Positions 1 to 64,000 of a DNA stretch of 64,000 nt are shown in pieces (positions within the stretch are counted from its first letter, which is position 1; every line of letters starts with the position of its first letter). The translations under genes and the position numbers were made by a program. Where the stretch lies: assembly GCA_934162535.1 (NCBI GenBank), contig CAKPJC010000006.1, positions 12,148 to 76,147 of the forward strand. The letters run 5' to 3'. The DNA is from an uncultured Clostridia bacterium. Lineage in GTDB: Bacteria; Bacillota; Clostridia; TANB77; CAG-508. The notes below the pieces were generated by a model, which ran no database searches, was not told the DNA's origin, and saw nothing but the letters and a program-made list of their open reading frames with translations.

Positions 1-398
1 AGTGTTAATTCTGCTTCTGGTATTTGAATCCAGTTATATGCTATTGTGTGTGCACCAAAGAATAATAGCATTGTTCCTACTGCACCTATTATTCCAAATG
101 TTGATAATGCTACTTTGAATATTCTATTTGCCCCTCTGTTGTCTCCTACTGCTAATCTTTCTGATACTAATTTTGATATTGCATTTGGTACTCCTATTGA
201 TGATATTGTTAATAATAGAGCATATATTTGGTAACCACTCACATATATAGCATTACCTGCATCTCCAAATCCATCTCTATTTGTTAAATACAATGTGTAA
301 ATTAGTCCTAATATTTTTATTAGTATTTGTGAAAACATTATTGTTATTACACCTTGCATGAATGTTTCTTTTTTTATTGTCTTTTTTAGTTCTGGCAT
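1..398 (-). CDS. MOP-superfamily flippase (SpoVB/MurJ-like polysaccharide biosynthesis protein), N-terminal part; gene runs off the window start
   Basis: My own minus-strand translation from the ATG at 396-398 (RBS GGAGG at 403-407) gives MPELKKTIKKETFMQGVITIMFSQILIKILGLIYTLYLTNRDGFGDAGNAIYVSGYQIYALLLTISSIGVPNAISKLVSERLA... This is a typical SpoVB/MurJ-type N-terminus. It is absent from the ORF track because the window edge truncates it. Confidence 0.55.
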   Translation of the reverse strand, partial: MPELKKTIKKETFMQGVITIMFSQILIKILGLIYTLYLTNRDGFGDAGNAIYVSGYQIYALLLTISSIGVPNAISKLVSERLAVGDNRGANRIFKVALSTFGIIGAVGTMLLFFGAHTIAYNWIQIPEAELT

Positions 399-491
399 GA
401 TTCCTCCTTTGTTTTATAATTTCATATTACTATTCTACTTCCATATTATAGATATAATTACAAAAAATATCAAGAAGTTTTGCTAAATTTA

Positions 492-520
492 TTGACAAAT
501 CCTCATTTTTGTAATAAAAT
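492..520 (+). promoter_or_regulatory. sigma-A-type promoter of rplM-rpsI
   Basis: TTGACA (492-497), 17-nt spacer, TAAAAT (515-520), about 110 nt upstream of the rplM ATG. Confidence 0.5.
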
Positions 521-628
521 TGTTTAGTATTATGTTAAAATATGATTTGAATATGAAACTTCTCCCCGGTAGTTTTAGATTTGAATTTCATATATAAATT
601 TAATTTAAAATAGGAGGATGACATTACC
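521..628 (+). promoter_or_regulatory. candidate structured 5' leader of rplM (possible L13-type ribosomal protein leader)
   Basis: An untranslated leader of about 100 nt lies between the promoter and the RBS. It contains the hairpin ATATGAAA...TTTCATAT around a C/G-rich loop (ctccccgg). Firmicutes are known to have an L13 autoregulatory leader. I cannot verify the fold here. Confidence 0.25.
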
Positions 629-1063
629 ATGAACAATGTTACATATAGTGTAAAAAAAGCTGAAATTGAAAGAAAATGGTATATAATCGATGCAGCAGAC
701 AAACCATTAGGTAGAGTTGCTACAGAAGCTGCAAGATTATTAAGAGGAAAACACAAAACAACTTTCACACCAAATCTTGATTTAGGTGATAATGTTATTA
801 TCATCAATTGTAAAGATGTTGTTTTAACAGGAAACAAAATGAATGACAAAGTTTACAGACATCATTCAGGTTATATTGGAGGAATGAAAGAAGTTCCTGC
901 AAATGTAATGCTTGAAAAAAATCCAGAAAAAGCTATGACATTAGCTGTTAAAGGTATGTTACCACACAATTCTTTAGGTAGAAAAATGGCAACAAAATTA
1001 AGAGTATTCGCTGGTAGCGAACATAATCTTCAAGCACAAAAACCAGAAATATGGAATTTTTAA
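629..1063 (+). CDS. rplM: 50S ribosomal protein L13
   Basis: 144 aa. WYIIDAADKPLGRVATEAARLLRGKHK... is the canonical L13 N-terminus. RBS aggagg lies upstream and rpsI follows. Confidence 0.97.
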   Translation: MNNVTYSVKKAEIERKWYIIDAADKPLGRVATEAARLLRGKHKTTFTPNLDLGDNVIIINCKDVVLTGNKMNDKVYRHHSGYIGGMKEVPANVMLEKNPEKAMTLAVKGMLPHNSLGRKMATKLRVFAGSEHNLQAQKPEIWNF

Positions 1064-1080
1064 TTAAGGAGGAACTATAA

Positions 1081-1482
1081 ATGGCTAAGTCAAATAAAAT
1101 AGTATATTTGGGTACAGGTAGAAGAAAAAGCTCAATTGCTAGAGTTAGATTATCTGAAGGAACAGGAAAAATAACTATAAATGGAAAAGATATTGAAGAA
1201 TTTTTCGATTTAGAAACATTAAAAGTTATAGTTAGACAACCATTAACATTAACAAATACATTATCAAAATATGATGTTATTTGTTCAGTACATGGTGGAG
1301 GTGTTTCTGGTCAAGCTGGAGCTATCAGACATGGTATAGCTAGAGCATTAAATGAGGCTAATACTGAATACAGACCAACTCTAAAATCTAACGGATTCTT
1401 AACAAGAGATCCACGTATGAAAGAAAGAAAAAAATACGGTCTTAAAAAAGCTAGAAAAGCACCACAATTCTCAAAGAGATAA
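1081..1482 (+). CDS. rpsI: 30S ribosomal protein S9
   Basis: 133 aa. It has [14 protein letters not shown] and a C-terminal ...[12 protein letters not shown], and sits in the conserved rplM-rpsI pair. Confidence 0.97.
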
Positions 1483-1493
1483 AAATATCAAAA

Positions 1494-1520
1494 CTCGGAA
1501 ATAAAATTTCCGAGTTTTTT
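1494..1520 (+). terminator. rho-independent terminator of rplM-rpsI
   Basis: CTCGGAA-ataaaat-TTCCGAG followed by TTTTTT. Confidence 0.8.
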
Positions 1521-1541
1521 GTTGTAAAATATTTCATTACT

Positions 1542-3254
1542 TTATAATTTTAACGGAAGCCTCCTCCGGCCACCTCCTCCACCGAATGAGCCACCTCCTC
1601 CGCCACCAGAAGAGAATCCTCCACCTCCTGATGAGTAGTTTCTTGCTGCACTTTCTGCTGACCTTGCTGCAGATATACCTTTATTACTACAATAATTAAT
1701 CCACATAACATCGCTATATGACATATAATGAGTTTGTTCAATTACTTCTGGATATAAATCTTCAAATTCTTTCGTAACCTCTTTAGCTATACCTAACAAT
1801 TGAGCATATATTAAATAATCTTCTAAAAGTACAACTTCTATGGCTAATTTTTCCTGTATCATTGTATACTCTAATAAGAAATTTTTTAAGTTCTTTATAT
1901 TTTCAGCCTGCATAGTTAATTCTTCAGCTGGCTCTAATTTTGTTTTAAATGTTTTTTTAGTTTCTGTTATCATTCCTTCTTTTTTTAATATTTCTTCTTG
2001 TTCATCTATTACTTTATCAAACCATTTTAATATCTTTGAATAGTTATCCTTACACCATTTTTTCAATTCATTTTTTTCTAATACTCCATCTTTACTAGCA
2101 ATATATATCATTTTATATAAGTCTCTTTCTAATGAATTTTGTATTTCACTTTCTACAATATTCAATTTTATTGCAAACTCTTCTTTAGTTCCAAGCAAAG
2201 TATTTTTTTCTATTTTTTTAATTTCAGCTTTTTCTTCTTTTATCCATTTTAATATTAAAGCTCCTAATAAATCTGTTTTATTTTTTATTATTCCATATGT
2301 ATATCCTATATAATATGCTCTAAATATATTACCATTTAATGGAATATCTCTATAATAACCTTTTTGTTTTGACAATTTCTTTTTAAATTGTCCTTTTTTT
2401 ACCTTCATTGAACTTCCTACTACTATAATTAATACAATCATTGGAAGAAATTCTTCTATTATATTTAATATATTTACTATCGTCTTTCCTATAGAAGTTT
2501 TTTTAGTTTTGGTATTTTCTTTATATTTAGTAGTTCCTTCTTCAGCCATAGTATAATAGTGATTAAAATTATAATTAATTTTATTTGAACAGTTAAATGT
2601 TCCTTCTGGAAATTTTGCAAGTATAGTCATATATTCACTTGTACTTAAACTTCCATTAGACTCCATATGTATTGTTCCATTGCTTACATAGCAAAGTCCT
2701 CCGTAATTTCCATATCCCCATACATCTATATTGTTTGGTATAGCTTTATCCGTATATATTTTTATTTTAGCTTTTCCTATTGAATTAGAAAATTCATATG
2801 GTATTAATGTCCAATAAATCATTTGTGAATCTTGTAATTCTGAAACAAAGTTTGATATTGTATATTTTGCAACATATACATGTGTTCCATAAGTACTTAT
2901 TCCCCAACATAGTTCCACTCCATTTGATATTTTATTTATTCCACATTTATAAGCTTTACTTGATAAACTCCCTGATGTGTTCCAGCTATCTAATGTTGAA
3001 TATTTTGTATTTCCTTCTAAAACTGTTAAATTATTTATTTTAGATTTACCTAAATTATAATATGGATGATAAACTTCAGTTCCTTTATCTGTCTTACATT
3101 TCCAAATTTCAGTAACAGTAGCATCTCCATTTTGATTTACATATATATCCATATTTATTTCACTTATGGTATTTGCATGTACAACATTGGTTATTCCTAA
3201 TCCCACTAATATTACTACTAGCATTATAAAAATTTTTAAATATTTATTTTTCAT
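1542..3254 (-). CDS. DUF2207-type membrane protein
   Basis: 570 aa with an N-terminal signal/TM, a central TM segment, and the characteristic Gly-rich C-terminal tail SSGGGGFSSGGGGGGSFGGGGG. Confidence 0.7.
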   Translation of the reverse strand: MKNKYLKIFIMLVVILVGLGITNVVHANTISEINMDIYVNQNGDATVTEIWKCKTDKGTEVYHPYYNLGKSKINNLTVLEGNTKYSTLDSWNTSGSLSSKAYKCGINKISNGVELCWGISTYGTHVYVAKYTISNFVSELQDSQMIYWTLIPYEFSNSIGKAKIKIYTDKAIPNNIDVWGYGNYGGLCYVSNGTIHMESNGSLSTSEYMTILAKFPEGTFNCSNKINYNFNHYYTMAEEGTTKYKENTKTKKTSIGKTIVNILNIIEEFLPMIVLIIVVGSSMKVKKGQFKKKLSKQKGYYRDIPLNGNIFRAYYIGYTYGIIKNKTDLLGALILKWIKEEKAEIKKIEKNTLLGTKEEFAIKLNIVESEIQNSLERDLYKMIYIASKDGVLEKNELKKWCKDNYSKILKWFDKVIDEQEEILKKEGMITETKKTFKTKLEPAEELTMQAENIKNLKNFLLEYTMIQEKLAIEVVLLEDYLIYAQLLGIAKEVTKEFEDLYPEVIEQTHYMSYSDVMWINYCSNKGISAARSAESAARNYSSGGGGFSSGGGGGGSFGGGGGRRRLPLKL

Positions 3255-3351
3255 TTTTTACCCTTTTTATTTTTTTATTAAATTTTATTATATATTTTAT
3301 TGTTTCTAACAGTTTAGTAGACAAGTGCTTCACAACACAAGCCCCTATACA

Positions 3352-3384
<33 letters not shown>

Positions 3385-3404
3385 CTCGTAATAACATTCA
3401 CTTT

Positions 3405-4283
3405 TTAATCAAATAAGCTAAAATATATCTTTGGGTATGGTAGCCTGTAATATTTTAGCATTTCATTGAACCCTGCCCAGTTGTAGCTTTTTCTATTACT
3501 TCTTCTATTTAATACTTTAAATAGATATTCTATTGTTCTATGTCTGAAAGTTCCTATCATTGTGCTATTATGCGATATGCCATAGTATCGATAATGTCCT
3601 AAAAGCTTTATTCTTAGCTTTTCCATTAACTCTCTAACTTTTATATCTCTATTTTCATATAGCCATACTTTCATTGCTTTTACTTTCTGTTTAAATTTCT
3701 TCTTACTTGTTTTCACTTTGATACAAGGCTTTCCTTGTCTTGTCTTACTGCAATAGAATGTAAATCCTAGAAAATCAAATGTTTCTGGTTTGCCTTCTCC
3801 TAGTTGTTTTCTGCTTTGCTCTGCATATTTCCCAAATTTAATAATTTTACTTTTGCTACTTTCTAACTCTAAACCAAATTTACTCATTCTTTCTTTTAAT
3901 GCTTCATAATATGCTTCTGCTTCTTTTTGATATTGAAAACCTGCAATAAAATCATCTGCATATACTACTAAAAATGTATTCCCTTCTGCTCTCTTCTCTA
4001 TTATTTCTTTATACCATAATACTAATACAAAGTGCATATAGATATTTGCTAATACCGGACTTATGATATTTCCTTGTGCTGAGCCTTCTTCTGTTGCTAC
4101 ATATTGCCCTTTGTCCATTATTCCTGCTTTTAAATATTTCTTGATTAGTCCAATAATGTTAGGGTCTTTAATGTTATATTCTATGAACTTTATCATCCAG
4201 TCGTGGTCTATATGGTCGAAGAACCCCTTTATATCTGCATCTACAATGTAGTTTATTCTTGTGTTTGATATACTTTTATGCAC
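3405..4283 (-). pseudogene. group II intron reverse transcriptase/maturase, N-terminally truncated (RT blocks 0-1 missing)
   Basis: Begins at VDADIKGFFDHIDH (RT block 2), then SAQGNIISPVLANIYM, VVYADDF (active site) and the maturase X motif LLGHYRYYG. The track start is a GTG. No upstream RT sequence exists. Confidence 0.85.
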
Positions 4284-4387
4284 ATATTTTATTGCTTTAT
4301 GACAGCATTATTTTTGGCATAATTAGCTTTGTATTTATCAATACAACAAATCGTTATTTAAATAACTTGTAAGTTGTCGCTGAGTTG

Positions 4388-4894
4388 TTATTTATTATAT
4401 TCAACACACTTTTTTTCTAATAGTTTAAAATTGCAACATCTTACTTTTATATTTTCTGGTAATTTTCCATTACTATATAATTGATATAATTTGAAAGATT
4501 TATTTTTTACTTGCTTATAGTTCGCATTTAACCAATCTAATTGTTCTCTTAATAATTTTTGATATTTTAATTCTGCAATAGTTAAAGTTTCTTTGTTTAA
4601 ATCTACTAAAGAGTAATTATTTTCACTTACTGGTATCATATTATTAAAATTAACAGCTCCTAATTCGCCATCTTTAATTTTGAAAAAGTCTAAAGTATTT
4701 TTCATATTTTTGTGTTTAAGCTTTGGACTTGATAATGGTGCAAAATACTTACAAGTATCTATTTGAAATAATATTCCTATAAAAGGTCTTAATTCTTTCT
4801 CATTTTTATTATAAGCCACCTTATTATCAAATTTTCTTAAATAATCACAATAATCTGAATTAACTCTAACAATTTTTAAATTTATAATCATCAC
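4388..4894 (-). CDS. toxN: type III toxin-antitoxin system toxin, ToxN/AbiQ family endoribonuclease
   Basis: 168 aa. The blocks YLRKFDNKV, FIGILFQIDTCKYFAPLSSPKLKH, NNMIPV, YQKLLREQLDWLNANYKQVKNKS and CNFKLLEKKC align by eye with ToxN/AbiQ. It is preceded by RNA repeats and a terminator. Confidence 0.85.
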   Translation of the reverse strand: MMIINLKIVRVNSDYCDYLRKFDNKVAYNKNEKELRPFIGILFQIDTCKYFAPLSSPKLKHKNMKNTLDFFKIKDGELGAVNFNNMIPVSENNYSLVDLNKETLTIAELKYQKLLREQLDWLNANYKQVKNKSFKLYQLYSNGKLPENIKVRCCNFKLLEKKCVEYNK

Positions 4895-4950
4895 AAATTA
4901 CCTCCTTAGCATTTCAATTATATATTAAAATTTATAAAAATGCAATAATG

Positions 4951-4979
4951 CAAAAGGATTAGAGTTTGACCTCTAATCC
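4951..4979 (-). terminator. internal (attenuating) terminator between the antitoxin repeats and toxN
   Basis: Minus strand: GGATTAGAG-GTCAAA-CTCTAATCC-TTTT. Its position matches the terminator that sets the RNA:toxin ratio in known type III TA loci. Confidence 0.7.
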
Positions 4980-4984
4980 CCCTT

Positions 4985-5096
4985 TTTTAAGTTCCAATTT
5001 AATGGCTGGAAACACCGCTTTTTCAAATTCCAATTTATGGCTGGATTCACCGCTTTTTTAAGTTCCAATTTAATGGCTGGATTCACCAACTTTTTT
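4985..5096 (-). ncRNA. ToxI/antiQ-like antitoxin RNA: 3.2 head-to-tail repeats of 35-37 nt
   Basis: Minus-strand units are AAAAAAGTTGGTGAATCCAGCCATTAAATTGGAACTT (5096-5060), AAAAAAGCGGTGAATCCAGCCATAAATTGGAATTTG (5059-5024) and AAAAAGCGGTGTTTCCAGCCATTAAATTGGAACTT (5023-4989), plus a partial AAAAAAG. The units are contiguous with no spacers. Confidence 0.75.
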
Positions 5097-5156
5097 GCTA
5101 TTTCTAGCAATAATATTATATGCAATTTATATAAATTTATTGCCTTCTGTATTTTA

Positions 5157-5185
5157 AATATACCATATTTTTTAGCAATAATCAA
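5157..5185 (-). promoter_or_regulatory. promoter of the toxIN module
   Basis: Minus strand: TTGATT (5185-5180), 17 nt, TATATT (5162-5157), about 55 nt upstream of the first repeat. Confidence 0.5.
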
Positions 5186-5202
5186 TATTTTTCGAAAAAT
5201 TT

Positions 5203-5715
5203 TCAGTTTACATATTTTCTATGTGAATTTTTTACATTATTTTGATTAACCATTGCATATTCCATTGTAGTATCTATTTTTAAATGCCCTAATAATTTTT
5301 GTACTTGTTCTATAGGCATACCTTTATCAATAGCCATAGTAGCCATTGTTCTTCTAAATTTATGTGGGTGTACTTTGTTTATATTTGCTTTTCTTCCTAA
5401 ATTTCTAATAGTAATTTCAATTCCTGATATTCCTAATCTATTATAAGGTTTTATAAGAGATACAAATAATGCTTCATTATCATCTGTTCTAGTTTCCAAA
5501 TATTTTTCTATATACATTTTGCTCTTTGCACTAAAATAAACTTCTCTTTCACTGTTTCCTTTACCCAAAGCAATACAGCTTCTTTCTTGAAAATTCATAT
5601 CGGATAAATTTAATCTTGTAAGTTCTCCTACTCGAATACCTGTTGAAATTAATAGTTCTAATATTGCTAAATCTCTTACATTTGAGCAAGTATCTCTCAA
5701 TTTTTCTAGATTTTC
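5203..5715 (-). pseudogene. tyrosine recombinase (phage-integrase family) catalytic-domain fragment lacking the N-terminal core-binding domain
   Basis: Carries TGIRVGEL (Arg), HPHKFRRT (His-x-x-Arg) and LGHLKIDTTMEYA (His...Tyr). The first 24 or so codons of the tracked ORF (5716-5787, TTG start) are actually group II intron 5' sequence. Confidence 0.7.
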
Positions 5716-5785
5716 AGTGGTTTGGTTAGACCTTAGCCAGACGGGATTTCCACCCGTTAGATTACTTACCCTTTGCTGGGCGCAC
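5716..5785 (-). mobile_element. group II intron 5' end stub (start of domain I)
   Basis: The minus strand from 5785 reads GTGCGCCCAGCAAAGGGTAAGTAATCTAACGGGTGGAAATCCCGTCTGGCTAAGG... It has the GUGCG 5' consensus (compare GTGCGCCCAGATAGGGTG of Ll.LtrB) and is a G+C-rich patch in an AT-rich context. The inner boundary is approximate. Confidence 0.55.
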
Positions 5786-5820
5786 AATTACTATTTATTT
5801 ATTATAACTTTATATTTTTC

Positions 5821-5850
5821 TTGACTTTTTAACTTTAAATAGCTTATAAT
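5821..5850 (+). promoter_or_regulatory. orphan sigma-A-type promoter
   Basis: TTGACT (5821-5826), 18 nt, TATAAT (5845-5850). No plus-strand gene lies downstream. Confidence 0.45.
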
Positions 5851-5856
5851 AAATAT

Positions 5857-5947
5857 AGGAAATGACAAATCCACAAACGTGGTTTTGCCAAAATAGATAT
5901 AAAAACTCACACCTAACTCGCCAAAGTTACAGATGTGAGCTTTTTTT
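5857..5947 (+). ncRNA. candidate small RNA (about 90 nt, promoter to terminator)
   Basis: Lies between the orphan promoter and the hairpin CTCACA..TAAC/GTTA..TGTGAG plus TTTTTTT (5906-5947). It has an internal hairpin CCAC-aaac-GTGG. Only a 31-codon ORF with a poorly spaced RBS reads through the terminator. Confidence 0.3.
5901..5947. terminator. bidirectional terminator (polysaccharide deacetylase gene on minus; candidate sRNA on plus)
   Basis: A hairpin flanked by AAAAA on the left and TTTTTTT on the right. Confidence 0.6.
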
Positions 5948-6028
5948 ATTTATGTAGTTGCTTGTCAACCCAGTTCTTATACAGACCTGCTGTCAAGACA
6001 ACGCTTAATATTAAATAATAGTTCTTCA

Positions 6029-6859
6029 TTAATTATATCTAACTGCTCTATATAATATCTTTATAATCATCTTAGATGGTGAATCACTTAATGGATAGCA
6101 TCTATGTAATCCACTCAATTCAAGACTTTTGCTTTTATTTATTCTATTATCTGTTAAATTTTCGATATATCCATTTTGTTCAATATTTTTTCTCTGTTCG
6201 TCAGTATATAAGCCATATGGATATGTAAATATTTTTAATTTTTGTATACCAAGATTTTCTTCTATTACTCTATATGATTCATTTACATTTTCCACTGCTT
6301 CTGATACATCAAGTGATGTAAATTCTGGATGATTTGTGCTATGTGATGCAATTGTCATAAGCCCTGAATCTTGCATTTCTCGTGCTTCTTCCCAATTTAT
6401 TATACCATCTTTCCCCATATTATCTGTTATAATAAACATTGTCATAGGTATATTATATTTCTGAGCTATAGGATAAGCATTTTCATATACTCCTGAATAT
6501 CCATCATCAAAAGTTATTATACATGATTTTTTATATAATTCTTTTTTTCCTTCACTATATTCTTTTAAATCTTCATAACTAATAAAATGGTATCCAAAAT
6601 TTTGAAGTCCCTTTATTTGATTTTCAAATGTTTCCTTTGTTGTTTGCATATAGTCATATTCTATTTCAGATGATTCTTTTACTATATTATGATATACAAA
6701 TATAGGTATTTTTAAGTTTTTATCATCAATCTTGTATTGATTATTTATTGTTGCTCTATCATATATTATAACAGATAATACGCCAACAATTATTATTCCT
6801 ATTACTATTAGCACTATATTGCGTACAATGTGTTTCTTTTTTAATTTGTTCTCTTCCAT
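6029..6859 (-). CDS. polysaccharide deacetylase (NodB homology domain) with N-terminal membrane anchor
   Basis: 276 aa with an N-terminal TM, ITFDDGY, and HSTNHPEF-type motifs. Confidence 0.85.
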   Translation of the reverse strand: MEENKLKKKHIVRNIVLIVIGIIIVGVLSVIIYDRATINNQYKIDDKNLKIPIFVYHNIVKESSEIEYDYMQTTKETFENQIKGLQNFGYHFISYEDLKEYSEGKKELYKKSCIITFDDGYSGVYENAYPIAQKYNIPMTMFIITDNMGKDGIINWEEAREMQDSGLMTIASHSTNHPEFTSLDVSEAVENVNESYRVIEENLGIQKLKIFTYPYGLYTDEQRKNIEQNGYIENLTDNRINKSKSLELSGLHRCYPLSDSPSKMIIKILYRAVRYN

Positions 6860-6871
6860 CTTTCATACTCC

Positions 6872-9800
6872 TTAATTCAATTCTTTTAAAATGATTTCTT
6901 TATCTAAATATGTAGAATAAATATATACTTTGTCTACTTTTCTATTTAGTGCTTGTTCCAAAGTTTGCCTATATAGTTTTAATTGTATTTGATATTTATC
7001 AATTAGCATTTGTTCATCTTTGTTTTCAACATAGTCTGTTTTATAATCTACTAATACTAATTCATCATTTTTATTTATATAATACAAGTCTATTATTCCT
7101 TGTACTAGTAATTTTTCTTCTAGTTCTTTTTCATATATTTCTTTTGCTGGTACATTTATAAAAAATGGTTTTTCTCTTTCAATTTTTTTTGCTTCAATAA
7201 GTTCTTTCCAAATTCCCGATTTTGTAAAGTTATATATTTTCACAATGTTTATCGCATCATATTCCTTATCATTTATTATGTTTTTTTCTTTTAGCTCTAA
7301 AATGTATTTTCTAATATCATCTATTGTGTATTCTTTTTTAGATATTTTTATTCTTTGTAAACAAAGATGTATTAGTGTACCTTTTTCAGCATTTGTGATT
7401 TTTTCTTCATTGCTTACCTGTAAGAAATTTGGCTTTGGTATCTCTACAATTGTTTGTTCTTGCTTGTTTGATTTCATTTGTTTTATTTCTGATACAGATG
7501 TTTTATTTGGAATTGTAGTTGCTATTTCATTTTTATATTTATATTCAAGTAGATTAACTATTTCCTGATATTTTTTCTGGTCTAATTCCTTTTGCTGTAG
7601 CTTTTCTTTTAGTTCTTTTGAATTTGGCATTTCTGTTTTTTCTTCATTTTTATTTTTTATGATTTGAGATTTTTCATATGTTTTTATTTCTGCAAGTTGT
7701 TCCATTTCTTCTGTAGCACTCATATATACAAGTCTTATCCAATCTAAGTATGATATATATTTTTTTAGTATTATATAATTTACCTTTCCATATTTATCTA
7801 TTGCTTCTCTTAGCTCTTTTTCTTTCTCTTTTCTGCTATATCCTGTTATTATTAGTTTTTCTTTTGCTCTTGTTAATGCAACATATAGTATTCTCATTTC
7901 TTCAGAAATTGTTTCTATTTTTATTTTTTCTTTCATTGCTTGTTTTGATAATGTATCATATTCTATTTGTTTATTGTAATCAATATATTTTACTCCAATT
8001 CCTATTTCAGGATGTATCAGAATTTTATTGTTTAAATCTTGCATATTGAATTGTTTTCCTGTTCCTGATATAAATACAACTGGAAATTCAAGCCCTTTGC
8101 TTTTGTGTATACTCATTATTCTTATTACATTTTCATTTTCTCCAATGATTTTTGCTGAGTCCATGTCTTTACTACTGGTTTTTACTTTTTCAATATAATT
8201 TATGAAGTTGAATAGCCCTTTGAAGCTTATTGATTCATATTGTTTCGCTCTTTCAAATAACATTTTTAGGTTTGCTTGTCTTAATTCTCCATTTGTCATT
8301 AAACCAACATAGTCATAATATCCTGTGTCATTGTATATTTTCCATATTAATTCGTCTAAACTTAAATATTCTTGTTCTTTTCTCCACATTTCTAGTTTAT
8401 TTAAAAATACTTCTATTTTTTCTCTTAGTGTTTTATTTACATCTTTTTTTGCTTTTAGTAGTGTATTGTAAAATCCATCATATTTGTCACTTAGTCGTAT
8501 TTGTACTAAGTCATTATCTGTAAATTCTCCAATATTTGACCTCATTACAGCTACAAGTGGTATTTCTTGCAATGGATTGTCTATTATTTTTAATAAACTC
8601 ATTATTGTTTGTATTTCTATGCTTTCCAAATATTCAGATGATGAGTCACTAAATACAGGCATATCTAATTTTAATATTTCTTTTTCAAATACTGGTGCAG
8701 GTTCTTTTGTTGATCTTAGCAATATTACAATGTCTTTGTATTTTATGTCTCTTTTTTCTTGTTTTTTTGCATCATATATTTGGAATTTGTTGTTTATAAG
8801 TTCTTTTATTCTTTGTGCTACAAATCTTGCTTCTAATTCGATGTCTTCTATTCTTTCTGTTTCTTCTATTTCATCATCTTCTTCTGTTTCTTCTGCATAT
8901 TCTATTGTTTCTTTTTCTTCTTCTCCAATATTTAGTATGTCTATTTCTGTTTTTAGGTTTTCATTTGTATTCTCATAGTTTGCTCCTAAATTCAAGTATT
9001 CTTCTTTGGTATAATCTAGTTCTCCTAGTTTTTCTGTCATTATGTTTGTGAATATTTCGTTTGAAAAGTCTAATACTTCTTTTCTACTTCTAAAGTTTTT
9101 GAATAGTTGTATTTTTAGATCATCATTTGGTTGTAGGTCTTCTTTTAGTTTGTATTTTTTGTATTTCCCTAAAAATAAGTCTGGTCTTGCTTGCCTAAAT
9201 CTGTATATGCTTTGTTTTACGTCTCCTACCATAAACATATTGTTACCTCTTGATACAGCCGTTAATATATATTCTTGTACTAGGTTACTGTCTTGGTATT
9301 CATCTATTGCGATTTCTTCAAATTTTTGTTGATATTTTTTTGCAATTTCTGTTGGCTCATTATTTTCTGTTAATAATATTTTTAGTGCAAAATGCTCTAC
9401 ATCATGAAAGTCTACTATGTTTTTTTCTTTTTTTCTTTTTGAAAATTTTTCTTCAAATTCTAATATGATATTTCCTAGTTTTTTTAGTATTTCATACATT
9501 TCATTTATGTCTTCATTTGCTTCTTTTGAGTTTACTATTAGTATTTTGTCTGTTATCTTTTTGTATTCTGATTTTACTCCATCTCTTATTTGTTTTGCTA
9601 TTTCTTTTTCTTCTATTACTATTCTTTTGTTTGCAGTCCATGTTTTAAAATTTATGTTTCTTACTATTTCAAAGGCTTTGTCCCATTTGTCTAAATTGCA
9701 TTTTAACATTTCTATTTGTTCTATATCATCATTTATTATTTGATAGTATTTTGTTAGTTCTTCATATTTGGCTAATTGTTGTTTTTCTTTTGATAGTTTT

Positions 9801-10480
9801 ATTATTGAGTCTTCTAGTATTTCTTCTACTTGTTTTAATAATAGTTTTCCCCACATTGTTTCTGAAAAGTCTTGTTCTATCTTTTCTTCAAGATTGAACA
9901 TTTCTATTTTTTCTTTTAGCCATTTTTCTGGAAATGGATTACTTTGAATGTATGTATATATTTTTAGTATAAGTTCTTTTAGTGGTGTGTCATCTTTGTA
10001 GCTTGTATATGTTGTTATTAGTTGCTGGAAGTCTTTGTCCTCTGCTTCATATTTTTCTTCAAATATTTCTTCTATTACATCTTGTTTTAGTATTTCTATT
10101 TCTGTGTTGTCTCCTATTCTGAAGTTTGGCGATATGTCTATTTCAAAAAAGTTGTTTTTTACTACGTCTAAACAAAATGAGTCTATTGTACATATGCTTG
10201 ATTTGTTTAATAGTGTTATTTGCTTTTGTAGCTTTTCGTTTTCTGGATTTTCTTCCATTTTTTTGTATATCGCATTTAGTACTCTTTCTCTCATTTCTGA
10301 TGCAGATGCGTTTGTGAATGTTACTACTAACAACTTGTCTATGTCGATGTTTTCGTTTATTATTTTGTTTATTATTCTTTCTACTAATACTGCTGTTTTT
10401 CCACTTCCTGCTGCCGCAGATACTAGTATGTTTTTACCTTTTTCATATATGGCTTGTTTTTGTTCTTTTGTCCACTCCAT
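6872..10480 (-). CDS. addA: ATP-dependent helicase/nuclease subunit A (AddA)
   Basis: 1202 aa. UvrD-type N-terminus WTKEQKQAI...VSAAAGSGKT, DEYQDSN, and a C-terminal PD-(D/E)xK nuclease block GIIDLYY...LVDYKTD. Confidence 0.9.
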   Translation of the reverse strand: MEWTKEQKQAIYEKGKNILVSAAAGSGKTAVLVERIINKIINENIDIDKLLVVTFTNASASEMRERVLNAIYKKMEENPENEKLQKQITLLNKSSICTIDSFCLDVVKNNFFEIDISPNFRIGDNTEIEILKQDVIEEIFEEKYEAEDKDFQQLITTYTSYKDDTPLKELILKIYTYIQSNPFPEKWLKEKIEMFNLEEKIEQDFSETMWGKLLLKQVEEILEDSIIKLSKEKQQLAKYEELTKYYQIINDDIEQIEMLKCNLDKWDKAFEIVRNINFKTWTANKRIVIEEKEIAKQIRDGVKSEYKKITDKILIVNSKEANEDINEMYEILKKLGNIILEFEEKFSKRKKEKNIVDFHDVEHFALKILLTENNEPTEIAKKYQQKFEEIAIDEYQDSNLVQEYILTAVSRGNNMFMVGDVKQSIYRFRQARPDLFLGKYKKYKLKEDLQPNDDLKIQLFKNFRSRKEVLDFSNEIFTNIMTEKLGELDYTKEEYLNLGANYENTNENLKTEIDILNIGEEEKETIEYAEETEEDDEIEETERIEDIELEARFVAQRIKELINNKFQIYDAKKQEKRDIKYKDIVILLRSTKEPAPVFEKEILKLDMPVFSDSSSEYLESIEIQTIMSLLKIIDNPLQEIPLVAVMRSNIGEFTDNDLVQIRLSDKYDGFYNTLLKAKKDVNKTLREKIEVFLNKLEMWRKEQEYLSLDELIWKIYNDTGYYDYVGLMTNGELRQANLKMLFERAKQYESISFKGLFNFINYIEKVKTSSKDMDSAKIIGENENVIRIMSIHKSKGLEFPVVFISGTGKQFNMQDLNNKILIHPEIGIGVKYIDYNKQIEYDTLSKQAMKEKIKIETISEEMRILYVALTRAKEKLIITGYSRKEKEKELREAIDKYGKVNYIILKKYISYLDWIRLVYMSATEEMEQLAEIKTYEKSQIIKNKNEEKTEMPNSKELKEKLQQKELDQKKYQEIVNLLEYKYKNEIATTIPNKTSVSEIKQMKSNKQEQTIVEIPKPNFLQVSNEEKITNAEKGTLIHLCLQRIKISKKEYTIDDIRKYILELKEKNIINDKEYDAINIVKIYNFTKSGIWKELIEAKKIEREKPFFINVPAKEIYEKELEEKLLVQGIIDLYYINKNDELVLVDYKTDYVENKDEQMLIDKYQIQLKLYRQTLEQALNRKVDKVYIYSTYLDKEIILKELN

Positions 10481-10542
10481 GTTATTCTCCTAAATTTTTA
10501 TTTCATATCTGTTATACCATATTTTTTTGTTTTTTACAACAT

Positions 10543-10571
10543 TTGCATTTTTTTCTAGCTTATGGTATAAT
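10543..10571 (+). promoter_or_regulatory. promoter of the 111-aa plus-strand ORF
   Basis: TTGCAT (10543-10548), 17 nt, TATAAT (10566-10571) with an upstream TG. Confidence 0.5.
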
Positions 10572-10611
10572 ATGTAATGTGTTAATTATAACATAAAAAG
10601 AGGTGTAATAT

Positions 10612-10947
10612 ATGACATTATTAGCAATAATATATGTATTAGTATTTATAATTTTTGCTTTATGTGCATATGCAGTAATGCAAATCAAATTAGCTGGAAT
10701 ACAAGTAAAGGACTTTTGGTCATTTATTGAAGCTAACCAAATTCTAGACAAATTATATGAATTTTCTAAACGTTATAAAACTTTAACTCCCCAACAGCAA
10801 GTTGTATACTTGTTAGAGGCAGAAAAAGTATTTAACGCTTTTGATAAAATTCCTAATATTATTTGGGAAGATGAATTCAAAAAATATGATGAAGTTCTAA
10901 AGAAATATAAAGAAATAAAAATAGATAGATGGGTATCAAATTCTTAA
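10612..10947 (+). CDS. hypothetical small membrane protein
   Basis: 111 aa with an N-terminal TM helix, RBS gaggtg, and its own promoter. It is one of the few credible plus-strand genes. Confidence 0.5.
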   Translation: MTLLAIIYVLVFIIFALCAYAVMQIKLAGIQVKDFWSFIEANQILDKLYEFSKRYKTLTPQQQVVYLLEAEKVFNAFDKIPNIIWEDEFKKYDEVLKKYKEIKIDRWVSNS

Positions 10948-13385
10948 TACCCATCTATTATTATTTCTCCATTTTTCATAGTAATTGTAGAAGTCTTGTC
11001 CGGTACTATTGTTCCATCAAGTATTTCTTCTGCAATTCTATTTTCTATTTTATTTTGTATTGTTCTTCGTAAAGGTCTTGCACCCAATGTATGGTCTGCA
11101 CCTTGTTTTGTTATATAATCTATAACACTTTCATCAATTGAAATATAATATCTTTTTTCTTTTAGTCTTTCTTCTATCTGTTTTATCATTTTTTTACCAA
11201 TTGTTTTTAACTCTTGGTCTGTCAGCTTTTGGAATACTATTATTTCATCTATTCTATTTATAAATTCCGGTCTAAATTCTCTTTTTAATTCTTGTATAAC
11301 TTCCCTTTTTATTTCTTGATTTTCCTTTTTTTCGTTTTCTTCTTTATTTTCTCCAAATCCAAGCATTTTCTTTTCAGTTATATTTCTCGCTCCTATATTT
11401 GATGTCATAATTATTATTGTGTTTTTAAAATCGATTCTCCTTCCTTGTGAGTCTGTTAATTGTCCATCTTCGAGTATCTGTAATAATATATTCATTACGT
11501 CTGTATGTGCTTTTTCTATCTCGTCAAATAATATTACTGAATATGGCTTTCTTTTTATCTTTTCTGTTAGCTGTCCTCCATTATCATATCCAACATATCC
11601 TGGTGGTGAACCTATTAATTTTGACACTGAATGTGCTTCCATATATTCTGACATATCAAGTCTTATCATTGATTTTTCATCTTCAAATAATATTTGCGTT
11701 AGTGCTTTTGACAATTCTGTTTTTCCTACTCCTGTCGGTCCTAAAAATAAGAATGAACCTATTGGTCTATTTGGGTCTTGAAGTCCAAGTCTTCCCCTTT
11801 TTATTGCTTTTGCAATTGCATTAACTGCTTCTTCTTGTCCAACAATTCTTTCATGTAATTTTTCTTCTAAATGCCTTAGTTTCTCATTATCATTTTCTGT
11901 TAGTTTTTGTATAGGTATTCCTGTCCATTTTGAGATTATTTCTGCTATGTTTTCTTCTCCAATTTCTACTATGTCTGTTGTTTTTTTCTTTCTCCAATCA
12001 TTTAAGATTTTTTCCAGTTTGTTTTTTGCTTCTTTTTCTCTATCTCTTATTTGTCCTGCTTTTTCAAATTCTTGATTAAATATTGCTTCTTCTTTTTCTT
12101 TTAACATTATATCTATTTTTTCTTGTAATATTTTTATTTCTTCTGGTTCTTTATATATTTTCATTCTTATTTGTGATGATGCCTCATCTATTAAGTCTAT
12201 TGCTTTGTCTGGTAAAAATCTATCTGTTATATATCTTGTTGATAATTCCACTGCTGATTTTATTGCTTCGTCTGTTATTTTAACATTGTGATGTGCTTCA
12301 TATTTGTCTCTAATTCCTTTTAATATTTGTACAGCTTGTTTTTTTGTTGGTTCATTTATTCTTACTACACTAAATCTTCTTTCTAGTGCTTGGTCTTTTT
12401 CTATATATTTTCTGTATTCATCTGTTGTAGTTGCTCCTATTACTTGTATCTCCCCTCTTGCTAATAATGGTTTTAGTATATTTCCAGCATCTATTGCCCC
12501 TTCTGCTGCACCTGCTCCAACTATTGTATGTACCTCATCTATGAATAATATTATTGTTCCTACTTTTTTTACTTCTCCTAATGCTTTTTTTAGTCTTTCT
12601 TCAAAATCTCCCCTGTATTTTGCACCTGCAACCATCCCTGATATATCTACACTTACTATTCTTTTTTCTTTTAATATTTCTGGTACATCTCCCACTACTA
12701 TTTTTTCTGCTAGTCCTTCTATTATTGCTGTTTTTCCTACTCCTGGCTCTCCTATTAAACATGGATTGTTTTTTGTTCTCCTTGATAGTATTTGTATTAT
12801 TCTCTCTATTTCTTTTTCTCTTTCTACAACATTGTCAAATTTTCCATTTTCTGCTTGTGTTGTTATGTCTTCACCAAATTGATTTAGTGTAGGTGTTAAT
12901 GCAGTACTTCCAATTTCTTTTGGTTTTTTTATATATAGTTCTTGATCTAGCTCTTCTTCATTTATTACATTTGATATTTCACTATATATTTTCGATATTT
13001 CTACATTTGATTCTGTTATGATTCTTGTTGCAATACTATCTGTTTCTTTTAATATTGCAAGTAACAGGTGCTCTGTTCCTATAAAGTTATATCCTATTTT
13101 TTTGGCTTCTATGAATGCATTTTCAAGTATTTTTTTGGCTCTTGGCGTAAAGCCTAATGATTGTTTTATTTCTTTTCCTCTTCCTAGCATTTCTTCTATT
13201 TTTTTTACGACTTTTTCTTCTGTTATTCCTTTATTCATTAGTACTTTAGATGCTATTCCTTCTCCTTCTTTTATTAATCCATATAATATGTGCTCTGTTC
13301 CTATATAATTATGTCCTAATTCTAATGATATGTCATTTGCTATCTCTATTGATTTTTTTGCTCTGTTTGTGAATTTATATATCAT
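10944..13385 (-). CDS. clpC: ATP-dependent Clp protease ATP-binding subunit ClpC
   Basis: 813 aa with two Clp_N repeats, Walker A motifs GEPGVGKT and GPTGVGKT, and a UVR-like linker (FEKAGQIRDREKE). Confidence 0.93.
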   Translation of the reverse strand: MIYKFTNRAKKSIEIANDISLELGHNYIGTEHILYGLIKEGEGIASKVLMNKGITEEKVVKKIEEMLGRGKEIKQSLGFTPRAKKILENAFIEAKKIGYNFIGTEHLLLAILKETDSIATRIITESNVEISKIYSEISNVINEEELDQELYIKKPKEIGSTALTPTLNQFGEDITTQAENGKFDNVVEREKEIERIIQILSRRTKNNPCLIGEPGVGKTAIIEGLAEKIVVGDVPEILKEKRIVSVDISGMVAGAKYRGDFEERLKKALGEVKKVGTIILFIDEVHTIVGAGAAEGAIDAGNILKPLLARGEIQVIGATTTDEYRKYIEKDQALERRFSVVRINEPTKKQAVQILKGIRDKYEAHHNVKITDEAIKSAVELSTRYITDRFLPDKAIDLIDEASSQIRMKIYKEPEEIKILQEKIDIMLKEKEEAIFNQEFEKAGQIRDREKEAKNKLEKILNDWRKKKTTDIVEIGEENIAEIISKWTGIPIQKLTENDNEKLRHLEEKLHERIVGQEEAVNAIAKAIKRGRLGLQDPNRPIGSFLFLGPTGVGKTELSKALTQILFEDEKSMIRLDMSEYMEAHSVSKLIGSPPGYVGYDNGGQLTEKIKRKPYSVILFDEIEKAHTDVMNILLQILEDGQLTDSQGRRIDFKNTIIIMTSNIGARNITEKKMLGFGENKEENEKKENQEIKREVIQELKREFRPEFINRIDEIIVFQKLTDQELKTIGKKMIKQIEERLKEKRYYISIDESVIDYITKQGADHTLGARPLRRTIQNKIENRIAEEILDGTIVPDKTSTITMKNGEIIIDGY

Positions 13386-13584
13386 CTTTTTCTTTTCTCC
13401 TTTCTTTTGTCATTTCATTCATTTCTTTTGCTTTTTCCTTTTGCTTCTCTATTGGTAACCATTCAAAGTATGATGTTATAAATTCCCCATATTTTGTTGT
13501 ATTTTCTTTTTTCTCTTTTTCTTCCATAAAAAAATAGCCCCTCCCTTCTATTAAGGTATGTGCTATTTTTTTATTTTTATTCAT
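13375..13584 (-). CDS. hypothetical Lys/Glu-rich small protein, overlaps the clpC start
   Basis: 69-aa ORF (possibly starting at the internal MEEKEKK). Its ATG directly abuts the stop of a 24-codon ORF. Confidence 0.3.
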   Translation of the reverse strand: MNKNKKIAHTLIEGRGYFFMEEKEKKENTTKYGEFITSYFEWLPIEKQKEKAKEMNEMTKERRKEKDDI

Positions 13585-13659
13585 TTATTCTTTTATTCCG
13601 AATAATAATTTTACTATTCCTCTTAAACATTTTGGGACTTTTTTTACTACTATAGTCAT
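13585..13659 (-). CDS. 24-codon ORF (MTIVVKKVPKCLRGIVKLLFGIKE)
   Basis: My own translation. Strong RBS GGAGGtatacatATG. Its stop TAA is immediately followed by the ATG of the next ORF. Confidence 0.2.
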   Translation of the reverse strand: MTIVVKKVPKCLRGIVKLLFGIKE

Positions 13660-13675
13660 ATGTATACCTCCTTTT

Positions 13676-13822
13676 TTAGCAGAGTAACCATAAGATTCCA
13701 ACTAATATTACTACTATTCCTATTAGAAATAACCATCCAGCTATTGGGAGAAATAATACTAGTAATATTCCTATTCCTAATCCTACTAAACATACTCCAA
13801 ATGTCTTTTTTAAGATTTTCAT
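13676..13822 (-). CDS. 48-aa two-TM mini membrane protein
   Basis: My own translation: MKILKKTFGVCLVGLGIGILLVLFLPIAGWLFLIGIVVILVGILWLLC. RBS GGAGGaaatcataATG. Confidence 0.35.
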   Translation of the reverse strand: MKILKKTFGVCLVGLGIGILLVLFLPIAGWLFLIGIVVILVGILWLLC

Positions 13823-13908
13823 TATGATTTCCTCCAAATCTTTTAGTATATTATATTCTTTTTTATTTTTTATGTGAATTTTAACTAGGATTATACATAT
13901 GGATTTGT

Positions 13909-15807
13909 TTACATTTTATATAATTTTTCTAAAACTATTATAAACATTGCATGTGACCAACCTAAACCTAATACCCAATTTGGTTTAAGTGTTTTATTAT
14001 CTATTTGTTCACCTAAAAGGCTATGCTTACCTGCTGTTTTTAGGACAAAGTCAAATGTTTCTTTTGCTTTTTTCTTTTCTCCTATTTCTAGGTAATATAA
14101 TGTCATCCATAAATTTGCAATAGGCCATGGTGAGCCATTTCTATAATGGTCTTTTTCAAATCTTTGATAGCCACCTGTATATGTTCTTATTGTTAGATTT
14201 ATATTTTCTACCGTATTTTGTACTTTTTTCTCTTTTGGTGAAAATACACCAAATGGTATTACTGCACCTAATATGCTTATATCCATTCTTTTATCTGTAG
14301 TATTTCTTACATATGATTTTCTTGTTTCGTCATACAAGTTTGTTTCAATATATTCTTTTATTTTTAGTTTTAGTTCTGATATTTCATTAATATTTTTGCT
14401 TACTTTTTCTTCCTTTAATCTGTTATTTTCAAACTCTGAAACATTTTTTCCTAAAACATTATATATTTTTATCATTGAATCAAATGCAGAATATATACTT
14501 GCTAATGAATATAAGTGTATACCTTCACACATTTCCCATAAATCATAGCTTACATGATATATTTCTGTTCCATTTATTATGTCTTTTGTGTATCTTTTTA
14601 GGAAGTCTACTGCCTTTTCACACATATGTAAGTTTGATTTTAAGAATTCTTCACTTTTGGTATATTCGTAATGTGAATATACACCATATACAACACTTGC
14701 TGTTTCATCAATTTGGTAGCCCCAACATGGTGCAAGTTTTCCATCTGTATAAAAACGTTGCTCCCACATTCCATTTTTGCTTTGTGTCATCTTGCAAAAT
14801 GTATTATAAAATTTGTCTGTTTCTTTTGTCATTTTTAGAATATCTAGTGCTTTTGCTATAAATATTGCGTCTCTTGGCCAGCAATACGCATATCTTCCAC
14901 ATTGTGTTAAATATTCATCTATTTCTGGTGCTGCAATTATTCCTCCTGTTGTTTCATTCATTAATAATGGAAATAGTAATATACTTCTTCTGTATATATC
15001 TTGGATTTTTTCTTCATAACTACTTTCTGGTTCTTTTAGTTCAAGTCCGTTATGTTCTTTTACATATTTTCTCCAATATGATTTTACATTTGAATATTCC
15101 TTTTTTAGGTCAATCTTCTTTATTCTTTCTACTTCATTTTCGACAGCTTGTATTGTTTTTTTGTTTTCATCTATATATATACATATTTCTATTTCTCTTT
15201 TTTCTCCTGGTTTCATTATTCCAATATCAAAGCTTATACTTGAGTCTTTTGACATTCCAATATAGTCTTTATCTTGGATGTTTCCTGAATGGATATTGCT
15301 TATTGTGTCATTTATTTGGTAACTTAATAATTCTTTGTCTTTTGAAAATGTTGCAACTGAAAAATCATGTGCATATTGTATCATTCCATTATCTATTTTC
15401 ATTGCTCCAACGAAATTGTTTTGGTCTGATAGTAGTTCTGAATGAATCAAAAAGTTTACATCTAATTCAATATTTCCAACATTCATAAATGTGTATTTTT
15501 TTACAAATATGTCTTCTTTTATTGTTATAAAGTCTGTTTGTAATACCTTTAGGTTGAAATATGTGTTTGTTATTTCAGTGTTTAGTATATTTGTGTCTGT
15601 ATCATAATATTGTACATATGTGTTATTTATATCATCATGTAAATATATTAGGTCTGAATCATTTACTTTTACTCCTGTATGAAAATAGTTTAGATATTGT
15701 CTATTTTCTCTATTTGGAAATGATAACCTTAGTAACTCTCCTTTTCCTGAAAATGTTGCTAATATATCTTTGTTTCCTATTATTGCTTCATTCAAGTATT
15801 TTTCCAT
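13909..15807 (-). CDS. glycoside hydrolase family 15 (glucoamylase/glucodextranase-like)
   Basis: 632 aa with the YAYCWPRDA motif and an (alpha/alpha)6-type C-terminal half (GWSHAMF). Confidence 0.85.
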   Translation of the reverse strand: MEKYLNEAIIGNKDILATFSGKGELLRLSFPNRENRQYLNYFHTGVKVNDSDLIYLHDDINNTYVQYYDTDTNILNTEITNTYFNLKVLQTDFITIKEDIFVKKYTFMNVGNIELDVNFLIHSELLSDQNNFVGAMKIDNGMIQYAHDFSVATFSKDKELLSYQINDTISNIHSGNIQDKDYIGMSKDSSISFDIGIMKPGEKREIEICIYIDENKKTIQAVENEVERIKKIDLKKEYSNVKSYWRKYVKEHNGLELKEPESSYEEKIQDIYRRSILLFPLLMNETTGGIIAAPEIDEYLTQCGRYAYCWPRDAIFIAKALDILKMTKETDKFYNTFCKMTQSKNGMWEQRFYTDGKLAPCWGYQIDETASVVYGVYSHYEYTKSEEFLKSNLHMCEKAVDFLKRYTKDIINGTEIYHVSYDLWEMCEGIHLYSLASIYSAFDSMIKIYNVLGKNVSEFENNRLKEEKVSKNINEISELKLKIKEYIETNLYDETRKSYVRNTTDKRMDISILGAVIPFGVFSPKEKKVQNTVENINLTIRTYTGGYQRFEKDHYRNGSPWPIANLWMTLYYLEIGEKKKAKETFDFVLKTAGKHSLLGEQIDNKTLKPNWVLGLGWSHAMFIIVLEKLYKM

Positions 15808-15846
15808 TATAAATTCCTTTCCATTTTATCTGAATATTTATTCAGA

Positions 15847-17490
15847 TTACCCTTCTATTATATTTAATATTTGTTTTTCAAGGTCTTTCATTTTTTCGTT
15901 TATTCTAAACATGTCTTCATCTCTAAGTTGAGTATCTTCCATGTCTTGTTTAACAAATTGCTGCATATCTTGTATTTCATTTTGTAATTTGTTAAGTCTT
16001 GTAAGTATTTCTTGTTTAATTGTGTGTGGTTTTCTAATCTTTATTTTGTTTACGATTTTTAACTCATCTGCTAATTCATATGTTTCACCAAACTCAGGTA
16101 TTGTCGCATTTATTCCTGTTTCTTCAAGTATTTTGTTTCTTAATACTATTTGTGATTCTTCTTCCCCATGAACAAGGAATATGTGTTTTGGCTTTGTTCT
16201 AAATGAATATATAAAATTCATTAACCATTCTTGATCTGCATGTCCTGAATATCCTTCTATATATTCTATTCTAGCATTTACTGCAAATTCTTCTCCAAAT
16301 ATTGTTACTTTTTTAGCTCCATTTACTATTGAATATCCTAATGTTCCTGGTGCTTGGTAACCAACAAATAGTATTGTGCTGTCTGGCTTCCATATATTGT
16401 GTTTTAGATGATGTTTTATTCTTCCGACATCACACATTCCACTCGCTGATATTATTATTGATGGTTGATTTAATTCATTTAATGCCTTTGATTCATCTGC
16501 TGTTTGTGTGAATTGTAGCCCTGGGAATTCTAGTGGATTATCTCCTCTTTCCATCTCTTCTTGTATTTCTTCTTCAAATAAGTCTGTATTTTGCTTAAAT
16601 ATTTCTGTTGCTGATATTGCAAGTGGGCTATCAACAAATACAGGTACTTTCATTAATGTACTGTATTTTCTTTTGAATTCTTCATCATCAGTATTTTCTT
16701 TTATTTTGTTTAGTTCATATAGTATTTCTTGTGTTCTTCCAACTGCAAATGATGGTATTACAACTGTTCCTCCATTGTCTATTGTTTCTGATACAACATC
16801 AAGGAACATATGAGCTTTTTCATTGTTTTTTACGTGTAATCTGCTTCCATATGTTGATTCCATTACAAGATAGTCTGCATTTTCTATCATTGTTGGTGAA
16901 TCTAATAATGGTAAATCATTATTTCCTAAGTCTCCTGAAAATACTGCTTTTGTTTCTTTTCCATTTTCTGTTGCCCATACCTCTATTATGCTTGAGCCTA
17001 ACATATGTCCAGCATCATTAAATCTTACACATATATCTTCTGATACCTGTATTATTTCATCATATTGTACTGGTGTGAATATTTCTAAACAGTTTATTGC
17101 ATCTTCTGCTGTATATAAAGGTGGATATGTTTGTTCACCTTTTCTTTTTCTTTTTTTATTTTTCCATTCTGTTTCCATTTCTTGAATGTGTCCACTGTCT
17201 GGTAACATTATTCCACATAGGTCACATGTTGCTTTGTGTGCATATATAGGTCCTTTGAAACCTTCTAAGTATAGTTTTGGTATTCTTCCTGAATGGTCTA
17301 TATGTGCATGTGTTAGTAGCATGAAGTCGATTTCTGCTGGATTATATGCAAATGGTTGGTAGTTTTCTATTTCTAACTCTTTGCTTCCTTGATACATTCC
17401 ACAGTCTACTAAGAATTTTTTTCCTGCTGCTTCTACAAGAAAGTTTGAGCCTGTAACCATTTTTGCAGCTCCTAAAAATGTTATTTTCAT
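15847..17490 (-). CDS. MBL-fold metallo-hydrolase, beta-CASP RNA-metabolising family, with C-terminal coiled-coil extension
   Basis: 547 aa with THAHIDHSG, beta-CASP motifs, and ESTYG. Confidence 0.85.
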   Translation of the reverse strand: MKITFLGAAKMVTGSNFLVEAAGKKFLVDCGMYQGSKELEIENYQPFAYNPAEIDFMLLTHAHIDHSGRIPKLYLEGFKGPIYAHKATCDLCGIMLPDSGHIQEMETEWKNKKRKRKGEQTYPPLYTAEDAINCLEIFTPVQYDEIIQVSEDICVRFNDAGHMLGSSIIEVWATENGKETKAVFSGDLGNNDLPLLDSPTMIENADYLVMESTYGSRLHVKNNEKAHMFLDVVSETIDNGGTVVIPSFAVGRTQEILYELNKIKENTDDEEFKRKYSTLMKVPVFVDSPLAISATEIFKQNTDLFEEEIQEEMERGDNPLEFPGLQFTQTADESKALNELNQPSIIISASGMCDVGRIKHHLKHNIWKPDSTILFVGYQAPGTLGYSIVNGAKKVTIFGEEFAVNARIEYIEGYSGHADQEWLMNFIYSFRTKPKHIFLVHGEEESQIVLRNKILEETGINATIPEFGETYELADELKIVNKIKIRKPHTIKQEILTRLNKLQNEIQDMQQFVKQDMEDTQLRDEDMFRINEKMKDLEKQILNIIEG

Positions 17491-17503
17491 ATGTTCTCTC
17501 CTC

Positions 17504-19042
17504 TTAATTAAATATTTTTGTTTTTCTATTTAGCCTTATTTTTTCTTTTGGTTCTATTATAAATTTGTCTTCATTTATGTTTTCATCAAATATTTGTACA
17601 TAATATTTTTCAAATTCAGGTGTTATTTTGAAATATAGTTCCTCAAGTTTTATTATTCTTGTTTTTAATACATGGTCAAGTATTTCAATAGGTATTTTTA
17701 CTATAACTTTTCTGTCTATAGCCACTTGTAGTAGCTTTTCTTCTACCATCAATATTTTTTCTCGTAATTCTTCTACATCTTTTATGTTTTCCATTTTATC
17801 AAATGGCAATACCATGTAATATCTAAATTGGTAGATTTGATTCACTATTTTTTCTTCATCTTCTTTTTCTATTCCTTTTTGAAAACAGTCTAAAAATATC
17901 TGCTCAAATTGTACAATTATCTGCCTTATTTTGTTTTGATTGTATTTTATTGCTTCCAGTAAGTTTTTTCTTTCTTCTAATAATTTTTTTTCATACATAT
18001 AGTTTTCTGGGTTCATGTAATAGTTGCTTTCTTCAATTTGATTCATTAATATTTTTTTTCTGTCTACTAGTTGTTGTTTTAGTACTCTTATACTAAATAT
18101 TTTCTTTTCAAGTGGTACATCTTTGTTTCTTTTGTCATATTCAGCTTTTAATCTTGTTTCTTGACTTAGTATTTTTTCTATGCTTTTTATTTCTTTTGTT
18201 GCATTTTTCTTTTCTTCCGTATATTTTTCAATATATTTTTTTGTGTTTTTAAATTCTTCTAGTTTAAATATTATATTTTGAAGGTCTTTTTCTGCTTGTT
18301 TTTTAAATTGTTGATTATTATTTACCTCATTTATTATTGCAATTTTTGATAGTAAATCTATTAATTCTTTTGCAGTTTCTACATCATATTTTTTTTGTAG
18401 TTCTTCTTTCATTTGTTGTAAATAGTCAATTATTCCATCATTGTCTTTACACCATGAATCCATAAATTCTTTGCCAAGTAGTATTTGCAATGTTTGATAT
18501 ATAAGATTTGAATTTATATTTTCAACTTCGTTTTTTGGCGTTGTCCATGACCAACCATTGAAGTCTCTCAATACTTCTACTCTATCTATACATCTACCAG
18601 TGTTTATTAAGTTTGATAGTGCAATTGATGTCATTCCATATTTTTGATTTACTATTTTAGGGTTTCTTGATATTTTTTCTATTGCATATAATAATTTGTT
18701 TTCTATTGGATATGCAATTATTTCATTTCCATTTATATAGAATTTATCTTTTTTTATGGTTTCTTCTATTTCAATATTTTCTAATTTTTGACTAAGTTTT
18801 ACTACATTTATTGTATTACAATTTCTTTGTATGTTTTTTAGTAGTTCTTCTATATATTCTGACTGACTTGTTTTTATTGCTTTCGCATTTTTATAGTCTT
18901 TGTATGATACTTCTATTTTATATAATATTCCTTGGAGAAGATTTTTTGCATGTTCTTCTATATTCTTGTTTTCTAATATTTTTTCTAGTTCTTCATTTTT
19001 ATCCTTTTTTATTAATTTTTCTAGCATATCTTCTCCTTTCAA
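17504..19042 (-). CDS. hypothetical coiled-coil-rich protein
   Basis: 512-aa ORF with no recognisable motif. Its start overlaps the ftsK stop. Confidence 0.6.
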   Translation of the reverse strand: MKGEDMLEKLIKKDKNEELEKILENKNIEEHAKNLLQGILYKIEVSYKDYKNAKAIKTSQSEYIEELLKNIQRNCNTINVVKLSQKLENIEIEETIKKDKFYINGNEIIAYPIENKLLYAIEKISRNPKIVNQKYGMTSIALSNLINTGRCIDRVEVLRDFNGWSWTTPKNEVENINSNLIYQTLQILLGKEFMDSWCKDNDGIIDYLQQMKEELQKKYDVETAKELIDLLSKIAIINEVNNNQQFKKQAEKDLQNIIFKLEEFKNTKKYIEKYTEEKKNATKEIKSIEKILSQETRLKAEYDKRNKDVPLEKKIFSIRVLKQQLVDRKKILMNQIEESNYYMNPENYMYEKKLLEERKNLLEAIKYNQNKIRQIIVQFEQIFLDCFQKGIEKEDEEKIVNQIYQFRYYMVLPFDKMENIKDVEELREKILMVEEKLLQVAIDRKVIVKIPIEILDHVLKTRIIKLEELYFKITPEFEKYYVQIFDENINEDKFIIEPKEKIRLNRKTKIFN

Positions 19043-19043
19043 T

Positions 19044-21425
19044 CTATTCTTCTGTTGCTTCTGGGCTTGTTGTCATCTTTAGTTCTGCAAGTCTTTCTAA
19101 TGTCATTAGTACTTGCCTTGGTTTACTTCCTTGGTATCCTGAGATTACTCCTCTTTCTTCCATTTGGTCAATTATTCTTCCTGCTCTCGCATATCCTACT
19201 TTAAATCTTCTTTGTATAAATGATGTTGATGCTTGTCCTGTTTCAACTACAACATCTATTGCATCCATTAGTAATGGGTCTGTATCATCATCTGCTTGTG
19301 CTTCTTCAGCAATTTCTTTATCTGTTTTATTGCTTTTTTCAATTGTTTCAAGTATGTCTTCACTATATGTTGCAACTCCATTTGATTTTATGAAGTCAAC
19401 AACTTTTTCTACTTCAGGGTCATCTATAAATGCTCCTTGTATTCTTGTTGGCTTTGGTGCACCTGCTGGATAGAATAGCATATCTCCTTTTCCTAAAAGT
19501 TTTTCTGCTCCAACTTGGTCTAGTATTGTTCTTGAATCTACTTGTGATGATACTGCAAATGCTATTCTTGATGGTATGTTCGCTTTGATTATTCCTGTTA
19601 TTACATCTACAGATGGTCTTTGTGTTGCTATTATTAGGTGCATTCCTGCTGCTCTTGCTTTTTGTGCTAGTCTACATATTGAGTCTTCTACATCTTTTGC
19701 GGCTACCATCATTAAGTCTGCTAACTCGTCTATTATTATTACTATTTGTGGTAGTTGTCCAACACCTTCCTCTTTTTCTACTAGTGCATTATATCCTTTT
19801 AGGTCTCTTACTCCTTTTTGTGCAAATACATTGTATCTATTATCCATTTCTTGTACTGCCCATGCTAATGCTCCTGCTGCTTTTTTAGGGTCTGTGACTA
19901 CTGGTATTAATAGATGTGGTATTCCATTATATACTGATAATTCTACGACTTTTGGATCTATCATTACAAGTTTTACTTCACTTGGTTTTGCTTTGTATAT
20001 TATACTTGCTATTATTGTGTTTATACATACACTTTTTCCTGAACCTGTTGCTCCTGCGATTAATGCATGTGGCATTTTTGCTATATCAGCTATTGCCATA
20101 TTTCCTGCAACATCTTTTCCAAGTGCTACACTTAATTTTGATTTATGATTTTGAAATTCATCACTTTCAACTACGTCTCTAAAGTGTACTGTTTCTTTTT
20201 CTGAGTTTGGTACTTCTATCCCTACTGCTTGTTTCCCTGGTATTGGAGCTTCTATTCTTATTGTTTCTGCTGCAAGGTTTAGTGCTATATCATCTGCTAG
20301 ATTTGCTATTTTACTTACTCTTACACCTTCTGCTGGTTTTAGTTCATATCTTGTTATTGCAGGTCCAACTGATACATTTTCTACTTTTGCTTGTACTCCA
20401 AAACTGTATAATGTTTTTTGTAATTTTGTTGCTATTTCTGTAAGTGCCTTTGCTCCACCTTTTATCGTTTTTTTCTCACCTTTGCTTAATAATTCTACTG
20501 GTGGATATTCATAGTGCTCATCTTCTACTGCTTGTGCATGCTCTAGTTGTAGTACTTCTTTTACTTTTTCTTCTTTCTTTTCTTCTTCTTGTTTGAATAG
20601 GTTTCCTTCTATGAAGTCTGGCTCAATGTTATTTTTGTGCTTTTCTCCTCCTATTATAACAAGTTTTTCTTTTTCCTTCTTGTTTTTTCTTTTTGGTTCG
20701 TCTTCTACAACTCTACCATTTAGGTTTATTTTTATTTGCTCTTCTTGTGGTTCTTCTTCTATATCTAAATATGCTTTTCTATTTTCTTTTATTGTTTTCA
20801 TTCTGTTATTTTCATATTCTGATTCTTCTTGTTGATGGTTTGCCATTTTTTGTTCATGTCTTTCTTTCCTTCTGTTTACACCATCTTGTATCCAATTACT
20901 TACCATTCCTGATATGTCTATTCCAAATACTGTTGCAAATAGTATTAGTGATACACCTATACTTAGTATTATTGTTCCTATTTTGCCAAATAACTTGAAT
21001 AATGGTACTGCTGCTATTGTTCCTAATGCTCCTCCTCCAACACTATTTTCTCCTAGTTGAAATGCGTCTTTTATTATTTCTGATATGTTTTGTTCTATGC
21101 TTATCGTTCCATTATATATTTGATATACACTTAGTATTACTGCAACAAATATTAATAATAGTGTGTATTGTAATATTTTTGATGATAAATATCCATCATC
21201 ATCTTTACATGCCATTTTTACTGCTACTGCAAATGCACCTATTGGTAGTACATATTTTATTATACCAAACATCCCCCCTAAAAAGTCGCTTAGTGCTATT
21301 CCTATATAACCTGATTCTGTGTATATTAACACTGTTAGTAGGATGCTTAGTATTATTGTTATTATTACTCCTAAATTTGGTGATTCTTTTTTTGCTCTTT
21401 TTCCTTTATATTTTTTCTTTGCCAT
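19044..21425 (-). CDS. ftsK: DNA translocase FtsK/SpoIIIE
   Basis: 793 aa with N-terminal TM helices, Walker A GATGSGKS, and a gamma winged helix IQRRFKVGYARAGRIIDQMEERGVI. Confidence 0.93.
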   Translation of the reverse strand: MAKKKYKGKRAKKESPNLGVIITIILSILLTVLIYTESGYIGIALSDFLGGMFGIIKYVLPIGAFAVAVKMACKDDDGYLSSKILQYTLLLIFVAVILSVYQIYNGTISIEQNISEIIKDAFQLGENSVGGGALGTIAAVPLFKLFGKIGTIILSIGVSLILFATVFGIDISGMVSNWIQDGVNRRKERHEQKMANHQQEESEYENNRMKTIKENRKAYLDIEEEPQEEQIKINLNGRVVEDEPKRKNKKEKEKLVIIGGEKHKNNIEPDFIEGNLFKQEEEKKEEKVKEVLQLEHAQAVEDEHYEYPPVELLSKGEKKTIKGGAKALTEIATKLQKTLYSFGVQAKVENVSVGPAITRYELKPAEGVRVSKIANLADDIALNLAAETIRIEAPIPGKQAVGIEVPNSEKETVHFRDVVESDEFQNHKSKLSVALGKDVAGNMAIADIAKMPHALIAGATGSGKSVCINTIIASIIYKAKPSEVKLVMIDPKVVELSVYNGIPHLLIPVVTDPKKAAGALAWAVQEMDNRYNVFAQKGVRDLKGYNALVEKEEGVGQLPQIVIIIDELADLMMVAAKDVEDSICRLAQKARAAGMHLIIATQRPSVDVITGIIKANIPSRIAFAVSSQVDSRTILDQVGAEKLLGKGDMLFYPAGAPKPTRIQGAFIDDPEVEKVVDFIKSNGVATYSEDILETIEKSNKTDKEIAEEAQADDDTDPLLMDAIDVVVETGQASTSFIQRRFKVGYARAGRIIDQMEERGVISGYQGSKPRQVLMTLERLAELKMTTSPEATEE

Positions 21426-21445
21426 TTTCTACTTCCTTTCAGTTT

Positions 21446-21483
21446 CTAAAAATGGAGACACTCCTCTTGCAAGGGGTGTCCCC
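21446..21483 (-). terminator. terminator downstream of the 167-aa gene
   Basis: G+C-rich hairpin GGGGACACCCC..GGAGTGTCTCC followed by ATTTTT on the minus strand. Confidence 0.65.
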
Positions 21484-21505
21484 GATTTTGTGGGGTTATC
21501 CCCAT

Positions 21506-22009
21506 TTATTGGAGTTCTTTTCTACTATTTTGTATTGTTTTTATTGTGTCTTCTAATGACATTTCCATTAGATTTACAGCTTCTCCTATATTTTTTTCTA
21601 GTTTAGCAAGTGTGTCTGTTAAAACTGATTCTGTTGATGTTAGTATATTGTTAGCATATTCTTTTGTTCCTTGTGATATTTCTCTTGACATTTCATTTGC
21701 TGTTTCTATTATTTCTGCTTTTTGTTCATATGCTTTTCTTGTTATTTCATGTTCATCAATCATAGCTATTATTCTATTTTCTGCTTCTTTAACTATTCCA
21801 TCAGCCTCTTTTTGAGCTTCAACTAATATTCTTTGTCTTTCTTCTTTTACCCATTTTGCTTGTTTTAACTCATCAGGTAATTTTATTCTTATTTCTTTTA
21901 TTATTTCAAGCATCTCTTCTTTGTCTACCATTCCTTTGTTTGTAAATGGTAGATTTTTGCTGTTTTCTAATATATCTTCTAAAGTTTCTAATAATGTAAA
22001 GATTTCCAT
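21506..22009 (-). CDS. hypothetical coiled-coil protein
   Basis: 167-aa charged helical protein. I do not recognise the family. Confidence 0.55.
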   Translation of the reverse strand: MEIFTLLETLEDILENSKNLPFTNKGMVDKEEMLEIIKEIRIKLPDELKQAKWVKEERQRILVEAQKEADGIVKEAENRIIAMIDEHEITRKAYEQKAEIIETANEMSREISQGTKEYANNILTSTESVLTDTLAKLEKNIGEAVNLMEMSLEDTIKTIQNSRKELQ

Positions 22010-22028
22010 CGTTTACCCCTTTCCAGTT

Positions 22029-22583
22029 TTATGTCTTTTTACTTAAAAATATTATGTTTGCTCTTCCATATTTTCTTTCATCTATAATTGCGACATTTAT
22101 TTTTTCTATTTCTTTTTTTATTCTTTTTTCATCATCTGTTTCTAATATTATTATTCCGTTTTCTTGGATAATATTTTTTTCTATTATTTTTTCTAAGGAT
22201 TTTTCTATAAAATTTGTTTCATATGGTGGGTCAATATATATTATATCAAACTTTTCTTTTGAAACTTTTTCTATGCATTCCTTAAAATCTATATTATATA
22301 ATTCTACTTTTTCTTCCATATGTGTTTTTTGTATGTTTTTTTTGATTATTCCTATTGCTTCTTTTGATTTATCACATAGTATTGCTTTTTTTGCTCCTCT
22401 ACTTAGCATTTCTAGTCCTATTGCTCCACTTCCTGCAAATAAGTCTAGTACTGTTGCTTCTGGTATTTGGTTTTGAATTATATTAAATATTGATTCTTTT
22501 ACTCTATCAAGAGTTGGTCTTGTGTTGTCTCCTTGTAATGTGTATAATTTTGTTCCCTTTGCTTTTCCACTAATTATTCTCAT
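22029..22583 (-). CDS. rsmD: 16S rRNA (guanine966-N2)-methyltransferase RsmD
   Basis: 184 aa with RIISGKAKG, DLFAGSGAIGLEMLSRGA and IYIDPPY. Confidence 0.88.
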   Translation of the reverse strand: MRIISGKAKGTKLYTLQGDNTRPTLDRVKESIFNIIQNQIPEATVLDLFAGSGAIGLEMLSRGAKKAILCDKSKEAIGIIKKNIQKTHMEEKVELYNIDFKECIEKVSKEKFDIIYIDPPYETNFIEKSLEKIIEKNIIQENGIIILETDDEKRIKKEIEKINVAIIDERKYGRANIIFLSKKT

Positions 22584-22701
22584 TTTTAGCCTTTCTTTCC
22601 TATACTACTATTTTATTCTTTTTTTTGCTATTGTCAATATTATTAACAAAAATGTAATATACATTTAATATTTCTGTAATATTTGTAATACACAGCGTTA
22701 C

Positions 22702-22736
22702 AACAAAAACTATCTATGTTTTTACATAGATAGTTT
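22702..22736 (-). terminator. terminator of divIVA
   Basis: AAACTATCTATG-taaaaa-CATAGATAGTTT followed by TTG on the minus strand. Confidence 0.7.
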
Positions 22737-22749
22737 AACTTTTGTTTTT

Positions 22750-23235
22750 CTATTCATCTTTATTTATTTCTTTTATTAGTTCAAGTTGTGATATTAGTAA
22801 TGATTCCATTTTTGCTTTGTATATATCAAATTGTTTTTTTATGTCATCTAGTTCCTTTTCTTTTTTGCTTACTTGGTCATCTAATTCACTTAGTGTTTTT
22901 CTTGAATTTTCTTTTGATATTCTTACTAGTTCTTCTGATTGTTTTTGTGCTTCGCTTATTATTTGTTCTGATTGTTGTCTTGCTACATTTTTTACTTCTT
23001 CTGCTGTTGATTGTGCCATTACTAATGTGTTTTGTAGTGTTGTTTCTATATTTTTGTAGTGACTCAGACTTACTGTTAGTTCTTCTATTTTTGTTCTCGC
23101 TGTTGCAAGTTCTTTATAGTTTTTTTCATAGTCTGTTTGTATTTCATCAAGAAATTCGTCTACTTCTTCAACATTGTACCCATTCATCATTTGTTTATTG
23201 AATTTTTTGTTTTCTATATCTAATGGTGTAATCAT
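22750..23235 (-). CDS. divIVA: DivIVA domain cell-division protein
   Basis: N-terminus MITPLDIENKKFNKQMMNGYNVEEVDEFLDEI followed by a coiled coil. Confidence 0.9.
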   Translation of the reverse strand: MITPLDIENKKFNKQMMNGYNVEEVDEFLDEIQTDYEKNYKELATARTKIEELTVSLSHYKNIETTLQNTLVMAQSTAEEVKNVARQQSEQIISEAQKQSEELVRISKENSRKTLSELDDQVSKKEKELDDIKKQFDIYKAKMESLLISQLELIKEINKDE

Positions 23236-23265
23236 ACTGGATTGCCTCCGTTCTTTTTAAAACGA

Positions 23266-23757
23266 TTAGTTTATACTGTTATTTTTTAACCATGAAACAG
23301 ATAGTTTACTTTTTATTTCTTCTCTAGCCATTTCATTTGTTATCTCATAATTCATAGGTGCAATTAAAAATATAGAGTTTGAGATTTTTTGGATATGTCC
23401 ATCTAATGCGTAAACTCCACCACTAATAAAGTCAACTATTCTTCTAGCTACATCTTTGTTTACATATTCTAAATTAACTATTACTGACTTTTTTTCTTTT
23501 AATAAACTACATATTTCTTCTGACTGTTCAAATGTAGTTGGTTGAGATATTACCATTTTTATTGGTTGACCTTGTCCTGTGATAGGAACTACTTTTCCTT
23601 TATTTTTTCCGAAGAATTTTCTTCCTTCGTCTTCATCTTCATAGTCTAGATTATCATTATAATCGTATCCTTCTTCTTCTTCATATTCTCCATTATCACT
23701 TTCTGGTTGGTTCATTCCAATTAACCCCCATACTTTGTCCATTATAGCTCCTGCCAT
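23266..23757 (-). CDS. sepF: cell division protein SepF
   Basis: 163 aa with an acidic linker, then PTTFEQSEEICSLLKEKKSVIVNLEYV...ARRIVDFISGGVYALDG. Confidence 0.9.
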   Translation of the reverse strand: MAGAIMDKVWGLIGMNQPESDNGEYEEEEGYDYNDNLDYEDEDEGRKFFGKNKGKVVPITGQGQPIKMVISQPTTFEQSEEICSLLKEKKSVIVNLEYVNKDVARRIVDFISGGVYALDGHIQKISNSIFLIAPMNYEITNEMAREEIKSKLSVSWLKNNSIN

Positions 23758-23888
23758 TTTTTTCCCTCCTAATATTTTTACACTTTTGTATTAAGTCTTC
23801 GCATATAGTATCTTACTTTTTTATTTTTTTGTCAAGCTTTTTTGGTGTTGTAATAAAAACTTAATCTTTCTGTAATATTTTTGTAACA

Positions 23889-25103
23889 TTATTTGTTGTT
23901 TCTTTGTAGTATTATTTCGTCATAGTTGTTTATTTTTTTGTAGTTTTTTATTTCTTTTTGGTCATATCCTATTTCTTGTAGGTCTTTTGTTGAGTATGTT
24001 GATATTATTGCGAATTTGTCTGTTTCATATTCTACTTTTACTAGTACTTTGTTTTGTACTCCTGCTTTATTTTTTATTACATAGTATAGTCCGTTTTCAT
24101 TTATTAGTGCTTGCTTTGGAACTTTTAGTCCTGTTTTGTTCCACCATATTACGTCTATTACAATTTTTCTGTGTGTTATTAAGTCTTCTGTCATTTTGTT
24201 TAGTTGAAATATTATTGTTCTTTTGTCTCCTTCTTCATTTATTTGCACTATTTTTGCCTTTATTTCTTCTTTGTTTGATATTCTTATTGTTACACTGTCT
24301 CCTAATTTTGCTTTCATTGCTTCTGTTGAGTTCATTGTTGTTGCTATATAGCATTTGAAGTTGTCTATTATTTTTCCACATTCATTACTTGTTGCTACTA
24401 TTTGACCTGTTTTTAATTCTGTTTTGTTTAAGAATTCTTCTTTTATATTTCCAAAGTTGTTTGGTGTTAGTGTTTCTTCAAGCCCATCTACTCTATATGA
24501 TACTATTCCACTTATTGGTGATGTTTGGTATTGTGTGTCAACTTTTAGACTTTCTTCATATTTGTTTTTCTCGTTTATTAGTGTTTTTATTTCTTGATTT
24601 TCTGTTAGTTCTCCTATGAATTTTATTTTTTTGCTAAATAGGCTGTCTATACTGTTTTTGTATTCTGTTATTTCTTGGTAGTTGTTTAGGTCTCTAATTT
24701 CTTCTATTTTGCTTTCTATTTGATTTTCTATTGCTTTTATGTCAGCTGATGGTGTTATGTTTTTCTCATTTTCTAATATTTCTTGTATTTGGTAGTTTAA
24801 TTCACTTATTTTTGCATTTGTTTCTTTTTCACTGTCACTGTAGTATCTGAATACTGGCTCTGATTTTGCTACTTTTTCTCCCTCTGATGCTACAGTAAAT
24901 ATTCCATTTTGATAGTTTTCTCCTTTTATTACTGTCTCATCTCTGATTATGTATCCTGGTACTGTGTCTTCTTCTGTTAGTGTTCCTTCTTTTATTATGT
25001 ATGAATCTTTTGGATCTACTATAAGTAAATATATTGCATAACCTATATATGAAACAACTATTAATATTAATATAACAGCTATTATTTTTTTACTTTTATT
25101 CAA
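23889..25103 (-). CDS. HlyD-like membrane-fusion family protein (single N-terminal TM)
   Basis: 404 aa with TM, coiled-coil and beta-barrel-like organisation. The assignment is tentative. Confidence 0.45.
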   Translation of the reverse strand: MNKSKKIIAVILILIVVSYIGYAIYLLIVDPKDSYIIKEGTLTEEDTVPGYIIRDETVIKGENYQNGIFTVASEGEKVAKSEPVFRYYSDSEKETNAKISELNYQIQEILENEKNITPSADIKAIENQIESKIEEIRDLNNYQEITEYKNSIDSLFSKKIKFIGELTENQEIKTLINEKNKYEESLKVDTQYQTSPISGIVSYRVDGLEETLTPNNFGNIKEEFLNKTELKTGQIVATSNECGKIIDNFKCYIATTMNSTEAMKAKLGDSVTIRISNKEEIKAKIVQINEEGDKRTIIFQLNKMTEDLITHRKIVIDVIWWNKTGLKVPKQALINENGLYYVIKNKAGVQNKVLVKVEYETDKFAIISTYSTKDLQEIGYDQKEIKNYKKINNYDEIILQRNNK

Positions 25104-25104
25104 T

Positions 25105-26022
25105 CTAAGTTCTTCCTTTCAATATTTCATCAACATTGTCTATTCCTTTTGTAGCGTCTAACCATATTGTTTGTTTGTTTTTTCTAAACCATGTTAGTTG
25201 TCTTTTGGCATATCTTCTCGTTTCCATTTTTATTTTTTCTATCATTTCTTGTTTTGTGCATTTGTTTTGTAGATATTCTACTACTTCTTTGTATCCTAGT
25301 CCTTGCATTGCTGTTGGGAATTCTGTGTATTTTTTTAGTAGATTTTCTACTTCTTCTATTAACCCTTGTTCTATCATTATGTCTACTCTTTTGTTTATTC
25401 TTTCATATAGTTTTTCTCTTTCCATGTTTAGTGCATATACTTCATAGTCGTATTTTACTCCATTTTTTCTTGATTCTATTTCTTGTTGTGTTTTGTTTTT
25501 TCCTGTTGCATGATATATTTCTAATATTCTTAGTATTCTTTTTTTGTCATTTGGACTTATTTTTTGTATTGCTTGTTCATCTATTTTTTTTGCCTCATTG
25601 TATAGTGTTTTTAGTCCTTCTTTTTCGACCCTTTCTTCTAATTCTTTTCTATATTTTTCGTCTAGTTTTATGTCTTGATATTCTATTCCATATATTAAAC
25701 TGTCAATATATAAACCTGTTCCACCTACTACTATTGGTGTTTTTCCTTTGGATAGTATTTCTTCTATTGCGTTTTCTGCATCTTTTTTGAAGTCTGCTAC
25801 ACTGTATCTTTGGTTTGGTTCAACATTGTCTATTAAGTAGTGGGGTATTCCTTGCATCTCTTCTTGTGTTGGTTTTGCTGTTCCTATGTCCATGTCTTTG
25901 TATATTTGCATTGAGTCACTTGATATTATTTCTCCATTTATTCTTTTGGCTAGTTCAATTGATAATGCTGTTTTTCCTGATGCTGTTGGTCCACATATTA
26001 CTATTACTTTTGGCTTGTCCAT
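25105..26022 (-). CDS. miaA: tRNA dimethylallyltransferase
   Basis: 305 aa with the P-loop CGPTASGKT, SSDSMQIYKDMDIGTAKP, and RRYAKRQLTWFR. Confidence 0.93.
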   Translation of the reverse strand: MDKPKVIVICGPTASGKTALSIELAKRINGEIISSDSMQIYKDMDIGTAKPTQEEMQGIPHYLIDNVEPNQRYSVADFKKDAENAIEEILSKGKTPIVVGGTGLYIDSLIYGIEYQDIKLDEKYRKELEERVEKEGLKTLYNEAKKIDEQAIQKISPNDKKRILRILEIYHATGKNKTQQEIESRKNGVKYDYEVYALNMEREKLYERINKRVDIMIEQGLIEEVENLLKKYTEFPTAMQGLGYKEVVEYLQNKCTKQEMIEKIKMETRRYAKRQLTWFRKNKQTIWLDATKGIDNVDEILKGRT

Positions 26023-26039
26023 TTTTTTCCTTTCTTTTT

Positions 26040-26471
26040 TTACATTTTGCTTGCTATTTCAAATATTCCTGTTTGTATGTCTTTTAAGAAATTGAATTCT
26101 GCTATACTTATTACTATCATTACTATTATAATGATTATTAATTTTTTTATTAGGTCTGATTTTTCTATTTCGTCAAATTTGTATTGACTCATTATTTTTC
26201 CTACATATGGCATGAATACTATTCCATTTATTGGTGTGAATACTAGTATTAGTATTTTACTTACTTCGTTTTTGAAGTCTAGGTTCACGTAGTTTAGTCC
26301 TTTTGATGATAGGTTGAATAACATTGTTGTTATGAACCAACTTATTAGTATTCCTCCTACACTTATTATTACTCTTTCCATTCCTTCATAGGCTTCTAAT
26401 CTGTACCATGTGTATCCTATTAGTACCATGAATAGTGCTATTACTACTATTATTATAAATGGTGTTATCAT
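26040..26471 (-). CDS. hypothetical 4-TM membrane protein
   Basis: 143-aa hydrophobic ORF packed between the L1 gene and miaA. Confidence 0.5.
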   Translation of the reverse strand: MITPFIIIVVIALFMVLIGYTWYRLEAYEGMERVIISVGGILISWFITTMLFNLSSKGLNYVNLDFKNEVSKILILVFTPINGIVFMPYVGKIMSQYKFDEIEKSDLIKKLIIIIIVMIVISIAEFNFLKDIQTGIFEIASKM

Positions 26472-26494
26472 TGTTTTTTCCTCCTTTTATTTTC

Positions 26495-27625
26495 TTAATC
26501 CATAAATTCTGTACGCCAATATTCTGGTATATTTTCATAATTATTTAATCCTGTTGCATTGTAATAGCATCCATATCCATCAGGTTCACCAATATAATCA
26601 TTTGTACTTCCATTTGGCACTCTTTTCCATAGTTTTATTGGCTCTCCTGTTAATCCTGTGCATTTGAGAAATGTACCTCTAAAAATAGTTACATTTAGGC
26701 AATTTGCAAATAAATTTTCTGGGATTCTTGTTAATGATGTACAGTATGCAAATGTTGTATAAAAAGTTGTTACATTTGGACAGTTTGCAAATAAATCTTC
26801 TGGAATACTTGTTAGTGATTCGCATCCATAAAATCCATCTGAAAAAACTGTTATTTTTTCAAAACTCTTTTCTGTTGGACTTGCTATTTTTCTTAATTTT
26901 GTACAACCTCTTAGGCATACTCTTTCTAACCCTGTTTCTCCCCATTGGATTATTTCAAGAATGTTGTCATTTCCATTGCAAATAATCCTTGTACATTTTC
27001 CTGTTATTGTGACTTTATAATCTTTGTTTTTTTCCGAGTATGTATGTGTTGGTGGATAAGCTAATGCAATTTTGCTTTTCGCACCATCATTTTGTATTAC
27101 ACTAGCATATTTTTTTTCTCCTGTATTCTTGTTTTCTGCTGTTGTTACCTTACCATCTCCCCAGTCAATAATTCTTCCTTCTTCAGTTTCCAATAATGGC
27201 AACCTCACTTCTCCAGTATCTCCTGAATTAACCAGCATTATTAATGCACTTTTGTCTACTTCTTCTCCATATGGTATCTCTCTTGTTCCTATTATTATTA
27301 TTTCTCTTTTTGTGTCTATTTCATTATCAAATACTTTATCTTCTTTTTTTAAATTTTCTAACATTTCTTCTTTTGATACTAGTGCATCATTTTTTCCTTC
27401 TAGTTCATTTTTCGTTTTTATATTTTCATTTTTTATCTTCCATAATTGCACTAATTCTTCTACATCTCCAGCTCTTGACTCGAGTTTTGCTTCATTTGCT
27501 TTTCCTATTATTCCATTGTCTCCTTTTAGCATTTGTATGCTTATTCCTGCTAATATCATTAATACTACGATTGTTACTACTAATGCTATTAGTGTTATTG
27601 CTTTTGAGCTTTTTATTCTGTTCAT
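26495..27625 (-). CDS. L1: surface-protein paralogue with pilin-like N-terminus and 27-aa LRR-type (BspA/LRR_5-like) repeats
   Basis: The start is taken at the second ATG, because GGAGG of atGGAGGaacaaaagATG gives ideal spacing. The track start is 27640. N-terminus MNRIKSSKA-ITLIALVVTIVVLMILAGISI. Repeats follow the pattern LFANCPNVTxFxxTFxxCTSLTxIPxx. The conserved C-terminus is GEPIKLWKRVPNGSTN.YIGEPDGYGCYYNATGLNNYENIPEYWR. Confidence 0.75.
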   Translation of the reverse strand: MNRIKSSKAITLIALVVTIVVLMILAGISIQMLKGDNGIIGKANEAKLESRAGDVEELVQLWKIKNENIKTKNELEGKNDALVSKEEMLENLKKEDKVFDNEIDTKREIIIIGTREIPYGEEVDKSALIMLVNSGDTGEVRLPLLETEEGRIIDWGDGKVTTAENKNTGEKKYASVIQNDGAKSKIALAYPPTHTYSEKNKDYKVTITGKCTRIICNGNDNILEIIQWGETGLERVCLRGCTKLRKIASPTEKSFEKITVFSDGFYGCESLTSIPEDLFANCPNVTTFYTTFAYCTSLTRIPENLFANCLNVTIFRGTFLKCTGLTGEPIKLWKRVPNGSTNDYIGEPDGYGCYYNATGLNNYENIPEYWRTEFMD

Positions 27626-27658
27626 CTTTTGTTCCTCCATCTCTTTTTTATTATTAGT

Positions 27659-27687
27659 ATATTATCATAACACATTTTATTTTTCAA
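27659..27687 (-). promoter_or_regulatory. promoter shared by all L-family genes and stubs (L1 copy)
   Basis: Minus strand: TTGAAA (27687-27682), 17 nt, TGaTAATAT (27667-27659). The same sequence sits upstream of L2 (29237-29265), L3, L4 and both 5' stubs. Confidence 0.55.
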
Positions 27688-27698
27688 TATTTTTGTAT

Positions 27699-27836
27699 GA
27701 ACAAATAAGAAAAATTGAAAATTTTTCTTTGATTTGTTCTCGCCCGATTTGAGTTTTCGACTAAAAGGAGAAAATCTCAAAGGACTAGCGATTGTAGCTT
27801 TTTATATACTATAAAAGTATTACTTTCCTAGTATAT
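27699..27836. repeat. 138-nt three-hairpin intergenic repeat, copy 1
   Basis: Made of three hairpins: GAACAAATaAGAAAAATT-gaa-AATTTTTCTTtgATTTGTTC, TTTGAGttttc...gaaaatCTCAAA, and TATATACTAGGAAAGTA..TACTTTCCTAGTATATA. The left arm of the third hairpin is degenerate in this copy. Confidence 0.7.
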
Positions 27837-27837
27837 A

Positions 27838-27874
27838 AAAAAATTGCCTTGAATTTAAAATTATAATTCAAGAC
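27838..27874 (-). terminator. terminator of L2 (T_L copy a)
   Basis: Minus strand: GTCTTGAATT-ataatttta-AATTCAAGGC followed by AATTTTTTT. Confidence 0.65.
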
Positions 27875-27883
27875 ATTCTTTCT

Positions 27884-27909
27884 AATTGTGCAACCACGGT
27901 TGCACAATT
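27884..27909. repeat. perfect 26-nt palindrome P_L (copy a)
   Basis: AATTGTGCAACC-ac-GGTTGCACAATT, located between the L2 stop and its terminator. Confidence 0.85.
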
Positions 27910-27979
27910 TATACTATTTAAACTTTTCTTCAATTTCATTTTTTATTTTTTTAATTTAGTACTATGGATAATGCTATTA

Positions 27980-29203
27980 TTATACCCCACTTAATGCTCT
28001 CCAATATTCTGGTATATTTTCATAATTATTTAATCCTGTTGCATTGTAATAGCATCCATATCCATCAGGTTCACCAATATAATTATTTGTACTTCCGTTT
28101 GGCACTCTTTTCCATAGTTTTATTGGCTCTCCTGTTAATCCTGTGCATTCGTAAAATGTACCTCTAAAATTAGTTACATTTGGACAATTTGCAAATAAGT
28201 TTTCAGGAATGCTTGTTAGTGATTTGCAATAACAAAACGTTCTTTCAAAACTTGTTGCATTTGGGCAATTCGCAAATAATGTTGATGGAATGCTTGTTAA
28301 TGATGTACAGTCTTCAAATGTTAATTCAAAAGTTGTTACATTTGGACAGTTTGCAAATAATGTTGATGGAATGCTTGTTAATGATGTACAGCCTGCAAAT
28401 GTACATGAAAAATCTGTTATTTTTTCAAAACTCTTTTCTGTTGGACTTGCTATTTTTCTTAATTTTGTACAACCATCTAGGCATACTTCTTCTAAACCTG
28501 TTTCTCCCCATTGGATTATTTCAAGAATGTTGCCATTTTCATATTCATCATTGTAAAGCTTTGTGCATTTTCCTGTTATTGTTACTATGTATTCTTTGTT
28601 TTTTTCTGGGTATGTATGTTCGGTATATTGGGAATCTATTTCTGCAATTTTATTTTTCACACTATCATTTTGAGTTACACTGGCATATTTGTTATTGTGT
28701 ATGTTTTTATCTCCTGTAGCTATTACTCCATCTCCCCAGTTTACTTTTGTGCTATCATCTATCTCTCCAGCTATCGGCAATTTCACTTCTCCAGTTTCTC
28801 CTGAATTAACTAGCATTATTAATGCTCTTTTGTCTACTTCTTCTCCATATGGTATTTCTCTTGTTCCTATTGTTATTATTTCTTTGTCTCTGTCTATTTC
28901 TTTTTCATATACTATTCCTTCTTGTATTAGTTTTTCCAACATTTCTTCTTTCGATACTAATGCTTCACTTGTTCCTGTTACTTCATTTTGTGTTTTTATC
29001 ATTTTGTTATTATTTTTCCACATTTTTACTTCTTCGTCTACATTCCCTGCTCTTGATTCTAGCTTCGCTTCATTTGATTTTGTTACTATTCCATTATCTC
29101 CTTTTAACATTTGTATGCTTATTCCTGCTAATATCATTAATACTACGATTGTTACTACTAATGCTATTAGTGTTATTGCTTTTGAGCTTTTTATTCTGTT
29201 CAT
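27980..29203 (-). CDS. L2: pilin-like N-terminus / LRR-type repeat surface-protein paralogue
   Basis: Same N- and C-termini as L1 with a different centre and one more 27-aa repeat. The track start is 29218. Confidence 0.75.
   Translation of the reverse strand: MNRIKSSKAITLIALVVTIVVLMILAGISIQMLKGDNGIVTKSNEAKLESRAGNVDEEVKMWKNNNKMIKTQNEVTGTSEALVSKEEMLEKLIQEGIVYEKEIDRDKEIITIGTREIPYGEEVDKRALIMLVNSGETGEVKLPIAGEIDDSTKVNWGDGVIATGDKNIHNNKYASVTQNDSVKNKIAEIDSQYTEHTYPEKNKEYIVTITGKCTKLYNDEYENGNILEIIQWGETGLEEVCLDGCTKLRKIASPTEKSFEKITDFSCTFAGCTSLTSIPSTLFANCPNVTTFELTFEDCTSLTSIPSTLFANCPNATSFERTFCYCKSLTSIPENLFANCPNVTNFRGTFYECTGLTGEPIKLWKRVPNGSTNNYIGEPDGYGCYYNATGLNNYENIPEYWRALSGV
28185..28430. repeat. 81-bp tandem coding repeats (LRR units) in L2
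   Basis: The sequence ggacaRtttgcaaataatgttgatggaatgcttgttaatgatgtaca... recurs with an 81-nt period. Confidence 0.7.
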
Positions 29204-29276
29204 CTTTTGTTCCTCCATCCCTTTTTTATTATTAGTATATTATCATAACACGTTTTATTTTTCAATATTTTTGTAT

Positions 29277-29414
29277 GAGCAAATAAGAAAAATTGAAAAT
29301 TTTTCTTTGATTTGTTCTCGCCCGATTTGAGTTTTCGACTAAAAGGAAAAAATCTCAAAGGGCTAGCGATTGTAGCTTTTTATATACTAGGAAAGTATTA
29401 CTTTCCTAGTATAT
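29277..29414. repeat. 138-nt three-hairpin intergenic repeat, copy 2
   Basis: Same length and sequence as copy 1, with an intact third hairpin (29381-29414). Confidence 0.7.
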
Positions 29415-29415
29415 C

Positions 29416-29648
29416 GTTCATTTGAGAAAATGTCTCAAAAATCATGTCTAATTTATTCCAATTTCCTTATTGACATTGAGCCTCTTATCCTTTGGAAACC
29501 TATTTTTGCTAAAAAGCTGTAAGCGTGATTTTATATAGCTTTTTAGACGCAAAAGCATACCAAAGGATATACTCAAAATCAATAAGTTTTCTCGGCATAA
29601 ATAAGACATTTTGTCAAATGAAAAGTTAAGACATTTTCATAAATGAAT
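29416..29648. mobile_element. MITE-like 233-bp element with terminal inverted repeats and a 6-bp flanking duplication
   Basis: Left end GTTCATTTGAGAAAATGTCT matches the reverse complement of the right end ATTCATTTATGAAAATGTCT at 17 of 20 positions. TATATC flanks both ends (29410-29415 and 29649-29654). The interior is a long imperfect palindrome (TATCCTTTGG...CTAAAAAGCT / AGCTTTTTAG...CCAAAGGATA). Confidence 0.55.
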
Positions 29649-29649
29649 T

Positions 29650-29706
29650 ATATCCTTTTAAATTTTCTCTTTTGTATTTTGTGTTTCTAATAATCGCAAA
29701 ACTCAT
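29650..29706 (-). pseudogene. MobV/Pre-type relaxase N-terminal stub
   Basis: My own translation from the ATG at 29706 (RBS GGAGG 29715-29719) gives MSFAIIRNTKYKRENLKGY. This resembles the MSxAVxRxQKxKxxNLxG start of MobV relaxases. The reading frame then runs into the MITE end and stops. Confidence 0.3.
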
Positions 29707-29729
29707 CTCTAAAACCTCCTTCTAAATTT

Positions 29730-30128
29730 TTAGCCGATTTTTTCGGCTCGTATAATGGGCGATAGCTTGGCAATACAATCAAAGCCTTCTTTTTCGTAAT
29801 CTCTTTGTTCAAAATTGCAAAGCCTTTTATTATTAGTATTTTTATATTTATTTATATTATATTTATTATCCTTAAACTTTTCTTCAATAGGTATTAACCT
29901 TCTCATATCTACTTCTTTACTATTTTCTTTATATACCATTTCAATATTTATATAACCTTTATCTTTTAATGAATTTACTAGCTTTGATACTTGTGTTACT
30001 GATATATTTAAAAGTTCGCTTATAGTTTTATTGGTACAAAAGCAATATTGTTTTTCTTTATCACTTAAATTTTTATCTGTTAATACTTCTATTGGAATCC
30101 ATAATCCTTTTAAGTTTAGACTTGACAT
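29730..30128 (-). CDS. helix-turn-helix protein (phage/plasmid replication-organiser-like N-terminal domain)
   Basis: 132 aa with WIPIEVLTDKNLSDKEK...ISELLNISVTQVSKLVNSLKDKGYI. Confidence 0.55.
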   Translation of the reverse strand: MSSLNLKGLWIPIEVLTDKNLSDKEKQYCFCTNKTISELLNISVTQVSKLVNSLKDKGYINIEMVYKENSKEVDMRRLIPIEEKFKDNKYNINKYKNTNNKRLCNFEQRDYEKEGFDCIAKLSPIIRAEKIG

Positions 30129-30241
30129 TTAATACCCCTCCTCTCTTTCAAATTCGTTCGCTTTATTTTGGCTTTATTTTCGTTTTTAAGATATAAATAA
30201 TATAAGTTTATATCTTGAAATTGTAGCCAAAAAATTTCCAT

Positions 30242-30278
30242 AAAAAAATCGCCTTGAACTTATTTCTAAATTCAAAGC
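30242..30278 (-). terminator. terminator of DUF1016 gene 1
   Basis: Minus strand: GCTTTGAA..TTCAAGGC followed by GATTTTTTT. The G-U pairs form only in the minus-strand RNA. Confidence 0.6.
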
Positions 30279-30292
30279 AATTTTTTATTTTG

Positions 30293-30319
30293 AATTTTCT
30301 CGACAGTGTCGAGAAAATT
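30293..30319. repeat. perfect 27-nt palindrome P_D1 (3' flank of DUF1016 gene 1)
   Basis: AATTTTCTCGACA-g-TGTCGAGAAAATT. Its first 23 nt are identical to 31063-31085 inside the gene. Confidence 0.85.
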
Positions 30320-30323
30320 TAGA

Positions 30324-31388
30324 TTACTCTTTATCTTCAATATTTTTTCTTTGTTCTAGTTGAACTTTAGCCTTTTCTATACTATCCATAAATTTTTGTT
30401 CTAATATTTCTTTTGGTACATATTCTGTCAAATATTGTGCAACATGTATTCCACTATTATCTAATTCTAGTAATTGTGCCATCATATCACTTTTTGTCGC
30501 ACATAATATGATTGCAATTGGTGATTCTTCTCCTTCTGCTTTTTCATATTTGTCTAACCATTTCAAATATAATTCAACCTGACCTTTATATTCTGGTCTA
30601 AATTTATCTAGCTTTAATTCTATAACTACTAACCTTTTCATTTTTCTATGATAGAATAATAAATCTATATAATAATCTTCTCCATCTATTGTTATTCTTT
30701 TTTGCCTAGCTAGAAAAGCAAAATCATTTCCCATTTCTAAAATAAACTTTTCTAATTCACTTATAATTGCATTTTCTAAATCTTTCTCGCTATAAGTGTC
30801 TTTTAAATCCAAAAAGTCTAATATATATGGATCTCTAAAAAATAAATTAGTTGTCATCTTGTTTTCTTCGTTTAGCAATTTCAAATCATTTACAATAGTC
30901 TGTTCTGGCATTTTAGATATTGCTGTTCTTTCAAATAATGCTGAGCCAATTCTTTCTCTTAATGTTCTAACTCCCCAAAACTCATTTTCACACATTGTTG
31001 TGTAGAAATCTCTTTTTAAACTATCTTTAACTTGTAATAGTTCAACAAAATGTGACCAACTTAATTTTCTCGACAGTGTCGAGAATTTTTGAAAATCTGG
31101 ATAATATTCATAGACTTTTAGCATTCTAAATAAATTTGCACTACTATATCCTCGTCCATATTCAACTGTTAACCTTTGACTTAACTTTTTTATTACAGCC
31201 TTTCCATATTCAGCTCTTTCATGATTTAAGACATTTTCAGTTATATCTTTTCCTATATTCCAATATAATATTGTCATTTCTTCATTTACTTTTAATGCTA
31301 CATTTCTTTTTGCTTTTTCTATTCTATCAACTATTTTATTATATAAATCATCTATATTTATGTTATCTATGTTCTCTAATTCGTTCAT
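30324..31388 (-). CDS. DUF1016/YhcG-family PD-(D/E)xK nuclease (copy 1)
   Basis: 354 aa. It has an N-terminal helical domain (MTILYWNIGKDI, LSWSHF) and a C-terminal nuclease core IDLLFYHRKMKRLVVIELKLDKFRPEYKGQVELYLKWL. Confidence 0.85.
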   Translation of the reverse strand: MNELENIDNINIDDLYNKIVDRIEKAKRNVALKVNEEMTILYWNIGKDITENVLNHERAEYGKAVIKKLSQRLTVEYGRGYSSANLFRMLKVYEYYPDFQKFSTLSRKLSWSHFVELLQVKDSLKRDFYTTMCENEFWGVRTLRERIGSALFERTAISKMPEQTIVNDLKLLNEENKMTTNLFFRDPYILDFLDLKDTYSEKDLENAIISELEKFILEMGNDFAFLARQKRITIDGEDYYIDLLFYHRKMKRLVVIELKLDKFRPEYKGQVELYLKWLDKYEKAEGEESPIAIILCATKSDMMAQLLELDNSGIHVAQYLTEYVPKEILEQKFMDSIEKAKVQLEQRKNIEDKE

Positions 31389-31402
31389 TTTTACCTTCTT
31401 TC

Positions 31403-31430
31403 TAATTTGGCAACAGCTGTTGCCAAATTA
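31403..31430. repeat. perfect 28-nt palindrome P_D1up (5' UTR of DUF1016 gene 1)
   Basis: TAATTTGGCAACAG/CTGTTGCCAAATTA. Confidence 0.85.
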
Positions 31431-31498
31431 CATTTTCTCTTTTATTAGTTCATACTATATCATAAAATTCAAAATTTTTCCATTAAATCTATAAATTT

Positions 31499-31891
31499 TC
31501 ACACATATATTAATTCATTTAATATAATCTCCTCTGCTTGTTTCTTAATTGTATTCATAGTTCCTACTCAATAAAGCATATCGGTATTTTTCATATCTTC
31601 TGTCAAATTACTTTGTGCTTTTAATTTATTAATTATTTCATCTACTCTTTTGGTAGCAGTTTCTTGTATTTCTTCTAAATGGTTTATAAGTGTATTTTCC
31701 ATAAACATTATTGTATATTCTGCTTTTTTATGTTCTTTTAAATAATTTAATCTCATTCTTCCGTATTTATTCAAATGTATTTTCTTTTGTTTTGGTAATA
31801 CTAAATTTGGAATATAATAATCTCCTTGTCTTACATATTCTATTCCTGTTCTTTCATCAATAAATCTTTCTTTTAATTCTTTGTTCTCCAT
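31499..31891 (-). pseudogene. TnpV-like transposon protein with an in-frame TGA (probable TGG to TGA)
   Basis: MENKELKERFIDERTGIEYVRQGDYYIPNLVLPKQKKIHLNKYGRMRLNYLKEH... matches TnpV of Tn4451-type elements. After the TGA at 31568-31570 the frame continues as VGTMNTIKKQAEEIILNELIYV, the usual TnpV C-terminus (..W-VG.MN.I...AEEIVL.E.I). Confidence 0.5.
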
Positions 31892-31940
31892 AATTCTTAA
31901 ATCTCCTCTCAATTTTTTAATTTTAATTTTTATTATAAAA

Positions 31941-31985
31941 TCAAAAAAAGATGAAATTGTTATTATTTTTTACAATTCATCTTTT
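31941..31985 (-). terminator. terminator after stub F1
   Basis: Minus strand: AAAGATGAATTGT-aaaaaataata-ACAATTTCATCTTT followed by TTTT. The duplicate lies at 35064-35108. Confidence 0.6.
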
Positions 31986-32018
31986 AAATATTTGAATATT
32001 TGAAAATTTATGATTTTA

Positions 32019-32141
32019 CTAACTTGTTTGTAGGAGGAAACCTTTGTTATTACTAGATTTTACATTTTCGTCATAAGAGAATATGGTTGTTACTACTAAT
32101 GCTATTAGTGTTATTGCTTTTGAGCTTTTTATTCCGTTCAT
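32019..32141 (-). pseudogene. F1: 5' stub of an L-family gene (40 codons) retaining the full promoter and RBS
   Basis: MNGIKSSKAITLIALVVT then unrelated TIFSYDENVKSSNNKGFLLQTS*. The upstream 100 nt are identical to the L-gene promoters. Confidence 0.55.
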
Positions 32142-32213
32142 CTTTTGTTCCTCCATCTCTTTTTATTATTAGTATATTATCATAATGCGTCTTGTTTTTC
32201 AATATTTTTGGAT

Positions 32214-32351
32214 GAACAAATAAGAAAAATTGAAAATTTTTCTTTGATTTGTTCTCGCCCAATTTGAGTTTTCGACTAAAAGGAGAAAATCTCGAAGGGC
32301 TAGCGATTGTAGCTTTTTATATACTAGGAAAGTATTACTTTCCTAGTATAT
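32214..32351. repeat. 138-nt three-hairpin intergenic repeat, copy 3
   Basis: Collinear with copies 1 and 2. It is absent from the otherwise homologous upstream regions of F2 and L3. Confidence 0.7.
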
Positions 32352-32352
32352 A

Positions 32353-32389
32353 AAAAAATTGCCTTGAATTTAGAATTATAATTCAAGAC
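32353..32389 (-). terminator. terminator of L3 (T_L copy b)
   Basis: Same hairpin plus T-run as 27838-27874. Confidence 0.65.
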
Positions 32390-32398
32390 ATTCTTTCT

Positions 32399-32424
32399 AA
32401 TTGTGCAACCACGGTTGCACAATT
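32399..32424. repeat. palindrome P_L (copy b)
   Basis: AATTGTGCAACC-ac-GGTTGCACAATT. Confidence 0.85.
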
Positions 32425-32494
32425 TATACTATTTAAACTTTTCTTCAATTTCATTTTTTATTTTTTTAATTTAGTACTATGGATAATGCTATTA

Positions 32495-33715
32495 TTATAC
32501 CCCACTTAATGCTCTCCAATATTCTGGTATATTTTCATAATTATTTAATCCTGTTGCATTGTAATAGCATCCATATCCATCAGGTTCACCAATATAATTA
32601 TTTGTACTTCCGTTTGGCACTCTTTTCCATAGTTTTATTGGCTCTCCTGTTAATCCTGTGCATTCGTAAAATGTACCTCTAAAATTAGTTACATTTGGAC
32701 AATTTGCAAATAATTTTTCAGGAATGCTTGTTAGTGATTTGCAATAAAAAAACGTTCTTTCAAAACTTGTTGCATTTGGGCAATTCGCAAATAATTTTTC
32801 AGGAATGCTTGTTAGTGATGTACAGTCTGCAAATGTTTCTTCAAAAGTTGTTACATTTGGACAGTTTGCAAATAAATCTTCTGGAATACTTGTTAGTTTT
32901 TCACATACAGTAAATCCATATGAAAAATCTGTTATTTTTTCAAAACTCTTTTCTGTTGGACTTGCTATTTTTCTTAATTTTGTACAATTTTCTAGGCATA
33001 CTGTTTCTAAACCTGTTTCTCCCCATTGGATTATTTCAAGAATGTTGTCATTTATTTCATCTCCATTGTAAATCTCTGTACATTTTCCTGTTATTGTTAC
33101 TATGTATTCTTTGTTTTTTTCCGAGTATGTATGTATTGGTATAGAAGCAGATGCAATTTTGCTTTTCGCACCCTCATTTTGTATTACACTAGCATATTTT
33201 TTTTCTCCTGTATTCTTGTTTTCTGCTGTTGTTACCTTACCATCTCCCCAGTCTACTTTTGTTCTATCATCTATCTCTCCAGCTATCGGCAATTCCACTT
33301 CTCCAGTTTCTCCTGAATTAACTAGCATTATTAATGCTCTTTTGTCTACTTCTTCTCCATATGGTATCTCTCTTGTTCCTATTGTTATTATTTCTTTTTT
33401 TCTGTCTATTTCTTTTTCATATACTATTCCTTCTTGTATTAGTTTTTCCAACATTTCTTCTTTCGATACTAATGCTTCACTTGTTCCTGTTACTTCATTT
33501 TGTGTTTTTATCATTTTGTTATTGTTTTTCCACATTTTTACTTCTTCGTCTACATTTCCTGCTCTTGATTCTAGCTTCGCTTCATTTGTTTTTGTTACTA
33601 TTCCATTTTCTCCTTTTAACATTTGTATGCTTATCCCTGCTAATATCAGTAACACTACGATAGTTACTACTAATGCTATTAGTGTTATTGCTTTTGAGCT
33701 TTTTATTCCGTTCAT
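32495..33715 (-). CDS. L3: pilin-like N-terminus / LRR-type repeat surface-protein paralogue
   Basis: The track start is 33730. The ends are shared with the other paralogues and the centre is distinct. Confidence 0.75.
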   Translation of the reverse strand: MNGIKSSKAITLIALVVTIVVLLILAGISIQMLKGENGIVTKTNEAKLESRAGNVDEEVKMWKNNNKMIKTQNEVTGTSEALVSKEEMLEKLIQEGIVYEKEIDRKKEIITIGTREIPYGEEVDKRALIMLVNSGETGEVELPIAGEIDDRTKVDWGDGKVTTAENKNTGEKKYASVIQNEGAKSKIASASIPIHTYSEKNKEYIVTITGKCTEIYNGDEINDNILEIIQWGETGLETVCLENCTKLRKIASPTEKSFEKITDFSYGFTVCEKLTSIPEDLFANCPNVTTFEETFADCTSLTSIPEKLFANCPNATSFERTFFYCKSLTSIPEKLFANCPNVTNFRGTFYECTGLTGEPIKLWKRVPNGSTNNYIGEPDGYGCYYNATGLNNYENIPEYWRALSGV

Positions 33716-33788
33716 CTTTTGTTCCTCCATCTCTTTTTATTATTAGTATATTATCATAATGTGTCCTATTTTTCAATATTTTTGTATT

Positions 33789-33827
33789 AAAAAATCGCCT
33801 TGAATTTAATTTCTTAAACTCAAAGCG
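33789..33827 (-). terminator. terminator of DUF1016 gene 2
   Basis: Minus strand: CGCTTTGAGTTTA-agaaat-TAAATTCAAGGCG followed by ATTTTTT. Confidence 0.6.
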
Positions 33828-33856
33828 AAAATTTTTAATTTTAATAAAACCTTTGT

Positions 33857-33884
33857 AAAAATTCCAGACGCGTCTAGAATTTTT
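33857..33884. repeat. palindrome P_D2 (3' flank of DUF1016 gene 2)
   Basis: AAAATTCCAGACG/CGTCTAGAATTTT with one mismatch. Confidence 0.75.
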
Positions 33885-33887
33885 ATA

Positions 33888-34922
33888 TTATTCATTTTCT
33901 TCTTCAATTATATCAATATGCAAGTTCAAATCTTCTTCTGTTGGTAACACTTCTAAAATGTCTTTTGGTAATACCTTTGATATTTCATAAGAACTAACTC
34001 CTATTGGTTTGTTAATATCTCTTAATGAGTACTCAACTGAAAACTTTGTTTTTTCTCTACATAATATAATTCCAATTGTTGGATTATCACTATCTGTTTT
34101 TATTAAATCATCAACTGCTGATAAATAAAAATTTAATTTTCCAGCATATTCTGGTTTATATTCAGTATTCTTTAATTCTACAACTATATAGCAATGTAAT
34201 TTAGTATGATAAAATAACATATCTATAAAATAATCTTTATCATCTACCGAAATTTTATACTGATTTCCAATAAAACTAAAACCATTTCCTAATTCCAGTA
34301 AAACTGTTTTTATTCTTTCGACCATTGCTTTTTCTAATTCTGTTTCTATAAAACTTTCTTTTAAATTTGACAAGTTCAAAATATATGGATCTTTCATCAT
34401 ATCTTTTGCTAGCTTGCTTTGTGGTGCTTGTAATGTATCTTGAAAATTATTAGGTTTATCCCCTAAAACTTGGCGTGTATATAAATCACTTTTGATTTGA
34501 AATGCTAAATCATCATAACTCCATCCATTTATTGAAGTCTGCTCTATATACCACTCTCTTTGTTCTTCGTTTTTTATCTTGCTAAAAATTAATATATTGT
34601 GTGACCAAGGTATCTTTTCAGAAATTTTTTTAAGGTTACTATTATTTTTACATTCTAAATAATATTTTTTCATATTAAGAAGATTTCTTTCTGAAAACCC
34701 CTTCATATTAGGAAAATTAACTTTTAGTTCTATTGATAAATTGTTTATAAAACTATTCCCATATTTAGAATTTTCGTCTATTACTTGTCCCAAATAACAA
34801 TATAACGCCAACATTCTTCTATTTGCACTTTTATAAATATCATACTGTGCATTTAATATTTCATTTTTTATGTCTTTAAATACTTCTTTAAAATCTTTTT
34901 CTAACATTTGATTTTCTTCCAT
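33888..34922 (-). CDS. DUF1016/YhcG-family PD-(D/E)xK nuclease (copy 2, divergent from copy 1)
   Basis: 344 aa with IPWSHN and IDMLFYHTKLHCYIVVELKNTEYKPEYAGKLNFYLSAV. Confidence 0.85.
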   Translation of the reverse strand: MEENQMLEKDFKEVFKDIKNEILNAQYDIYKSANRRMLALYCYLGQVIDENSKYGNSFINNLSIELKVNFPNMKGFSERNLLNMKKYYLECKNNSNLKKISEKIPWSHNILIFSKIKNEEQREWYIEQTSINGWSYDDLAFQIKSDLYTRQVLGDKPNNFQDTLQAPQSKLAKDMMKDPYILNLSNLKESFIETELEKAMVERIKTVLLELGNGFSFIGNQYKISVDDKDYFIDMLFYHTKLHCYIVVELKNTEYKPEYAGKLNFYLSAVDDLIKTDSDNPTIGIILCREKTKFSVEYSLRDINKPIGVSSYEISKVLPKDILEVLPTEEDLNLHIDIIEEENE

Positions 34923-34979
34923 ATACTACCTCTTTTCTTCAATTATTTAAGTTAAAAATTTATATTTCAATGATTTTCT

Positions 34980-35007
34980 AAAATTCGCAGATGCGTCTGC
35001 GAATTTT
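34980..35007. repeat. palindrome P_D2up (5' UTR of DUF1016 gene 2)
   Basis: AAAATTCGCAGA-tgcg-TCTGCGAATTTT. Confidence 0.8.
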
Positions 35008-35063
35008 AAATGTTTTTGATTTATTAGTATTATAGCATTTATTTCCAAATATTTCATTATAAA

Positions 35064-35108
35064 TTCAAAAAAAGATGAACTTGTATATATTTTTTACAAT
35101 TCATCTTT
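35064..35108 (-). terminator. terminator after stub F2
   Basis: Duplicate of 31941-31985. Confidence 0.6.
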
Positions 35109-35143
35109 CAAATATGTGAAAATTTATGATTTTACTAAATTGT

Positions 35144-35257
35144 TTATAGGAGGAAACCTTTGTTATTACTAAATTTTACATTTTCGTTATAAGAGAACAA
35201 TGTTGTTACCACTAATGCTATTAGTGTTATTGCTTTTGAGCTTTTTATTCTGTTCAT
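35144..35257 (-). pseudogene. F2: second 5' stub of an L-family gene (37 codons) with intact promoter
   Basis: MNRIKSSKAITLIALVVT then TLFSYNENVKFSNNKGFLL*. The break point and tail are the same as in F1. Confidence 0.55.
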
Positions 35258-35330
35258 CTTTTGTTCCTCCATCTCTTTTTATTATTAGTATATTATCATA
35301 ATGCGTCTTGTTTTTCAATATTTTTGTATT

Positions 35331-35367
35331 AAAAAATTGTCTTGAATTTAGAATTATAATTCAAGAC
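35331..35367 (-). terminator. terminator of L4 (T_L copy c)
   Basis: GTCTTGAATT..AATTCAAGAC plus a T-run on the minus strand. Confidence 0.65.
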
Positions 35368-35376
35368 ATTCTTTCT

Positions 35377-35402
35377 AATTGTGCAACCACAGTTGCACAA
35401 TT
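35377..35402. repeat. palindrome P_L (copy c, one mismatch)
   Basis: AATTGTGCAACC-ac-AGTTGCACAATT. Confidence 0.8.
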
Positions 35403-35469
35403 TATACTATTTAAACTTTTCTTCAATTTCATTTTTTATTTTTTTAATTTAGTACTATGGATAATGCTA

Positions 35470-36768
35470 TTATTCAAGTGATTCTCTCCAATATTCCGGT
35501 ATATTCTCATAATTATTTAATTCTGTTGCTTTGTAATAGCATCCACATCCATCAGGTTCACCAATATAATTATTTGTACTTCCGTTTTGCACTCTTTTCC
35601 ATAGTTTTATTGGCTCTCCTGTTAATCCTGTGCATTTGTAAAATGTACCTACAAAATTAGTTACATATAGGCAATTTGCAAATAATGTTGATGGAATGCT
35701 TGTTAATGATGTACAGCCTGCAAATGTTACTTCAAAAGTTGTTACATTTGGACAATTTGCAAATAATGTTGATGGAATGCTTGTTAATGATGTACAATCT
35801 ACAAATGTTGCTTCAAAAGTTGTTACATTTGGACAATTTGCAAATAATGTTGATTGAATGCTTGTTAATGATGTACATTCTGCAAATGTTCCATAAAAAG
35901 TTGTTACATTTGGACAGTTTGCAAATAAGTCTTCTGGAATACTTGTTAATGATATACTTTCATAAAATCCATATGAAAAATCTGTTATTTTTTCAAAACT
36001 CTTTTCTGTTGGACTTGCTATTTTCCTTAAATTTATGCATCCTGCTAGTTTTACATCTTCTAACCCTGTTTCTCCCCATTGAATTATTTCAAGAATGTTG
36101 TCATTTTCATATCCATTGTAAAGTTTTGTGCATTTTCCTGTTATTGTTACTTTATAATCTTTGTTTATTTCTGGGTATGTGTGTTCTATTTGTTGTGGAG
36201 GCATCTGTGCACTTTTATTTTTAGTACTATCATTTTGAACTATATTTGCATATTTTTTTCCTTCTGTATTTTTGTTTTCTGCTGTTGTTACCTTACCATC
36301 TCCCCAGTCAATAGTTATTCCTTCCTCAGTTTCTAATACTGGCAATTTCACTTCTCCAGTATCTCCTGAATTAACTAGTATTATTAATGCTCTTTTGTCT
36401 ACTTCTTCTCCATATGGTATTTCTCTTGTTCCTATTGTTATTATTTCTTTGTCTCTGTCTATTTCTTTTTCATATACTATTCCTTCTTGTATTAGTTTTT
36501 CCAACATTTCTTCTTTCGATACTAATGCTTCACTTGTTCCTGTTACTTCATTTTGTGTTTTTATCATTTTGTTATTATTTTTCCACATTTTTACTTCTTC
36601 GTCTACATTCCCTGCTCTTGATTCTAGCTTCGCTTCATTTGATTTTGTTACTATTCCATTATCTCCTTTTAACATTTGTATGCTTATTCCTGCTAATATC
36701 ATTAATACTACGATTGTTACTACTAATGCTATTAGTGTTATTGCTTTTGAGCTTTTTATTCTGTTCAT
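35470..36768 (-). CDS. L4: pilin-like N-terminus / LRR-type repeat surface-protein paralogue (largest repeat count)
   Basis: The track start is 36783. It contains SLTSIPSTLFANCPNVTTFE(V/A)TF..CT repeated. Confidence 0.75.
   Translation of the reverse strand: MNRIKSSKAITLIALVVTIVVLMILAGISIQMLKGDNGIVTKSNEAKLESRAGNVDEEVKMWKNNNKMIKTQNEVTGTSEALVSKEEMLEKLIQEGIVYEKEIDRDKEIITIGTREIPYGEEVDKRALIILVNSGDTGEVKLPVLETEEGITIDWGDGKVTTAENKNTEGKKYANIVQNDSTKNKSAQMPPQQIEHTYPEINKDYKVTITGKCTKLYNGYENDNILEIIQWGETGLEDVKLAGCINLRKIASPTEKSFEKITDFSYGFYESISLTSIPEDLFANCPNVTTFYGTFAECTSLTSIQSTLFANCPNVTTFEATFVDCTSLTSIPSTLFANCPNVTTFEVTFAGCTSLTSIPSTLFANCLYVTNFVGTFYKCTGLTGEPIKLWKRVQNGSTNNYIGEPDGCGCYYKATELNNYENIPEYWRESLE
35672..35995. 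repeat. four 81-bp tandem coding repeats in L4
   Basis: Units start at 35672, 35753, 35834 and 35915 (caatttgcaaataatgttgatgg...) and are near-identical to one another. Confidence 0.8.
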
Positions 36769-36965
36769 CTTTTGTTCCTCCATCTCTTTTTTATTATTAA
36801 CATATTATCATAATGTGTTTTATCTTTCAATATTTTTGGAACATTTTTTATCTTATGCTATTGTATTTCACGTTTTTATATACATTTTTATATAAAATAT
36901 ACTATGTCAAGAAGTAGATACGAAAAAAGACTGTAAATTATATAAACTCACAATCTTTTATATTA

Positions 36966-39308
36966 TTATTTTCTTGCAAATTTTCTTTCAATATCATATT
37001 TAGACATTTTTATCGCTGTTGGTCTTCCATGTGGACATGTGAATGGATTTGGTAATTCTAATAATTTATCCATTAAGCTATCAACTTCTTCTTTAGTTAA
37101 TGCCATGTTTGCTTTTACTGCTGCTTTACAAGCAACTGTTGCAATAAATCTTTCTTCAACTTCTTGTTTTGCAGTTCTTGATACTGAATTTATCTCGTCT
37201 AGTGTTTCCAAAAACATTTCTTTTGTTTCTAGGTCTAAACACATTTCTGGTACACCTGTAAGTTTTATGGTGTTTTCCCCAAATTCTTCTAACATGAACC
37301 CTGCTTTTCTAAACATTTTCATGTTGTCTCTTGCTATTTCCATTTCCTTGTGTGTTAATGTTATAATATCTGGTAATAACATTAATTGAGAGTCTTTGTT
37401 TTCATCATTGTAGTAATTTGCTTTTACTTTTTCATATAATATTCTTTCATGTGCTGCATGTTGGTCTATTATATACATTTCTTTGTCTATTTCTATTATT
37501 ATGTATGTTTTGAATACTATTCCAATAAATTTGTACGTTGGTTTTTTGTATTCTTCAATATTTTCAAATACTGATATGTTTTCTGCTGTTGCTATATCTT
37601 GTGCATCTTCTCCATCATTTTCTTTTTCTTCCATATCTAAGTTGTGCCCTCTAACTGGTTTTGTTCCAAATAGTCTTAGATACATTTCTTCAAACTCTTT
37701 TGAATATTCTCCACTACTTTCTTGCTCTGCTGTTTTTTCACTCTCATTTTCTTCTTGAAGTGCTTTTGGCAATTCTTCTTCATTGTCTTTGTTTGGTTCT
37801 AATGCTTTTTCTACCTCTTCTTTTAGGTTTATTGGCTTTTGGTTTGCTTTTGCAATTTCTTCTAATAAGTCAACTTTTAACTCTGGTTGTTTTGTTTCTT
37901 CTTTTGAAGTTTCCTCTTCTGCTTTTTCTGTTTTGTATTCTTCGTTTTCTTCTTCAACCGGAATTGTTGTATCTTCTGCATTTGTTGTATATTTTAATTC
38001 TTTTTCTTGCTCCAATTTTGCTTTTAATTCAGGTGATTCTTGTATTAGCTTGTCTTTTATTTCTTGTAATTTTCTTAGTACTTCTTGGCTTTTTTCTATT
38101 TCTGACATTCCAGCTCCATTTAATATCCCTGATGTTGGTATTTCCGGAGTAGTTGTGCTTGTATTTGTTGTATGCCTTAATGATTCTGGTATTCCATTTT
38201 CTTTTCTTGCTTTGTATATTTGTTCTACTATTGTTTCTTCTCCATTTTTGTTTTTGTTTCCAAATAGTCCACTTTCTGTCCTTGACATACTTGATGTATG
38301 GTCTGTGTCTGCTACAAGTTCGGATTTTAGTAATGTGTCTTTTATTGCATGATATACTGCTTTGAATACTACATTTTCTTCTTCAAATCTTACTTCAAGT
38401 TTTGCTGGGTGCACATTTACATCTACTTTGCTTGGGTTCATGTCTATGTTTAGTATTAGAAAACTAAATTTTCCAATAGGTATCATTCCTTTGTATGCTC
38501 TTTCTGCTGCTGATGATAATGATTTGTCTTTTACATATCTTTTATTCACAAAGAATAATTGGTTTGACCTGTTTGAACGTGCTATTTCTGGTTTTCCTAT
38601 TACTCCATATATGTGCATTCCTTCATATTCATAGTCTGTTGGTATTACTCCTTGTGCAATGTCTTTACCATATATGCTGTATATTACTGATTTCAAGTCA
38701 CCATTTCCATTTGTTTGTATTATTGTTTTTCCTGTGTTTACTAGCTTTATTGCTATTTCTGGATGTACAAGTGCAATTCTTGTTACTGCATCTTCTATAT
38801 ATCCTGCTTCTGTAAAGTCTTTTTTTAGAAATTTGTATCTTACTGGTGTATTATAAAATAGGTTTGTTACTGTTATTGTTGTTCCATTTGCACAACCTGT
38901 TTCTCCTTTTTCTAGGACTTTTCCACCTTCTACTACTATTCTATATCCATTTGCTTGGTTTGCTGGCTTTGATACCATTTCTACATTTGCTATTGCTGTT
39001 ATACTTGCAAGTGCTTCTCCTCTGAACCCCATTGACATTACTGTGTTTAAGTCGTCTGCACTTCTTATTTTACTTGTTGCATGCCTTTCAAATGCCATTT
39101 CCATGTCATCTTCTGCTATCCCTTTTCCATTGTCTGTTACTTTTATGTATGATATTCCTCCATTTTTTATTTCTACTGTTATGTTTGTTGCTCCTGCATC
39201 TATAGAGTTTTCTACCATTTCTTTTATTACTGATGCTGGTCTTTCTATTACCTCTCCTGCTGCTATTTTGTTTATTGTTAAGTCATCTAATAATACTATA
39301 TTTCCCAT
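36966..39308 (-). CDS. mutL: DNA mismatch repair protein MutL
   Basis: 780 aa with INKIAAGEVIERPASVIKEMVENSIDAGA, MGFRGEALASI, a long acidic linker, and a C-terminal dimerisation/endonuclease region (DQHAAHERILYE, CPHGRP). Confidence 0.92.
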   Translation of the reverse strand: MGNIVLLDDLTINKIAAGEVIERPASVIKEMVENSIDAGATNITVEIKNGGISYIKVTDNGKGIAEDDMEMAFERHATSKIRSADDLNTVMSMGFRGEALASITAIANVEMVSKPANQANGYRIVVEGGKVLEKGETGCANGTTITVTNLFYNTPVRYKFLKKDFTEAGYIEDAVTRIALVHPEIAIKLVNTGKTIIQTNGNGDLKSVIYSIYGKDIAQGVIPTDYEYEGMHIYGVIGKPEIARSNRSNQLFFVNKRYVKDKSLSSAAERAYKGMIPIGKFSFLILNIDMNPSKVDVNVHPAKLEVRFEEENVVFKAVYHAIKDTLLKSELVADTDHTSSMSRTESGLFGNKNKNGEETIVEQIYKARKENGIPESLRHTTNTSTTTPEIPTSGILNGAGMSEIEKSQEVLRKLQEIKDKLIQESPELKAKLEQEKELKYTTNAEDTTIPVEEENEEYKTEKAEEETSKEETKQPELKVDLLEEIAKANQKPINLKEEVEKALEPNKDNEEELPKALQEENESEKTAEQESSGEYSKEFEEMYLRLFGTKPVRGHNLDMEEKENDGEDAQDIATAENISVFENIEEYKKPTYKFIGIVFKTYIIIEIDKEMYIIDQHAAHERILYEKVKANYYNDENKDSQLMLLPDIITLTHKEMEIARDNMKMFRKAGFMLEEFGENTIKLTGVPEMCLDLETKEMFLETLDEINSVSRTAKQEVEERFIATVACKAAVKANMALTKEEVDSLMDKLLELPNPFTCPHGRPTAIKMSKYDIERKFARK

Positions 39309-39528
39309 ATTTTCTTCATCGTTCCTTCCCTGCTTTTCTTTCGATTCTTTTCTACTTTTTTATTTTATCATTTATGTTATTTATTATCAAGTATTTTTTC
39401 ATTTTTACATTAATTAGCTTTTCGTTTGTTGTAACACATTTTTTTATATCCCATATTATATATTATCAAAAGAAAAATTCTATTTAATATACTTTGATTA
39501 AATTTAATAATTGAAAGGGGGGTTTTAT

Positions 39529-39648
39529 ATGCCAGAAAATAGAGGTTGTGGATGTGGCTTCGGTTTCGGTGATGACTGCTGTTGCATAATCATACTAATA
39601 CTTTTAATATGTTGCTGTTGTGGTGGTAACAGAGGAGGATGTTGCTAA
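39529..39648 (+). CDS. 39-aa Cys/Gly-rich tiny membrane protein (YjcZ/tiny-TM-like)
   Basis: My own translation: MPENRGCGCGFGFGDDCCCIIILILLICCCCGGNRGGCC. RBS aaagggggg lies 8 nt upstream and a hairpin follows. It is below the track's ORF size cut-off. Confidence 0.45.
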   Translation: MPENRGCGCGFGFGDDCCCIIILILLICCCCGGNRGGCC

Positions 39649-39696
39649 TCCTTTAGACATATAAAAGAAGGCTCCCTTTTTCGAGAGTCTTCTTAA

Positions 39697-41979
39697 TTAT
39701 TCTATATAATTGTTTTTAAATAATAATTGATTTATTATGTTCATTTTTATTTTGTATATTAGTTTGTCAAAAAGTTTTTTTCCTTCTTTTTCGTATTCTT
39801 GTATTGGATTGTATCCACCATATACTCTAAGTTCTATATTGTCTTTTAAATATTCCATTGTTTCTAAGTGCTCTATCCAGTTTTCATCTATTACTTTTAA
39901 TATTCTCTGTTTCTCTATTTCATGAAATTCTGTTTTTCCTATTTCATTTTCTTTCATTTTATATCTGTTATAAATCTTTTGTTCTAGTTCTTTTAGATTT
40001 TGTTCTCTTATATTTATTTTTTCATATTCTTCCAATTTTTGTTTTACTTTGTTTGATTTTTCTGTATTTTCTTTTATTATTTGCTCACAATAATAGTCTA
40101 TAAAGTTTTTTATTGTTTTTTCAAATATTCCTTCTAATATTTGTTTTCTATCTCCATATATTATTCTTCTTTGTATGTTTAGCGTTTTGTCATAGTTTAC
40201 CATTCTTTTTCTTGATGTATAGTTTTTGTTTTCTGCTTCTTTTTGTGCCTTTTCTATCTCTTTTTTTATTGTTCTTGATTTTATTTCTTTTTTGCTTTTT
40301 ATTTCTCTGTTTTTTCCATATATTTTTATCAATTCATCTTCTAAACTAATATAAAATATACTTTCTCCTATTTGTCCTTGTCTGCCACTTCTCCCTCTTA
40401 GCTGTTCATCAATTCTCCTTGATTCATGTTTTTCTGTTCCTATTACTTTTAATCCTCCAGCTTTTATGACTTCATCTTGGTTTATTATTATGTTTGTTCC
40501 TCTTCCTGCCATGTTTGTGGCTATTGTTACTTTTCCAATTTGACCTGCTTGTTCCACTATTTTGGCTTCTTCTTTATCATTTTTTGCATTTAATATATTG
40601 TGTTTTATGTTTTCTTTTTTTAGTAATTTACTTAATTCTTCTGATTTTTCTATTGATATTGTTCCAATTAATACTGGTTGTCCCTTTTCTTGGCTCTTTT
40701 TTATTTCTTTTATTATTGCTTCTATTTTTTCTTGTTCTGCTCCATAAACTTTGTCTTTTCTGTCTTTCCTTTTGCTTTTTAGATTTCTTGGTATTTCTAC
40801 TACATCTAGTCCATATATTTCATTTAATTCTTTTTCTGCTGTTTTTGCTGTTCCTGTCATTCCTGATAATTTTTTATACATTTTGAAGTAGTTTTGTGTT
40901 GTTATACTTGCTACCATTGTTGAACTGTCATCTATTTTTAGTCCTTCTTTTGCCTCTATTGCTTCATGTAGTCCTTTTGTATACCTTTTTCCTTTCATTA
41001 TTCTTCCTGTGTATTTATCTATTATTTGTACATTTTTATCTTTTATTATATAGTCAACATCTTTTTCTAGTATGTTGTTCGCACATAGTGCTTGTTTTAC
41101 AAGATTTATTGTTTCTATGTTTTCTTTTTCATAAAAGTTTTTTAGATTATATTCTTTTTCTGCTTTTTTTATTCCTTTTTGTGTTAGTACTACTGTTTTG
41201 TATGTTTCATCAACTACATAATCATATTTTTCGTTTTCTTCTAATTGTTTTTTGTCTTTTGGATTTTCTTTTATTATCCTGATCCCTTTTAAGCTTTTTA
41301 CGAATTTGTCGGCTTTTATATATGGTTTTTCATCATTTTTTGCTTTTCTATTTGATATTATCATTGGTGTTTGCGCTTCATCTATTAATATACTATCTGC
41401 TTCGTCTATTATTGCATAATTTAGTTCTCTTTGCACTATTTCTTCTTTATTTCTTGCTATATTGTCTCTTAGATAATCAAACCCAAATTCAGTGTTTGTT
41501 CCATATGTTACTTCTTTTTGGTATTGTTTTTTTCTTTCTTCTGTTGTCATGTCTTGGTCTATTATTCCTACTGTTATTCCTAAGTATTCTAATATTTTTC
41601 CTACTTCATTGTAGTCTCTCTGGGCTAAGTATTCATTTGTCGTTATTATGTGTACTCCTTTTCCTTCTAGTGCATTTAGGTATGCAGGAAGAACAGCTGT
41701 TAATGTCTTTCCTTCTCCTGCTTTTATTTCAGCTATTCTTCCTTGATTTAGTATGTATCCTCCTTCTATTTGCACATCATATAGAGTTTTTCCTGTTATT
41801 ATTTTTGTTCCTCTTTTGGCTATTGCATACGCTTCTGGTAATATTTCTTCTAGCTCTATTTTTTCTTGTTGTATCTTTTTCTTTAGTTCTTCTGTCTTTT
41901 CTTTTATTTGTTGTTCATTGTATTGGCTTATTTCTTTTTCATGTTTTTTTATTTTTTCTAGTATTTTTTTGTTTTTCAT
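39697..41979 (-). CDS. secA: SecA-family preprotein translocase ATPase, short form (SecA2-like: no canonical N-terminal FGS.N.R motif, no C-terminal Zn-finger tail)
   Basis: 760 aa with IKAGEGKTLTAVLPAYLNAL, IIDEADSILIDEAQTPMIIS and ATNMAGRGTNI. It ends in ...NQLLFKNNYIE without a CxCxSGxKxKxC tail. Confidence 0.88.
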   Translation of the reverse strand: MKNKKILEKIKKHEKEISQYNEQQIKEKTEELKKKIQQEKIELEEILPEAYAIAKRGTKIITGKTLYDVQIEGGYILNQGRIAEIKAGEGKTLTAVLPAYLNALEGKGVHIITTNEYLAQRDYNEVGKILEYLGITVGIIDQDMTTEERKKQYQKEVTYGTNTEFGFDYLRDNIARNKEEIVQRELNYAIIDEADSILIDEAQTPMIISNRKAKNDEKPYIKADKFVKSLKGIRIIKENPKDKKQLEENEKYDYVVDETYKTVVLTQKGIKKAEKEYNLKNFYEKENIETINLVKQALCANNILEKDVDYIIKDKNVQIIDKYTGRIMKGKRYTKGLHEAIEAKEGLKIDDSSTMVASITTQNYFKMYKKLSGMTGTAKTAEKELNEIYGLDVVEIPRNLKSKRKDRKDKVYGAEQEKIEAIIKEIKKSQEKGQPVLIGTISIEKSEELSKLLKKENIKHNILNAKNDKEEAKIVEQAGQIGKVTIATNMAGRGTNIIINQDEVIKAGGLKVIGTEKHESRRIDEQLRGRSGRQGQIGESIFYISLEDELIKIYGKNREIKSKKEIKSRTIKKEIEKAQKEAENKNYTSRKRMVNYDKTLNIQRRIIYGDRKQILEGIFEKTIKNFIDYYCEQIIKENTEKSNKVKQKLEEYEKINIREQNLKELEQKIYNRYKMKENEIGKTEFHEIEKQRILKVIDENWIEHLETMEYLKDNIELRVYGGYNPIQEYEKEGKKLFDKLIYKIKMNIINQLLFKNNYIE

Positions 41980-42006
41980 TATTACCTTCTCTTCTACAAT
42001 ATTTCT

Positions 42007-42633
42007 TTACTTTTCCATATTTATTATTCTTTGTACATATTCTTCTAGTGTGTTTGTGTGTTTTACATCATTGCCTTTGTTTATTTCTTTTGGTTGTTCT
42101 GCTAGTCTTAGTCCATTGAAGTATTTGTCTGGTATGTTTTTGTATTCTTCTCTTTTTACTAGCTCTCTATCATCTTTTATGAATTTCATATCTTTTATTT
42201 CATATAAATTGTTTAGTCTTAATGATGTTAGTATTCCATTTGCAAATAGGTTCATATGGTAATCTGTTATTATGTTGTAGTATTCTATTTTTTCATGTAT
42301 TACTTCTCTTTCAGTTATTCTTGTTGTCGTTCCATCTTCTAAAAATACTCTTGTTCCTAGTGGTGTGTCTTGTTCGTTCATTCCATATAAAAATTTTTGT
42401 TTATCTATATTGAATACTCTATGGTCTCCGATTGTTTTTAGTTCTCTTCCATCTTCAAATTTTATATTGTTGTATTCATTTGCTTCTTGTACTTTTTTTA
42501 TCCATAGTGGTTTTGCTGTTGAGAAACATCCATTGTCAAAATCCCATACTAGTAGCTGGTCTTCATATGTTATGTCTTCTATATTTTTGGTTGTGTGATT
42601 TGCTAGTGTGATTTTAGTTCCTTTGGCTAGACA
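42007..42633. repeat. 3' homology block shared by H1 and H2 (Hint domain plus tail), copy 1
   Basis: Collinear with 43886-44512. The last 110 or so codons are identical at protein level. Confidence 0.85.
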
Positions 42634-43788
42634 AAGGTAACCCCATACATCTATTGTTGTATTGTCTTGTATTTCAACTATTTCTCCATTCTTTTTTTGT
42701 ACATTAAAACTTATTGTTAAATTTAACTCATTAGTAATAGTAGTAATATTATTTTTATCACGCCAATGTTCTGTTATTAACTCTCCACTTTTTGTTAATT
42801 TCGCAGCTGCTCCTGCAAAAGAAAATCTTATTGTTCCATTCTCATCTTCTTCTGGCACAATTCCAGTAAAAAATTGAATTTCTATCTTTGTTGCCTTTAC
42901 ATTCCCCATATATTCATATTTATATATTTGAAATTCTCCTTTTGTTTTACTCTCATCTACAAGTGTTTTACCATTTAGTGGATTTTTAATTCCTAGCATA
43001 TTTGCATATAGTGTTGTATTCTTACTTACTTTATCTCCTGCATTTGCTTCTTTTGTACATTCTTCGTCATAGTACCAGCCATCAAATACCTGTGCTGTTT
43101 CTTTTGGCTCTTCTGTAGGGTATATTACTGTACTACTTTTTATCTCTTTATATTGATTTCCATTTACCATAAATGCAATTTTATATTCACAAGCTTTCCA
43201 TTTAGGATATAATGTTATATCTGCTGTTAATTTTGCTCCTTCAACAGCTTCACTAGTTAGTTCTGTATCATAATACCAACCAGCAAAATCCATTCCATCT
43301 GTTACAGGTGGTGTTCTTGGGAATTCTACTTGTGTTGCTTTTATTGTTTTATATATTTGGTCTTTTCCCATAAATGATATTGTAAATATTGTTGTCATTA
43401 CTAATATCCCTATTTTGCCTAACCATTCCTTTTCTTTTGCTGTTGTTGTTCCATCATTATATCTTAATTCATTATCTTGTATAACAAATTTTTCAGCATC
43501 TTCATCGCTTATTCCTTTTATTATTTTCTTTATTTCTTCTGGCGTTTCAGCATATATCCTTACTTCTTCTCCTGCATAACTTTGCTCTTCTTTTGTTGTA
43601 ATGTATTCATTTAATTCTGTTTGATAGTCTCTTATTTTTACACTGTATTTGGCATATTTTGTGTCATTTAGTATTCCATCTTTTCCTTTTATTGCTTTTA
43701 ATGATATACTTGCTAGTATTAATAATACTATTATAGTTATTATTAATGCTATTAGCGTTATTCCTTTATTATTTTTTGTTTTTCTCAT
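42007..43788 (-). CDS. H1: secreted protein with pilin-like N-terminus, two Listeria-Bacteroides-type repeats, variable centre and C-terminal Hint (Hint_2-like) domain
   Basis: 593 aa. N-terminus MRKTKNNKG-ITLIALIITIIVLLILASISL. Repeats FAGWYYDTELT...ITLYPKW and FDGWYYDEECT...TLYA. The Hint domain starts at C-LAKGTKITLANHTTKNIEDI and ends near YHMNLFANGILTS. An 80-aa tail follows. Confidence 0.8.
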   Translation of the reverse strand: MRKTKNNKGITLIALIITIIVLLILASISLKAIKGKDGILNDTKYAKYSVKIRDYQTELNEYITTKEEQSYAGEEVRIYAETPEEIKKIIKGISDEDAEKFVIQDNELRYNDGTTTAKEKEWLGKIGILVMTTIFTISFMGKDQIYKTIKATQVEFPRTPPVTDGMDFAGWYYDTELTSEAVEGAKLTADITLYPKWKACEYKIAFMVNGNQYKEIKSSTVIYPTEEPKETAQVFDGWYYDEECTKEANAGDKVSKNTTLYANMLGIKNPLNGKTLVDESKTKGEFQIYKYEYMGNVKATKIEIQFFTGIVPEEDENGTIRFSFAGAAAKLTKSGELITEHWRDKNNITTITNELNLTISFNVQKKNGEIVEIQDNTTIDVWGYLCLAKGTKITLANHTTKNIEDITYEDQLLVWDFDNGCFSTAKPLWIKKVQEANEYNNIKFEDGRELKTIGDHRVFNIDKQKFLYGMNEQDTPLGTRVFLEDGTTTRITEREVIHEKIEYYNIITDYHMNLFANGILTSLRLNNLYEIKDMKFIKDDRELVKREEYKNIPDKYFNGLRLAEQPKEINKGNDVKHTNTLEEYVQRIINMEK

Positions 43789-43840
43789 ATTTTTTTCCTC
43801 TTTTGATTTTATATTTATATAATATCAAATTAATTTGATT
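43198..43840. repeat. 5' homology block shared by H1 and H2 (leader, first 197 codons, RBS region), copy 1
   Basis: Collinear with 45188-45830. The proteins differ at 2 of 197 residues. Confidence 0.85.
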
Positions 43841-43885
43841 GTTTCTAATATCTTTTTATTATAAAATTCTCTTTCACAATGTTTT

Positions 43886-44512
43886 TTACTTTTCCATATT
43901 TATTATTCTTTGTACATATTCTTCTAGTGTATTTGTGTGTTTTACATCATTGCCTTTGTTTATTTCTTTTGGTTGTTCTGCTAGTCTTAGTCCATTGAAG
44001 TATTTGTCTGGTATGTTTTTGTATTCTTCTCTTTTTACTAGCTCTCTATCATCTTTTATGAATTTCATATCTTTTATTTCATATAAATTGTTTAGTCTTA
44101 ATGATGTTAGTATTCCATTTGCAAATAGGTTCATATGGTAATCTGTTATTATATTGTAGTATTCTATTTTTTCATGTATTACTTCTCTTTCAGTTATTCT
44201 CGTTGTCGCTCCATCTTCTAAAAACACTTTTGTTCCTAGTGGTGTGTCTTGTTCGTTCATTGTATATGTGAATCTTTGTGAATCCATATTGAATATTCTA
44301 TGGTCTACTACTGTTTTTAGTTCTCTTCCATCTTCAAATTTTATATAGTTGTATTCGTTTGCTTCTTGTACTTTTTTTATCCATAATGGTTTTGCTGTTG
44401 AGAAACATCCATTGTCAAAGTCCCATACTAGTAGTTGGTCTTCATATGTTATGTCTTCTATGTTTTTGGTTGTATAATTTGCTAGAGTTATTTTTGTTCC
44501 TTTGGCTAAACA
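43886..44512. repeat. 3' homology block, copy 2
   Basis: See 42007-42633. Confidence 0.85.
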
Positions 44513-45778
44513 ATATTGGTGTGTCCATACAAAAAAGTAATCAGTATCAGTAGTTCCATCTTCAAATGTACATTCAATTACAAAACGTTCCGTCATTATT
44601 GCTGGAGTATCTGGAATAAGCATTATGTTTCCATCATTTGCAAATTCGCATTTGGTTTTATATTTAGTACTTTCTTCCCATGCTTTTCCCGATAAAGTTG
44701 TATTCTCCTTAATAGTAACATTTGTTATTTTGCTACTTCCTGTATACTGATAAATTTTTTCTTTAGTAGTAGCTCCCCATAATTCACCTCCAATTTTTAC
44801 ATATGAAGGATACTTATCTATTACTTCAAAAAAAACACTTTCTGAGTATTTATTTTTTAATTCTATATATTCATCTTGATTGTTAACTTTATGCCATATT
44901 GCATCTCCATATTTTTCTCCAAGTACACCTCCTCCCGTTTCCCAATAAAAGTATGCTCCATCTAACTTATTGGTTATATAACTACTCCAATTAGAATAAA
45001 CCTTTATACTTCGTGTTATCGTATCTCCTTCTTTTACTTGATTAGTACAAGCCTCATCATAATACCAACCAGTAAATTTCCTATTTTCTTTTGTTGGTTC
45101 ATTATCTGGGAATTTTATAGTATTTCCTTTTACCTTTGTAAATACTTGATTTCCAACCATATATGTTGCTGTATTTACTGCAACTGCCCATTTAGGATAT
45201 AATGTTATATCTGCTGTTAATTTTTCTCCTTCAACAGCTTCACTAGTTAGTTCTGTATCATAATACCAACCAGCAAAATCCATTCCATCTGTTACAGGTG
45301 GTGTTCTTGGGAATTCTACTTGTGTTGCTTTTATTGTTTTATATATTTGGTCTTTTCCCATAAATGATATTGTAAATATTGTTGTCATTACTAATATCCC
45401 TATTTTGCCTAACCATTCCTTTTCTTTTGCTGTTGTTGTTCCATCATTATATCTTAATTCATTATCTTGTATAACAAATTTTTCAGCATCTTCATCGCTT
45501 ATTCCTTTTATTATTTTCTTTATTTCTTCTGGCGTTTCAGCATATATCCTTACTTCTTCTCCTGCATAACTTTGCTCTTCTTTTGTTGTAATGTATTCAT
45601 TTAATTCTGTTTGATAGTCTCTTATTTTTACACTGTATTTGGCATATTTTGTGTCATTCAGTATTCCATCTTTTCCTTTTATTGCTTTTAATGATACACT
45701 TGCTAATATTAATAATACTATTATTGTAATTATTAAAGCTATTAGTGTTATTCCTTTATTATTTTTTGTTTTTCTCAT
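43886..45778 (-). CDS. H2: paralogue of H1 with a different central cassette
   Basis: The start is taken at MRKTKNNKG (45778, RBS aggag). The track start is 45820. The 5' and 3' parts are near-identical to H1, while the centre (44513-45187) is unrelated to the H1 centre (42634-43197). Confidence 0.8.
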   Translation of the reverse strand: MRKTKNNKGITLIALIITIIVLLILASVSLKAIKGKDGILNDTKYAKYSVKIRDYQTELNEYITTKEEQSYAGEEVRIYAETPEEIKKIIKGISDEDAEKFVIQDNELRYNDGTTTAKEKEWLGKIGILVMTTIFTISFMGKDQIYKTIKATQVEFPRTPPVTDGMDFAGWYYDTELTSEAVEGEKLTADITLYPKWAVAVNTATYMVGNQVFTKVKGNTIKFPDNEPTKENRKFTGWYYDEACTNQVKEGDTITRSIKVYSNWSSYITNKLDGAYFYWETGGGVLGEKYGDAIWHKVNNQDEYIELKNKYSESVFFEVIDKYPSYVKIGGELWGATTKEKIYQYTGSSKITNVTIKENTTLSGKAWEESTKYKTKCEFANDGNIMLIPDTPAIMTERFVIECTFEDGTTDTDYFFVWTHQYCLAKGTKITLANYTTKNIEDITYEDQLLVWDFDNGCFSTAKPLWIKKVQEANEYNYIKFEDGRELKTVVDHRIFNMDSQRFTYTMNEQDTPLGTKVFLEDGATTRITEREVIHEKIEYYNIITDYHMNLFANGILTSLRLNNLYEIKDMKFIKDDRELVKREEYKNIPDKYFNGLRLAEQPKEINKGNDVKHTNTLEEYVQRIINMEK

Positions 45779-45830
45779 ATTTTTTTCTCCTCTTTTGATT
45801 TTATATTTATATAATATCAATAAATTTTAT
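45188..45830. repeat. 5' homology block, copy 2
   Basis: See 43198-43840. Confidence 0.85.
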
Positions 45831-45839
45831 CATAGTCAA
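45811..45839 (-). promoter_or_regulatory. promoter of H2
   Basis: Minus strand: TTGACT (45839-45834), 17 nt, TATTAT (45816-45811). Confidence 0.5.
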
Positions 45840-45857
45840 TAAATACATAAACTCAGT

Positions 45858-46811
45858 TTAAGGTTTTAATGCTGTAATTGGTATAACATAAATTCCATCA
45901 GGTCTTTTTACAACTGCATCATATAGTCCACATATTACACACATAAATTTAGGCTTTACCTCAGCTAATTCATAAAATCTTTTTAGACTAGCAACTGCTT
46001 CTTCTTCTTTATTAGCTCCTAGCTTTATTTCTATTGCTCCATATTCTCCATCAGCTATTTCTATTATTGCATCAACCTCTATTCCTGTATCATTCTCCCT
46101 GTAATGATATAGCTTAGCTCCTATACTCTCTGCATATATTTTTAAATCTCTTTCACATAAAGCTTCAAAATATAATCCCATTGTTTCTAAGTCATTTATT
46201 AGTTTTTCAGGTGTTATATTCAAAATAGCACACCCTAATGACGGGTCTACAAAATGTCTTTTTGGGTTTTTGCCAACATTCATTCTTGAACGTATTTTAT
46301 ACATAAATGAATTTTGGTTTTCAATTAAATGCAATCTATCTAGCACATCCAGGTAATCTGTGACTGTATTTCTGCTTATTGTTACATCTTCTTCTGTAAT
46401 GTTATCGTCTATCTCTTTCATTAATACATTATTACTAGAAATAGTACTCTCATTTCTAGCAAGAGATCTTAATAGCATCTCCATCTTTTGTCTATCCCTT
46501 TTTACTCCATCTATATCTATGATGTCTTTATCTAATACTGCCTCAATATAACTTTTAGCTATTTTCATTGCACCAGCTATACTAATATCGATTGTTTCTG
46601 GCCATCCACCTCTTACTATTAATTCAGCTATTCTTTGTAGTTCAGTCTTTCTTACTAGCTGGTTTTTTACTTTATTTTGAAATAATTCTTGTAAAGAAAC
46701 TTCTCCACCATTTTGGACCTTCTATACTAATTGCTCCAAATATTTCTAAATTTTCCTCTATTGATTTATCTATTAATCTCGGCATATATCCGTTTTTAGT
46801 TAATTTCATAA
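45858..46811 (-). pseudogene. AAA ATPase with DUF4143 domain, with the internal Walker region deleted
   Basis: The C-terminal 236-aa ORF (45858-46568) is the DUF4143 part. Upstream, my own translation from the ATG near 46809 gives MKLTKNGYMPRLIDKSIEENLEIFGAISIEGPKWW.. The typical N-terminus breaks exactly at the expected GPKWCGKT P-loop and then hits a stop. Confidence 0.6.
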
Positions 46812-46864
46812 AACCACCAACTCATTTCAAGAATATCATATCTTTTTATCTTTTTCAATAGTTA

Positions 46865-46939
46865 TTGTGCGATTTTTGACCATTTCGTTGTGCAGTTTTT
46901 GAGTAATTTGTTGTGCAATTTTTGACTTTTTTTGCACAA
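46865..46939. repeat. three 23-bp-spaced direct repeats TTGTGC(G/A)(A/G)TTTTTGA plus an inverted half-site TTGCACAA
   Basis: Repeats start at 46865, 46888 and 46911. The inverted TTGCACAA is at 46932-46939. Confidence 0.6.
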
Positions 46940-46970
46940 ATAAGGAGAAAGCTCGACTTTCTCCTTATTT
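46938..46970 (-). terminator. hairpin directly downstream of the SecF-like gene
   Basis: AAATAAGGAGAAAG-ctcga-CTTTCTCCTTATTT, a 14-bp perfect stem. There is no separate T-run, so its function as a terminator is uncertain. Confidence 0.4.
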
Positions 46971-46972
46971 CC

Positions 46973-47641
46973 TTATTGTTTATTTTCTTCTTGTTCATTT
47001 TTTACATTCTCTCTATCTTTTTCATTTGCTTTTGTTACATATAAAATTGTGATTACATACATTGCTAATACAAGTACTGGTGTAAAATCTCCAACTGGTA
47101 TCCTTGTTATCGCTATAATACTTAACAATACACTTTCACTAACTATTGGAATAAATACTGTTCTTCCTAATAGTTTTAATAACCCTATTTTATAATATCT
47201 TATTAGCATATATGCTAATACTATTAATGCTGATATTGCAAATGGCATAATATAATGTTTATACATGTCTGTTATTGTAAATTCAGGTATAATTGTTATT
47301 GCTGTGTTTTCTGCTGTTTGTTTAAATTCATAGTTTTCTTTTATTTTATTTACTATCTCATTTTTTTGTTCCTCTGTTATACTTGGAGCTTTTATTGTTA
47401 CCATATCTGAATATATCTCAACTGTTTCTACTACATTGCTTTTCCCTAATATATCATTTGCGATTTGTTTTACTTTTTCTCTATCAAATTCTTGCTCTAT
47501 ATATACATCAAAACTTTGCAATTCTTGATAATTTAATTGTTTATTAAATCCTATTGATGCTGTTACTATTATTCCTGCAATAATAATTATTAGTATTATT
47601 GCTATACAAATCTTTTTATTGTTCTTCATTATTTCTTCCAT
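46973..47641 (-). CDS. SecF-like membrane protein (short, divergent)
   Basis: 222 aa with an N-terminal TM, a periplasmic-type domain and only about 3 C-terminal TMs. The IRYYKIG...IPIVSESVLLSIIAITRI region resembles SecF TM2-4. Confidence 0.45.
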   Translation of the reverse strand: MEEIMKNNKKICIAIILIIIIAGIIVTASIGFNKQLNYQELQSFDVYIEQEFDREKVKQIANDILGKSNVVETVEIYSDMVTIKAPSITEEQKNEIVNKIKENYEFKQTAENTAITIIPEFTITDMYKHYIMPFAISALIVLAYMLIRYYKIGLLKLLGRTVFIPIVSESVLLSIIAITRIPVGDFTPVLVLAMYVITILYVTKANEKDRENVKNEQEENKQ

Positions 47642-47654
47642 TTATTATTGCCTC

Positions 47655-49136
47655 CTAGTTACTTTCTTTTAATTCCAATAGTGTTTTTGTTACTATTATA
47701 TTATATAGTGGAATTAGTATTATTCCCCAGAACATTATTAGTCCGAAGCTACTTAAACTTGTCCATCCTGAGAAGCAGAATGTTATTGATATTATTGCTA
47801 TTGGTATTAGCTTCCATATTTGGTCTTTGAATGTTGTTTTAAATGCTTCATTTAACATGTTCATTTTTTGTACTTTTTCTAATATTGATTTATTTATACT
47901 TAGGTTTATTAATAATGTTAATATTATTGCCCCAATTCCTTCTATTGAAATTAATACATTTGTGTATCTTATTAATAATGAAAATACTGCCATAAATCCT
48001 ATAAATGATATTGCGCTTAATATTCCTTTTCCTTTGTATTTTATTGATAATGCTACTAATACTACTAGTAGTATCGCTAACATTATTATTGCAAATGTTA
48101 TTATTTGTTTTTCAGATATTTCAGAGTATACATATCTATTGTTTTCTATTTCATATTCTACTGGATATTTACCAGAATTTATTAACATTGTTAGTTCTGC
48201 TGATTTTGACATATTGTTGTTTATTGATGTATTATTTGCTGTTTTACTTCCTATTTTTACTGTTATTTTGTTTTTTTCTATTTTGTCAATTTTATATTCT
48301 GTTCCTGCAATTGTTAGTTTAGATATTTTTTTTGTTTCTTCTTTTGATTCTTCATTATTTGTTTGTTCTGCGTTTTCATTTTTTTCCGTGCTTTCAGCAC
48401 TTCCATCTGTTTCTGTTGTTTCTGTTCCGTCTGTACTGTTTTTGTCTGTGCTTGTTTCTTTTTGTGCATTTTCTATTTCTTCTATCTCATTTGATAAAAA
48501 TGCATAATTTGCTGTTTCTTGTTCAAGTTTAGCTTGTCCTTCTTTTGTTAGTTCTAGTTCAAGATATACTTGATATTCTCCACTCATGTTTGATTTGTAG
48601 TCATATTTTGCTTTTTTTATCATTGAGTCATTTATTATTTCTGTTCCAGCATCTTTGTCTGTTATTTCAACTTTGTTTTCTGCTGTTAAATAATATGCAT
48701 ATGTGTCTGTTGTTTTGTCTTCTGCAAGTTCTACTCTTATTTTTCCATCTTCTTCATTTAATGCAACATTATAGTCTTGTGCTTTTAATTCTTTTAGTCT
48801 TTTTTCAACTGTCTTTTTTACTGTTTGATAATTATTTATTCTTTCCTGTTTTGCTTCTTCTGTTTCTTCTGTAGTATCTTTAGCTGTTTCTGTTCCTTCT
48901 TCTTGATTTTCCTCTGTATTTTCAGTTGTTTGTTCTGTTGCAGTATCTTCTGCTTCTTTTACTTTTAGGTCTATTATTCTTTTTCCTTCAAGTTCTTTGC
49001 TTAGTGCATAGTCTTTTACTTTGTTTTCCATTCTATTTTGATTTTTTACATATATTCCTGCAAAGGCTATTAATGTTACTAATACTATTGCTAATATTAT
49101 ACTTGTTATTTTTACTTTTTTCATTTTTGTTTCCAT
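47655..49136 (-). CDS. SecD-like membrane protein (divergent, acidic low-complexity insert)
   Basis: 493 aa with an N-terminal TM and a large extracytoplasmic region. The C-terminal TM bundle carries GIGAIILTLLINLSINKSILEKV in place of the canonical GIAG.ILTIGMAVDANV.IFERI. Confidence 0.5.
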   Translation of the reverse strand: METKMKKVKITSIILAIVLVTLIAFAGIYVKNQNRMENKVKDYALSKELEGKRIIDLKVKEAEDTATEQTTENTEENQEEGTETAKDTTEETEEAKQERINNYQTVKKTVEKRLKELKAQDYNVALNEEDGKIRVELAEDKTTDTYAYYLTAENKVEITDKDAGTEIINDSMIKKAKYDYKSNMSGEYQVYLELELTKEGQAKLEQETANYAFLSNEIEEIENAQKETSTDKNSTDGTETTETDGSAESTEKNENAEQTNNEESKEETKKISKLTIAGTEYKIDKIEKNKITVKIGSKTANNTSINNNMSKSAELTMLINSGKYPVEYEIENNRYVYSEISEKQIITFAIIMLAILLVVLVALSIKYKGKGILSAISFIGFMAVFSLLIRYTNVLISIEGIGAIILTLLINLSINKSILEKVQKMNMLNEAFKTTFKDQIWKLIPIAIISITFCFSGWTSLSSFGLIMFWGIILIPLYNIIVTKTLLELKESN

Positions 49137-49148
49137 TCCTTCCTCTTT

Positions 49149-49808
49149 TTATAGTAGTTTTGTTCCATTTATTACTATTTCAAACCATATGTTTAAAAAT
49201 TTAGCAGCATATTTGCTCATCATTGTTCTGTCCATGAATATCTGAAAATAGTCAAGTACTGGACATATTTCTGTGTCTATTTTTAAGTTTAGTATTATTT
49301 TTCTTTCTTTTTCTTCTATTTGTAAATTTGCATCTGTTACAGCATAATTTACTCTATCATGTATATCAAATGTTGACATATTTGTGTTTATTACTCTGTC
49401 TCTATGAACATCTGATTTATCTGCTAATATTAGTGCAGCTGATATTTCACTTACTGCTGTTCCTGTGTTTTCGTCATGGTTGCCTATTGCCATTACAATT
49501 TCTGTTCTGTCTTTTGCATCCATTCCCATTTCTTTTAGAATGTTGTATGCTAGTATTGCACCACTATGTGCGTGGTCTACTCTGTTTATACAATTGCCTA
49601 TGTCATGTAAGTATCCTGCGATTTTTCCGAGCTCTACTGTTTTTTCATCATATCCTAATTTTTCTAATATTTCTCCTGTTCTTTTTGATACTATTCCAAT
49701 ATGTCTATATGAGTGCTCAGTATATCCCAGTGCTTCTAATTGCTTTTGTGATGCTTCGACAAATGCATGTACTTCTGGATTTTTTATGACTTCTTCTAAG
49801 GTAATCAT
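49149..49808 (-). CDS. HD-domain phosphohydrolase
   Basis: 219 aa with HSYRH, GYLHDIGN and GNHDE. Confidence 0.8.
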   Translation of the reverse strand: MITLEEVIKNPEVHAFVEASQKQLEALGYTEHSYRHIGIVSKRTGEILEKLGYDEKTVELGKIAGYLHDIGNCINRVDHAHSGAILAYNILKEMGMDAKDRTEIVMAIGNHDENTGTAVSEISAALILADKSDVHRDRVINTNMSTFDIHDRVNYAVTDANLQIEEKERKIILNLKIDTEICPVLDYFQIFMDRTMMSKYAAKFLNIWFEIVINGTKLL

Positions 49809-49893
49809 TTTTCGCCTCCTTTTGTCTGTATAGATTTTACCCTAATTTTCTAAAAATATCAACTACTTTTTCATTTTTTTCCATTCTATTTTG

Positions 49894-50274
49894 CTATTTT
49901 TTGTTTATTCCTATTATTCCTCCTAGCATCCCACATATTATTCCTGATATTATTATTATTACTGATTGTACTGTTAATATAAAATTATGGTTTATTATAC
50001 TTGATATTATATATATTAGTGTTAAATATACTCCTCCTATTATTGCTCCATTTAATAGTCCATTTTTCTTCATTTTTGTATTCCCTATTGAACTTCCTAT
50101 TAATATACTTATTGCTGTTATTACTATTATAAATGGATTTATTAATTTTTCACTGATATTTGTGTATGTTAGTAATATTGAGAAAATAAATAATAATATT
50201 AGTGTGGCTATTATTGATATTATTACTCCTTTTATTATGTATTTTATGTTTTTGGTTTCTTCCATTTTGTACAT
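49894..50274 (-). CDS. small 4-TM membrane protein (TIGR04086/YrzE-like)
   Basis: 126-aa hydrophobic protein with GGIIG-type glycine motifs. Confidence 0.45.
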   Translation of the reverse strand: MYKMEETKNIKYIIKGVIISIIATLILLFIFSILLTYTNISEKLINPFIIVITAISILIGSSIGNTKMKKNGLLNGAIIGGVYLTLIYIISSIINHNFILTVQSVIIIISGIICGMLGGIIGINKK

Positions 50275-50298
50275 TCCCCCTTTATTATATTTTATTAT

Positions 50299-50336
50299 AC
50301 AAAAAAGATAATAGAACTTTTTTGCTCTATTATCTT
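50299..50336 (-). terminator. terminator of the rhodanese gene
   Basis: AAGATAATAGA-gcaaaaaagt-TCTATTATCTT followed by TTTTG on the minus strand. Confidence 0.7.
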
Positions 50337-50340
50337 ACTT

Positions 50341-50661
50341 TTAAATCATATTTAGTCCACCTTCTAAGCCATATACATTTGTGTATCCTTTTTTTGTCAT
50401 CTTCATATATACTATTTGACTCCTACTCCCACTTTGACAATATAATACTATTAGCTGATTTTTGTTTGGTATTTCTCTTTCTATTGTTTTGTCTATTTCG
50501 TGTTCTGGTATGTTTATTGCATTTTTTAGGTGTCCTTCATTATATTCTTGTTTGCTTCTTACATCTATTAAGATTGCTCCTTGTTTTATTTTGTTTTTTA
50601 ATTCTTCTATTGATATTTGCCATTGTTTTGTGTTTCTATAATTTCTTCTTCTACAAAACAT
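50341..50661 (-). CDS. rhodanese-like sulfurtransferase domain protein
   Basis: 106 aa with active-site loop CQSGSRS. Confidence 0.85.
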   Translation of the reverse strand: MFCRRRNYRNTKQWQISIEELKNKIKQGAILIDVRSKQEYNEGHLKNAINIPEHEIDKTIEREIPNKNQLIVLYCQSGSRSQIVYMKMTKKGYTNVYGLEGGLNMI

Positions 50662-50728
50662 GTTTCTCCCCCTTGGTTTATTGTATTCATTTATATTGAA
50701 AAGAGTACTTGTATTAGAACAAATAAGA

Positions 50729-50793
50729 AAAATCGATAGCTTAATACAAGACTACTAATAAAGTAACCTCGATTAATACTATCGATTTTTGAT
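50729..50793 (-). terminator. long hairpin/terminator downstream of the ferredoxin gene
   Basis: AAAAATCGATAG...CTATCGATTTTT with an extended inner stem. The T-run is on the minus strand. Confidence 0.5.
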
Positions 50794-50832
50794 TATAAAT
50801 AATTTACAACATAAGGTCTCTTGTTCTATTAA

Positions 50833-51006
50833 TTAATCTTCAAAAGGTGCCTCTACAGGACAAATACCTGCACATGTACCACAACCTATACAAGCTGATT
50901 GGTCAATTTCAAAACAACTTTCTCCTTGTGAAATACATTCTACAGGACAATTTGCTGCACATGCCCCACAACTTATACATTTTTCACAATCTATTTTGTA
51001 TGCCAT
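50833..51006 (-). CDS. 2x[4Fe-4S] ferredoxin
   Basis: The start is taken at MAYKIDCEKCISCGACAANCP... (RBS gaggtgg). It has two CxxCxxCxxxCP motifs. Confidence 0.88.
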   Translation of the reverse strand: MAYKIDCEKCISCGACAANCPVECISQGESCFEIDQSACIGCGTCAGICPVEAPFED

Positions 51007-51041
51007 ATTATCACCACCTCTCATATTTTACTACTGCATTT

Positions 51042-51941
51042 TTATTTTTGGTCTTCTTTTTCTAGCTTTTCTAATTCTTGTAATTCTTTTTGATATTCTT
51101 TCTCCTCTTGATCCGGCTTTTCTTTTGCAATATCTTTTAATATTTTTATGTCTTTTACATCATATTTTTTGTATGTTGTTATGTCTCCATCTCTGAATTT
51201 TACTTTTACTACTTCTTTTAGTGTTTCTACTCCGTCTACTTCGCCTTTTCCATCTGGTGTTTTTACTATTGCTCCTATATTTGGTAATCTTTCTAGTTTT
51301 TCTTCATATACATTTTGTTCATATTTCAAACAACACATCAATCTTCCACAATTTCCTGAGATTTTTGAAGGATTTAGTGATATATTTTGTTCTTTTGCCA
51401 TTTTTATTGATACTGTTTCAAAATCACTTAAAAATGAACAACAACATAATTCTCTACCACATACTCCATTTCCACCAATTCTTTTTACTTCATCTCTTAC
51501 CCCTATTTGTCTTAGTTCTATTCTTGTTTTGTATATTGATGCAAGGTCTTTTACTAAATCTCTGAAGTCTATTCTTCCATCTGCTGTAAAATAAAATAGT
51601 ATTTTGCTGTTATCAAATTTATATTCTACATCTGTTAATGTCATGTCAAGTTTATGTTCTTTTATTTTTTTTGAGCATATTTCAAATGCTTCTTTTTCTT
51701 TTATTTTACATTCTTCTGCATGCTTTATATCTTTTGGTGATGCAAGTCTTACTACTTTTTTTAATGGTGCATTTAATTTTTCTTCTTCTATCATTCTATT
51801 TGGTACTGCTACTTCTGCTATTTCTTCTCCTTGTGTTGTTTCTACTACTACTTGGTCTCCTTTTTTTACTTCTAACCATTTTGGGTCAAAGAAATATATT
51901 TTTCCTAATCTTTTAAATCTTACCCCTATTATTCTTTTCAT
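51042..51941 (-). CDS. yaaT: PSP1-domain protein (YaaT/RicT, stage 0 sporulation family)
   Basis: 299 aa with the Cys cluster GNGVCGRELCCCSFL...CGRLMCCLKYE. It lies downstream of holB, as in Bacillus. Confidence 0.85.
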   Translation of the reverse strand: MKRIIGVRFKRLGKIYFFDPKWLEVKKGDQVVVETTQGEEIAEVAVPNRMIEEEKLNAPLKKVVRLASPKDIKHAEECKIKEKEAFEICSKKIKEHKLDMTLTDVEYKFDNSKILFYFTADGRIDFRDLVKDLASIYKTRIELRQIGVRDEVKRIGGNGVCGRELCCCSFLSDFETVSIKMAKEQNISLNPSKISGNCGRLMCCLKYEQNVYEEKLERLPNIGAIVKTPDGKGEVDGVETLKEVVKVKFRDGDITTYKKYDVKDIKILKDIAKEKPDQEEKEYQKELQELEKLEKEDQK

Positions 51942-52824
51942 TCATTTCCCCCCATATGTTAAATATCATGTTGTCTATACACATGTCATAATTACTGTTT
52001 GCATTTATTCTTTTTTTTGTGTCTTCTATTATTTCTACACATTTAACGTATCTTATGTCTTCTTTCCATAATTTTAATAATAATGAGTTTATATATTCTA
52101 ATATGTTTTTTATTTCTTCTTTTGATTTGTATATTTCCTCTGCTTCTTGCTGTATTTGTATAAGGTCTTTTCCTTTTATGTTTTTTACCATTTGTTCTAT
52201 ATTACTGTATAGCTCTTGATGCTCTTTATAGTTAATTGCTTGCCCTATGCTTCCTTGTGAAAGTTCTATTATGTTTTGGTTTATCTTTTCTTCATAATTG
52301 CTTTCTATATATTTTTTTATTTCTTCTTCTGTTAAACCTTCAAAATGCATTCTAGTACATCTTGATTTTATTGTTCCTAATAGGTTGTTTTCATTTGCTG
52401 TTACTAGTATTATTGTTACATATTTTGGTGGCTCTTCAAGTGTTTTTAGTAGACTGTTTTGTGCCTCTGTTGTCATTGTTTCTGCATCGTTTATTATGTA
52501 TACTTTTTTTTCTGATATTATTGGTTTCTCTGCTACTTTTCTTTGCATTTCTCTTATTTTTTCTATTTTTATTTTTCCTTGTTCTGGTTCTATTTCTATA
52601 AAGTCTGGATTGTTGTTTGTGTTAAATTCTATACATGATTTACATGTACAATTATTCTGTTTTGTTTTTGTACATAATATTGCTCTTGCAAATTGTTGTG
52701 CTATTAGCATTTTTCCAATTCCTTCTATTCCCCAAAATATATAACTATGTGATATTTTTTGAGTTTCTATGGCTTTTTTTAATATTTCTTTATTTTTTTC
52801 GTTTCCTATTATGTTTTCAAACAC
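51913..52824 (-). CDS. holB: DNA polymerase III subunit delta'
   Basis: 303 aa with HSYIFWGIEGIGK, the Zn module C.C..C, and TANENNLLGTIKSRC. Confidence 0.85.
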   Translation of the reverse strand: MFENIIGNEKNKEILKKAIETQKISHSYIFWGIEGIGKMLIAQQFARAILCTKTKQNNCTCKSCIEFNTNNNPDFIEIEPEQGKIKIEKIREMQRKVAEKPIISEKKVYIINDAETMTTEAQNSLLKTLEEPPKYVTIILVTANENNLLGTIKSRCTRMHFEGLTEEEIKKYIESNYEEKINQNIIELSQGSIGQAINYKEHQELYSNIEQMVKNIKGKDLIQIQQEAEEIYKSKEEIKNILEYINSLLLKLWKEDIRYVKCVEIIEDTKKRINANSNYDMCIDNMIFNIWGEMNEKNNRGKI

Positions 52825-52830
52825 TTTTTA

Positions 52831-53481
52831 TTATACTCCTCCAAATTTTGATAATGGCCAAAATCTAAATAATACTTTTCCTTCTATTTTTTCTAATGGT
52901 ATACATCCGAATGACCTACAGTCTGTACTTCCTGTTCTGTTGTCTCCTAGTGCAAATACACAGTTTTCTGGAACCGTGAAGTTTGTTACATAGTTTTCTA
53001 CTCTGTTTCCTGCTGTCATGTCTGTTACTACTCCGTCTTGTAAGTAATCTTCTTCTAGTTTTTCTCCATTTATATATACTGCTCCTTCTTTTATTTCTAC
53101 ATATTCTCCTGGTAGTCCTATTACTCTTTTTATGTAACTTTTTTTGTTGTTTTCAAGTACATAGTATACAAATCTGTTAAATGCTCCTTGTGGCTCTTTT
53201 TCGTATTTTGCTACCGGGTTTTTTAGGTCTAAGTCTTCTTTTTGTATTTTTATTGCTGATGGTGCCTCAAATGTTATTATGTCTCCTCTTTTTGGTAATT
53301 CTTTTGTTGTTCTTCCCCATCTATTTAACCATAGTCTTTCATTTGGTTTTAGTGTTGGATCCATTGATGTCTGTTGTACTATTGTTGGTGTTCCTATATA
53401 GTATCTTACTAATAGTGCTAGTGCTACTGCTACTATTATACAGATTAGCCATTCTATTATTTCTCTTAAATTTGATTTCAT
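52831..53481 (-). CDS. lepB: signal peptidase I
   Basis: 216 aa with an N-terminal TM, SMDPTL, IKRVIGLPGE and GDNRTGSTDCRSFG. Confidence 0.88.
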   Translation of the reverse strand: MKSNLREIIEWLICIIVAVALALLVRYYIGTPTIVQQTSMDPTLKPNERLWLNRWGRTTKELPKRGDIITFEAPSAIKIQKEDLDLKNPVAKYEKEPQGAFNRFVYYVLENNKKSYIKRVIGLPGEYVEIKEGAVYINGEKLEEDYLQDGVVTDMTAGNRVENYVTNFTVPENCVFALGDNRTGSTDCRSFGCIPLEKIEGKVLFRFWPLSKFGGV

Positions 53482-53590
53482 TTTTTACCATTCCTTTTCT
53501 CTTGAATCTCGATATTTCTTATTATAAAACAAATATTGTTTTTTTTCAATGTTTTTGCATTATTTTTATATATTCAAATGATTACATCTA

Positions 53591-53623
53591 TAAAAACGGC
53601 ACCCAAGTTTATGGGTGCCGTTT
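53591..53623 (-). terminator. terminator of the GC-rich 99-aa gene
   Basis: AAACGGCACCC-ataaactt-GGGTGCCGTTT followed by TT on the minus strand. Confidence 0.8.
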
Positions 53624-53648
53624 CCAAATAAGGTTTACTCTGTATGGG

Positions 53649-53948
53649 TTACTTCTGAGAAGTGTACTCGTCCAGAGTAATGTAGCGGGTGTTCCTCATA
53701 GGATGCTCCCTGTCTTTCAACAGAGAAATGAGCTTGTCCTTCCGCTCCTTGCTAACCGACTTGGGAAGCAAGAAAATACGTGCCGGATTGTTGTCCGCAG
53801 GGATTGCTTCAACCCCAAAATTCTTATCGAGGACATCAAAGGTGTCCTTGATAAACTCGTCCTTGGTATCTACATCATCAATGACGTAGACCCCTCCGTA
53901 CCGAGCGACTTCTCTCGCCCACTGGCTTGCTCTAGTGTTGGTATCCAT
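53649..53948 (-). CDS. hypothetical 99-aa protein, compositionally foreign
   Basis: MDTNTRASQWAREVARYGGVYVIDDVDTKDEF... I do not recognise the family. My hand count gives 146 G+C in 300 nt (53641-53940), against 16 in 60 nt at 54061-54120. Codon usage (CTC, GAC, AAG, CGG) is unlike its neighbours. Strong RBS aaggagg. Confidence 0.7.
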   Translation of the reverse strand: MDTNTRASQWAREVARYGGVYVIDDVDTKDEFIKDTFDVLDKNFGVEAIPADNNPARIFLLPKSVSKERKDKLISLLKDREHPMRNTRYITLDEYTSQK

Positions 53949-54008
53949 ATGATATATCCTCCTTATTGGAATATAAAATTTTAGAGCTTTTTGGCTCTAT
54001 ACCTACTT

Positions 54009-54037
54009 ATTATAGCATCTTTGTAAGTATTTGTCAA
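54009..54037 (-). promoter_or_regulatory. consensus sigma-A promoter of the 99-aa gene
   Basis: Minus strand: TTGACA (54037-54032), 17 nt, TATAAT (54014-54009). The leader contains the hairpin TAGAGCcaaaaaGCTCTA. Confidence 0.7.
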
Positions 54038-54058
54038 TTATTTTTTCTTTTTCTCCTT

Positions 54059-55243
54059 TTATTTTTCTAGTTTCTCTGATATTTTAGTTGGAATCTTTAT
54101 AACAACTTCTGTACCTTTTCCTATTTCACTTTTTATATCAATGCTTCCTCCATTTCTGTCAAGTAAATCTTTTGCAATAGATAGTCCAAGTCCTGTTCCT
54201 CCCATTTCTCTGCTTCTCGCTTTGTCAACTCTATAAAATCTTTCAAATATTCTGTTCAAATCTTCTTCTGGAATGCCAATACCATTATCAAAAACCTTTA
54301 TATATGCATCATTATATACAAATCCAACATATATTTTTATTTCTCCACCATTTTTTGTGTACTTTATACTATTTGTTAATATATTTAATATTACTCTTTC
54401 TATATCATCTTTATCTGCATATACTGGTGGTACATCTGCTGTAACAAAACATTTAACTTCATGATTTTTCTTTTTTATTTCAATTGCTAACTTATCTTGG
54501 CACTTCTTTACTAATTCTCCTAAATTAAAAGCTTCTGATTGTACAACACTTTTATTACTGTCATTTTTTGATAATGTTAGTAAATCTGTTACTAGTTTTG
54601 CCATTCTCCTTGCTTCTGATGCAATTACACTTAGGAATTTACTTTGTGTTTCCTTGTCATATTCTTCTTCTAACAATGTATCTGCATATCCCATTATAGA
54701 TGTTATAGGTGTTTTTAATTCATGTGATACATCAGCAATAAATTCTTTTCTCATATTATCTAATTTAACATGTTCTGTTATATCTTGTATTACCGCAATT
54801 ACACCAACTGTTCTGTCATTTTCTTTTTTAAATGGTGCAAAATATGCATTAACAAATTTTTCTCCTATTTGGAATCTTTCTTCAGTGTTTGTCCAATTTT
54901 CAAGATATATTATTTTCTCAAGATTTATATCTGAATTTAATTCACCAAATACATCATTAAAATTGTTATGTTCTGGTAATACATTTAATAGTTTTTTTGC
55001 TGCCGGATTTATAAGTACAATATCTCCATCTCTATCAAATGCTATAATTCCATCTGTCATGTGTAAAAATATACTGTTATTTATGTCTAAATCATCATTT
55101 GTGACACCTGAGCCTTTTATAAGCCTCGTTTTAGGGAACATTATCTTTTGTTTTAGGTATTTTTTTATTAATATTTCACTAATTATTAAAACAATTATAT
55201 CAATTAACATCACTGCTATTGTGATTTTAACTTCTCCTAACAC
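54059..55243 (-). CDS. sensor histidine kinase (TM-PAS-HisKA-HATPase; PhoR/WalK-like)
   Basis: 394 aa with H-box FIADVSHELKTPITSI, N-box LTNSIKYT, DNGIGI and GGTGLGLSI. Confidence 0.88.
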   Translation of the reverse strand: MLGEVKITIAVMLIDIIVLIISEILIKKYLKQKIMFPKTRLIKGSGVTNDDLDINNSIFLHMTDGIIAFDRDGDIVLINPAAKKLLNVLPEHNNFNDVFGELNSDINLEKIIYLENWTNTEERFQIGEKFVNAYFAPFKKENDRTVGVIAVIQDITEHVKLDNMRKEFIADVSHELKTPITSIMGYADTLLEEEYDKETQSKFLSVIASEARRMAKLVTDLLTLSKNDSNKSVVQSEAFNLGELVKKCQDKLAIEIKKKNHEVKCFVTADVPPVYADKDDIERVILNILTNSIKYTKNGGEIKIYVGFVYNDAYIKVFDNGIGIPEEDLNRIFERFYRVDKARSREMGGTGLGLSIAKDLLDRNGGSIDIKSEIGKGTEVVIKIPTKISEKLEK

Positions 55244-55248
55244 TATAT

Positions 55249-56367
55249 CTAACTCCTTATATTATTTTTGATTTCATTATAAATTCTTTCCTCTACATTT
55301 TCTACTGATTTTGTGTGTGCCAATTTACCCATTTCTTCTAATAATTCTGGATTATATATCATTCTTTCCATCTCTCTACGAAGTCTATCACCATTTATCC
55401 TCTCATTATCTACTATACTTGCTGCACCAATGTCTTTTAATGCTTTTGCATTATAATATTGATGATTTTGACTCACACCTGGTAATGGTACTAATATTGA
55501 AGGTTTAGATAAATCTGCAATTTCTGTAACTGTCATTGCACCACTTCTTGATATTATTACATCTGCTATATTCATCATTTCTTCCATATTGTATATATAT
55601 GGTACTATTTTTGCATTTTTTGTATTGTTTATATCTATATTCGTTTCTGCTAATTTATTTTTGACTATATCAAATTGTTTTTGACCTGTTGCCCATATCA
55701 CTTGATAATCAAAACATATTCCTTTATCAACTAAATCTATTAATGCCTCATTTATTTTTTGAGCTCCTTGGCTTCCTCCAAATACTAAGAATGTTGGTAG
55801 ATTTCCATCTAGTCCAAGTTCTTCCAATTTCTTTGATTTTTCTTCCTTTGTATAATTTATTTTTTTGATTTTTACAGGTGTTCCTGTATATATAATTTTT
55901 TTTGCTTTTGGAATTCTTTCTTTTGCTTCTTCAAATCCCACTAATACTGCATTAACTCTTTTAGCCAGTGTTTTTACTGCTTTTCCAGGATATGCATTGC
56001 TTTCATGTAATACAACTGGCACTTTTTCTTTGTTAGCAGCCCATACAACAGGTCCACAGATATATCCACCTGCTCCTACTATTATGTCAGGTTTAAATTC
56101 TTTTATTATTTGTCTTGCTGTTTTTGTTGAATTTAGTGTTGCAAATATTTTTTTAATATTTTCTATTGTTGGCTTTTTACTTAGACCATATGCGTCTATT
56201 GTTTTTAATTTATATCCTGCTCTTGGTACTAAGTCATTTTCTAATCCTCTATTTGTTCCTATAAAGATTATTTCTGAATCATTTTCTTTTCTTTTTATCT
56301 CATTTGCTATCGCAATACCTGGATTTATATGTCCCGCTGTTCCAGCAGCTGCTATTATTACTCTCAT
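55249..56367 (-). CDS. murG: UDP-N-acetylglucosamine--N-acetylmuramyl-(pentapeptide) pyrophosphoryl-undecaprenol GlcNAc transferase
   Basis: The start is taken at MRVIIAAAGTAGHINPG (RBS aggaag). The track start 56400 would overlap ftsW. Confidence 0.92.
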   Translation of the reverse strand: MRVIIAAAGTAGHINPGIAIANEIKRKENDSEIIFIGTNRGLENDLVPRAGYKLKTIDAYGLSKKPTIENIKKIFATLNSTKTARQIIKEFKPDIIVGAGGYICGPVVWAANKEKVPVVLHESNAYPGKAVKTLAKRVNAVLVGFEEAKERIPKAKKIIYTGTPVKIKKINYTKEEKSKKLEELGLDGNLPTFLVFGGSQGAQKINEALIDLVDKGICFDYQVIWATGQKQFDIVKNKLAETNIDINNTKNAKIVPYIYNMEEMMNIADVIISRSGAMTVTEIADLSKPSILVPLPGVSQNHQYYNAKALKDIGAASIVDNERINGDRLRREMERMIYNPELLEEMGKLAHTKSVENVEERIYNEIKNNIRS

Positions 56368-56387
56368 TTTGAGCTTCCTTTCTTTTT

Positions 56388-57545
56388 TTATTTTGTACAT
56401 GCCCTAGATATACTCAGCAATACCCCCATTTCAAATAGCAGTAACATTAATGCTGTTCCACCATAACTGAAAAATGGTAGTTGCATTCCTGTTGCCGGCA
56501 TTGATGATGTTACTACTGCTATATTTATTATTGCTTGAATCCCCACTAATGTGGTTATTCCTATTGCTACAAGGCTACCAAACATGTCTGGTGCCTTCAT
56601 TGCAATTAATATGCCTCTCCATACTAATATTGCAAATAATGCTACAACTATTATGCAACCAACAAATCCTAGTTCTTCTGCTAATACAGAGAATATAAAG
56701 TCATTATGTGGTTCTGGTAAATATAAATATTTTTGCTTTCCATCTCCTAGTCCTGTTCCAAATAATCCACCTGAGCCTATTGCATATAGACTCTGAACTA
56801 CTTGCCAACCATCTCCTGTTGCATCTTTCCATGGGTCTAAAAATGTTATACATCTATTTACTATGTATTGGAATTTACTTTGAAATTTATCACTTGCAAA
56901 ATATAATATTGTTGCAAGTGTTCCACCTATCCCTGCTACTGATATTCCAGCTACTGCAAATTGCCAGAATTTACATCCTGCTAATATTATCATTACACAA
57001 CATGTTATTGTAATTACCATTGCAGTACTGATATGTGGTTCCATTGCCAATAACAATATTATTGGTATCAAAAACGCTAAATGTTTTCCAAGTCCTTTTC
57101 CGAATTTTCCTAATTCATTTCTGTCATTTACTAATATACCTGCATAAAATATTATCATTAGTATTTTAACTATTTCAGATGGTTGAAATGTTATTATTTT
57201 TAGGTCTATCCATCTTTTAGCACCATGACTATCTGTTCCTACTATTAATACTACGATTAATAGTATTATTGATAACCAATATGCTAATTTGTAAAATCTT
57301 TGGTATATTCTATAATCTACTTTTGAAAAAAAGTACATTCCTACTAATCCTATTACTGCAAATATTAATTGTCTGAAAAACAAATGATAACTGTTACTGT
57401 ATGTCTGCAATGATTTGGGTGAACTTGCTGATAATACCATTACTAACCCTATTGCTAGTAATAATAGCACTGTTGTTACTAACATGAAATCTACTGGGTT
57501 ATTCAAAAAGTCTGAAAAACCTTTTGCTTTCCTTTTCTGTGCCAT
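56388..57545 (-). CDS. ftsW: FtsW/SpoVE (SEDS family) peptidoglycan glycosyltransferase
   Basis: 385-aa polytopic protein with QPSE and PEPHNDFIF motifs, in dcw context. Confidence 0.9.
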   Translation of the reverse strand: MAQKRKAKGFSDFLNNPVDFMLVTTVLLLLAIGLVMVLSASSPKSLQTYSNSYHLFFRQLIFAVIGLVGMYFFSKVDYRIYQRFYKLAYWLSIILLIVVLIVGTDSHGAKRWIDLKIITFQPSEIVKILMIIFYAGILVNDRNELGKFGKGLGKHLAFLIPIILLLAMEPHISTAMVITITCCVMIILAGCKFWQFAVAGISVAGIGGTLATILYFASDKFQSKFQYIVNRCITFLDPWKDATGDGWQVVQSLYAIGSGGLFGTGLGDGKQKYLYLPEPHNDFIFSVLAEELGFVGCIIVVALFAILVWRGILIAMKAPDMFGSLVAIGITTLVGIQAIINIAVVTSSMPATGMQLPFFSYGGTALMLLLFEMGVLLSISRACTK

Positions 57546-57572
57546 CTTTTATCATTCCTTTCTATTCACAGT

Positions 57573-58559
57573 TTATATTATTTGTAATCCTATTATGCAT
57601 ACTACTAATGTAATTATTCCAAATAGCATTACAACTTGATTTTCTCTCCATCCTGATAATTCTAAGTGATGATGTATTGGAGCCATTTTAAATACTCTTT
57701 TTCCTGTTTTTTTGAAACATGCTACTTGTATTATTACAGATATTGTTTCTATTACTGGTATAATAGCAATTACTAATAATATTAGTGGCATTTTTAAATA
57801 TAGTGCAACTCCTGATATTACACCACCTAAAAATAGTGAACCTGTATCTCCCATAAATGCTTTTGCTGGATATATGTTAAACATTAAGAATGCTAATACT
57901 GCACCTATTGTTATTGCACCAAATATTACTATTTCTTTTACTCCTAATATTGTTGCAATTATTGTTAAACATGTAATTATTATTGCAGATACTGTTGATG
58001 ACAATCCATCAATACCATCTGTTAAGTTTACTGCATTTGTTGTTCCTAGTATTACTAATATTGCAAATGGTATATATGCATATATTGGTATGTTTACATA
58101 TTCTTTTAATATAGGTATATATGTGTCTGTTCCTATATTAACTCCCTTTATAAGATATAATACATATATAACTGATATTAATAATAGTCCTAACATTTTT
58201 AGGCTTGGTTTTAATCCTTTTGTATCTTTTAATACTAGTTTTTTGAAGTCATCTATAAGCCCTATTGCTCCAAATCCCATTGTTAAAAATAGTATTGGTA
58301 TTAAATTATGAGCTGTTTGTGGCTCTATTGATCTATAATACATATATGCTAGTATTGTAACAATTATTATTCCTAGCATTATTATTATTCCACCCATTGT
58401 TGGAGTTCCTTGTTTTTTTAGATGGCTTTCAGGTCCATCACTTCTTTCTATTTGTCCTATTTTCATTTTTCTTAGTATTGGTACTATAATTATTCCTAAT
58501 ACTACTGTAATTACAAACGATGCTAATAATGTTTTTGTTTGAAAATCCAATTTTATCAC
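57573..58559 (-). CDS. mraY: phospho-N-acetylmuramoyl-pentapeptide-transferase
   Basis: 328 aa with KQGTPTMGG, NAVNLTDGIDGL, MGDTGSL and APIHHH. Confidence 0.93.
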   Translation of the reverse strand: MIKLDFQTKTLLASFVITVVLGIIIVPILRKMKIGQIERSDGPESHLKKQGTPTMGGIIIMLGIIIVTILAYMYYRSIEPQTAHNLIPILFLTMGFGAIGLIDDFKKLVLKDTKGLKPSLKMLGLLLISVIYVLYLIKGVNIGTDTYIPILKEYVNIPIYAYIPFAILVILGTTNAVNLTDGIDGLSSTVSAIIITCLTIIATILGVKEIVIFGAITIGAVLAFLMFNIYPAKAFMGDTGSLFLGGVISGVALYLKMPLILLVIAIIPVIETISVIIQVACFKKTGKRVFKMAPIHHHLELSGWRENQVVMLFGIITLVVCIIGLQII

Positions 58560-58564
58560 CTTTC

Positions 58565-60037
58565 TTATGTTTGATTATCTATTATTTCTTTTACTATAAT
58601 TCTTTCATCAAATGGATGTTTTACCCCATTAATTTCTTGATATGGTTCATGCCCTTTTCCTGCAAGTATTATTATATCAAGTTTTGTTGCCATTTTTATT
58701 GCTTCTTCTATTGCTTCTCTTCTGTCAACTACTACTTTATATTTTCCTTTTGTTTTCTTTATTCCTTCTTCAATTTCTTTTACTATTTCATCTGGGTCTT
58801 CTGTTCTTGGGTTATCTGTTGTTATAAATGTAAAGTCTGCAATCCTTCCTGATATTTCCCCCATTTGTGGTCTTTTTCCTTTATCTCTATCTCCACCACA
58901 ACCAAATACTGATATTACTTTTCCTCTTGTATAGCTTTTTGCTGCTGATAATATGTTTTGTAGACTTTCTGGTGAATGTGCATAATCTATCATTATTGGT
59001 ATTTCTTTTGCATTGTCTACCATTTCTGATCTACCTGGCACTTTTATTTCTGCAAGAGCTTCTATTACTTTTTCTGATGGTATTCCTATTTTTTTAGCTA
59101 CACATATTGCTGCTAAAGAATTGTATACACTAAATCTTCCTGGTATGCTTACTTTTACTCTTTCATTTTTGTCTTTGATTTTTACTCTAAAGTCTACATA
59201 TGAATTTGTTATTGTTATGTCTTTTGCTAATACCTCACAATAATTGTCTATTCCATATGTCATTATTTTACTATTTGGAAACATTCCTGGTATTTTTGAT
59301 ACTTGTAAATCATCTACATTTATTATTCCATTATCACACATTTCAAATAGTTTTAGTTTTGATTCAAAGTAGTCTTTCATATCTGGATGTTCTTTTTCAC
59401 TTATATGATCTTCTGAGAAATTTGTGAATAATACTATATCAAATTTACATCCATCTACTCTATGTAGTTTTAAGCTTTGTGATGATACTTCCATAACTAC
59501 ATATTCTACTCCTTGCTTTGCCATTTCTGCAAATGTCCTCTGTAATTCTATGCTTTCCGGTGTTGTTCTGTTACTTTCTGATACCATTTTTCCATTTATG
59601 TATGTTGCAATTGTTCCTATTAAGCCAACTTTATATCCTGCTTTTTCTAGCATTTCTTTTATCATAAATGTTGTTGTTGTTTTTCCTTTTGTTCCTGTTA
59701 CTCCTATTAGTTTGAATTTTTTTGAAGGATTGTCATAATAGTTACAACTACATTTTGCTAATGCTATTCTTGTATCTTTTGCCATTATTAGTGTGACATT
59801 TGCTGGTAATTTTATTGATTTTAAGTCACATCCTTCTTCAATCATAATTGCTTTTGCTCCTGCTTTTATGGCATCATTTATATATTTATGTCCATCTGTT
59901 GCAAATCCTTTTATTGCAATGAACATGTATCCTTCTTTTATATTTTTTGAATTACTTTCTATTCCTGTTATTTCAATGTCTAACTCTCCTTTTGCTTTTA
60001 ATCCATCTATTCCTATTAATATTTTCTTTAGATTCAT
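58565..60037 (-). CDS. murE: UDP-N-acetylmuramoyl-L-alanyl-D-glutamate--2,6-diaminopimelate ligase
   Basis: 490 aa with GVTGTKGKTTT and the DNPR motif (TTDNPRTEDP) typical of meso-DAP-adding MurE. Confidence 0.9.
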   Translation of the reverse strand: MNLKKILIGIDGLKAKGELDIEITGIESNSKNIKEGYMFIAIKGFATDGHKYINDAIKAGAKAIMIEEGCDLKSIKLPANVTLIMAKDTRIALAKCSCNYYDNPSKKFKLIGVTGTKGKTTTTFMIKEMLEKAGYKVGLIGTIATYINGKMVSESNRTTPESIELQRTFAEMAKQGVEYVVMEVSSQSLKLHRVDGCKFDIVLFTNFSEDHISEKEHPDMKDYFESKLKLFEMCDNGIINVDDLQVSKIPGMFPNSKIMTYGIDNYCEVLAKDITITNSYVDFRVKIKDKNERVKVSIPGRFSVYNSLAAICVAKKIGIPSEKVIEALAEIKVPGRSEMVDNAKEIPIMIDYAHSPESLQNILSAAKSYTRGKVISVFGCGGDRDKGKRPQMGEISGRIADFTFITTDNPRTEDPDEIVKEIEEGIKKTKGKYKVVVDRREAIEEAIKMATKLDIIILAGKGHEPYQEINGVKHPFDERIIVKEIIDNQT

Positions 60038-60161
60038 TTTGCATTCTCCTTTACCTAATTTTTTTACATTATATAACTAATTTTGATTTTTGTATAGTCT
60101 AATTTTGGAAATAAAAAATTTTTTTCATTTTTTTACATTTTGCGATTTTATTTTTTCTGAA

Positions 60162-60200
60162 GAAAAAATAAAAACACCTAATTATATTTATTAAGTGTTT
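60162..60200 (-). terminator. terminator of fmt
   Basis: AACACTTAAT-aaatata-ATTAGGTGTT followed by TTTATTTTTT on the minus strand. Confidence 0.7.
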
Positions 60201-60214
60201 TCATCTTTTATGAT

Positions 60215-61168
60215 TTATTTAAGTTTTGTTCCTTCAACTATTTCATTTCCTCTTAGATATTCTTTTATGTCCATTCTTTTTGAATTTTCACCTTGTATTT
60301 CTATTATTTTTATTATTCCTTCTTTTGCTTTTATATATAAACCATTTTTGCTGTTTGAATATATGACTGTTCCATTTTCGTAATTTTCTATTTTTCTTTC
60401 TTCTGGTAATTTATTTACAGTTTCTGCTTTCCAGAATTTTACCTTTTTACCATTTATATAAGAATATGTCCCCATTATAGGGTTTAATCCTCTGATTAGG
60501 TCTTTTATTTGTTTGGCATTTCTTGTTTCCCAGTCTATTTTTGACATTTCTTTATTTAGCATTGGTGCCATTGTGAAATCATTACCTTGTGGAACTCTTG
60601 GTGCCGTGCCATTTTCTATTTGTTCCAATGTTTTTACAAGTAATTTGGCTCCTATTTTAGATAATCTTTCCCATAGTTCTCCAGTTGTTTCATTCTCTCC
60701 TATTTGAGTTTTTTCTTTTAATATCATATCTCCTGTGTCCATACCAATATCCATATACATTGTTGTTACACCTGTTTCTGCTTCTCCATTTATCACTGCC
60801 CACTGTATTGGTGCTGAACCTCTGTATTTTGGTAATAATGAGCCATGTACATTTATACATCCTTTGTCAGGTATTTCTAATATTTCCTTTGGAAGTATTT
60901 TTCCATATGCAACAACACATATTACGTCTGGCTTAATCCTTTTCATCTCTTCAATAAATTCTACATTTTTTCTAACTCTTTCTGGTTGATATATTTTTAA
61001 CTCTTTTTCGATTGCATATTGCTTTACAGGTGATTCTACAAGTTTCATTCCTCTACCCTTTGGTCTATCAGGATTTGTCACTACTGCTTCTATTTGATGC
61101 CCTGCATTATATATTGCTTCTAATGATTCTTTTGCAAAGTCTGGTGTTCCCATAAATATTATTTTCAT
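60215..61168 (-). CDS. fmt: methionyl-tRNA formyltransferase
   Basis: 317 aa with MKIIFMGTPDFA and NVHGSLLPKYRGSAPIQWA. Confidence 0.93.
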   Translation of the reverse strand: MKIIFMGTPDFAKESLEAIYNAGHQIEAVVTNPDRPKGRGMKLVESPVKQYAIEKELKIYQPERVRKNVEFIEEMKRIKPDVICVVAYGKILPKEILEIPDKGCINVHGSLLPKYRGSAPIQWAVINGEAETGVTTMYMDIGMDTGDMILKEKTQIGENETTGELWERLSKIGAKLLVKTLEQIENGTAPRVPQGNDFTMAPMLNKEMSKIDWETRNAKQIKDLIRGLNPIMGTYSYINGKKVKFWKAETVNKLPEERKIENYENGTVIYSNSKNGLYIKAKEGIIKIIEIQGENSKRMDIKEYLRGNEIVEGTKLK

Positions 61169-61177
61169 CTTTTTCTC

Positions 61178-62038
61178 CTATTTCATAATGCATTTTGTAA
61201 TATTTGCAAAGTCTTGTATTGAAAGTTCTTCTGCTCTAACATTTTCATTTAGATTTAGCTTTTTTAGTATTTCAGTTCCTTCTTTTTTACTTATAAATAC
61301 TTTTGTATTTGTTAATGCATTTAAAAGTGTTTTTCTTCTTTGCATAAATGCACTTTTTATTATCATAAACATTACTTTTGGATTTTCTATTTTTACTGCT
61401 GGAACTTTTCTTAAATTCATTTTTATTACTTCTGATGTTACTTCTGGTTCTGGTATAAATGAATTGTTTGGTACTTCCATTATTTTTTTCGATTGACAAT
61501 AATAATAAACTGTATGTGTTATTGCTCCAGTGTTTTTTCCTCCTGGTATTTCTATTAGCCTTTCTGCGACTTCTTTTTGTATCATTACTGTTATACTTTG
61601 TATGTCAAGCTTTTCTTCTAATAGTCTCATTATTATTGGTGTAGTTATATAATATGGTAAGTTTGCAACTATTTTTACATTTTTTATTTCTTTATTTTTT
61701 TTGTTTTCTTTTATCATTTTGTTTAAATCGACTTTTAGTACATCATCATTTATAATTTCAAGGTTTTCTTTTGTTGTAAATCTATTATTTAATATTTTTA
61801 CCATTCTTGTATCTAATTCTATGCATATTACTTTTCCTGCTTTATCTAATAGATATTTTGTTAGTGTTCCTAATCCTGGTCCGATTTCTATTACTAAATC
61901 TTCTTTACTTAGTTCACTACTTTCTATTATTTTCTCGACCACTTCTGTGCTTATTAAGAAGTTTTGTCCAAGACTTTTGTTTGCTTTTATATTATACGCT
62001 TTCATTATACTTTTGGTTTCTTCTAATATATTTCCCAT
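61178..62038 (-). CDS. rsmA: 16S rRNA (adenine1518/1519-N6)-dimethyltransferase
   Basis: 286 aa with KSLGQNFL, EIGPGLGTLT and ANLPYYITTPI. Confidence 0.92.
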   Translation of the reverse strand: MGNILEETKSIMKAYNIKANKSLGQNFLISTEVVEKIIESSELSKEDLVIEIGPGLGTLTKYLLDKAGKVICIELDTRMVKILNNRFTTKENLEIINDDVLKVDLNKMIKENKKNKEIKNVKIVANLPYYITTPIIMRLLEEKLDIQSITVMIQKEVAERLIEIPGGKNTGAITHTVYYYCQSKKIMEVPNNSFIPEPEVTSEVIKMNLRKVPAVKIENPKVMFMIIKSAFMQRRKTLLNALTNTKVFISKKEGTEILKKLNLNENVRAEELSIQDFANITKCIMK

Positions 62039-62048
62039 ATTTCACCTT

Positions 62049-62195
62049 TTATTTTTCATTTTTTTCTTTATTTACTTTTTTCAAGTTTTCTTGAGTTTTC
62101 TTGTCTAATTCTAATCCATATGATTTTATTAATGAGTCTATTCCATATATGTCATCTTCTGTACCTGTTTCAGGTTTTTTTACTATTAATCCCAT
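62049..62195 (-). CDS. 48-aa hypothetical ORF upstream of rsmA
   Basis: My own translation: MGLIVKKPETGTEDDIYGIDSLIKSYGLELDKKTQENLKKVNKEKNEK. RBS ggaga. It is below the track's size cut-off. Confidence 0.3.
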   Translation of the reverse strand: MGLIVKKPETGTEDDIYGIDSLIKSYGLELDKKTQENLKKVNKEKNEK

Positions 62196-62243
62196 TTTAC
62201 ACTATCTCCATTCTTTTTTGTCTTCTTCTTTTATTATAAGTCC

Positions 62244-63713
62244 TTAATTTTCCGTTGTCAACTGGTTTTCTTCTCTTTTTACCCAAACAGATACACTTCC
62301 TCCATTGCATATAAAGTCTGCATTTCCATTTTCGTCTATTTTTATTATTTCTGGTCTATTTCCTGTTATATCATACATTTCTGTTCCTATAAATTCTGTT
62401 CCCATATGCATGTTTTTTGTTCCACCTATACTGTCTGACATTATTACAGCTATTCCTGAGTTTGGATGCTCATCGTCTCCTTCTAATGTCCATCCTATTA
62501 TACTTTCATTATCAAAATAGTCATTTTGATTTCCATAACATAAGTCTTTTCTAACTTTTAGTAATGTATCTATTTTTTCTTTTATTGGATTACTTCCAGC
62601 TATATTCATTCCATAATAGTCTCCATAGAATATACATGGTATTCCTTGTTTTCGTAATAAGATTATCGCATATGCCAATGGTTTAAACCAATCCATTATA
62701 GATGATTCTAATGCTTGACCTATTTGTGTATCATGATTATCTACAAATGTTACTGCTAACCCTGGTCTTTCTTTTACTAATGTATTATCAAGTATTGTTC
62801 TCATGTCATAGTTTCCTTCGCCTCGTGATGCATAATATAAATTGTAGTGTAATGGTACGTCAAATAAATTCATTCCATTGTCTACACTTTCTAGATATCT
62901 TTTTAGTTTTCCAACATCATTTCTCCAATATTCTCCTACTGCATATAATTCTTGACTAAATTCACTTCTTACTTCTTCTAGCCAATTTTTATAAAAGTCT
63001 CCCCTTATATGTTTTACTGCATCTAGTCTAAATCCATCTATATGACAAGTGTTTATGTACCATTTTGTCCATTCTATCAATTCATTTACAACATCTACAT
63101 TGTTTAGGTCTACATCTGCTCCCATCAGATAATCAAAGTTTCCATTTTCATCATCAACATCTTCATCCCAATGTTTGCCATAAAATCTGTATATACCTGC
63201 TTTTTTGGTTGCTTCGTCCCAGTCAGTTCCATGAAAGTGTGTCCAGTTCCATGTAAAATCTGAGTATTTTCCTGCTCTACCTGGAAATGTGAATTTTGTC
63301 CATGCTTTTATTATTTTATTTTCTCCTATATCTACATTTCTATTCACTCCAAGTTCTTCTATTGCTATTACATCTTCTAATTCATCTGCTCCTAGTTTAT
63401 GATTAAATACTATATCTGCTAATACTTTTATTTCATTTTTATGTAATTCTTCGATTGCATCAATGTATTGTGCCTTTAGTCCATATTTAGTTGGTATACT
63501 GCCTTTTTGGTTAAATTCTCCTAAATCATATAAATCATATACTCCATATCCTACTTCTGATACTCCACCTGTTCCTTTATATGCTGGTGGTAGCCATACT
63601 GATGTTATTCCTATATTTTTTAAATGTTCTGCATCATCTTTTATTTTATCCCATAGTGTACAATCTGCTGGTAAGTACCATTCAAAATATTGCATTATTG
63701 TTTTATTTTTCAT
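62244..63713 (-). CDS. cytoplasmic alpha-amylase (GH13)
   Basis: 489 aa with no signal peptide. Motifs DIVFNH, GFRLDAVKHI, EYW and FVDNHD. Confidence 0.9.
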   Translation of the reverse strand: MKNKTIMQYFEWYLPADCTLWDKIKDDAEHLKNIGITSVWLPPAYKGTGGVSEVGYGVYDLYDLGEFNQKGSIPTKYGLKAQYIDAIEELHKNEIKVLADIVFNHKLGADELEDVIAIEELGVNRNVDIGENKIIKAWTKFTFPGRAGKYSDFTWNWTHFHGTDWDEATKKAGIYRFYGKHWDEDVDDENGNFDYLMGADVDLNNVDVVNELIEWTKWYINTCHIDGFRLDAVKHIRGDFYKNWLEEVRSEFSQELYAVGEYWRNDVGKLKRYLESVDNGMNLFDVPLHYNLYYASRGEGNYDMRTILDNTLVKERPGLAVTFVDNHDTQIGQALESSIMDWFKPLAYAIILLRKQGIPCIFYGDYYGMNIAGSNPIKEKIDTLLKVRKDLCYGNQNDYFDNESIIGWTLEGDDEHPNSGIAVIMSDSIGGTKNMHMGTEFIGTEMYDITGNRPEIIKIDENGNADFICNGGSVSVWVKREENQLTTEN

Positions 63714-63799
63714 TATTTTTTCGTCTCCTTTTTATGTATTGTGTCCTATTATTTTATATCACATTATTTTTTAAAATAAAAGTTGTATTGTTTATTTTT

Positions 63800-64000
63800 T
63801 TAATATGATAGTATGTTTTTTATATGATTAAATTGACATTTTCCATTTCTAATCATTACTTCTATTACATCAATATTTATCTCATAATTACTATATTTTC
63901 TATTTTTATATAAAAATATTTTTGCTGTATTGACTATATGATTTACTTTTGAGTAATTAACTGCATCTACTGGATTTCCATATTTAAAATTACTTCTTGT
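63800..64000 (-). CDS. YraN-family (UPF0102) endonuclease, C-terminal part; gene runs off the window end
   Basis: My own translation: ..TRSNFKYGNPVDAVNYSKVNHIVNTAKIFLYKNRKYSNYEINIDVIEVMIRNGKCQFNHIKNILSY*. This matches the G.P.EAV...K......A..YL.....RFDVI pattern. Confidence 0.55.
   Translation of the reverse strand, partial: TRSNFKYGNPVDAVNYSKVNHIVNTAKIFLYKNRKYSNYEINIDVIEVMIRNGKCQFNHIKNILSY

Follow-up and report, generated by a model that had tools for sequence, protein, structure and literature searches.

Within 64,000 nucleotides of DNA from an uncultured Clostridia bacterium (the whole stretch analysed, here called the window), a gene for a small protein follows a run of short tandem repeats over which two 70-aa ORFs are called, raising the question of whether gene and repeats form a toxin-antitoxin system with an RNA antitoxin and, if so, of what kind and to what end. 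The preliminary description had read the locus as a complete type III module of promoter, repeats, hairpin and toxin gene. The analysis reported here makes it very probable that positions 5203-4365 of the window (minus strand, ~840 bp) constitute a self-contained ToxIN-family type III toxin-antitoxin cassette working by the mechanism proposed below. This ToxIN is a new but typical representative of a known family, its only oddity being its location in a wrecked group II intron. The parts of the cassette, in the order of transcription, are:

5157..5185, minus strand: candidate toxIN promoter, with -35 TTGATT at 5185-5180, a 17-nt spacer and a TG-extended -10 TATATT at 5162-5157
5097..5156, minus strand: presumed transcribed leader, with a possible stem-loop at about 5144-5106
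4983..5096, minus strand: toxI antitoxin array, assigned from Tandem Repeats Finder, unit register, pseudoknot covariation and conservation
4952..4983, minus strand: inter-gene hairpin, core stem 4979-4956 (GGAUUAGAG/CUCUAAUCC), then a short U-run
4901..4907, minus strand: ribosome-binding site AAGGAGG, read from the sequence, 9 nt before the toxN ATG
4388..4891, stop codon included, minus strand: toxN, a 167-aa ToxN/AbiQ-family endoribonuclease toxin by profile, structure and fold matches
4367..4381, minus strand: cassette 3' edge motif AGCGACAACTTACAA, where homology to other loci ends

Public assemblies record toxN with an ATG start at 4891 (167 aa), and an in-frame GTG at 4894 adds one residue, giving the 168-aa form (4388..4894, minus strand) that had initially been assigned to the ToxN/AbiQ family. 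The profile search proposed at that time bears the assignment out: Pfam PF13958 (ToxN_toxin) matches along its full length (E=8.5e-49, profile positions 1-159 of 159) and is the sole Pfam match of the product at E<=1, and the PADLOC AbiQ model matches at 2e-37. NCBIfam is uninformative because none of its models hits ToxN, and an exact-sequence look-up of the GTG-start protein returned no match. Searched against the PDB with phmmer, the product matched 4ATO (3e-24), 2XD0 (1e-21), 7D8O (7e-20) and 4GLK (3e-10), and the same four structures were the only significant Foldseek matches (TM 0.73-0.80) of its AF2 model (pLDDT 86.7, pTM 0.81), CptN (4RMO) being marginal (E=0.1, TM 0.32). In the alignment, R35, S54, S55 and K57 correspond to the ToxN_Ec active-site residues K33, T52, S53 and K55, so that the A-P-L-S-S-P-K motif and R35 fall on active-site positions of the E. 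coli enzyme. Arginine in place of lysine at the K33 position is also seen in E. coli clusters 4 and 5, and serine in place of ToxN Thr52 is the state found in AbiQ (PMC5086642). These matches and the predicted fold indicate that the ORF is a full-length ToxN/AbiQ family protein, which by analogy with the family would act as a sequence-specific RNase on A-rich sites and leave a 2',3'-cyclic phosphate.

The repeats upstream of the gene, on the same strand and described earlier as 3.2 contiguous copies of 35-37 nt, were recovered by Tandem Repeats Finder at 4982-5096 (period 36, 3.2 copies, 87% matches, score 165). In the register adopted here, an A-run at 5096-5091 is followed by unit 1 (5090-5054, 37 nt), unit 2 (5053-5019, 35 nt) and unit 3 (5018-4983, 36 nt). 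The four A-runs thereby bound three complete, non-identical units, each unit being closed by a run of A5-6. These runs are the presumed ToxN cleavage sites, at which the toxI precursor would be processed as in other family members, where the position of the cut varies (AA/AU, A/AAAA, A/AAA; PMC5086642). The 25-nt unit core has no second site in the 64-kb window (0 matches expected by chance), and arrays of 34-36-nt units occupy the same position in about 50 of the 66 related loci examined. The array is the best-conserved non-coding segment, 89-100% identical to its relatives even where toxN dS reaches 0.8-1.3 and synonymous sites are saturated; for toxN itself, dN/dS is 0.04-0.16 over 14 comparisons (0.04-0.13 against close relatives). 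Taken together, these values indicate that purifying selection acts on both the toxin gene and the repeat RNA.

The two 70-aa ORFs that overlie the array (4973..5185, minus strand, and 5037..5249, plus strand) were called spurious in the preliminary description, and rightly so, because no reading frame survives units of 37, 35 and 36 nt here and of 34-35 nt in relatives. The array matched no Rfam family, and the ToxI model RF02519 gave no hit at E<=10. As evidence against a ToxI-type RNA this null was discounted after a control in which RF02519 detected only B. thuringiensis-type repeats and missed E. coli-type, Lactococcus and C. botulinum arrays; a model that misses the genuine E. coli-type array is silent here without weight.

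Units from the related loci were also compared. In a plain MAFFT alignment the 34-35-nt units had their 3' stem arm shifted in register, and MAFFT columns were therefore used for the 5' half while the 3' half was anchored by rule at the right boundary. Over 76 distinct units, a phylogenetically structured sample, the positions covary as an H-type pseudoknot, the seven core pairs being canonical in 95.7% of cases vs 13-63% in slid registers, with 0/1000 column shuffles as high. The predicted pairs are G9-C21, G10-C20 and U11-G19 in stem 1 and U15-A32, C16-G31, C17-G30 and A18-U29 in stem 2. Double changes occur in both stems: G-C/A-U at 67/9 without mismatches in stem 1, and U-A/C-G/A-U at 54/16/2 in stem 2. 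Compensatory changes across two interleaved helices are an RNA signature, and they argue that the repeat RNA is structured and under selection. The model maps 1:1 onto the published ToxI_Ec crystal structure (S1, S2, G5-A6, A19-A20), which supports in each unit a ToxI-type H-type pseudoknot of two short stems, with a conserved G-A in loop 1, A-A in loop 2 and single-stranded tails.

How the locus relates to known systems follows from its layout and dimensions. It contains the elements by which Blower et al. 2012 (PMC3401426) operationally define type III systems, namely a ToxN homologue, a hairpin and tandem repeats abutting that hairpin, and the order promoter, repeats, hairpin, toxin recurs in about 50 related loci, in agreement with the type III layout proposed at the outset. 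Mean values for the toxIN family are a repeat of 38 nt, 2.8 copies and a toxin of 168 aa (PMC3401426); the repeat length, copy number and toxin length of the window locus sit at these means, and it is therefore a new member rather than a new ToxI class. It falls outside CptIN and TenpIN, the sole Pfam match being ToxN_toxin and the 36-nt repeat lying below the cptI and tenpI ranges (typically 40-57 nt; PMC3401426). The suggestion that the repeat might represent a new ToxI family member thus stands as far as membership goes and fails as to a new class, since the unit is supported as having the same pseudoknot architecture as the ToxI of E. coli/Pectobacterium and of B. thuringiensis; the accompanying proposal to search the repeat against known ToxI RNAs drew nothing from RF02519 and succeeded by comparison, the fold matching ToxI_Ec and ToxI_Bt and the sequence being closest to that of pCV56A.

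The toxin is matched best, in structure and in sequence, by ToxIN of B. thuringiensis pAW63 (4ATO; E=3e-24, TM 0.76), which, like the window locus, is Gram-positive, has about three repeats bounded by A5-6 runs and shares the arm order GGUG, stem-2 arm, ACC, linker, stem-2 arm; the cleavage site published for it, A/AAAA (PMC5086642), fits the A-runs of the window. Its unit is 34 nt, as against 35-37 nt, its toxin carries a C-terminal extension and shares only about 35% identity, it is plasmid-borne, and RF02519, built on it, misses the window repeats. No anti-phage activity was found for ToxIN_Bt in its native host (PMC5086642). The P. atrosepticum pECA1039 and E. coli systems (2XDB/2XD0, 7D8O) have a 36-nt unit that corresponds to the window unit position for position (S1 GGU:ACC, G5-A6, S2, A19-A20), and the same order of promoter, array, terminator and toxin. 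They differ in having 4.6-5.5 near-identical repeats rather than three non-identical ones, in being cut at GAAA/U where in the window a G comes after a pure A-run, in the fourth S2 pair (U.U in Ec, A-U in the window), in Ec Trp57, which is Lys59 in the window ToxN, and in toxin sequence (about 32-37% identity).

The closest antitoxin sequence belongs to the Lactococcus lactis CV56 pCV56A locus, listed as toxIN in Blower 2012 (PMC3401426), with 3.1 copies of a 36-nt unit (AAAAGCGGTGAATCTCCACCATCAAGTGAGAATCAA) that shares a 14-nt core (AAAAGCGGTGAATC) with the window and a toxin 41% identical to the window ToxN; stem 2 is CUC:GAG there and UCCA:UGGA here, and that locus is plasmid-borne, its promoter lying 11 nt before the array without a long leader. 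AbiQ/antiQ of L. lactis pSRQ900 (4GLK), compared with the window by its toxin, belongs to the same toxin family (PADLOC AbiQ 2e-37, TM 0.73), has the same serine at the ToxN Thr52 position, cuts A-runs (A/AAA) and has a proven abortive-infection phenotype, although no other solved homologue is as distant (26% identity, E=3e-10). Among annotated toxins in curated collections, the closest (47% identity) is that of the toxIN of C. botulinum phage D-1873 and plasmid p1, where an array of 38-nt period and 3.2 copies precedes a hairpin, likewise in a clostridial host; this locus lies on a phage or plasmid, and its units are longer and more divergent, one of the three being strongly unlike the other two.

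The regulatory elements differ in how firmly they can be assigned. The promoter TTGATT-17-TATATT (5185-5157), claimed earlier, is present and scores 9/12 plus TG in a consensus scan, but 15 promoter-like sites occur in the region vs 12.6 +/- 3.8 in shuffles, so the match alone is not above chance and the assignment rests on positional conservation: the same promoter lies ~60 nt ahead of the array in about 25 members of the clade, its segment shows 76-100% conservation, and distant relatives carry a near-consensus TTGACA-17-TATAAT ~50 nt before the array. On these grounds we regard it as the candidate toxIN promoter. The leader is conserved in sequence across the clade and contains an invariant TTGCATATAAT at 5125-5115, which could be an alternative -10 element, with TATAAT at 5120-5115. 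The leader's stem-loop (about 5144-5106; -10.0 kcal/mol, z = -2.7) is graded as plausible only, since covariation support is weak (RNAalifold, -2.55 kcal/mol, with just one compensating sequence for each of 3 pairs).

The hairpin between repeats and toxin, noted before together with its T-run, is far more stable than expected (4983-4952; -19.6 kcal/mol, z = -5.25; 0/200 shuffles fold as well). It directly abuts the array, ends 60 nt ahead of the toxN ATG, is flagged as terminator-like by a terminator scan and has a counterpart behind the array in essentially all related loci, where its sequence drifts in a compensatory manner. Its U-tract is UUUU only, followed by GCAUUAUUGCAUUUUU, and terminator function is for that reason assumed; the hairpin is presumed to act as a leaky Rho-independent terminator and in this way to set the toxI:toxN ratio, as described for type III hairpins at the family level (PMC3401426, PMC5086642). 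The ribosome-binding site reported ahead of the toxin gene is there as AAGGAGG at 4907-4901.

From these parts we propose the following mechanism. A single promoter would drive the leader, the three 35-37-nt toxI repeats, the strong hairpin with its weak U-tract, and toxN; the majority of transcripts would end at the hairpin, leaving the antitoxin RNA in excess, and read-through would yield ToxN. ToxN, as a metal-independent endoribonuclease, would cut the precursor between units, where the A-runs are single-stranded, and each released unit would form its H-type pseudoknot, with the A-rich tails occupying neighbouring ToxN active sites. The complex would most likely be a closed 3:3 assembly, in which case the three units of one transcript would supply exactly one complex. 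Should transcription of the locus stop, for instance when a phage shuts off the host or the element is lost, the antitoxin RNA, being unstable, would run out and free ToxN would cleave A-rich mRNAs and arrest the cell, following the activation model of PMC10853763. The cleavage at the A-runs, the antitoxicity of the repeats, the 3:3 assembly, the terminator leakiness and the trigger are all transferred here from other family members, as is the presumed biological role in phage defence and/or stabilisation of a recombinase-borne element. The label 'abortive infection' would likewise apply at the level of the family, in which the phenotype has been described for ToxIN_Pa, AbiQ and E. coli ToxIN (PMC5086642, PMC10853763).

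Homologues number 2,564 at E<1e-5, and relatives occur in 71 species-level genomes; most of the clade comes from Clostridia and Bacilli of animal and human guts that are uncultured. Homologues are frequent on plasmids (216 records) and occur also on Clostridium, Clostridioides and Fusobacterium phages. In the window, the cassette is flanked by debris of two other elements:

5203..5716, minus strand: Xer-type tyrosine recombinase remnant, C-terminal 171 codons (Pfam Phage_integrase)
5717..5785, minus strand: group II intron 5' stub, intron nt 1-69, beginning GUGCG, assigned by identity to intact introns
3310..4304, minus strand: group II intron 3' part, nt 889 to end, with RT/maturase and domains V/VI

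The recombinase remnant covers Phage_integrase profile positions 5-170 of 172; its stop codon adjoins the 5' edge of the cassette, and stop codons are present upstream of 5787. Intact recombinases of 331-339 aa precede the cassette in L011 and L018 (247 bits against NF040815 for that of L011), and a full-length tyrosine recombinase lies directly upstream also in L020 and L021. The ~840-bp cassette itself recurs at 81-95% nucleotide identity in many unrelated neighbourhoods and, on this evidence, behaves as a portable unit, often beside an Xer-type recombinase. In L022 the motif at the 3' edge of the cassette, AGCGACAACTTACAA, makes up the left half of a perfect palindrome; it may be either a terminator or a recombination half-site; when the motif GCGACAACTTAC was checked as a half-site at both cassette ends, occurrences were too sparse. 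No tRNA or att target for the recombinase was found in window positions 1-12000.

This portability invites a reading in which the machine is the same and its selected role is not phage defence but addiction, that is, stabilisation of an Xer-type-recombinase element, with post-segregational release of ToxN penalising loss of the DNA and the cassette now persisting selfishly beside a dead recombinase and a dead intron. We consider this possible, if doubtful. The recurrent pairing with full-length recombinases, the spread over neighbourhoods and the frequency on plasmids as well as presence on phages all fit it, as does the promotion of plasmid retention by ToxIN_Pa, ToxIN_Bt and CptIN (PMC5086642), and the window flanks are housekeeping genes (AddA, ClpB, rpsI/rplM) rather than a defence island. 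However, with the recombinase truncated, nothing mobile is left in the window to stabilise, yet the cassette has remained whole and under purifying selection, with 99-100% identity among 10 metagenome contigs, and ToxIN_Pa, AbiQ and E. coli ToxIN protect strongly against phage (PMC5086642, PMC10853763); nor are the two roles mutually exclusive.

That the cassette is instead a decaying, inactive remnant, dragged into the dead intron with the broken recombinase, seems very improbable. It does sit between two pseudogenised elements, and the family does decay, as shown by L044, L057, L059 and L078, in which toxN is internally deleted or truncated beside intact arrays. Here, however, the ORF is whole with all active-site equivalents kept and a low dN/dS against close relatives, promoter, array, hairpin and ribosome-binding site are intact and conserved, and the condition of the flanks is irrelevant to expression because the cassette carries its own promoter. 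We give next to no credence to the repeats being a DNA-level feature (operator or iteron) or a small repetitive protein, for which the overlying ORFs and the Rfam null might speak, in view of the frame-destroying unit lengths, the compensatory changes in interleaved helices, the alignment with crystallographically defined ToxI RNAs and the narrow scope of RF02519.

The embedding of the ToxIN block in a group II intron was absent from the preliminary description. The 5' stub matches the opening 69 nt of intact 1.88-kb introns (L090, L099, L101, L108) at 99-100% identity, and the 3' part is 86-89% identical to intact introns from nt 889 onward and comprises a 5'-truncated RT/maturase ORF at 4283-3405 (Pfam RVT_1 from profile position 64, plus GIIM; TIGR04416 from position 117 of 353) and domains V/VI at 3386-3312 (Rfam RF00029, 55.9 bits). 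The C-terminal half of the recombinase and ToxIN thus replace intron nucleotides 70-888, and the neighbouring 194-aa 'integrase' ORF is a chimera of the intron 5' stub and the truncated recombinase. Other loci carry a different stub (nt 1-129), so the breakpoint in the window is its own. No microhomology was evident at the left intron junction, and the right one has a few bases at most. A search in the same species for an intact intron or empty site at this position, which is the deacetylase/DUF2207 intergenic site, returned the same chimera in 10/10 contigs (99.3-100% identity).

One speculative route, which we rate as very unlikely, is that the recombinase-toxIN block entered the intron as RNA, by template switching in retrohoming. 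The intron reverse transcriptase would first have copied intron nt 1883 down to 889, then jumped to a read-through recombinase-toxIN transcript and copied back to mid-recombinase, and finally returned to the intron RNA at nt 69 to complete the cDNA. The observed order on a single strand with both junctions inside the intron, intron(1-69) / int' - toxI - toxN / intron(889-end), is what one cDNA with two template switches would give. If true, a group II intron would here have captured a defence or toxin-antitoxin cassette in nature.

For annotation, the locus is an example of a two-part system in which neither ORF callers nor the Rfam model as it stands can see the antitoxin, spurious 70-aa ORFs being called in its place. 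The analysis extends the toxIN family by a large clade of cassettes, for the most part from uncultured gut Clostridia and Bacilli, and the natural sequence variation within this clade provides independent support for the crystallographic ToxI pseudoknot. These findings leave the understanding of type III systems unchanged; the position of the cassette within an intron is a curiosity, with a possible bearing on the movement of small defence cassettes.

The minus strand of the window, from ~5203 to ~4365, carries a ToxIN cassette, and the preliminary description of this region as a type III toxin-antitoxin module is real and correctly interpreted.

Components of the ToxIN cassette (window positions)
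5185-5157, minus strand: candidate promoter TTGATT-17-TATATT with an upstream TG (consensus scan)
5096-4983, minus strand: toxI array in register, with three complete units (37, 35 and 36 nt) after an initial A-run (5096-5091)
4983-4952, minus strand: hairpin (-19.6 kcal/mol, z = -5.25; 0/200 shuffles as stable)
9 nt upstream of the toxN ATG, minus strand: ribosome-binding site AAGGAGG (read from the sequence)
4388-4894, minus strand: toxN ORF, 168 aa from GTG

The 168-aa ORF and the ribosome-binding site before it are present as described, the adjacent ATG at 4891, the start used in public assemblies (at least 22 contigs), giving a 167-aa product. Its assignment to the ToxN/AbiQ family was borne out by profile searches: the Pfam ToxN_toxin profile aligns to the protein over its whole length (E=8.5e-49, positions 1-159 of 159), with no second Pfam family at E<=1, and PADLOC AbiQ also scores (2e-37). 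Using phmmer against the PDB, full-length matches were obtained to ToxN of B. thuringiensis (4ATO, 3e-24), P. atrosepticum (2XD0, 1e-21) and E. coli (7D8O, 7e-20) and to AbiQ (4GLK, 3e-10), and the same four structures were the only significant Foldseek matches (TM 0.73-0.80) of an AlphaFold2 model (mean pLDDT 86.7, pTM 0.81). The match to CptN, a toxin that belongs to another type III family, was marginal (E=0.1, TM 0.32). The E. coli ToxN active-site residues Lys33, Thr52, Ser53 and Lys55 (PMC8860590) align with R35, S54, S55 and K57, inside a conserved A-P-L-S-S-P-K strand; the Lys-to-Arg change is found in E. coli ToxN clusters 4 and 5 (PMC8860590), and AbiQ has Ser at the Thr52 position (PMC5086642). 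With dN/dS of 0.04-0.16 against 14 relatives, toxN is therefore under strong purifying selection.

The tandem ~36-nt repeats noted upstream of the toxin gene were recovered by Tandem Repeats Finder as a single array (4982-5096, period 36, 3.2 copies, 87% matches), and the 25-nt unit core has no second occurrence in the 64-kb window (0 matches expected by chance). Every unit closes with an A5-6 run, so that the ‘0.2’ copy in excess of three is the fourth A-run. The array passes straight into the hairpin, which is followed, as described, by a T-run (UUUU, then an interrupted U-rich stretch in the RNA). The proposed promoter is not above chance as a bare consensus match (15 sites vs 12.6 +/- 3.8 in shuffles) but is kept ~60 nt before the array clade-wide. 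Two 70-aa ORFs do overlap the array; as genes they were ruled out, in keeping with their earlier dismissal as spurious, because units of 37 and 35 nt in the window, and of 34-35 nt in relatives, have lengths not divisible by three, so that the frame shifts from unit to unit.

Several further features accompany the array. From promoter to array runs a conserved leader that can fold into an AT-rich stem-loop of 14 pairs at 5144-5106 (-10 kcal/mol, z = -2.7; weak covariation), and one or two GC-richer leader hairpins occur in more distant relatives. At 5125-5115 (minus strand), 17 nt upstream of the array, the leader holds TTGCATATAAT, which is invariant and may serve as an alternative -10 element. 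A possible weak promoter close to toxN, TTGCAT-17-TATAAT (4945-4917, minus strand), is situated between the hairpin and the ribosome-binding site of toxN, and transcription from it would escape the terminator; it is absent from the promoter scan list because its -35 hexamer matches only 3/6. The three units (5090-4983) are position-specific variants (unit 1, GTTGGTGAATCC; unit 2, GCGGTGAATCC...ATTTGAAAAA; unit 3, GCGGTGTTTCC) whose order is maintained across species at toxN dS ~0.3-0.5 (the window and related loci L011-L034); units are homogenised in some lineages (L035, L036, L038). The kept order suggests selection for non-identical units, or merely slow concerted evolution. Elsewhere in the window, four tandem arrays with a period of 81 nt (26681-26853, 28154-28419, 32681-32934 and 35641-35957) have related consensus sequences (AAATGTTACATTTGGACAATTTGCAAATAAT...) and are presumably repeats within large proteins.

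Relatives were sampled at one genome per species, yielding 71 loci with toxin identity falling from 99% to 32%. Of the 66 loci examined, ~50 carry tandem repeats of 34-36 nt, usually in 3.2 copies and ending ~40-140 nt before the toxin gene; several of those without a detected array have too little upstream DNA. A hairpin follows nearly every array, its sequence drifting with compensation (GATTAGAG/CTCTAATC, AACTAGAG/CTCTAGTT, GGCTGCG/CGCAGCC). Reference arrays were taken from plasmid sequences of E. coli (Pectobacterium-type unit AGGTGATTTGCTACCTTTAAGTGCAGCTAGAAATTC), B. thuringiensis (34 nt), C. botulinum (38 nt) and L. lactis pCV56A (36 nt). As to kinship of the repeat with known ToxI RNAs, one arm order is common to the window unit and all the reference arrays. 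An Rfam search of the array gave no match; this silence is uninformative on membership, because in a control RF02519 (ToxI) detected only B. thuringiensis-type repeats, leaving the arrays of E. coli type, of Lactococcus and of C. botulinum unrecognised. Nearest in antitoxin sequence is the pCV56A array, whose unit also contains the first 14 nt of the window unit, AAAAGCGGTGAATC.

Counted from the start of its A-run, the window unit is modelled with stem 1 (G9-C21, G10-C20, U11-G19) and stem 2 (U15-A32, C16-G31, C17-G30, A18-U29), which are interleaved and would therefore form an H-type pseudoknot. Covariation was assessed in 76 distinct units from metagenome-assembled genomes, with the 5' half in MAFFT columns and the 3' half placed by a structure-neutral right-boundary anchor, since MAFFT positioned linker gaps arbitrarily. 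The seven pairs are 95.7% canonical, vs 13-63% with the 3' partner slid by 1-3 positions, and 0/1000 column shuffles reached the observed pairing value. The first pair of stem 1 is G-C (67 units) or A-U (9 units), never mismatched, and both states occur inside single arrays (L070, L072); that of stem 2 is U-A in 54, C-G in 16 and A-U in 2, with one mismatch; and U11-G19 changes to U-A or C-G. In the ToxI_Ec crystal structure, S1 comprises A1-U16, G2-C15, G3-C14 and U4-A13, S2 comprises U9-A25, G10-C24, C11-G23 and U12.U22, conserved G5 and A6 open loop 1, and A19 and A20 make A-minor contacts (PMC8860590); every one of these features has a counterpart at the corresponding position of the window unit, and Ruminococcus/Lachnospiraceae-type units retain the U.U pair itself. 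Between the window and relatives with saturated toxN synonymous sites (dS 0.8-1.3), array identity is 89-100%, exceeding the conservation of both toxN coding DNA and the neighbouring spacer. Taken together, covariation, crystal-structure correspondence and array conservation show, on comparative grounds, a selected and structured RNA of the ToxI type, and provide good independent support for the ToxI pseudoknot.

Some relatives depart from this layout. L048 has an additional toxI-like unit, accompanied by a hairpin of its own, ~380 nt upstream of toxN and ahead of the promoter and array of that locus; this unit may be an orphan antitoxin or a second-cassette remnant. In L044, L057, L059 and L078, toxN is internally deleted or truncated beside apparently intact toxI arrays; such loci are decaying cassettes in which the antitoxin outlasts the toxin. 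Partial matches occur in L049, L054 and L077-L080.

Judging from the layout and the family literature, one promoter would transcribe leader, toxI, hairpin and toxN. As in published systems (PMC3401426, PMC5086642), the hairpin and weak U-tract would stop most transcripts, so that antitoxin RNA would be in excess over toxin mRNA. ToxN would cut the precursor within single-stranded A-runs, published specificities in the family being AA/AU, A/AAAA and A/AAA (PMC5086642). The pseudoknot and two A-rich tails of each unit would bridge two ToxN molecules and block their active sites, most likely in a triangular 3:3 complex, as in three ToxIN systems; the three units per transcript would suffice for one such complex. 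Once the locus is no longer transcribed, the labile RNA would decay and ToxN would be set free; release upon phage-induced host shutoff was shown in E. coli (summarised in PMC10853763).

As judged from nucleotide comparison, the cassette is portable: it is sharply bounded, from just before the -35 box (~5203) to 23 nt beyond the toxN stop (~4365), and many unrelated neighbourhoods contain it at 81-95% identity. In L011, L018, L020 and L021 it is immediately preceded by a recombinase gene, which is full-length (331-339 aa) in L011 and L018 and of Xer type in L011 (NF040815, 247 bits). The 3' edge of the cassette is the motif AGCGACAACTTACAA (4381-4367), which in L022 (~3512-3535) extends into a perfect palindrome, AGCGACAAC-TTACAA-GTTGTCGCT, and whose inverse arm occurs 81-87 nt further on in L011 and L020 (~85 nt beyond the stop codon of toxN). 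The motif may serve either to terminate toxN transcription or as a half-site at which the neighbouring Xer-type recombinase acts.

In the window, the ‘194-aa integrase’ ORF (5203-5787, minus strand) is an intron/recombinase chimera, its first 24 codons reading through a group II intron 5' end (GUGCG at 5785). Intact 1.88-kb copies of the intron were found in metagenomes (L090, L099, L101, L108).

Intron and recombinase segments (window positions)
5785-5717, minus strand: intron nt 1-69 (comparison with intact copies)
5716-5203, minus strand: recombinase C-terminal half, last 171 codons of the chimeric ORF
4304 to ~3310, minus strand: intron nt 889 to end (comparison with intact copies)
4283-3405, minus strand: 5'-truncated RT/maturase ORF
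3386-3312, minus strand: intron domains V/VI (Rfam RF00029, 55.9 bits)

In place of intron nt 70-888 there are therefore 1,412 nt, which comprise half a recombinase, ToxIN and ~60 nt of unassigned sequence, all in the same orientation as the intron. The chimera is fixed, with 99.3-100% identity across it among ten contigs from different human-gut samples. In L108, ~130 nt separate the intact intron from a full-length recombinase gene downstream, so an intron-recombinase neighbourhood exists elsewhere; ToxIN was not seen on that contig. DNA-level illegitimate recombination is the default reading of the chimera's origin, with template switching by the intron reverse transcriptase as a less likely alternative; convincing microhomology was not found at the replacement junctions, and a literature search found no paper linking group II introns with ToxN. 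Separately, a 3'-truncated stub with intron nt 1-129 only was widely sampled (L088, L093, L096, L097, L100, L102, L106 and others); its conserved flanks mark it as one locus in many samples, and its commonness indicates that intron fragmentation is frequent in these genomes. Upstream of the intron, a terminator-like hairpin follows the polysaccharide deacetylase gene (5945-5900 and 5855-5796 region, minus strand), where a 12-bp perfect AT-only inverted repeat ends ~10 nt before the intron 5' end. The ~28 nt upstream of that end are conserved also among intron copies at other sites and may be the intron's target motif.

Blower et al. 2012 (PMC3401426) defined toxIN operationally as tandem repeats, then a terminator, then a ToxN homologue, the type III layout that had been recognized here, and listed 67 members, of which 57 are chromosomal and many come from Clostridia. 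Against their means (repeat 38.1 nt, range 31-62; 2.8 copies, range 1.9-5.6; toxin 168 aa), the window values (36 nt, 3.2 copies, 167-168 aa) are mid-range. All defining features testable in silico are present, and the locus therefore belongs to the known toxIN kind. The closest annotated toxin in curated collections is that of C. botulinum phage D-1873 / plasmid p1 (47% identity), with Clostridioides phage pCD1602_4 (42%) also among the closest. The locus is a typical chromosomal toxIN cassette of an uncultured gut Clostridium, ordinary for the field and unusual in its genomic setting.

Follow-up and report, generated by a model that had tools for sequence, protein, structure and literature searches.

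In the Listeria internalin clusters (inlGHE and inlC2DE), tandem genes for leucine-rich repeat (LRR) surface proteins have individual promoters and conserved ends, differ in LRR number, and have given rise to strain-specific chimeras through recombination between neighbours; the internalins carry Sec signal peptides and are anchored through LPXTG or GW sequences. Cassette-based antigenic variation, as in Neisseria pilE/pilS, Borrelia vlsE and Mycoplasma vsp/vsa, likewise yields mosaic genes via gene conversion. The BspA-type LRR proteins make up large, rapidly evolving surface-protein families of mucosal microbes, among them the BspA-like family of Trichomonas vaginalis (PMC2843621). The PARCEL/DUF285/TIGR02167 proteins of Mollicutes and other organisms contain variable-number amphipathic tandem repeats of 25-27 residues, are membrane-targeted, and have been tied to mobile elements and intragenomic shuffling (PMC2996958). 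Here we describe an array of LRR protein genes (L1 to L4) in the core chromosome of an uncultured, low-GC human-gut Clostridia bacterium, analysed within a window of 64 kb (the whole stretch of DNA under study). It is probably a species-specific, strain-variable tandem surface-protein array diversified by ordinary homologous recombination and not by a programmed switch, which makes the locus a well-supported example of an already known bacterial route to surface variation.

The L array shares with the internalin clusters the tandem LRR genes, individual promoters, conserved ends, variable LRR number and chimeras, but the LRR class is different and the L proteins bear an N-terminal pilin-like helix, and kinship is limited to the LRR fold. 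With the cassette systems it has in common mosaics formed by gene conversion among linked paralogues with constant ends, whereas a single expression site, promoterless silent cassettes and a dedicated recombinase are all missing, and its truncated units (stubs) retain a promoter but no gene body, the reverse of pilS. Repeat type and predicted fold are those of the BspA-type proteins (Tannerella forsythia BspA, the T. vaginalis BspA-like proteins and the JCSG gut-bacterial structures 4h09, 4gt6 and 4fs7); the L proteins, however, have short arrays of 2-4 repeats, preceded by a pilin-like leader, a helical stalk and a PKD-like domain, and their genes form one tandem array at one chromosomal site. 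Their resemblance to PARCEL proteins extends to tandem variable-number amphipathic repeats, mobile-element association, shuffling and a weak TIGR02167 match (cut-off 30 bits; 30.4 bits for L4 and 22.6-24.7 for the others, with just 12-residue stretches matched). The motifs nevertheless differ (W-D/N-TS-NVT-MxxMF...FNQDIS in PARCEL, LFANCPNVTxFxxTFxxCTSLTSIP in L), the L repeat being 27 aa long with a consensus unlike the 25-26-residue PARCEL motif, and PF03382 is seen only in more distant homologues. Dyad symmetry in the DNA encoding the repeats, likewise a PARCEL trait, is weak here: at best, the 81-bp unit matches its own reverse complement at 44 of 81 positions, compared with 36.8 ± 2.5 after shuffling, and 1.6% of shuffles reach 44. 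Additionally, a Phapecoctavirus tail protein encoded beside a tail-fibre gene has a C-terminus 34% identical to L residues 202-433, and the best BFVD structural matches of L are phage LRR and PKD proteins; the L genes, in contrast to those for phage tail or receptor-binding proteins, lie on the chromosome, encode a membrane leader and are not surrounded by phage structural genes.

The array separates mutL (36966-39308, minus strand; NCBIfam TIGR00585, E 1.8e-166), its upstream native flank, from miaA (25105-26022, minus strand; Pfam IPPT, E 4.6e-92), its native flank downstream. That the two genes are split by an insert, as the original prediction had stated, is confirmed: in all 24 loci of related species that reach past mutL, mutL is followed either directly by miaA or by a gene for a 143-aa membrane protein and then miaA, and no L gene occurs within 10 kb in these species. 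Because the 24 species join mutL to miaA without it, the island is species-specific. The 143-aa gene (26040-26471, minus strand), which had no match in Pfam and NCBIfam scans, was originally counted within an island of about 11 kb spanning 26040-36965; at least seven related species also have it between mutL and miaA, and it is therefore native, while the large insert, itself real, starts at about 26495 and ends at 36965. It consists of six head-to-tail units on the minus strand, like mutL and miaA. The locus lacks the marks of an integrative element or of a classical genomic island: no integrase was found among the island's open reading frames (ORF list and Pfam scan), no tRNA gene in the window and no direct repeats flanking the island, whose GC content (0.23-0.32) is like that of the flanks without a compositional shift.

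Of these units, four are complete genes for proteins of 376-432 aa, and the remaining two are stubs that break off after about codon 18, in line with the predicted four paralogues and two 5' stubs in one orientation, as both the ORF list and the repeat families attest. Every unit opens with the same promoter, ribosome-binding site and leader, so the proposed shared promoter holds for all six. The TTGAAA-17-TAATAT motif with a TG extension was listed at five minus-strand sites (36830, 35318, 33776, 32202 and 29265), and the sixth (27687-27659) was read from the alignment of repeat family D9, which together with family D6 recovers the same six module copies; a 41-mer from the promoter/5' module occurs six times at no more than one mismatch, against zero expected. 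All units lie on the minus strand. L4 (35470-36783; promoter-like site at 36802-36830 in the motif list and family D9) has four 27-aa LRR units and follows mutL. Stub 2 (35144-35318), L3 (32495-33776; ORF 32495-33730, promoter 33748-33776, three LRR units), stub 1 (32019-32202), L2 (27980-29265; ORF 27980-29218, promoter 29237-29265, three LRR units) and L1 (26495-27687; ORF 26495-27640, promoter 27659-27687, two LRR units) come next. The likely start is the second ATG (GGAGG-8 nt-ATG; at 36768 in L4), from which gene callers predict 432, 406, 407 and 376 aa for L4, L3, L2 and L1, respectively. In the stubs, the promoter and leader run into ORFs of 37 aa (stub 2) and 40 aa (stub 1), each followed by a terminator-like hairpin, and both are interrupted at one position, after '...LIALVVT'. 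The 3' ends were correctly described as near-identical (about 240 nt at 90-100% identity among copies); the same description of the 5' region fits the promoter/5' module in its six copies but not the 5' third of L1, which in this strain is divergent, with nt 120-330 just 70-80% identical to the other copies in the window. The 81-bp repeats also vary in number as anticipated, reaching four in L4: 2.1, 3.3, about 3 and 3.9 tandem copies were found in L1, L2, L3 and L4, with 2, 3, 3 and 4 LFANC motifs.

The L proteins comprise, in order, a short basic N-terminus, a 21-residue hydrophobic helix, a helical stalk, a PKD-like beta-sandwich carrying a hypervariable loop, two to four 27-aa BspA-type LRRs and a conserved C-terminal cap. 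Pfam LRR_5 (PF13306; gathering threshold 27.7 bits) matches L4 (30.6 bits) and L3 (30.3 bits) above threshold, while L2 (25.2 bits) and L1 (19.9 bits) fall below it because they have fewer repeats. As the original prediction suggested, modelling assigns the repeats an LRR solenoid fold with high confidence: the AlphaFold2 model of L4 reached a pLDDT of 85.6, exceeding 90 over residues 250-437, all Foldseek matches in the PDB were LRR proteins, including 4h09, a profile search returned LRR structures including 4gt6 and 4fs7, and structural matches in BFVD were phage LRR, PKD and BspA proteins (E 5e-19 to 1e-10). The N-terminal membrane helix is predicted to be oriented N-in/C-out; the proteins are presumably surface-displayed, the LRRs and cap most likely forming a ligand-binding, adhesin-like module, and all units are probably expressed simultaneously. 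The leader falls short of a type IV pilin or pseudopilin leader. The N_methyl score (PF07963) of 14.5 bits (E 0.026) lies below the cut-off of 21.2 bits, and the junction KA|ITLIAL has Ala at both -1 and +5 in place of the expected Gly and Glu. For the Flg_new paralogues the score was 20.9 bits; they do have Gly at -1, but again Ala at +5. The L leader had no NCBIfam pilin match and only weakly resembled the N-termini of geopilin, MshA and PilA in a profile search (E 0.002-0.6); neither prepilin peptidase nor pilus assembly genes were found in the 64-kb window.

The paralogues are clear mosaics, as had been proposed. L2 is 100% identical to L4 over nt 1-390 and to L3 over nt 1080-1323 (the 3' ~240 nt), and L1 and L3 are 98-100% identical over nt 480-540. 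Two conflicting topologies are backed by 25 and 20 of 46 informative sites, arranged in 12 runs (permutation p < 1e-4), and 12 alleles gave an Rmin of 38 (neighbour-incompatibility test p < 0.001). Region-wide dN/dS ranged from 0.4 to 0.96 and was never clearly above 1, a pattern with which relaxed constraint is as compatible as diversifying selection.

The comparison of sister genomes showed that the array is not invariant, conspecific strains differing in alleles and unit number. Across near-identical strain backgrounds, the number of units varies from one to at least six, gene content varies too, and conversion-like patches measure about 360 bp; alleles in the first and last positions are 376 to 435 aa long and contain 2-4 LRR units, and one strain (L032) has two full genes ahead of the first stub. 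At least 35 distinct 90%-identity clusters share at least 60% identity with L4. The window and assembly L001 differ at 81 positions in 21.3 kb, 73 of them inside a patch of L1 (27167-27529) that in L001 is 98.5-98.8% identical to L2/L3; similarly, 76 of 78 differences between L031 and L045, two assemblies of one BioSample, fall in this patch. All these variants come from short-read metagenome assemblies, and many contigs end inside the array, which means that single chimeric alleles, and likewise the one-unit variant, may have arisen during assembly. It is accordingly conceivable, though unlikely, that the paralogues are a static family from old duplications and that strain patches and copy numbers are artefacts of short-read assembly across repeats. 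Contigs from many samples do stop within the conserved 5' region, patch borders coincide with tracts common to the paralogues, and the single-unit contig L034, whose junction is a 127-nt tract common to L4 and L1, matches the window exactly in its flanks save at that junction and comes from a k-mer assembler that had to bridge this repeat. However, L2, L3 and L4 were recovered identically from independent samples and assemblers, and each of the two L1 alleles turned up in more than one independent assembly, L034 and L045 sharing the window type and L001 and L031 the converted one. The converted patch has 5-6 mismatches to any single donor and is not the same in L001 as in L031, alleles are clearly different in more divergent strains, and the mosaicism among the window's own four genes is independent of any strain comparison.

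Under the favoured explanation of ordinary homologous recombination, exchange between the identical tracts of 127-390 nt in the units would generate the diversity in three forms, namely gene-conversion patches between units, unequal crossing-over that adds or removes whole units, and expansion or contraction of the LRR tract by 81-bp units. Such recombination would probably depend on RecA, and host immunity or phage may be the selective agent. The original interpretation is thus supported overall, none of the three outcomes named beforehand as refuting it having occurred; a surface-variation locus distinct from simple duplication stands as a recombining multigene family, but not as a programmed switch.

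The island also holds genes that had gone unmentioned in the original prediction. Behind stub 2 lies a YhcG/DUF1016 PD-(D/E)XK nuclease gene (33888-34922, minus strand; Pfam YhcG_C E 1e-61; PADLOC PDC-S02 E 5.3e-125). Behind stub 1 lies another (30324-31388, minus strand; PDC-S02 E 3.7e-123) with a TnpV-family gene, a mobile-element remnant (31568-31912, minus strand; Pfam PF14198, E 1.3e-26), and, last in the cassette, a gene for an HTH_36/DnaD_N-like DNA-binding protein (29730-30128, minus strand; Pfam), past which array-spacer homology returns at a palindrome (29382-29414). The nucleases, 31% identical to each other, both have DUF1016_N and YhcG_C domains (Pfam E 1e-35 to 1e-61) and are candidate phage-defence proteins (PDC-S02). 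In both stub units these nuclease cassettes have replaced the gene body. The sequence following the break is common to both stubs (87-94% identical), yet unrelated cargo lies behind it. Three kinds of body occur behind the promoter-leader module: LRR adhesins, the nuclease defence cassettes and, in strain L128, an unrelated 422-aa body. We regard it as a rather doubtful idea that this module (~130-390 nt) acts as a portable recombination 'socket' behind which unrelated bodies are swapped by homologous recombination, possibly with a site-preferring break at codon 18. If true, one hotspot would couple variation of a surface protein (a phage receptor or IgA target) with defence-gene turnover, and the identical break in the stubs would be the footprint of that process and not of one ancient accident that was later duplicated.

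It is very unlikely that the locus is a decayed mobile element or defence island with the L genes as passenger cargo and neutral variation. The TnpV gene, the HTH_36/DnaD_N protein and the two PDC-S02-type nucleases, the empty site in every related species compared, the YhcG relatives on plasmids of many phyla and the frequency of L-type PKD-LRR modules in phage tail proteins would all suit such an origin, but the hallmarks of mobility looked for above are lacking. Furthermore, the cassettes sit within L units in place of L bodies, so the array predates them, the one-unit strain L034 has an L gene without a cassette, and among 80 further loci that carry this leader none showed a YhcG association. 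Programmed antigenic or phase variation, whether by site-specific recombination, promoter inversion or an expression site with silent cassettes, is very improbable even though the constant ends and variable centres look like cassette systems and the stubs break at the same nucleotide before differing cargo, because every unit has its own promoter, the island ORFs (ORF inventory, Pfam/NCBIfam scans) are just the L genes, two YhcG genes, TnpV and the HTH gene, with no recombinase, invertase, reverse transcriptase or integrase, the locus has no silent promoterless cassettes, invertible promoter or other invertible element, no Rfam match and no tRNA, and exchanged tracts end at variable points, as homologous recombination would give.

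Between mutL (36966-39308) and miaA (25105-26022), the window carries an island whose features fit a multigene family of predicted adhesin-like surface proteins diversifying by general homologous recombination. All genes of the region lie on the minus strand and follow mutL in the order L4 (35470-36783), the ORF of stub 2 (35144-35257), a YhcG/DUF1016 nuclease gene (33888-34922), L3 (32495-33730), the ORF of stub 1 (32019-32141), TnpV (31568-31912), a second YhcG gene (30324-31388), an HTH_36/DnaD_N-like gene (29730-30128), L2 (27980-29218), L1 (26495-27640), a 143-aa membrane-protein gene (26040-26471) and miaA (ORF inventory with Pfam and NCBIfam); L1-L4 are full-length paralogues, and the stubs keep only a promoter and leader. 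The surroundings in the window are core chromosome (secA, ftsK, murE-mraY-ftsW-murG). A scan of species-representative genomes recovered 25 loci from uncultured Clostridia MAGs, one of them from the closed 1.57-Mb genome OZ007016.1, with MutL 55-78% identical. In all 24 loci that reach past mutL, this gene is followed directly by miaA-HlyD-like-sepF-divIVA, preceded by the 143-aa gene in closer relatives, and none of them has an L-like gene within 10 kb of mutL. The insert, which the original prediction had described as splitting mutL from miaA, is therefore real and specific to this species; the 143-aa gene, found between the two genes in closer relatives, is therefore native, and the island once drawn at 26040-36965 shrinks to about 26495-36965. 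No GC shift, tRNA, Rfam element, integrase, recombinase or reverse transcriptase was found in the island. MutL itself is a 780-aa protein with a long acidic low-complexity linker joining its N- and C-terminal domains; this linker is poorly conserved, and several relatives align at residues 1-335 and 535-780 only.

The six units (L1-L4 and the two stubs) share a promoter-like site (TTGAAA, 17 nt, TG-extended TAATAT), a GGAGG ribosome-binding site and the leader, which bears out the proposed common promoter and near-identical 5′ region and adds the ribosome-binding site. A leader 41-mer is present in six copies, none with more than one mismatch (0 expected). The promoter argument rests on conservation of the site and not on the promoter scan, which returned 78 sites against 70.5 in shuffles, no enrichment in this AT-rich DNA. 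The L genes are taken to start at the second ATG, MNRIKSSKAITLIAL..., on two grounds, the 8 nt between GGAGG and ATG and the gene predictions of public assemblies; the proteins are then 432, 406, 407 and 376 aa long for L4, L3, L2 and L1. The 81-bp intragenic repeats noted from sequence are present in 2.1 to 3.9 copies, with 89% matches in L4, and 'LFANC' units number two in L1, three each in L2 and L3, and four in L4. Within the 81-bp unit there is a half-period of 39/42 nt, and its dyad symmetry is weak (44/81). Plus-strand ORFs of 179-226 aa run antisense through the L genes, LRR repeats included (27072-27752, 28689-29330, 33102-33746, 36272-36895, 28180-28719 and 35676-36224), and nothing suggests that they are real genes.

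Along the L genes, the closest relative switches. By sliding identity, L2 shares its sequence exactly with L4 over nt 1-390 and with L3 over nt 1080-1323, while L1 best matches L4 over nt 420-480 and is 98-100% identical to L3 over nt 480-540. The expectation of near-identical 5′ regions thus holds for L2 and L4 but not for L1, which over nt 120-330 is 70-80% identical to all other L genes. Informative sites group L1 with L4 in 25 of 46 cases and with L3 in 20, and form 12 spatial runs (permutation p < 1e-4). Among 12 distinct alleles, Hudson-Kaplan Rmin is 38 and compatibility between neighbouring sites far exceeds that under permutation (four-gamete-based test, p < 0.001); by these tests the paralogues are mosaic. 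Such mosaics could arise through gene-conversion patches between units, unequal crossing-over between units and changes in LRR repeat-unit number. Regional dN/dS is 0.4-0.96, with no region-wide value above 1; positive selection is not claimed, as these values are elevated yet no proof.

The same locus was recovered from other human-gut samples by exact-protein look-ups, and flanking proteins are 99-100% identical throughout the strains compared. One such contig (L001) shows 81 differences from the window over 21.3 kb: 73 fall in a strain-variable patch of L1 (27167-27529) and the remaining eight are the same four substitutions in both of two Flg_new-repeat paralogues, with none elsewhere. Its patch is 98.5-98.8% identical to L2/L3 and 82% to the window's L1, being L2/L4-like at the 5′ end and then L3-like. 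Two assemblies of BioSample SAMEA4765940 (ERZ28613854 and ERZ28614341), represented by contigs L031 and L045, show 78 differences over 15.7 kb, 76 of them in the L1 patch, one carrying the window-type allele and the other a converted allele slightly unlike that of L001. In both pairwise comparisons, a 360-bp block is swapped in the array amid 0 or 2 substitutions over about 15-21 kb outside paralogous genes. Unit content also varies: L032 has two full L genes ahead of the first stub, the first-position gene of L029 encodes 380 aa at 78% identity to L4, last-position alleles encode 376, 377, 379, 389 or 407 aa, and the protein collection holds at least 35 clusters (90% identity) with at least 60% identity to L4. 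In a further contig (L034), L1 alone stands between mutL and the 143-aa gene, one unit against six in the window. Two stretches match the window exactly, one running from mutL into the 5′ end of L4 and the other from the miaA end through L1 to a point slightly upstream of its start (11.6 kb of identity on this side of the junction); they overlap in a 127-nt tract common to L4 and L1. This is the product expected of unequal crossing-over, or else an assembler shortcut. In L128 (6296-7564), the leader MNRIKSSKAITLIALVVT... heads an unrelated 422-aa body without LRRs just upstream of the last L gene. Farther upstream, L128 carries ABC/FtsX, thioredoxin and SDF transporter genes, not mutL, which indicates different island content, rearrangement or a misjoin.

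Two other explanations were weighed. Programmed antigenic variation would yield the same kind of mosaic alleles, but the island lacks a recombinase, a reverse transcriptase, an invertible element and silent cassettes, each unit has its own promoter and the exchanged tracts end at varying points, for which reasons the locus is not filed with such systems; of the earlier surface-variation-locus claim, the recombining mosaic paralogues stand, without any sign of a programmed system. A short-read assembly artefact is the more serious rival for the strain differences, since all the assemblies compared derive from short-read metagenomes, which often break within the array. Several points speak against artefact as the sole cause: each of the two L1 alleles turns up again in assemblies made independently, the patches are not perfect and vary from one assembly to another, L2, L3 and L4 reappear unchanged elsewhere, and the window's own L genes are mosaic. 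The single-unit variant L034 in particular, seen in one short-read assembly, is a candidate that needs read-level confirmation. With general homologous recombination as the preferred reading, the outlook for sister genomes was correct within these assemblies: strains differ in unit number, L1 patch and alleles. Given the block swaps and the difference in unit number amid near-identical flanks, the variable genes therefore change much faster than a point-mutation clock.

In both stubs, L sequence is kept up to ...GCATTAGT(A/G)GTAACAA and diverges from the same nucleotide. For roughly 150 nt after the break the two stubs share 87% identity, over a stretch that holds a stop codon and a terminator-like hairpin (at 31940-31985 for stub 1 and 35065-35110 for stub 2); beyond it the cargo is unrelated, the YhcG proteins being 31% identical. 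Homology to the array spacer returns just before the next promoter, in cassette 1 at a palindrome (29382-29414), and the cassettes therefore replaced L bodies and did not interrupt them. Both YhcG/DUF1016 PD-(D/E)XK proteins are candidate defence nucleases by their match to PDC-S02 (E ~1e-123), which PADLOC lists as a candidate family of single-gene defence. Elsewhere, the post-break sequence was found solely in arrays of this species, and a search for the TnpV-YhcG-HTH cassette gave distant YhcG genes alone in plasmids (64-72% identity, at most 39% coverage) and no match in viral contigs. A general partnership of nucleases with arrays was dropped, as 80 metagenome loci with the leader (618 kb) gave 0 YhcG/TnpV matches. 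Perfect GC-cored palindromes of 26-35 nt (27884-27909, 32399-32424, 35377-35402, 29382-29414, 31403-31430, 34979-35008 and 30289-30323) occupy nearly all intergenic spacers of the island (nine terminator-like sites against 2.5 expected); they are probably bidirectional terminators, and some coincide with cassette borders.

Tandem LRR surface-protein genes with recombination-derived chimeras have precedents such as the internalin clusters of Listeria. Large BspA-like families (PMC2843621) and PARCEL repeat proteins linked to mobile elements (PMC2996958) are already known. What is new here is the host lineage and an architecture that joins a pilin-like leader, a stalk, a PKD-like domain and a short BspA-LRR, together with strain-resolved evidence and the replacement of two gene bodies, from one and the same break point, by candidate defence cassettes. 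The literature search returned no description of the island locus or of the leader. For a gut Clostridia lineage that is uncultured and has a small genome (related MAG 1.57 Mb), the island offers a coordinate-level example of a hypervariable, predicted surface-protein locus; loci of this kind break metagenome assemblies, confound strain tracking and are candidate targets of IgA or phage selection.

L3 and L4 pass the Pfam LRR_5 (BspA type) threshold, which the shorter L1 and L2 narrowly miss. The NCBIfam PARCEL repeat model scores borderline, and the canonical PARCEL motif differs from the L-gene repeat consensus (PMC2996958). In an AlphaFold2 model of L4 built with 76 homologues (mean pLDDT 85.6), residues 2-39 and 44-81 are helical, residues 114-245 form a beta domain whose low-confidence loop (170-195) coincides with the family's most variable stretch, and residues 250-437 exceed pLDDT 90. 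This last region, with Foldseek matches in the PDB to LRR proteins only, including the Eubacterium LRR protein 4h09, upholds the predicted LRR solenoid; a profile search likewise matched LRR structures, including 4gt6 and 4fs7. Among predicted viral structures (BFVD), the best matches were phage proteins named 'leucine-rich repeat', 'PKD domain-containing' or 'BspA family', with E values from 5e-19 to 1e-10 and a target TM score of up to 0.66, which supports reading the WGDG...HTY...VTITG motifs as a putative PKD-like domain. Residues 202-433 of L4 (window 35470-36170) share 34% identity with the C-terminus of a tail protein (890 aa) from Escherichia phage ukendt, a Phapecoctavirus (L132, 1048-3720), whose gene adjoins a tail-fibre gene. 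The match would fit a binding role for the LRR-cap module, and a PKD-plus-BspA-LRR binding module common to L proteins and phage tail proteins is worth characterising. Tail proteins of Klebsiella and Synechococcus phages give similar matches to the L4 LRR and C-terminal cap module.

Although similar to a class III (prepilin) signal, the leader does not qualify as one: it reaches 14.5 bits with N_methyl (cut-off 21.2), Ala replaces Gly at -1 and Glu at +5, and profile matches to pilin N-termini are marginal. No type IV pilus genes lie within the 64-kb window. The basic N-terminus and single 21-residue hydrophobic helix are most simply read as an N-in/C-out topology. Many unrelated proteins from human-gut and rumen metagenomes begin with this leader too, and at least 378 of 600 pattern-matching stretches examined were tblastn-confirmed; in the 80 loci kept (L048-L127), most matches span about residues 1-66 and the genes are often clustered. 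No curated family covers this widespread, uncharacterised module, which is worth characterising. Its first ~66 residues follow the pattern [GA]ITL[IV]AL..T...ILAG...G.NGI..KA.EAK, and it is joined to other C-terminal domains, often several genes in a row (e.g. L065, 10001-16856, and L125).

The two Flg_new (Listeria-Bacteroides repeat) paralogues upstream of secA (42007-43788 and 43886-45820, minus strand) begin with the same leader; theirs, MRKTKNNKG|ITLIAL, reaches 20.9 bits for N_methyl against the cut-off of 21.2. Their substitutions between the window and L001 lie at the same offset in both copies, 1990 nt apart, and look like concerted change or homogenisation. Across strains, these paralogues are 92-98% identical and SecA 99.7-100%. 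The adjoining DUF4143 gene (45858-46568), which may be a truncated ATPase gene, encodes 236 aa in the window and is called at 202 or 208 aa in three other contigs (L029, L041 and L042).

Follow-up and report, generated by a model that had tools for sequence, protein, structure and literature searches.

Tandem predicted surface proteins of a gut Clostridia bacterium share their ends, differ in a central cassette, and carry a predicted Hint-fold module with a conserved tail

Two tandem genes with shared ends and different centers

In a window of 64,000 nucleotides (the whole stretch of DNA analyzed) from an uncultured, low-GC gut Clostridia bacterium, we found two genes on the minus strand, H1 (42007..43788, 593 amino acids [aa]) and H2 (43886..45778, 630 aa), both where the initial annotation had placed them. 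H1 was delineated by its ORF, Pfam matches, and a full-length AlphaFold2 model (pLDDT 79.4), and H2 by its ORF, Pfam matches, and alignment to H1. H1 consists of a prepilin-like leader, a helical stalk, two Flg_new repeats, a beta-sandwich cassette, a Hint domain, and a tail; H2 follows the same order with a different and longer cassette. The fronts and backs of the two proteins are the same, and the middles are swapped. The genes contain two direct repeats of ~600 nt each, 95-99% identical and within 4 kb, which cannot have arisen by chance, and no further copy of the C-terminal module was found in the window. The resemblance includes the upstream regions (43789..43838 for H1 and 45779-45830 for H2, minus strand, repeat family D3): H2 starts at the ATG at 45778, preceded by the same stretch as H1, with 88% identity over 57 nt including a GAGG ribosome-binding site. 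These regions also carry a weak promoter-like site; such sites are not more common than in shuffled sequences.

As originally described, the first 197 codons are nearly identical, differing at 2 amino acids (I28V and A185E) and at 8 of 591 nt. The leader (residues 1-34; 43687..43788 in H1 and 45677-45778 in H2, minus strand) has a basic N-region, Gly9, and a long hydrophobic helix of the class III or prepilin-like signal-anchor type, modeled by AlphaFold2 in H1 as a helix after Gly9 (residues 8-34). A prepilin reading of this leader is weak, because the Pfam N_methyl matches (17.8 and 17.4 bits for H1 and H2) lie below the cut-off of 21.2 and position +5 is Ala where the motif has Glu. One relative (P0121) scores above that cut-off, and the leader recurs in other surface proteins of the same window.

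Behind the stalk, each protein has two stretches matching the Listeria-Bacteroides repeat (Flg_new, PF09479) in Pfam, at 53.6 and 49.1 bits against a cut-off of 27. The first repeat (H1 aa 135-199; 43192..43386 in H1 and 45182-45376 in H2, minus strand; Pfam and NCBIfam) belongs to the near-identical 5' block, and its strands span residues 135-199 of the H1 AlphaFold2 model. The second (H1 aa 202-268, best Pfam stretch 202-262; 42985..43185 in H1 and 44975-45175 in H2, minus strand; Pfam and tblastn) shows ~35% identity between the two proteins (tblastn E 9e-12). This repeat occupies the first 65-75 residues of the centers, which had been described as unrelated; their lengths of 188 and 225 codons are correct, but the description fails for this part. 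Over the remaining 115-150 residues, similarity between H1 and H2 was undetectable.

These residues make up the variable cassette (H1 aa 269-385, 42634..42984, all-beta; H2 aa 269-422, 44513..44974, delimited by alignment, tblastn, and strain comparison; both minus strand). Mosaicism of the cassette is directly observed among strains: copy number and cassette differ from strain to strain, and strain L166 has a third variant at the H2 position with the same sharp boundaries. Among H1 orthologues, the cassette is the least conserved part (68-100%) and the C-terminal module the most conserved (97-100%, omega ~0.1). Compared with a strain orthologue, the H1 cassette has a dS of 0.275 and a dN of 0.211, with a dN of ~0.01 in the flanks. 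Recombination in the conserved flanks would exchange the cassette, and duplication would give one cell two variants. Several strains carry frameshifted orthologues, and the protein is therefore dispensable.

The neighbors of H1 and H2 are housekeeping genes encoding ClpC-like, RNase J-like, FtsK, DivIVA, SepF, MutL, and SecA proteins. Gene secA (39697..41979, minus strand, 760 aa, identified by Pfam) lies 27 nt past the H1 stop codon. The H1-secA linkage is kept in related genomes (L001, L004, L164, L165, L008, L009, L011-L014, L026, and L028), and the locus is syntenic even across genomes whose SecA proteins are only 52-66% identical.

The C-terminal module and its family

The last 208 codons are shared by H1 and H2, again as first reported, with 12 amino acid and 31 nucleotide differences; none of the amino acid changes falls within the last 107 residues, and the last 267 nt differ at 1 nucleotide. 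In an AlphaFold2 prediction covering the last 218 aa (pLDDT 91.8, pTM 0.89), these 208 aa are a horseshoe-like, all-beta Hint fold of ~137 aa followed by a conserved, structured tail of 71 aa. The Hint domain covers aa 386-522 of H1 (CLAKGTKITLAN to HMNLFANGILTS; 42223..42633; AlphaFold2, Foldseek, and a PDB profile match) and aa 423-559 of H2 (44102..44512; alignment with H1 and sub-threshold Pfam matches to PT-HINT, Hint, and Hom_end_hint), both on the minus strand. Its first residue is the predicted nucleophile, Cys386 in H1 (codon 42631..42633) and Cys423 in H2 (codon 44510..44512), on the same strand and in an invariant column, with Leu385-Cys386 and Tyr422-Cys423 as the predicted scissile bonds. 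The tail (H1 aa 523-593, LRLNNLYEIKDMKFIKDDR...GLRLAEQ...; 42010..42222 in H1 and 43889-44101 in H2, minus strand) is identical in the two proteins. It had been annotated as a Lys/Glu-rich stretch of 80 aa; the length after ...GILTS is 71 aa, and these residues are conserved and predicted to be structured rather than low-complexity. In the 218-aa model, pLDDT is ~95 over the first ~40 tail residues (as far as position 190) and 70-86 over the rest.

The proposal of a Hint fold withstood the structural search. Of the 66 PDB matches that Foldseek returned at E<=0.001, the 50 listed are all Hint-fold proteins, ~45 of them inteins. The best is BIL2 of Tetrahymena (E 3e-11, target TM 0.81, probability 1.00), and the BIL domain of C. 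thermocellum (2LWY) follows with an E of 1.5e-9, target TM of 0.84, and probability of 1.00; Hedgehog (1AT0) ranks 18th with 12% identity. The intein and Hedgehog matches likewise have a probability of 1.00. By sequence, the family profile reaches BIL2 over the whole domain (E 0.005 among PDB sequences), and a giant-virus protein in BFVD named "Hint domain-containing" is 46% identical, tail included. Both the fold and the first-residue Cys place the module in the Hint superfamily. The narrower label of Hint_2 type found no backing, since neither Hint_2 nor another BIL-related Pfam model matches the module proteins, and the matches to PT-HINT, Hint, and intein models of Pfam and NCBIfam (e.g., intein_Nterm, 21.2 against 24.5) are all below cut-off.

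Conservation was assessed in alignments of 53 sequences and of 85 representatives at 50% identity or less. The Cys proposed earlier as the nucleophile is invariant in both, and the block-B His is invariant in the latter. In the 85 representatives, 14 positions in all never vary, i.e., Cys1, His71, and 12 others; in H1 numbering, they are C386, W415, F417, D418, H456, R457, N505, N513, T521, and S522 in the Hint domain and N527, R561, E564, and Q565 in the tail. Of the invariant positions, nine that are polar or aromatic are not part of the canonical intein set, and the WDFD motif contains a family-specific invariant Asp. Within block B, His456 aligns with the BIL2 His, and the nearly invariant Thr452 lies four residues ahead of it, against three in the TxxH spacing of inteins. 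Thr-Ser invariably stands in place of the intein His-Asn, bearing out the observation that the terminal His-Asn is lacking; the residue after it is Cys in 115 of 134 representatives and Leu (Leu523) in H1 and H2. The residue before Cys1 is not conserved among the representatives, and Cys1 itself is kept in every divergent locus examined, including those with Lys-rich insertions. The tail has a dN of 0 both against H2 and against the strain orthologue.

These residues bear on whether the module reacts at all. Subthreshold scores with curated catalytic-family models, the unusual block B spacing, and the Lys/Glu-rich tail would fit a noncatalytic Hint fold with a structural, binding, or anchoring role, in which Cys386 serves, for example, in a disulfide. 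However, Cys1 and the block-B His are invariant in thousands of highly diverged proteins in which the residue just ahead of Cys varies, the module nearly always sits at the terminus directly after the passenger, and H1 and H2 have no partner Cys after Thr-Ser, all of which makes a noncatalytic role quite improbable.

The module belongs to a large, undescribed, and uncurated family of intein/Hedgehog-like modules. At E<1e-30, the family comprises ~900 clusters from bacteria, phages, and giant viruses, and it has no match above cut-off among the models of Pfam, NCBIfam, or PHROGs. Thousands of proteins from these three groups carry the module as their last part, and it is nearly always terminal: in 124 of 129 representatives, no more than 45 residues separate the GLRLxEQ motif from the C-terminus. 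The passengers are adhesin-like or fiber-like, with Flg_new, fn3, LRR_5, Mtd_N, collagen, YadA_head, Big_2, and Ig_J domains behind pilin-like, Tat-like, or phage-fiber N-termini. Bearers thus include both proteins with export signals and fiber proteins of phages, which assemble in the cytoplasm. The layout noted for H1 and H2, a variable passenger upstream and a constant tail downstream, holds across the family.

Two selfish or toxic identities were weighed against this distribution. An intein-like fold and frequent relatives in phages could indicate an intein or other selfish insertion, or H1 and H2 could be remnants of prophage tail fibers. This is exceedingly unlikely: in H1, Thr521-Ser522-Leu523 are followed by the conserved 71-aa tail with no host protein after it, the C-extein, terminal Asn, and endonuclease domain are all absent, other surface proteins of the window have the same leader, and the locus is a syntenic, housekeeping one. 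Tandem genes with shared ends also resemble toxin cassettes, and H2 has a weak PT-HINT match (18.9 bits, E 0.0019), as if a pretoxin-HINT domain released the 71-aa tail as a C-terminal toxin. We give this reading hardly any credence, because that score is below the cut-off of 27.7 bits and H1 has no match, the Asn for C-terminal cleavage is absent, conservation of the tail reaches from Clostridia to phages, and no immunity-like gene follows H1, the next gene being secA.

Predicted fate of the module

From its conserved residues, the module most likely detaches from its own protein by self-cleavage, the most probable route being an N-to-S acyl shift at Leu385-Cys386 in H1 or Tyr422-Cys423 in H2. 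After folding, Cys386 or Cys423, aided by the block-B His456, would attack the preceding peptide bond, leaving the passenger C-terminus joined to the module by a thioester. Since Thr-Ser replaces the intein His-Asn and no nucleophile follows in H1 and H2, splicing and C-terminal cleavage are impossible, and the N-terminal junction would be the only one that can break. Hydrolysis of the thioester and transfer to an acceptor are both possible outcomes.

The explanation that we favor, held with even confidence as a whole, is that H1 and H2 are paralogous proteins, predicted to lie at the cell surface, whose thioester would be resolved by water or a small nucleophile. Under this reading, the module would be a single-use, self-removing pro-domain, a helper in folding or assembly of a variable surface passenger. 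The mature passenger would remain anchored through its N-terminal helix, and the variable cassette would occupy its free end. Because of this prepilin-like anchor, cleavage would not free the passenger into the medium, and the release proposed earlier becomes removal of the module from an anchored passenger. Occurrence of the module on both cytoplasmically assembled phage fibers and exported proteins favors a universal nucleophile, such as water, and BIL domains are documented to cleave themselves at their N-terminal end (PMC7765530). Against the pro-domain explanation, the curated Hint, intein, and PT-HINT models all score below cut-off, and BIL2, the closest solved relative, conjugates rather than hydrolyzes (PMC8616854). 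The longer Thr-to-His spacing of block B, the weak prepilin reading of the leader, and the dispensability of the protein also count against it. In addition, the constraint on the tail, with its invariant Arg, Glu, Gln, and Asn, seems to exceed what a disposable pro-domain needs and to fit an acceptor-binding role.

Such a role is central to the main alternative, in which fold and first step are unchanged but the thioester is not hydrolyzed; the tail, in the manner of the sterol/adduct-recognition region of Hog domains, would direct attack by a specific acceptor (for example, a lipid, a group on the cell wall, or, on another subunit, a Lys or the N-terminal amine), and the passenger C-terminus would become covalently attached in a single-turnover, Hedgehog-like or BUBL-like ligation. 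The Hint C-terminus, where the tail begins, adjoins Cys1 in inteins. The predicted structure of the tail and its dN of 0 also speak for transfer, as do the family-specific Asp of WDFD and the Cys after Thr-Ser, which makes a second thioester relay conceivable in most family members. The order of passenger, Cys, Hint, and ~70-aa C-terminal region is that of Hog proteins (PMC2362128), and BIL2, the top relative by structure and sequence, forms isopeptide bonds without ATP (PMC8616854). However, H1 and H2 lack this second Cys, the residue ahead of Cys1 is not conserved, Hedgehog ranks low by fold, and no acceptor, helper gene, or conserved neighbor besides secA was found; moreover, one common acceptor is hard to name for a family found on both cytoplasmic phage proteins and exported proteins. 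We therefore consider transfer possible but doubtful.

Comparison with known self-processing systems

BIL domains (PDB 2LWY; Amitai et al. 2003 and Dassa et al. 2004, as reviewed in PMC7765530 and PMC9185962) resemble the module in their Hint fold with a first-residue nucleophilic Cys, which is predicted in the module, in their location in variable regions of nonconserved secreted bacterial proteins, and in an expected activity of self-cleavage rather than splicing. A-type BILs are defined by a conserved C-terminal His-Asn (PMC7765530), whereas the module family has the invariant Thr-Ser. B-type BILs, compared by description only, are defined by intein N-terminal motifs and by the lack of His-Asn before the C-terminal junction; His-Asn is also lacking in the module family, where Thr-Ser is followed mostly by Cys and, in H1 and H2, by Leu. 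Unlike BILs, the family has an obligatory conserved tail of ~70 aa, is nearly always terminal, and is abundant in phages.

BIL2 of Tetrahymena BUBL proteins (PDB 6Y75 and 6TMM) is the closest solved relative by profile and fold and serves as a platform, used once, for activating the C-terminus of the domain upstream of it (PMC8616854). It differs in keeping the terminal Asn (the crystallized mutant is C1A-N143A), in sitting between two ubiquitin-like domains without a conserved tail, and in its identity to the module of ~20%.

Peptidase S74 intramolecular-chaperone domains of phage tail spikes and fibers, which have a eukaryotic relative in MyRF (PMC8326128), are also C-terminal and self-cleaving after assembly. 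The analogy is functional only: they use a Ser-Lys dyad, their fold and chemistry are unrelated, and no sequence or fold match to the module was seen.

Hedgehog/Hog proteins (PDB 1AT0) share with H1 and H2 the secreted variable passenger and the order of elements behind it (PMC2362128), and their N-terminal junction alone reacts, as proposed for the module. They differ in being eukaryotic and in a Gly-Cys-Phe junction that H1 and H2 lack; the Pfam Hint model (PF01079) scores 12.1 and 14.1 bits against a cut-off of 29.7, short of Hog membership by sequence, and we found no evidence of a sterol or other adduct on the passenger. That the module is nonetheless the prokaryotic and viral counterpart of Hog, an ATP-independent protein ligase used once, whose tail selects the acceptor, is rather unlikely. 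If true, Hint would make a C-terminal thioester on any passenger, and the acceptor of the invariant tail would be, for example, a cell-envelope group or a residue of a neighboring subunit; adhesins and phage fibers would be covalently fixed or cross-linked without sortase, and C-terminal modification of the Hedgehog type would gain a widespread bacterial and phage antecedent.

Like H1 and H2, polymorphic toxins with pretoxin-HINT (PF07591) are surface or secreted proteins that carry a Hint domain and vary through the exchange of cassettes (PMC3482391). In these toxins, however, the variable toxin lies downstream and is freed by C-terminal cleavage, whereas in H1 and H2 the variable part lies upstream and the downstream part is constant. 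The different logic claimed for H1 and H2 holds for the placement of the passenger but not as a novelty in kind, since the same principle already operates in Hedgehog/Hog proteins, BIL domains, and Tetrahymena BUBL proteins (PMC2362128, PMC7765530, PMC8616854).

Gene pair, cassette exchange and genomic setting

H1 (42007-43788, 593 aa) and H2 (43886-45778 counted from its ATG, 630 aa), the two surface-protein genes with shared ends and differing centers, are adjacent minus-strand ORFs laid out in tandem as initially annotated, in a window of about 28% GC whose genes lie nearly all on that strand. Their 5' ends are near-identical, with two changes in 197 codons (I28V and A185E; 8 nucleotide differences over 591 nt), and the upstream 50 to 57 nt, including the ribosome-binding site, are also common to both. 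They share the last 208 residues with 12 amino acid and 31 nucleotide differences, and the identical C-terminal end, put at about 110 residues in the initial annotation, comprises the final 107; over the last 267 nt, the two genes differ at a single nucleotide. No third copy of this C-terminal module is present within the window. The centers had been called unrelated, which holds only for part of them: both open with a second Flg_new (Listeria-Bacteroides) repeat, about 35% identical, and the next 115 to 150 residues, the cassette, are without detectable similarity. The tail after ...GILTS is 71 residues long, not 80.

The full-length structure model of H1 (pLDDT 79.4) predicts a long hydrophobic helix after Gly9 (residues 8-34), a second helix (39-69), a small alpha/beta region (83-126), the first and second Flg_new repeats (135-199 and 202-268), an all-beta cassette (274-381), the Hint domain (386-522), and the tail (523-593). 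When this model was searched with Foldseek, Hint matches dominated, and neither the cassette nor the N-terminal head received any identification; two matches suggesting likeness to the BcpA pilin were discarded (probability <0.5, rmsd >20). The leader of H1 and H2 is class III prepilin-like, but its Pfam score is under the cut-off and position +5 is Ala, not Glu. The presence of a similar leader on four BspA-LRR proteins encoded elsewhere in the window makes it look like a general surface-display signal in the source organism. These four paralogues (26495-27640, 27980-29218, 32495-33730, and 35470-36783, all minus strand; 381 to 437 aa) are a second multigene family. They have a prepilin-like leader in common (KAITLIALVVTIVVL...), are nearly identical in their N- and C-terminal parts, and differ in their number of BspA-type LRR units; two YhcG/DUF1016 PDDEXK nuclease genes (30324-31388 and 33888-34922) lie between them. 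The set looks like another surface-protein array, apparently varying by repeat number.

The swapping of central cassettes, first noted between H1 and H2, is seen between strains too. Related genomes hold one to three tandem copies (three in locus L008), and the C-terminal modules of one genome are 91-94% identical to each other; between genomes, identity is 64-85% for the module, 35-47% for the N-terminal part, and 10-38% for the center. H1-type orthologues from other samples are 87-99% identical in the N-terminal part and 97-100% in the module, with the center down to 68%. Two loci, L164 and L165, have the H1-type gene only, between a DUF4143 ATPase gene and secA; the H2-type gene of L166 carries a third cassette variant, whose edges are sharp, lying just past the second Flg_new repeat and exactly at the Cys codon. 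Because strains differ in cassette and copy set, cassette swapping is a general strain-level property of the locus. By the Nei-Gojobori method, H1 and its L164 orthologue differ with dS 0.275, dN 0.211, and omega 0.77 in the cassette; dS 0.088, dN 0.009, and omega 0.11 in the Hint domain; and dS 0.026, dN 0, and omega 0 in the tail. As both dS and dN are raised in the cassette, import from diverged alleles by recombination explains its divergence better than local positive selection alone. The locus illustrates how a gut bacterium varies a cassette, probably exposed at the surface, whose flanking recombination arms are strictly conserved.

Several orthologues are frameshifted. Frameshifts split the H2-type orthologues of three or more other strains or species (at about 7690-7760 in L001-L003 and L012, 8000-8040 in L004, and 7000-7020 in L166), and one frameshifted form, which leaves a 200-aa 3' ORF (P0030), is found in no fewer than 23 contigs; many short module-only matches of the 208-aa search are probably such 3' fragments. 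Since the sites in the disrupted orthologues contain no long homopolymer or slippery motif, programmed frameshifting and homopolymer phase variation were rejected, and we read the frameshifts as plain inactivating indels.

The neighboring genes are housekeeping ones (ClpC-like, RNase J-like, FtsK, DivIVA, SepF, MutL, and SecA), a setting that rules out a prophage around H1/H2 and leaves a prophage reading of the pair unlikely. secA (39697-41979, minus strand, 760 aa) starts 27 nt past the H1 stop codon. This linkage is also present in L001, L004, L164, and L165, and it extends to eight more Clostridia loci (L008, L009, L011-L014, L026, and L028), although SecA identity there is no more than 52-66%. 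All close Clostridia loci examined have a pilin-leader/Hint gene just upstream of secA, an arrangement reminiscent of the slpA-secA2 linkage of Clostridioides difficile. Because promoter- and terminator-like sites around H1/H2 are no commoner than in shuffled sequence, we confine any claim of a transcription unit to the 27-nt gap between H1 and secA. Upstream of H2, a DUF4143-only gene (45858-46568, minus strand, 236 aa) encodes part of an AAA_14/DUF4143 ATPase; the ATPase gene is intact in L164 (426 aa) and split in L166, and it seems to be decaying beside the variable locus.

Hint fold and invariant residues of the C-terminal module

Used as a query, the 208-aa module (Hint domain plus tail) retrieved 250 relatives, all hypothetical or without a name, and neither PHROGs nor NCBIfam has a family for it. 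The Pfam profiles PT-HINT, Hint, Hom_end_hint, and Intein_splicing and NCBIfam intein_Nterm match the correct stretch, all under their cut-offs. An alignment of 53 relatives, in which conservation takes in the tail along with the Hint part, gave an AlphaFold2 model with pLDDT 91.8 and pTM 0.89; within the tail, roughly the first 40 residues reach about pLDDT 95. Among the matches listed by Foldseek against the PDB, this model found Hint-fold proteins only, including Tetrahymena BIL2 (E 3e-11, target TM 0.81), the bacterial intein-like domain of C. thermocellum (target TM 0.84), numerous inteins, and, at rank 18, Hedgehog 1AT0. The family sequence profile also matches BIL2 over the whole domain (E 0.005). 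Because all the listed Foldseek matches are Hint-fold proteins and the profile finds BIL2, we regard the predicted Hint fold as established, in agreement with the initial proposal.

In 85 representatives (<=50% identity), C386, W415, F417, D418, H456, R457, N505, N513, T521, and S522 (H1 numbering) are invariant, as are N527, R561, E564, and Q565 of the tail. Members in which an inserted Lys-rich loop follows the first strands also retain the predicted nucleophile, Cys1 (Cys386 in H1, Cys423 in H2). Beside this conservation, a module keeping the Hint fold with no catalysis appears unlikely. The terminal His-Asn of inteins is missing, as had been claimed, with Thr-Ser in its place in all 85 representatives, and the H1/H2 module has no residue able to drive C-terminal cleavage or splicing; a reading as an intein, for all its structural matches, was considered and rejected as unlikely. 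Directly after Thr-Ser, 115 of 134 representatives have a Cys, so most of the family carries an intein-like "+1" Cys yet lacks the Asn that splicing with it would require; H1 (523), H2 (560), and their closest relatives have Leu there. This Cys might serve as a thioester relay or as a redox lock. A Hint-domain feature of relatives at L015, L019-L022, L039, L043-L071, and L083 is absent from H1 and H2. The ...ILTSCR... stretch may resemble the ...LASCYA motif that closes Hedgehog Hint domains, a likeness given no evidential weight. A tail-only query matched seven short fragments and was uninformative on tail occurrence without a Hint domain.

Hosts, passengers and proposed reaction

The locus exposes a very large Hint family, of about 900 clusters at E<1e-30 and about 3000 at E<1e-10 (50% identity): a profile search of 1.84 billion representatives matched 4811 proteins at E<=0.001, 2984 at E<=1e-10, and 900 at E<=1e-30, the weaker of which may take in other Hint families. 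The hosts are uncultured Clostridia (64-73% identical), surely the clade from which the window derives, and others that include Bacilli, Erysipelotrichaceae, Alphaproteobacteria, and Gastranaerophilaceae. More than 80 viral contigs have the module; it is also found in a T4-like phage and on a huge-phage contig of 378 kb, and a giant-virus protein, named "Hint domain-containing protein" in UniProt, is 46% identical, tail included. In the T4-like phage, the module gene lies among replication genes (gp32, gp59, gp44 clamp loader, and DNA polymerase), and on the huge-phage contig it adjoins an intein-containing gene and an ART-PolyVal gene (L007, 10001-11065; L005, 10001-11089). Since both loci are outside tail-gene blocks, not every phage member is an obvious fiber.

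The module ends the protein in the best 150 matches, which are 255 to 1926 aa long, and the tail motif GLRLxEQ lies at most 45 residues from the end in 124 of 129 representatives. The passengers, meaning everything N-terminal of Cys1, begin with one of several kinds of pilin-like leader, with a Tat-like signal, or with a phage tail-fiber N-terminus and contain Flg_new, fn3, BspA-type LRR, He_PIG, Mtd_N, collagen, YadA-head, Big_2, Ig_J, and EGF-like domains. The family caps type-IV-pilin-like surface proteins of gut bacteria and fiber proteins of phages and giant viruses. The module is terminal, behind passengers of extracellular or fiber type, and a polymorphic-toxin reading of H1/H2, the PT-HINT match included, was likewise considered unlikely and rejected.

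Drawing on intein, Hedgehog, and BIL chemistry (PMC8616854, PMC7765530, PMC2362128), we propose that an N-to-S acyl shift at Leu385-Cys386 of H1 or Tyr422-Cys423 of H2 would form a thioester, whose resolution would part the passenger from the module. We put at about even the chance that the thioester is hydrolyzed and the module acts as a self-removing pro-domain or assembly helper, an outcome favored because one module serves both cytoplasm-assembled phage fibers and proteins with export signals and because BIL domains are documented to cleave at their N-terminal junction (PMC7765530). The main rival, a Hog-like or BUBL-like transfer of the passenger to an acceptor, is a less likely prospect; in its favor are the structured, strongly constrained tail with its invariant Asn, Arg, Glu, and Gln, an invariant Asp specific to the family, the Hog-like layout of the proteins, and BIL2 as the closest relative. 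Cleavage would make the module a general maturation device for fibers and adhesins and give protein engineers an off-the-shelf tag that removes itself; transfer would offer a new covalent route of surface attachment and bear on the origin of Hedgehog processing. The family is relevant to research on Hint domains as well as on the surface fibers of phages and bacteria.

Relation to known Hint systems

Hint domains are known as inteins, Hedgehog autoprocessing domains, and a few bacterial intein-like types, and to our knowledge their natural roles beyond splicing and Hedgehog signaling are poorly understood. We found no paper or curated model describing the module family, and the papers retrieved on Hint or BIL domains together with phage, tail fiber, or pilin dealt solely with phage-gene inteins and polymorphic toxins or were reviews. 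The module fails sequence tests for PT-HINT, Hog, and intein domains alike and, unlike A-type BILs, is without His-Asn, whereas its family shares a Hog-like layout and is proposed to work as BIL and Hog domains do. It is set apart by an obligatory conserved tail, an invariant Thr-Ser, and a strictly terminal position, as well as by its wide spread in phages and on pilin-like proteins.
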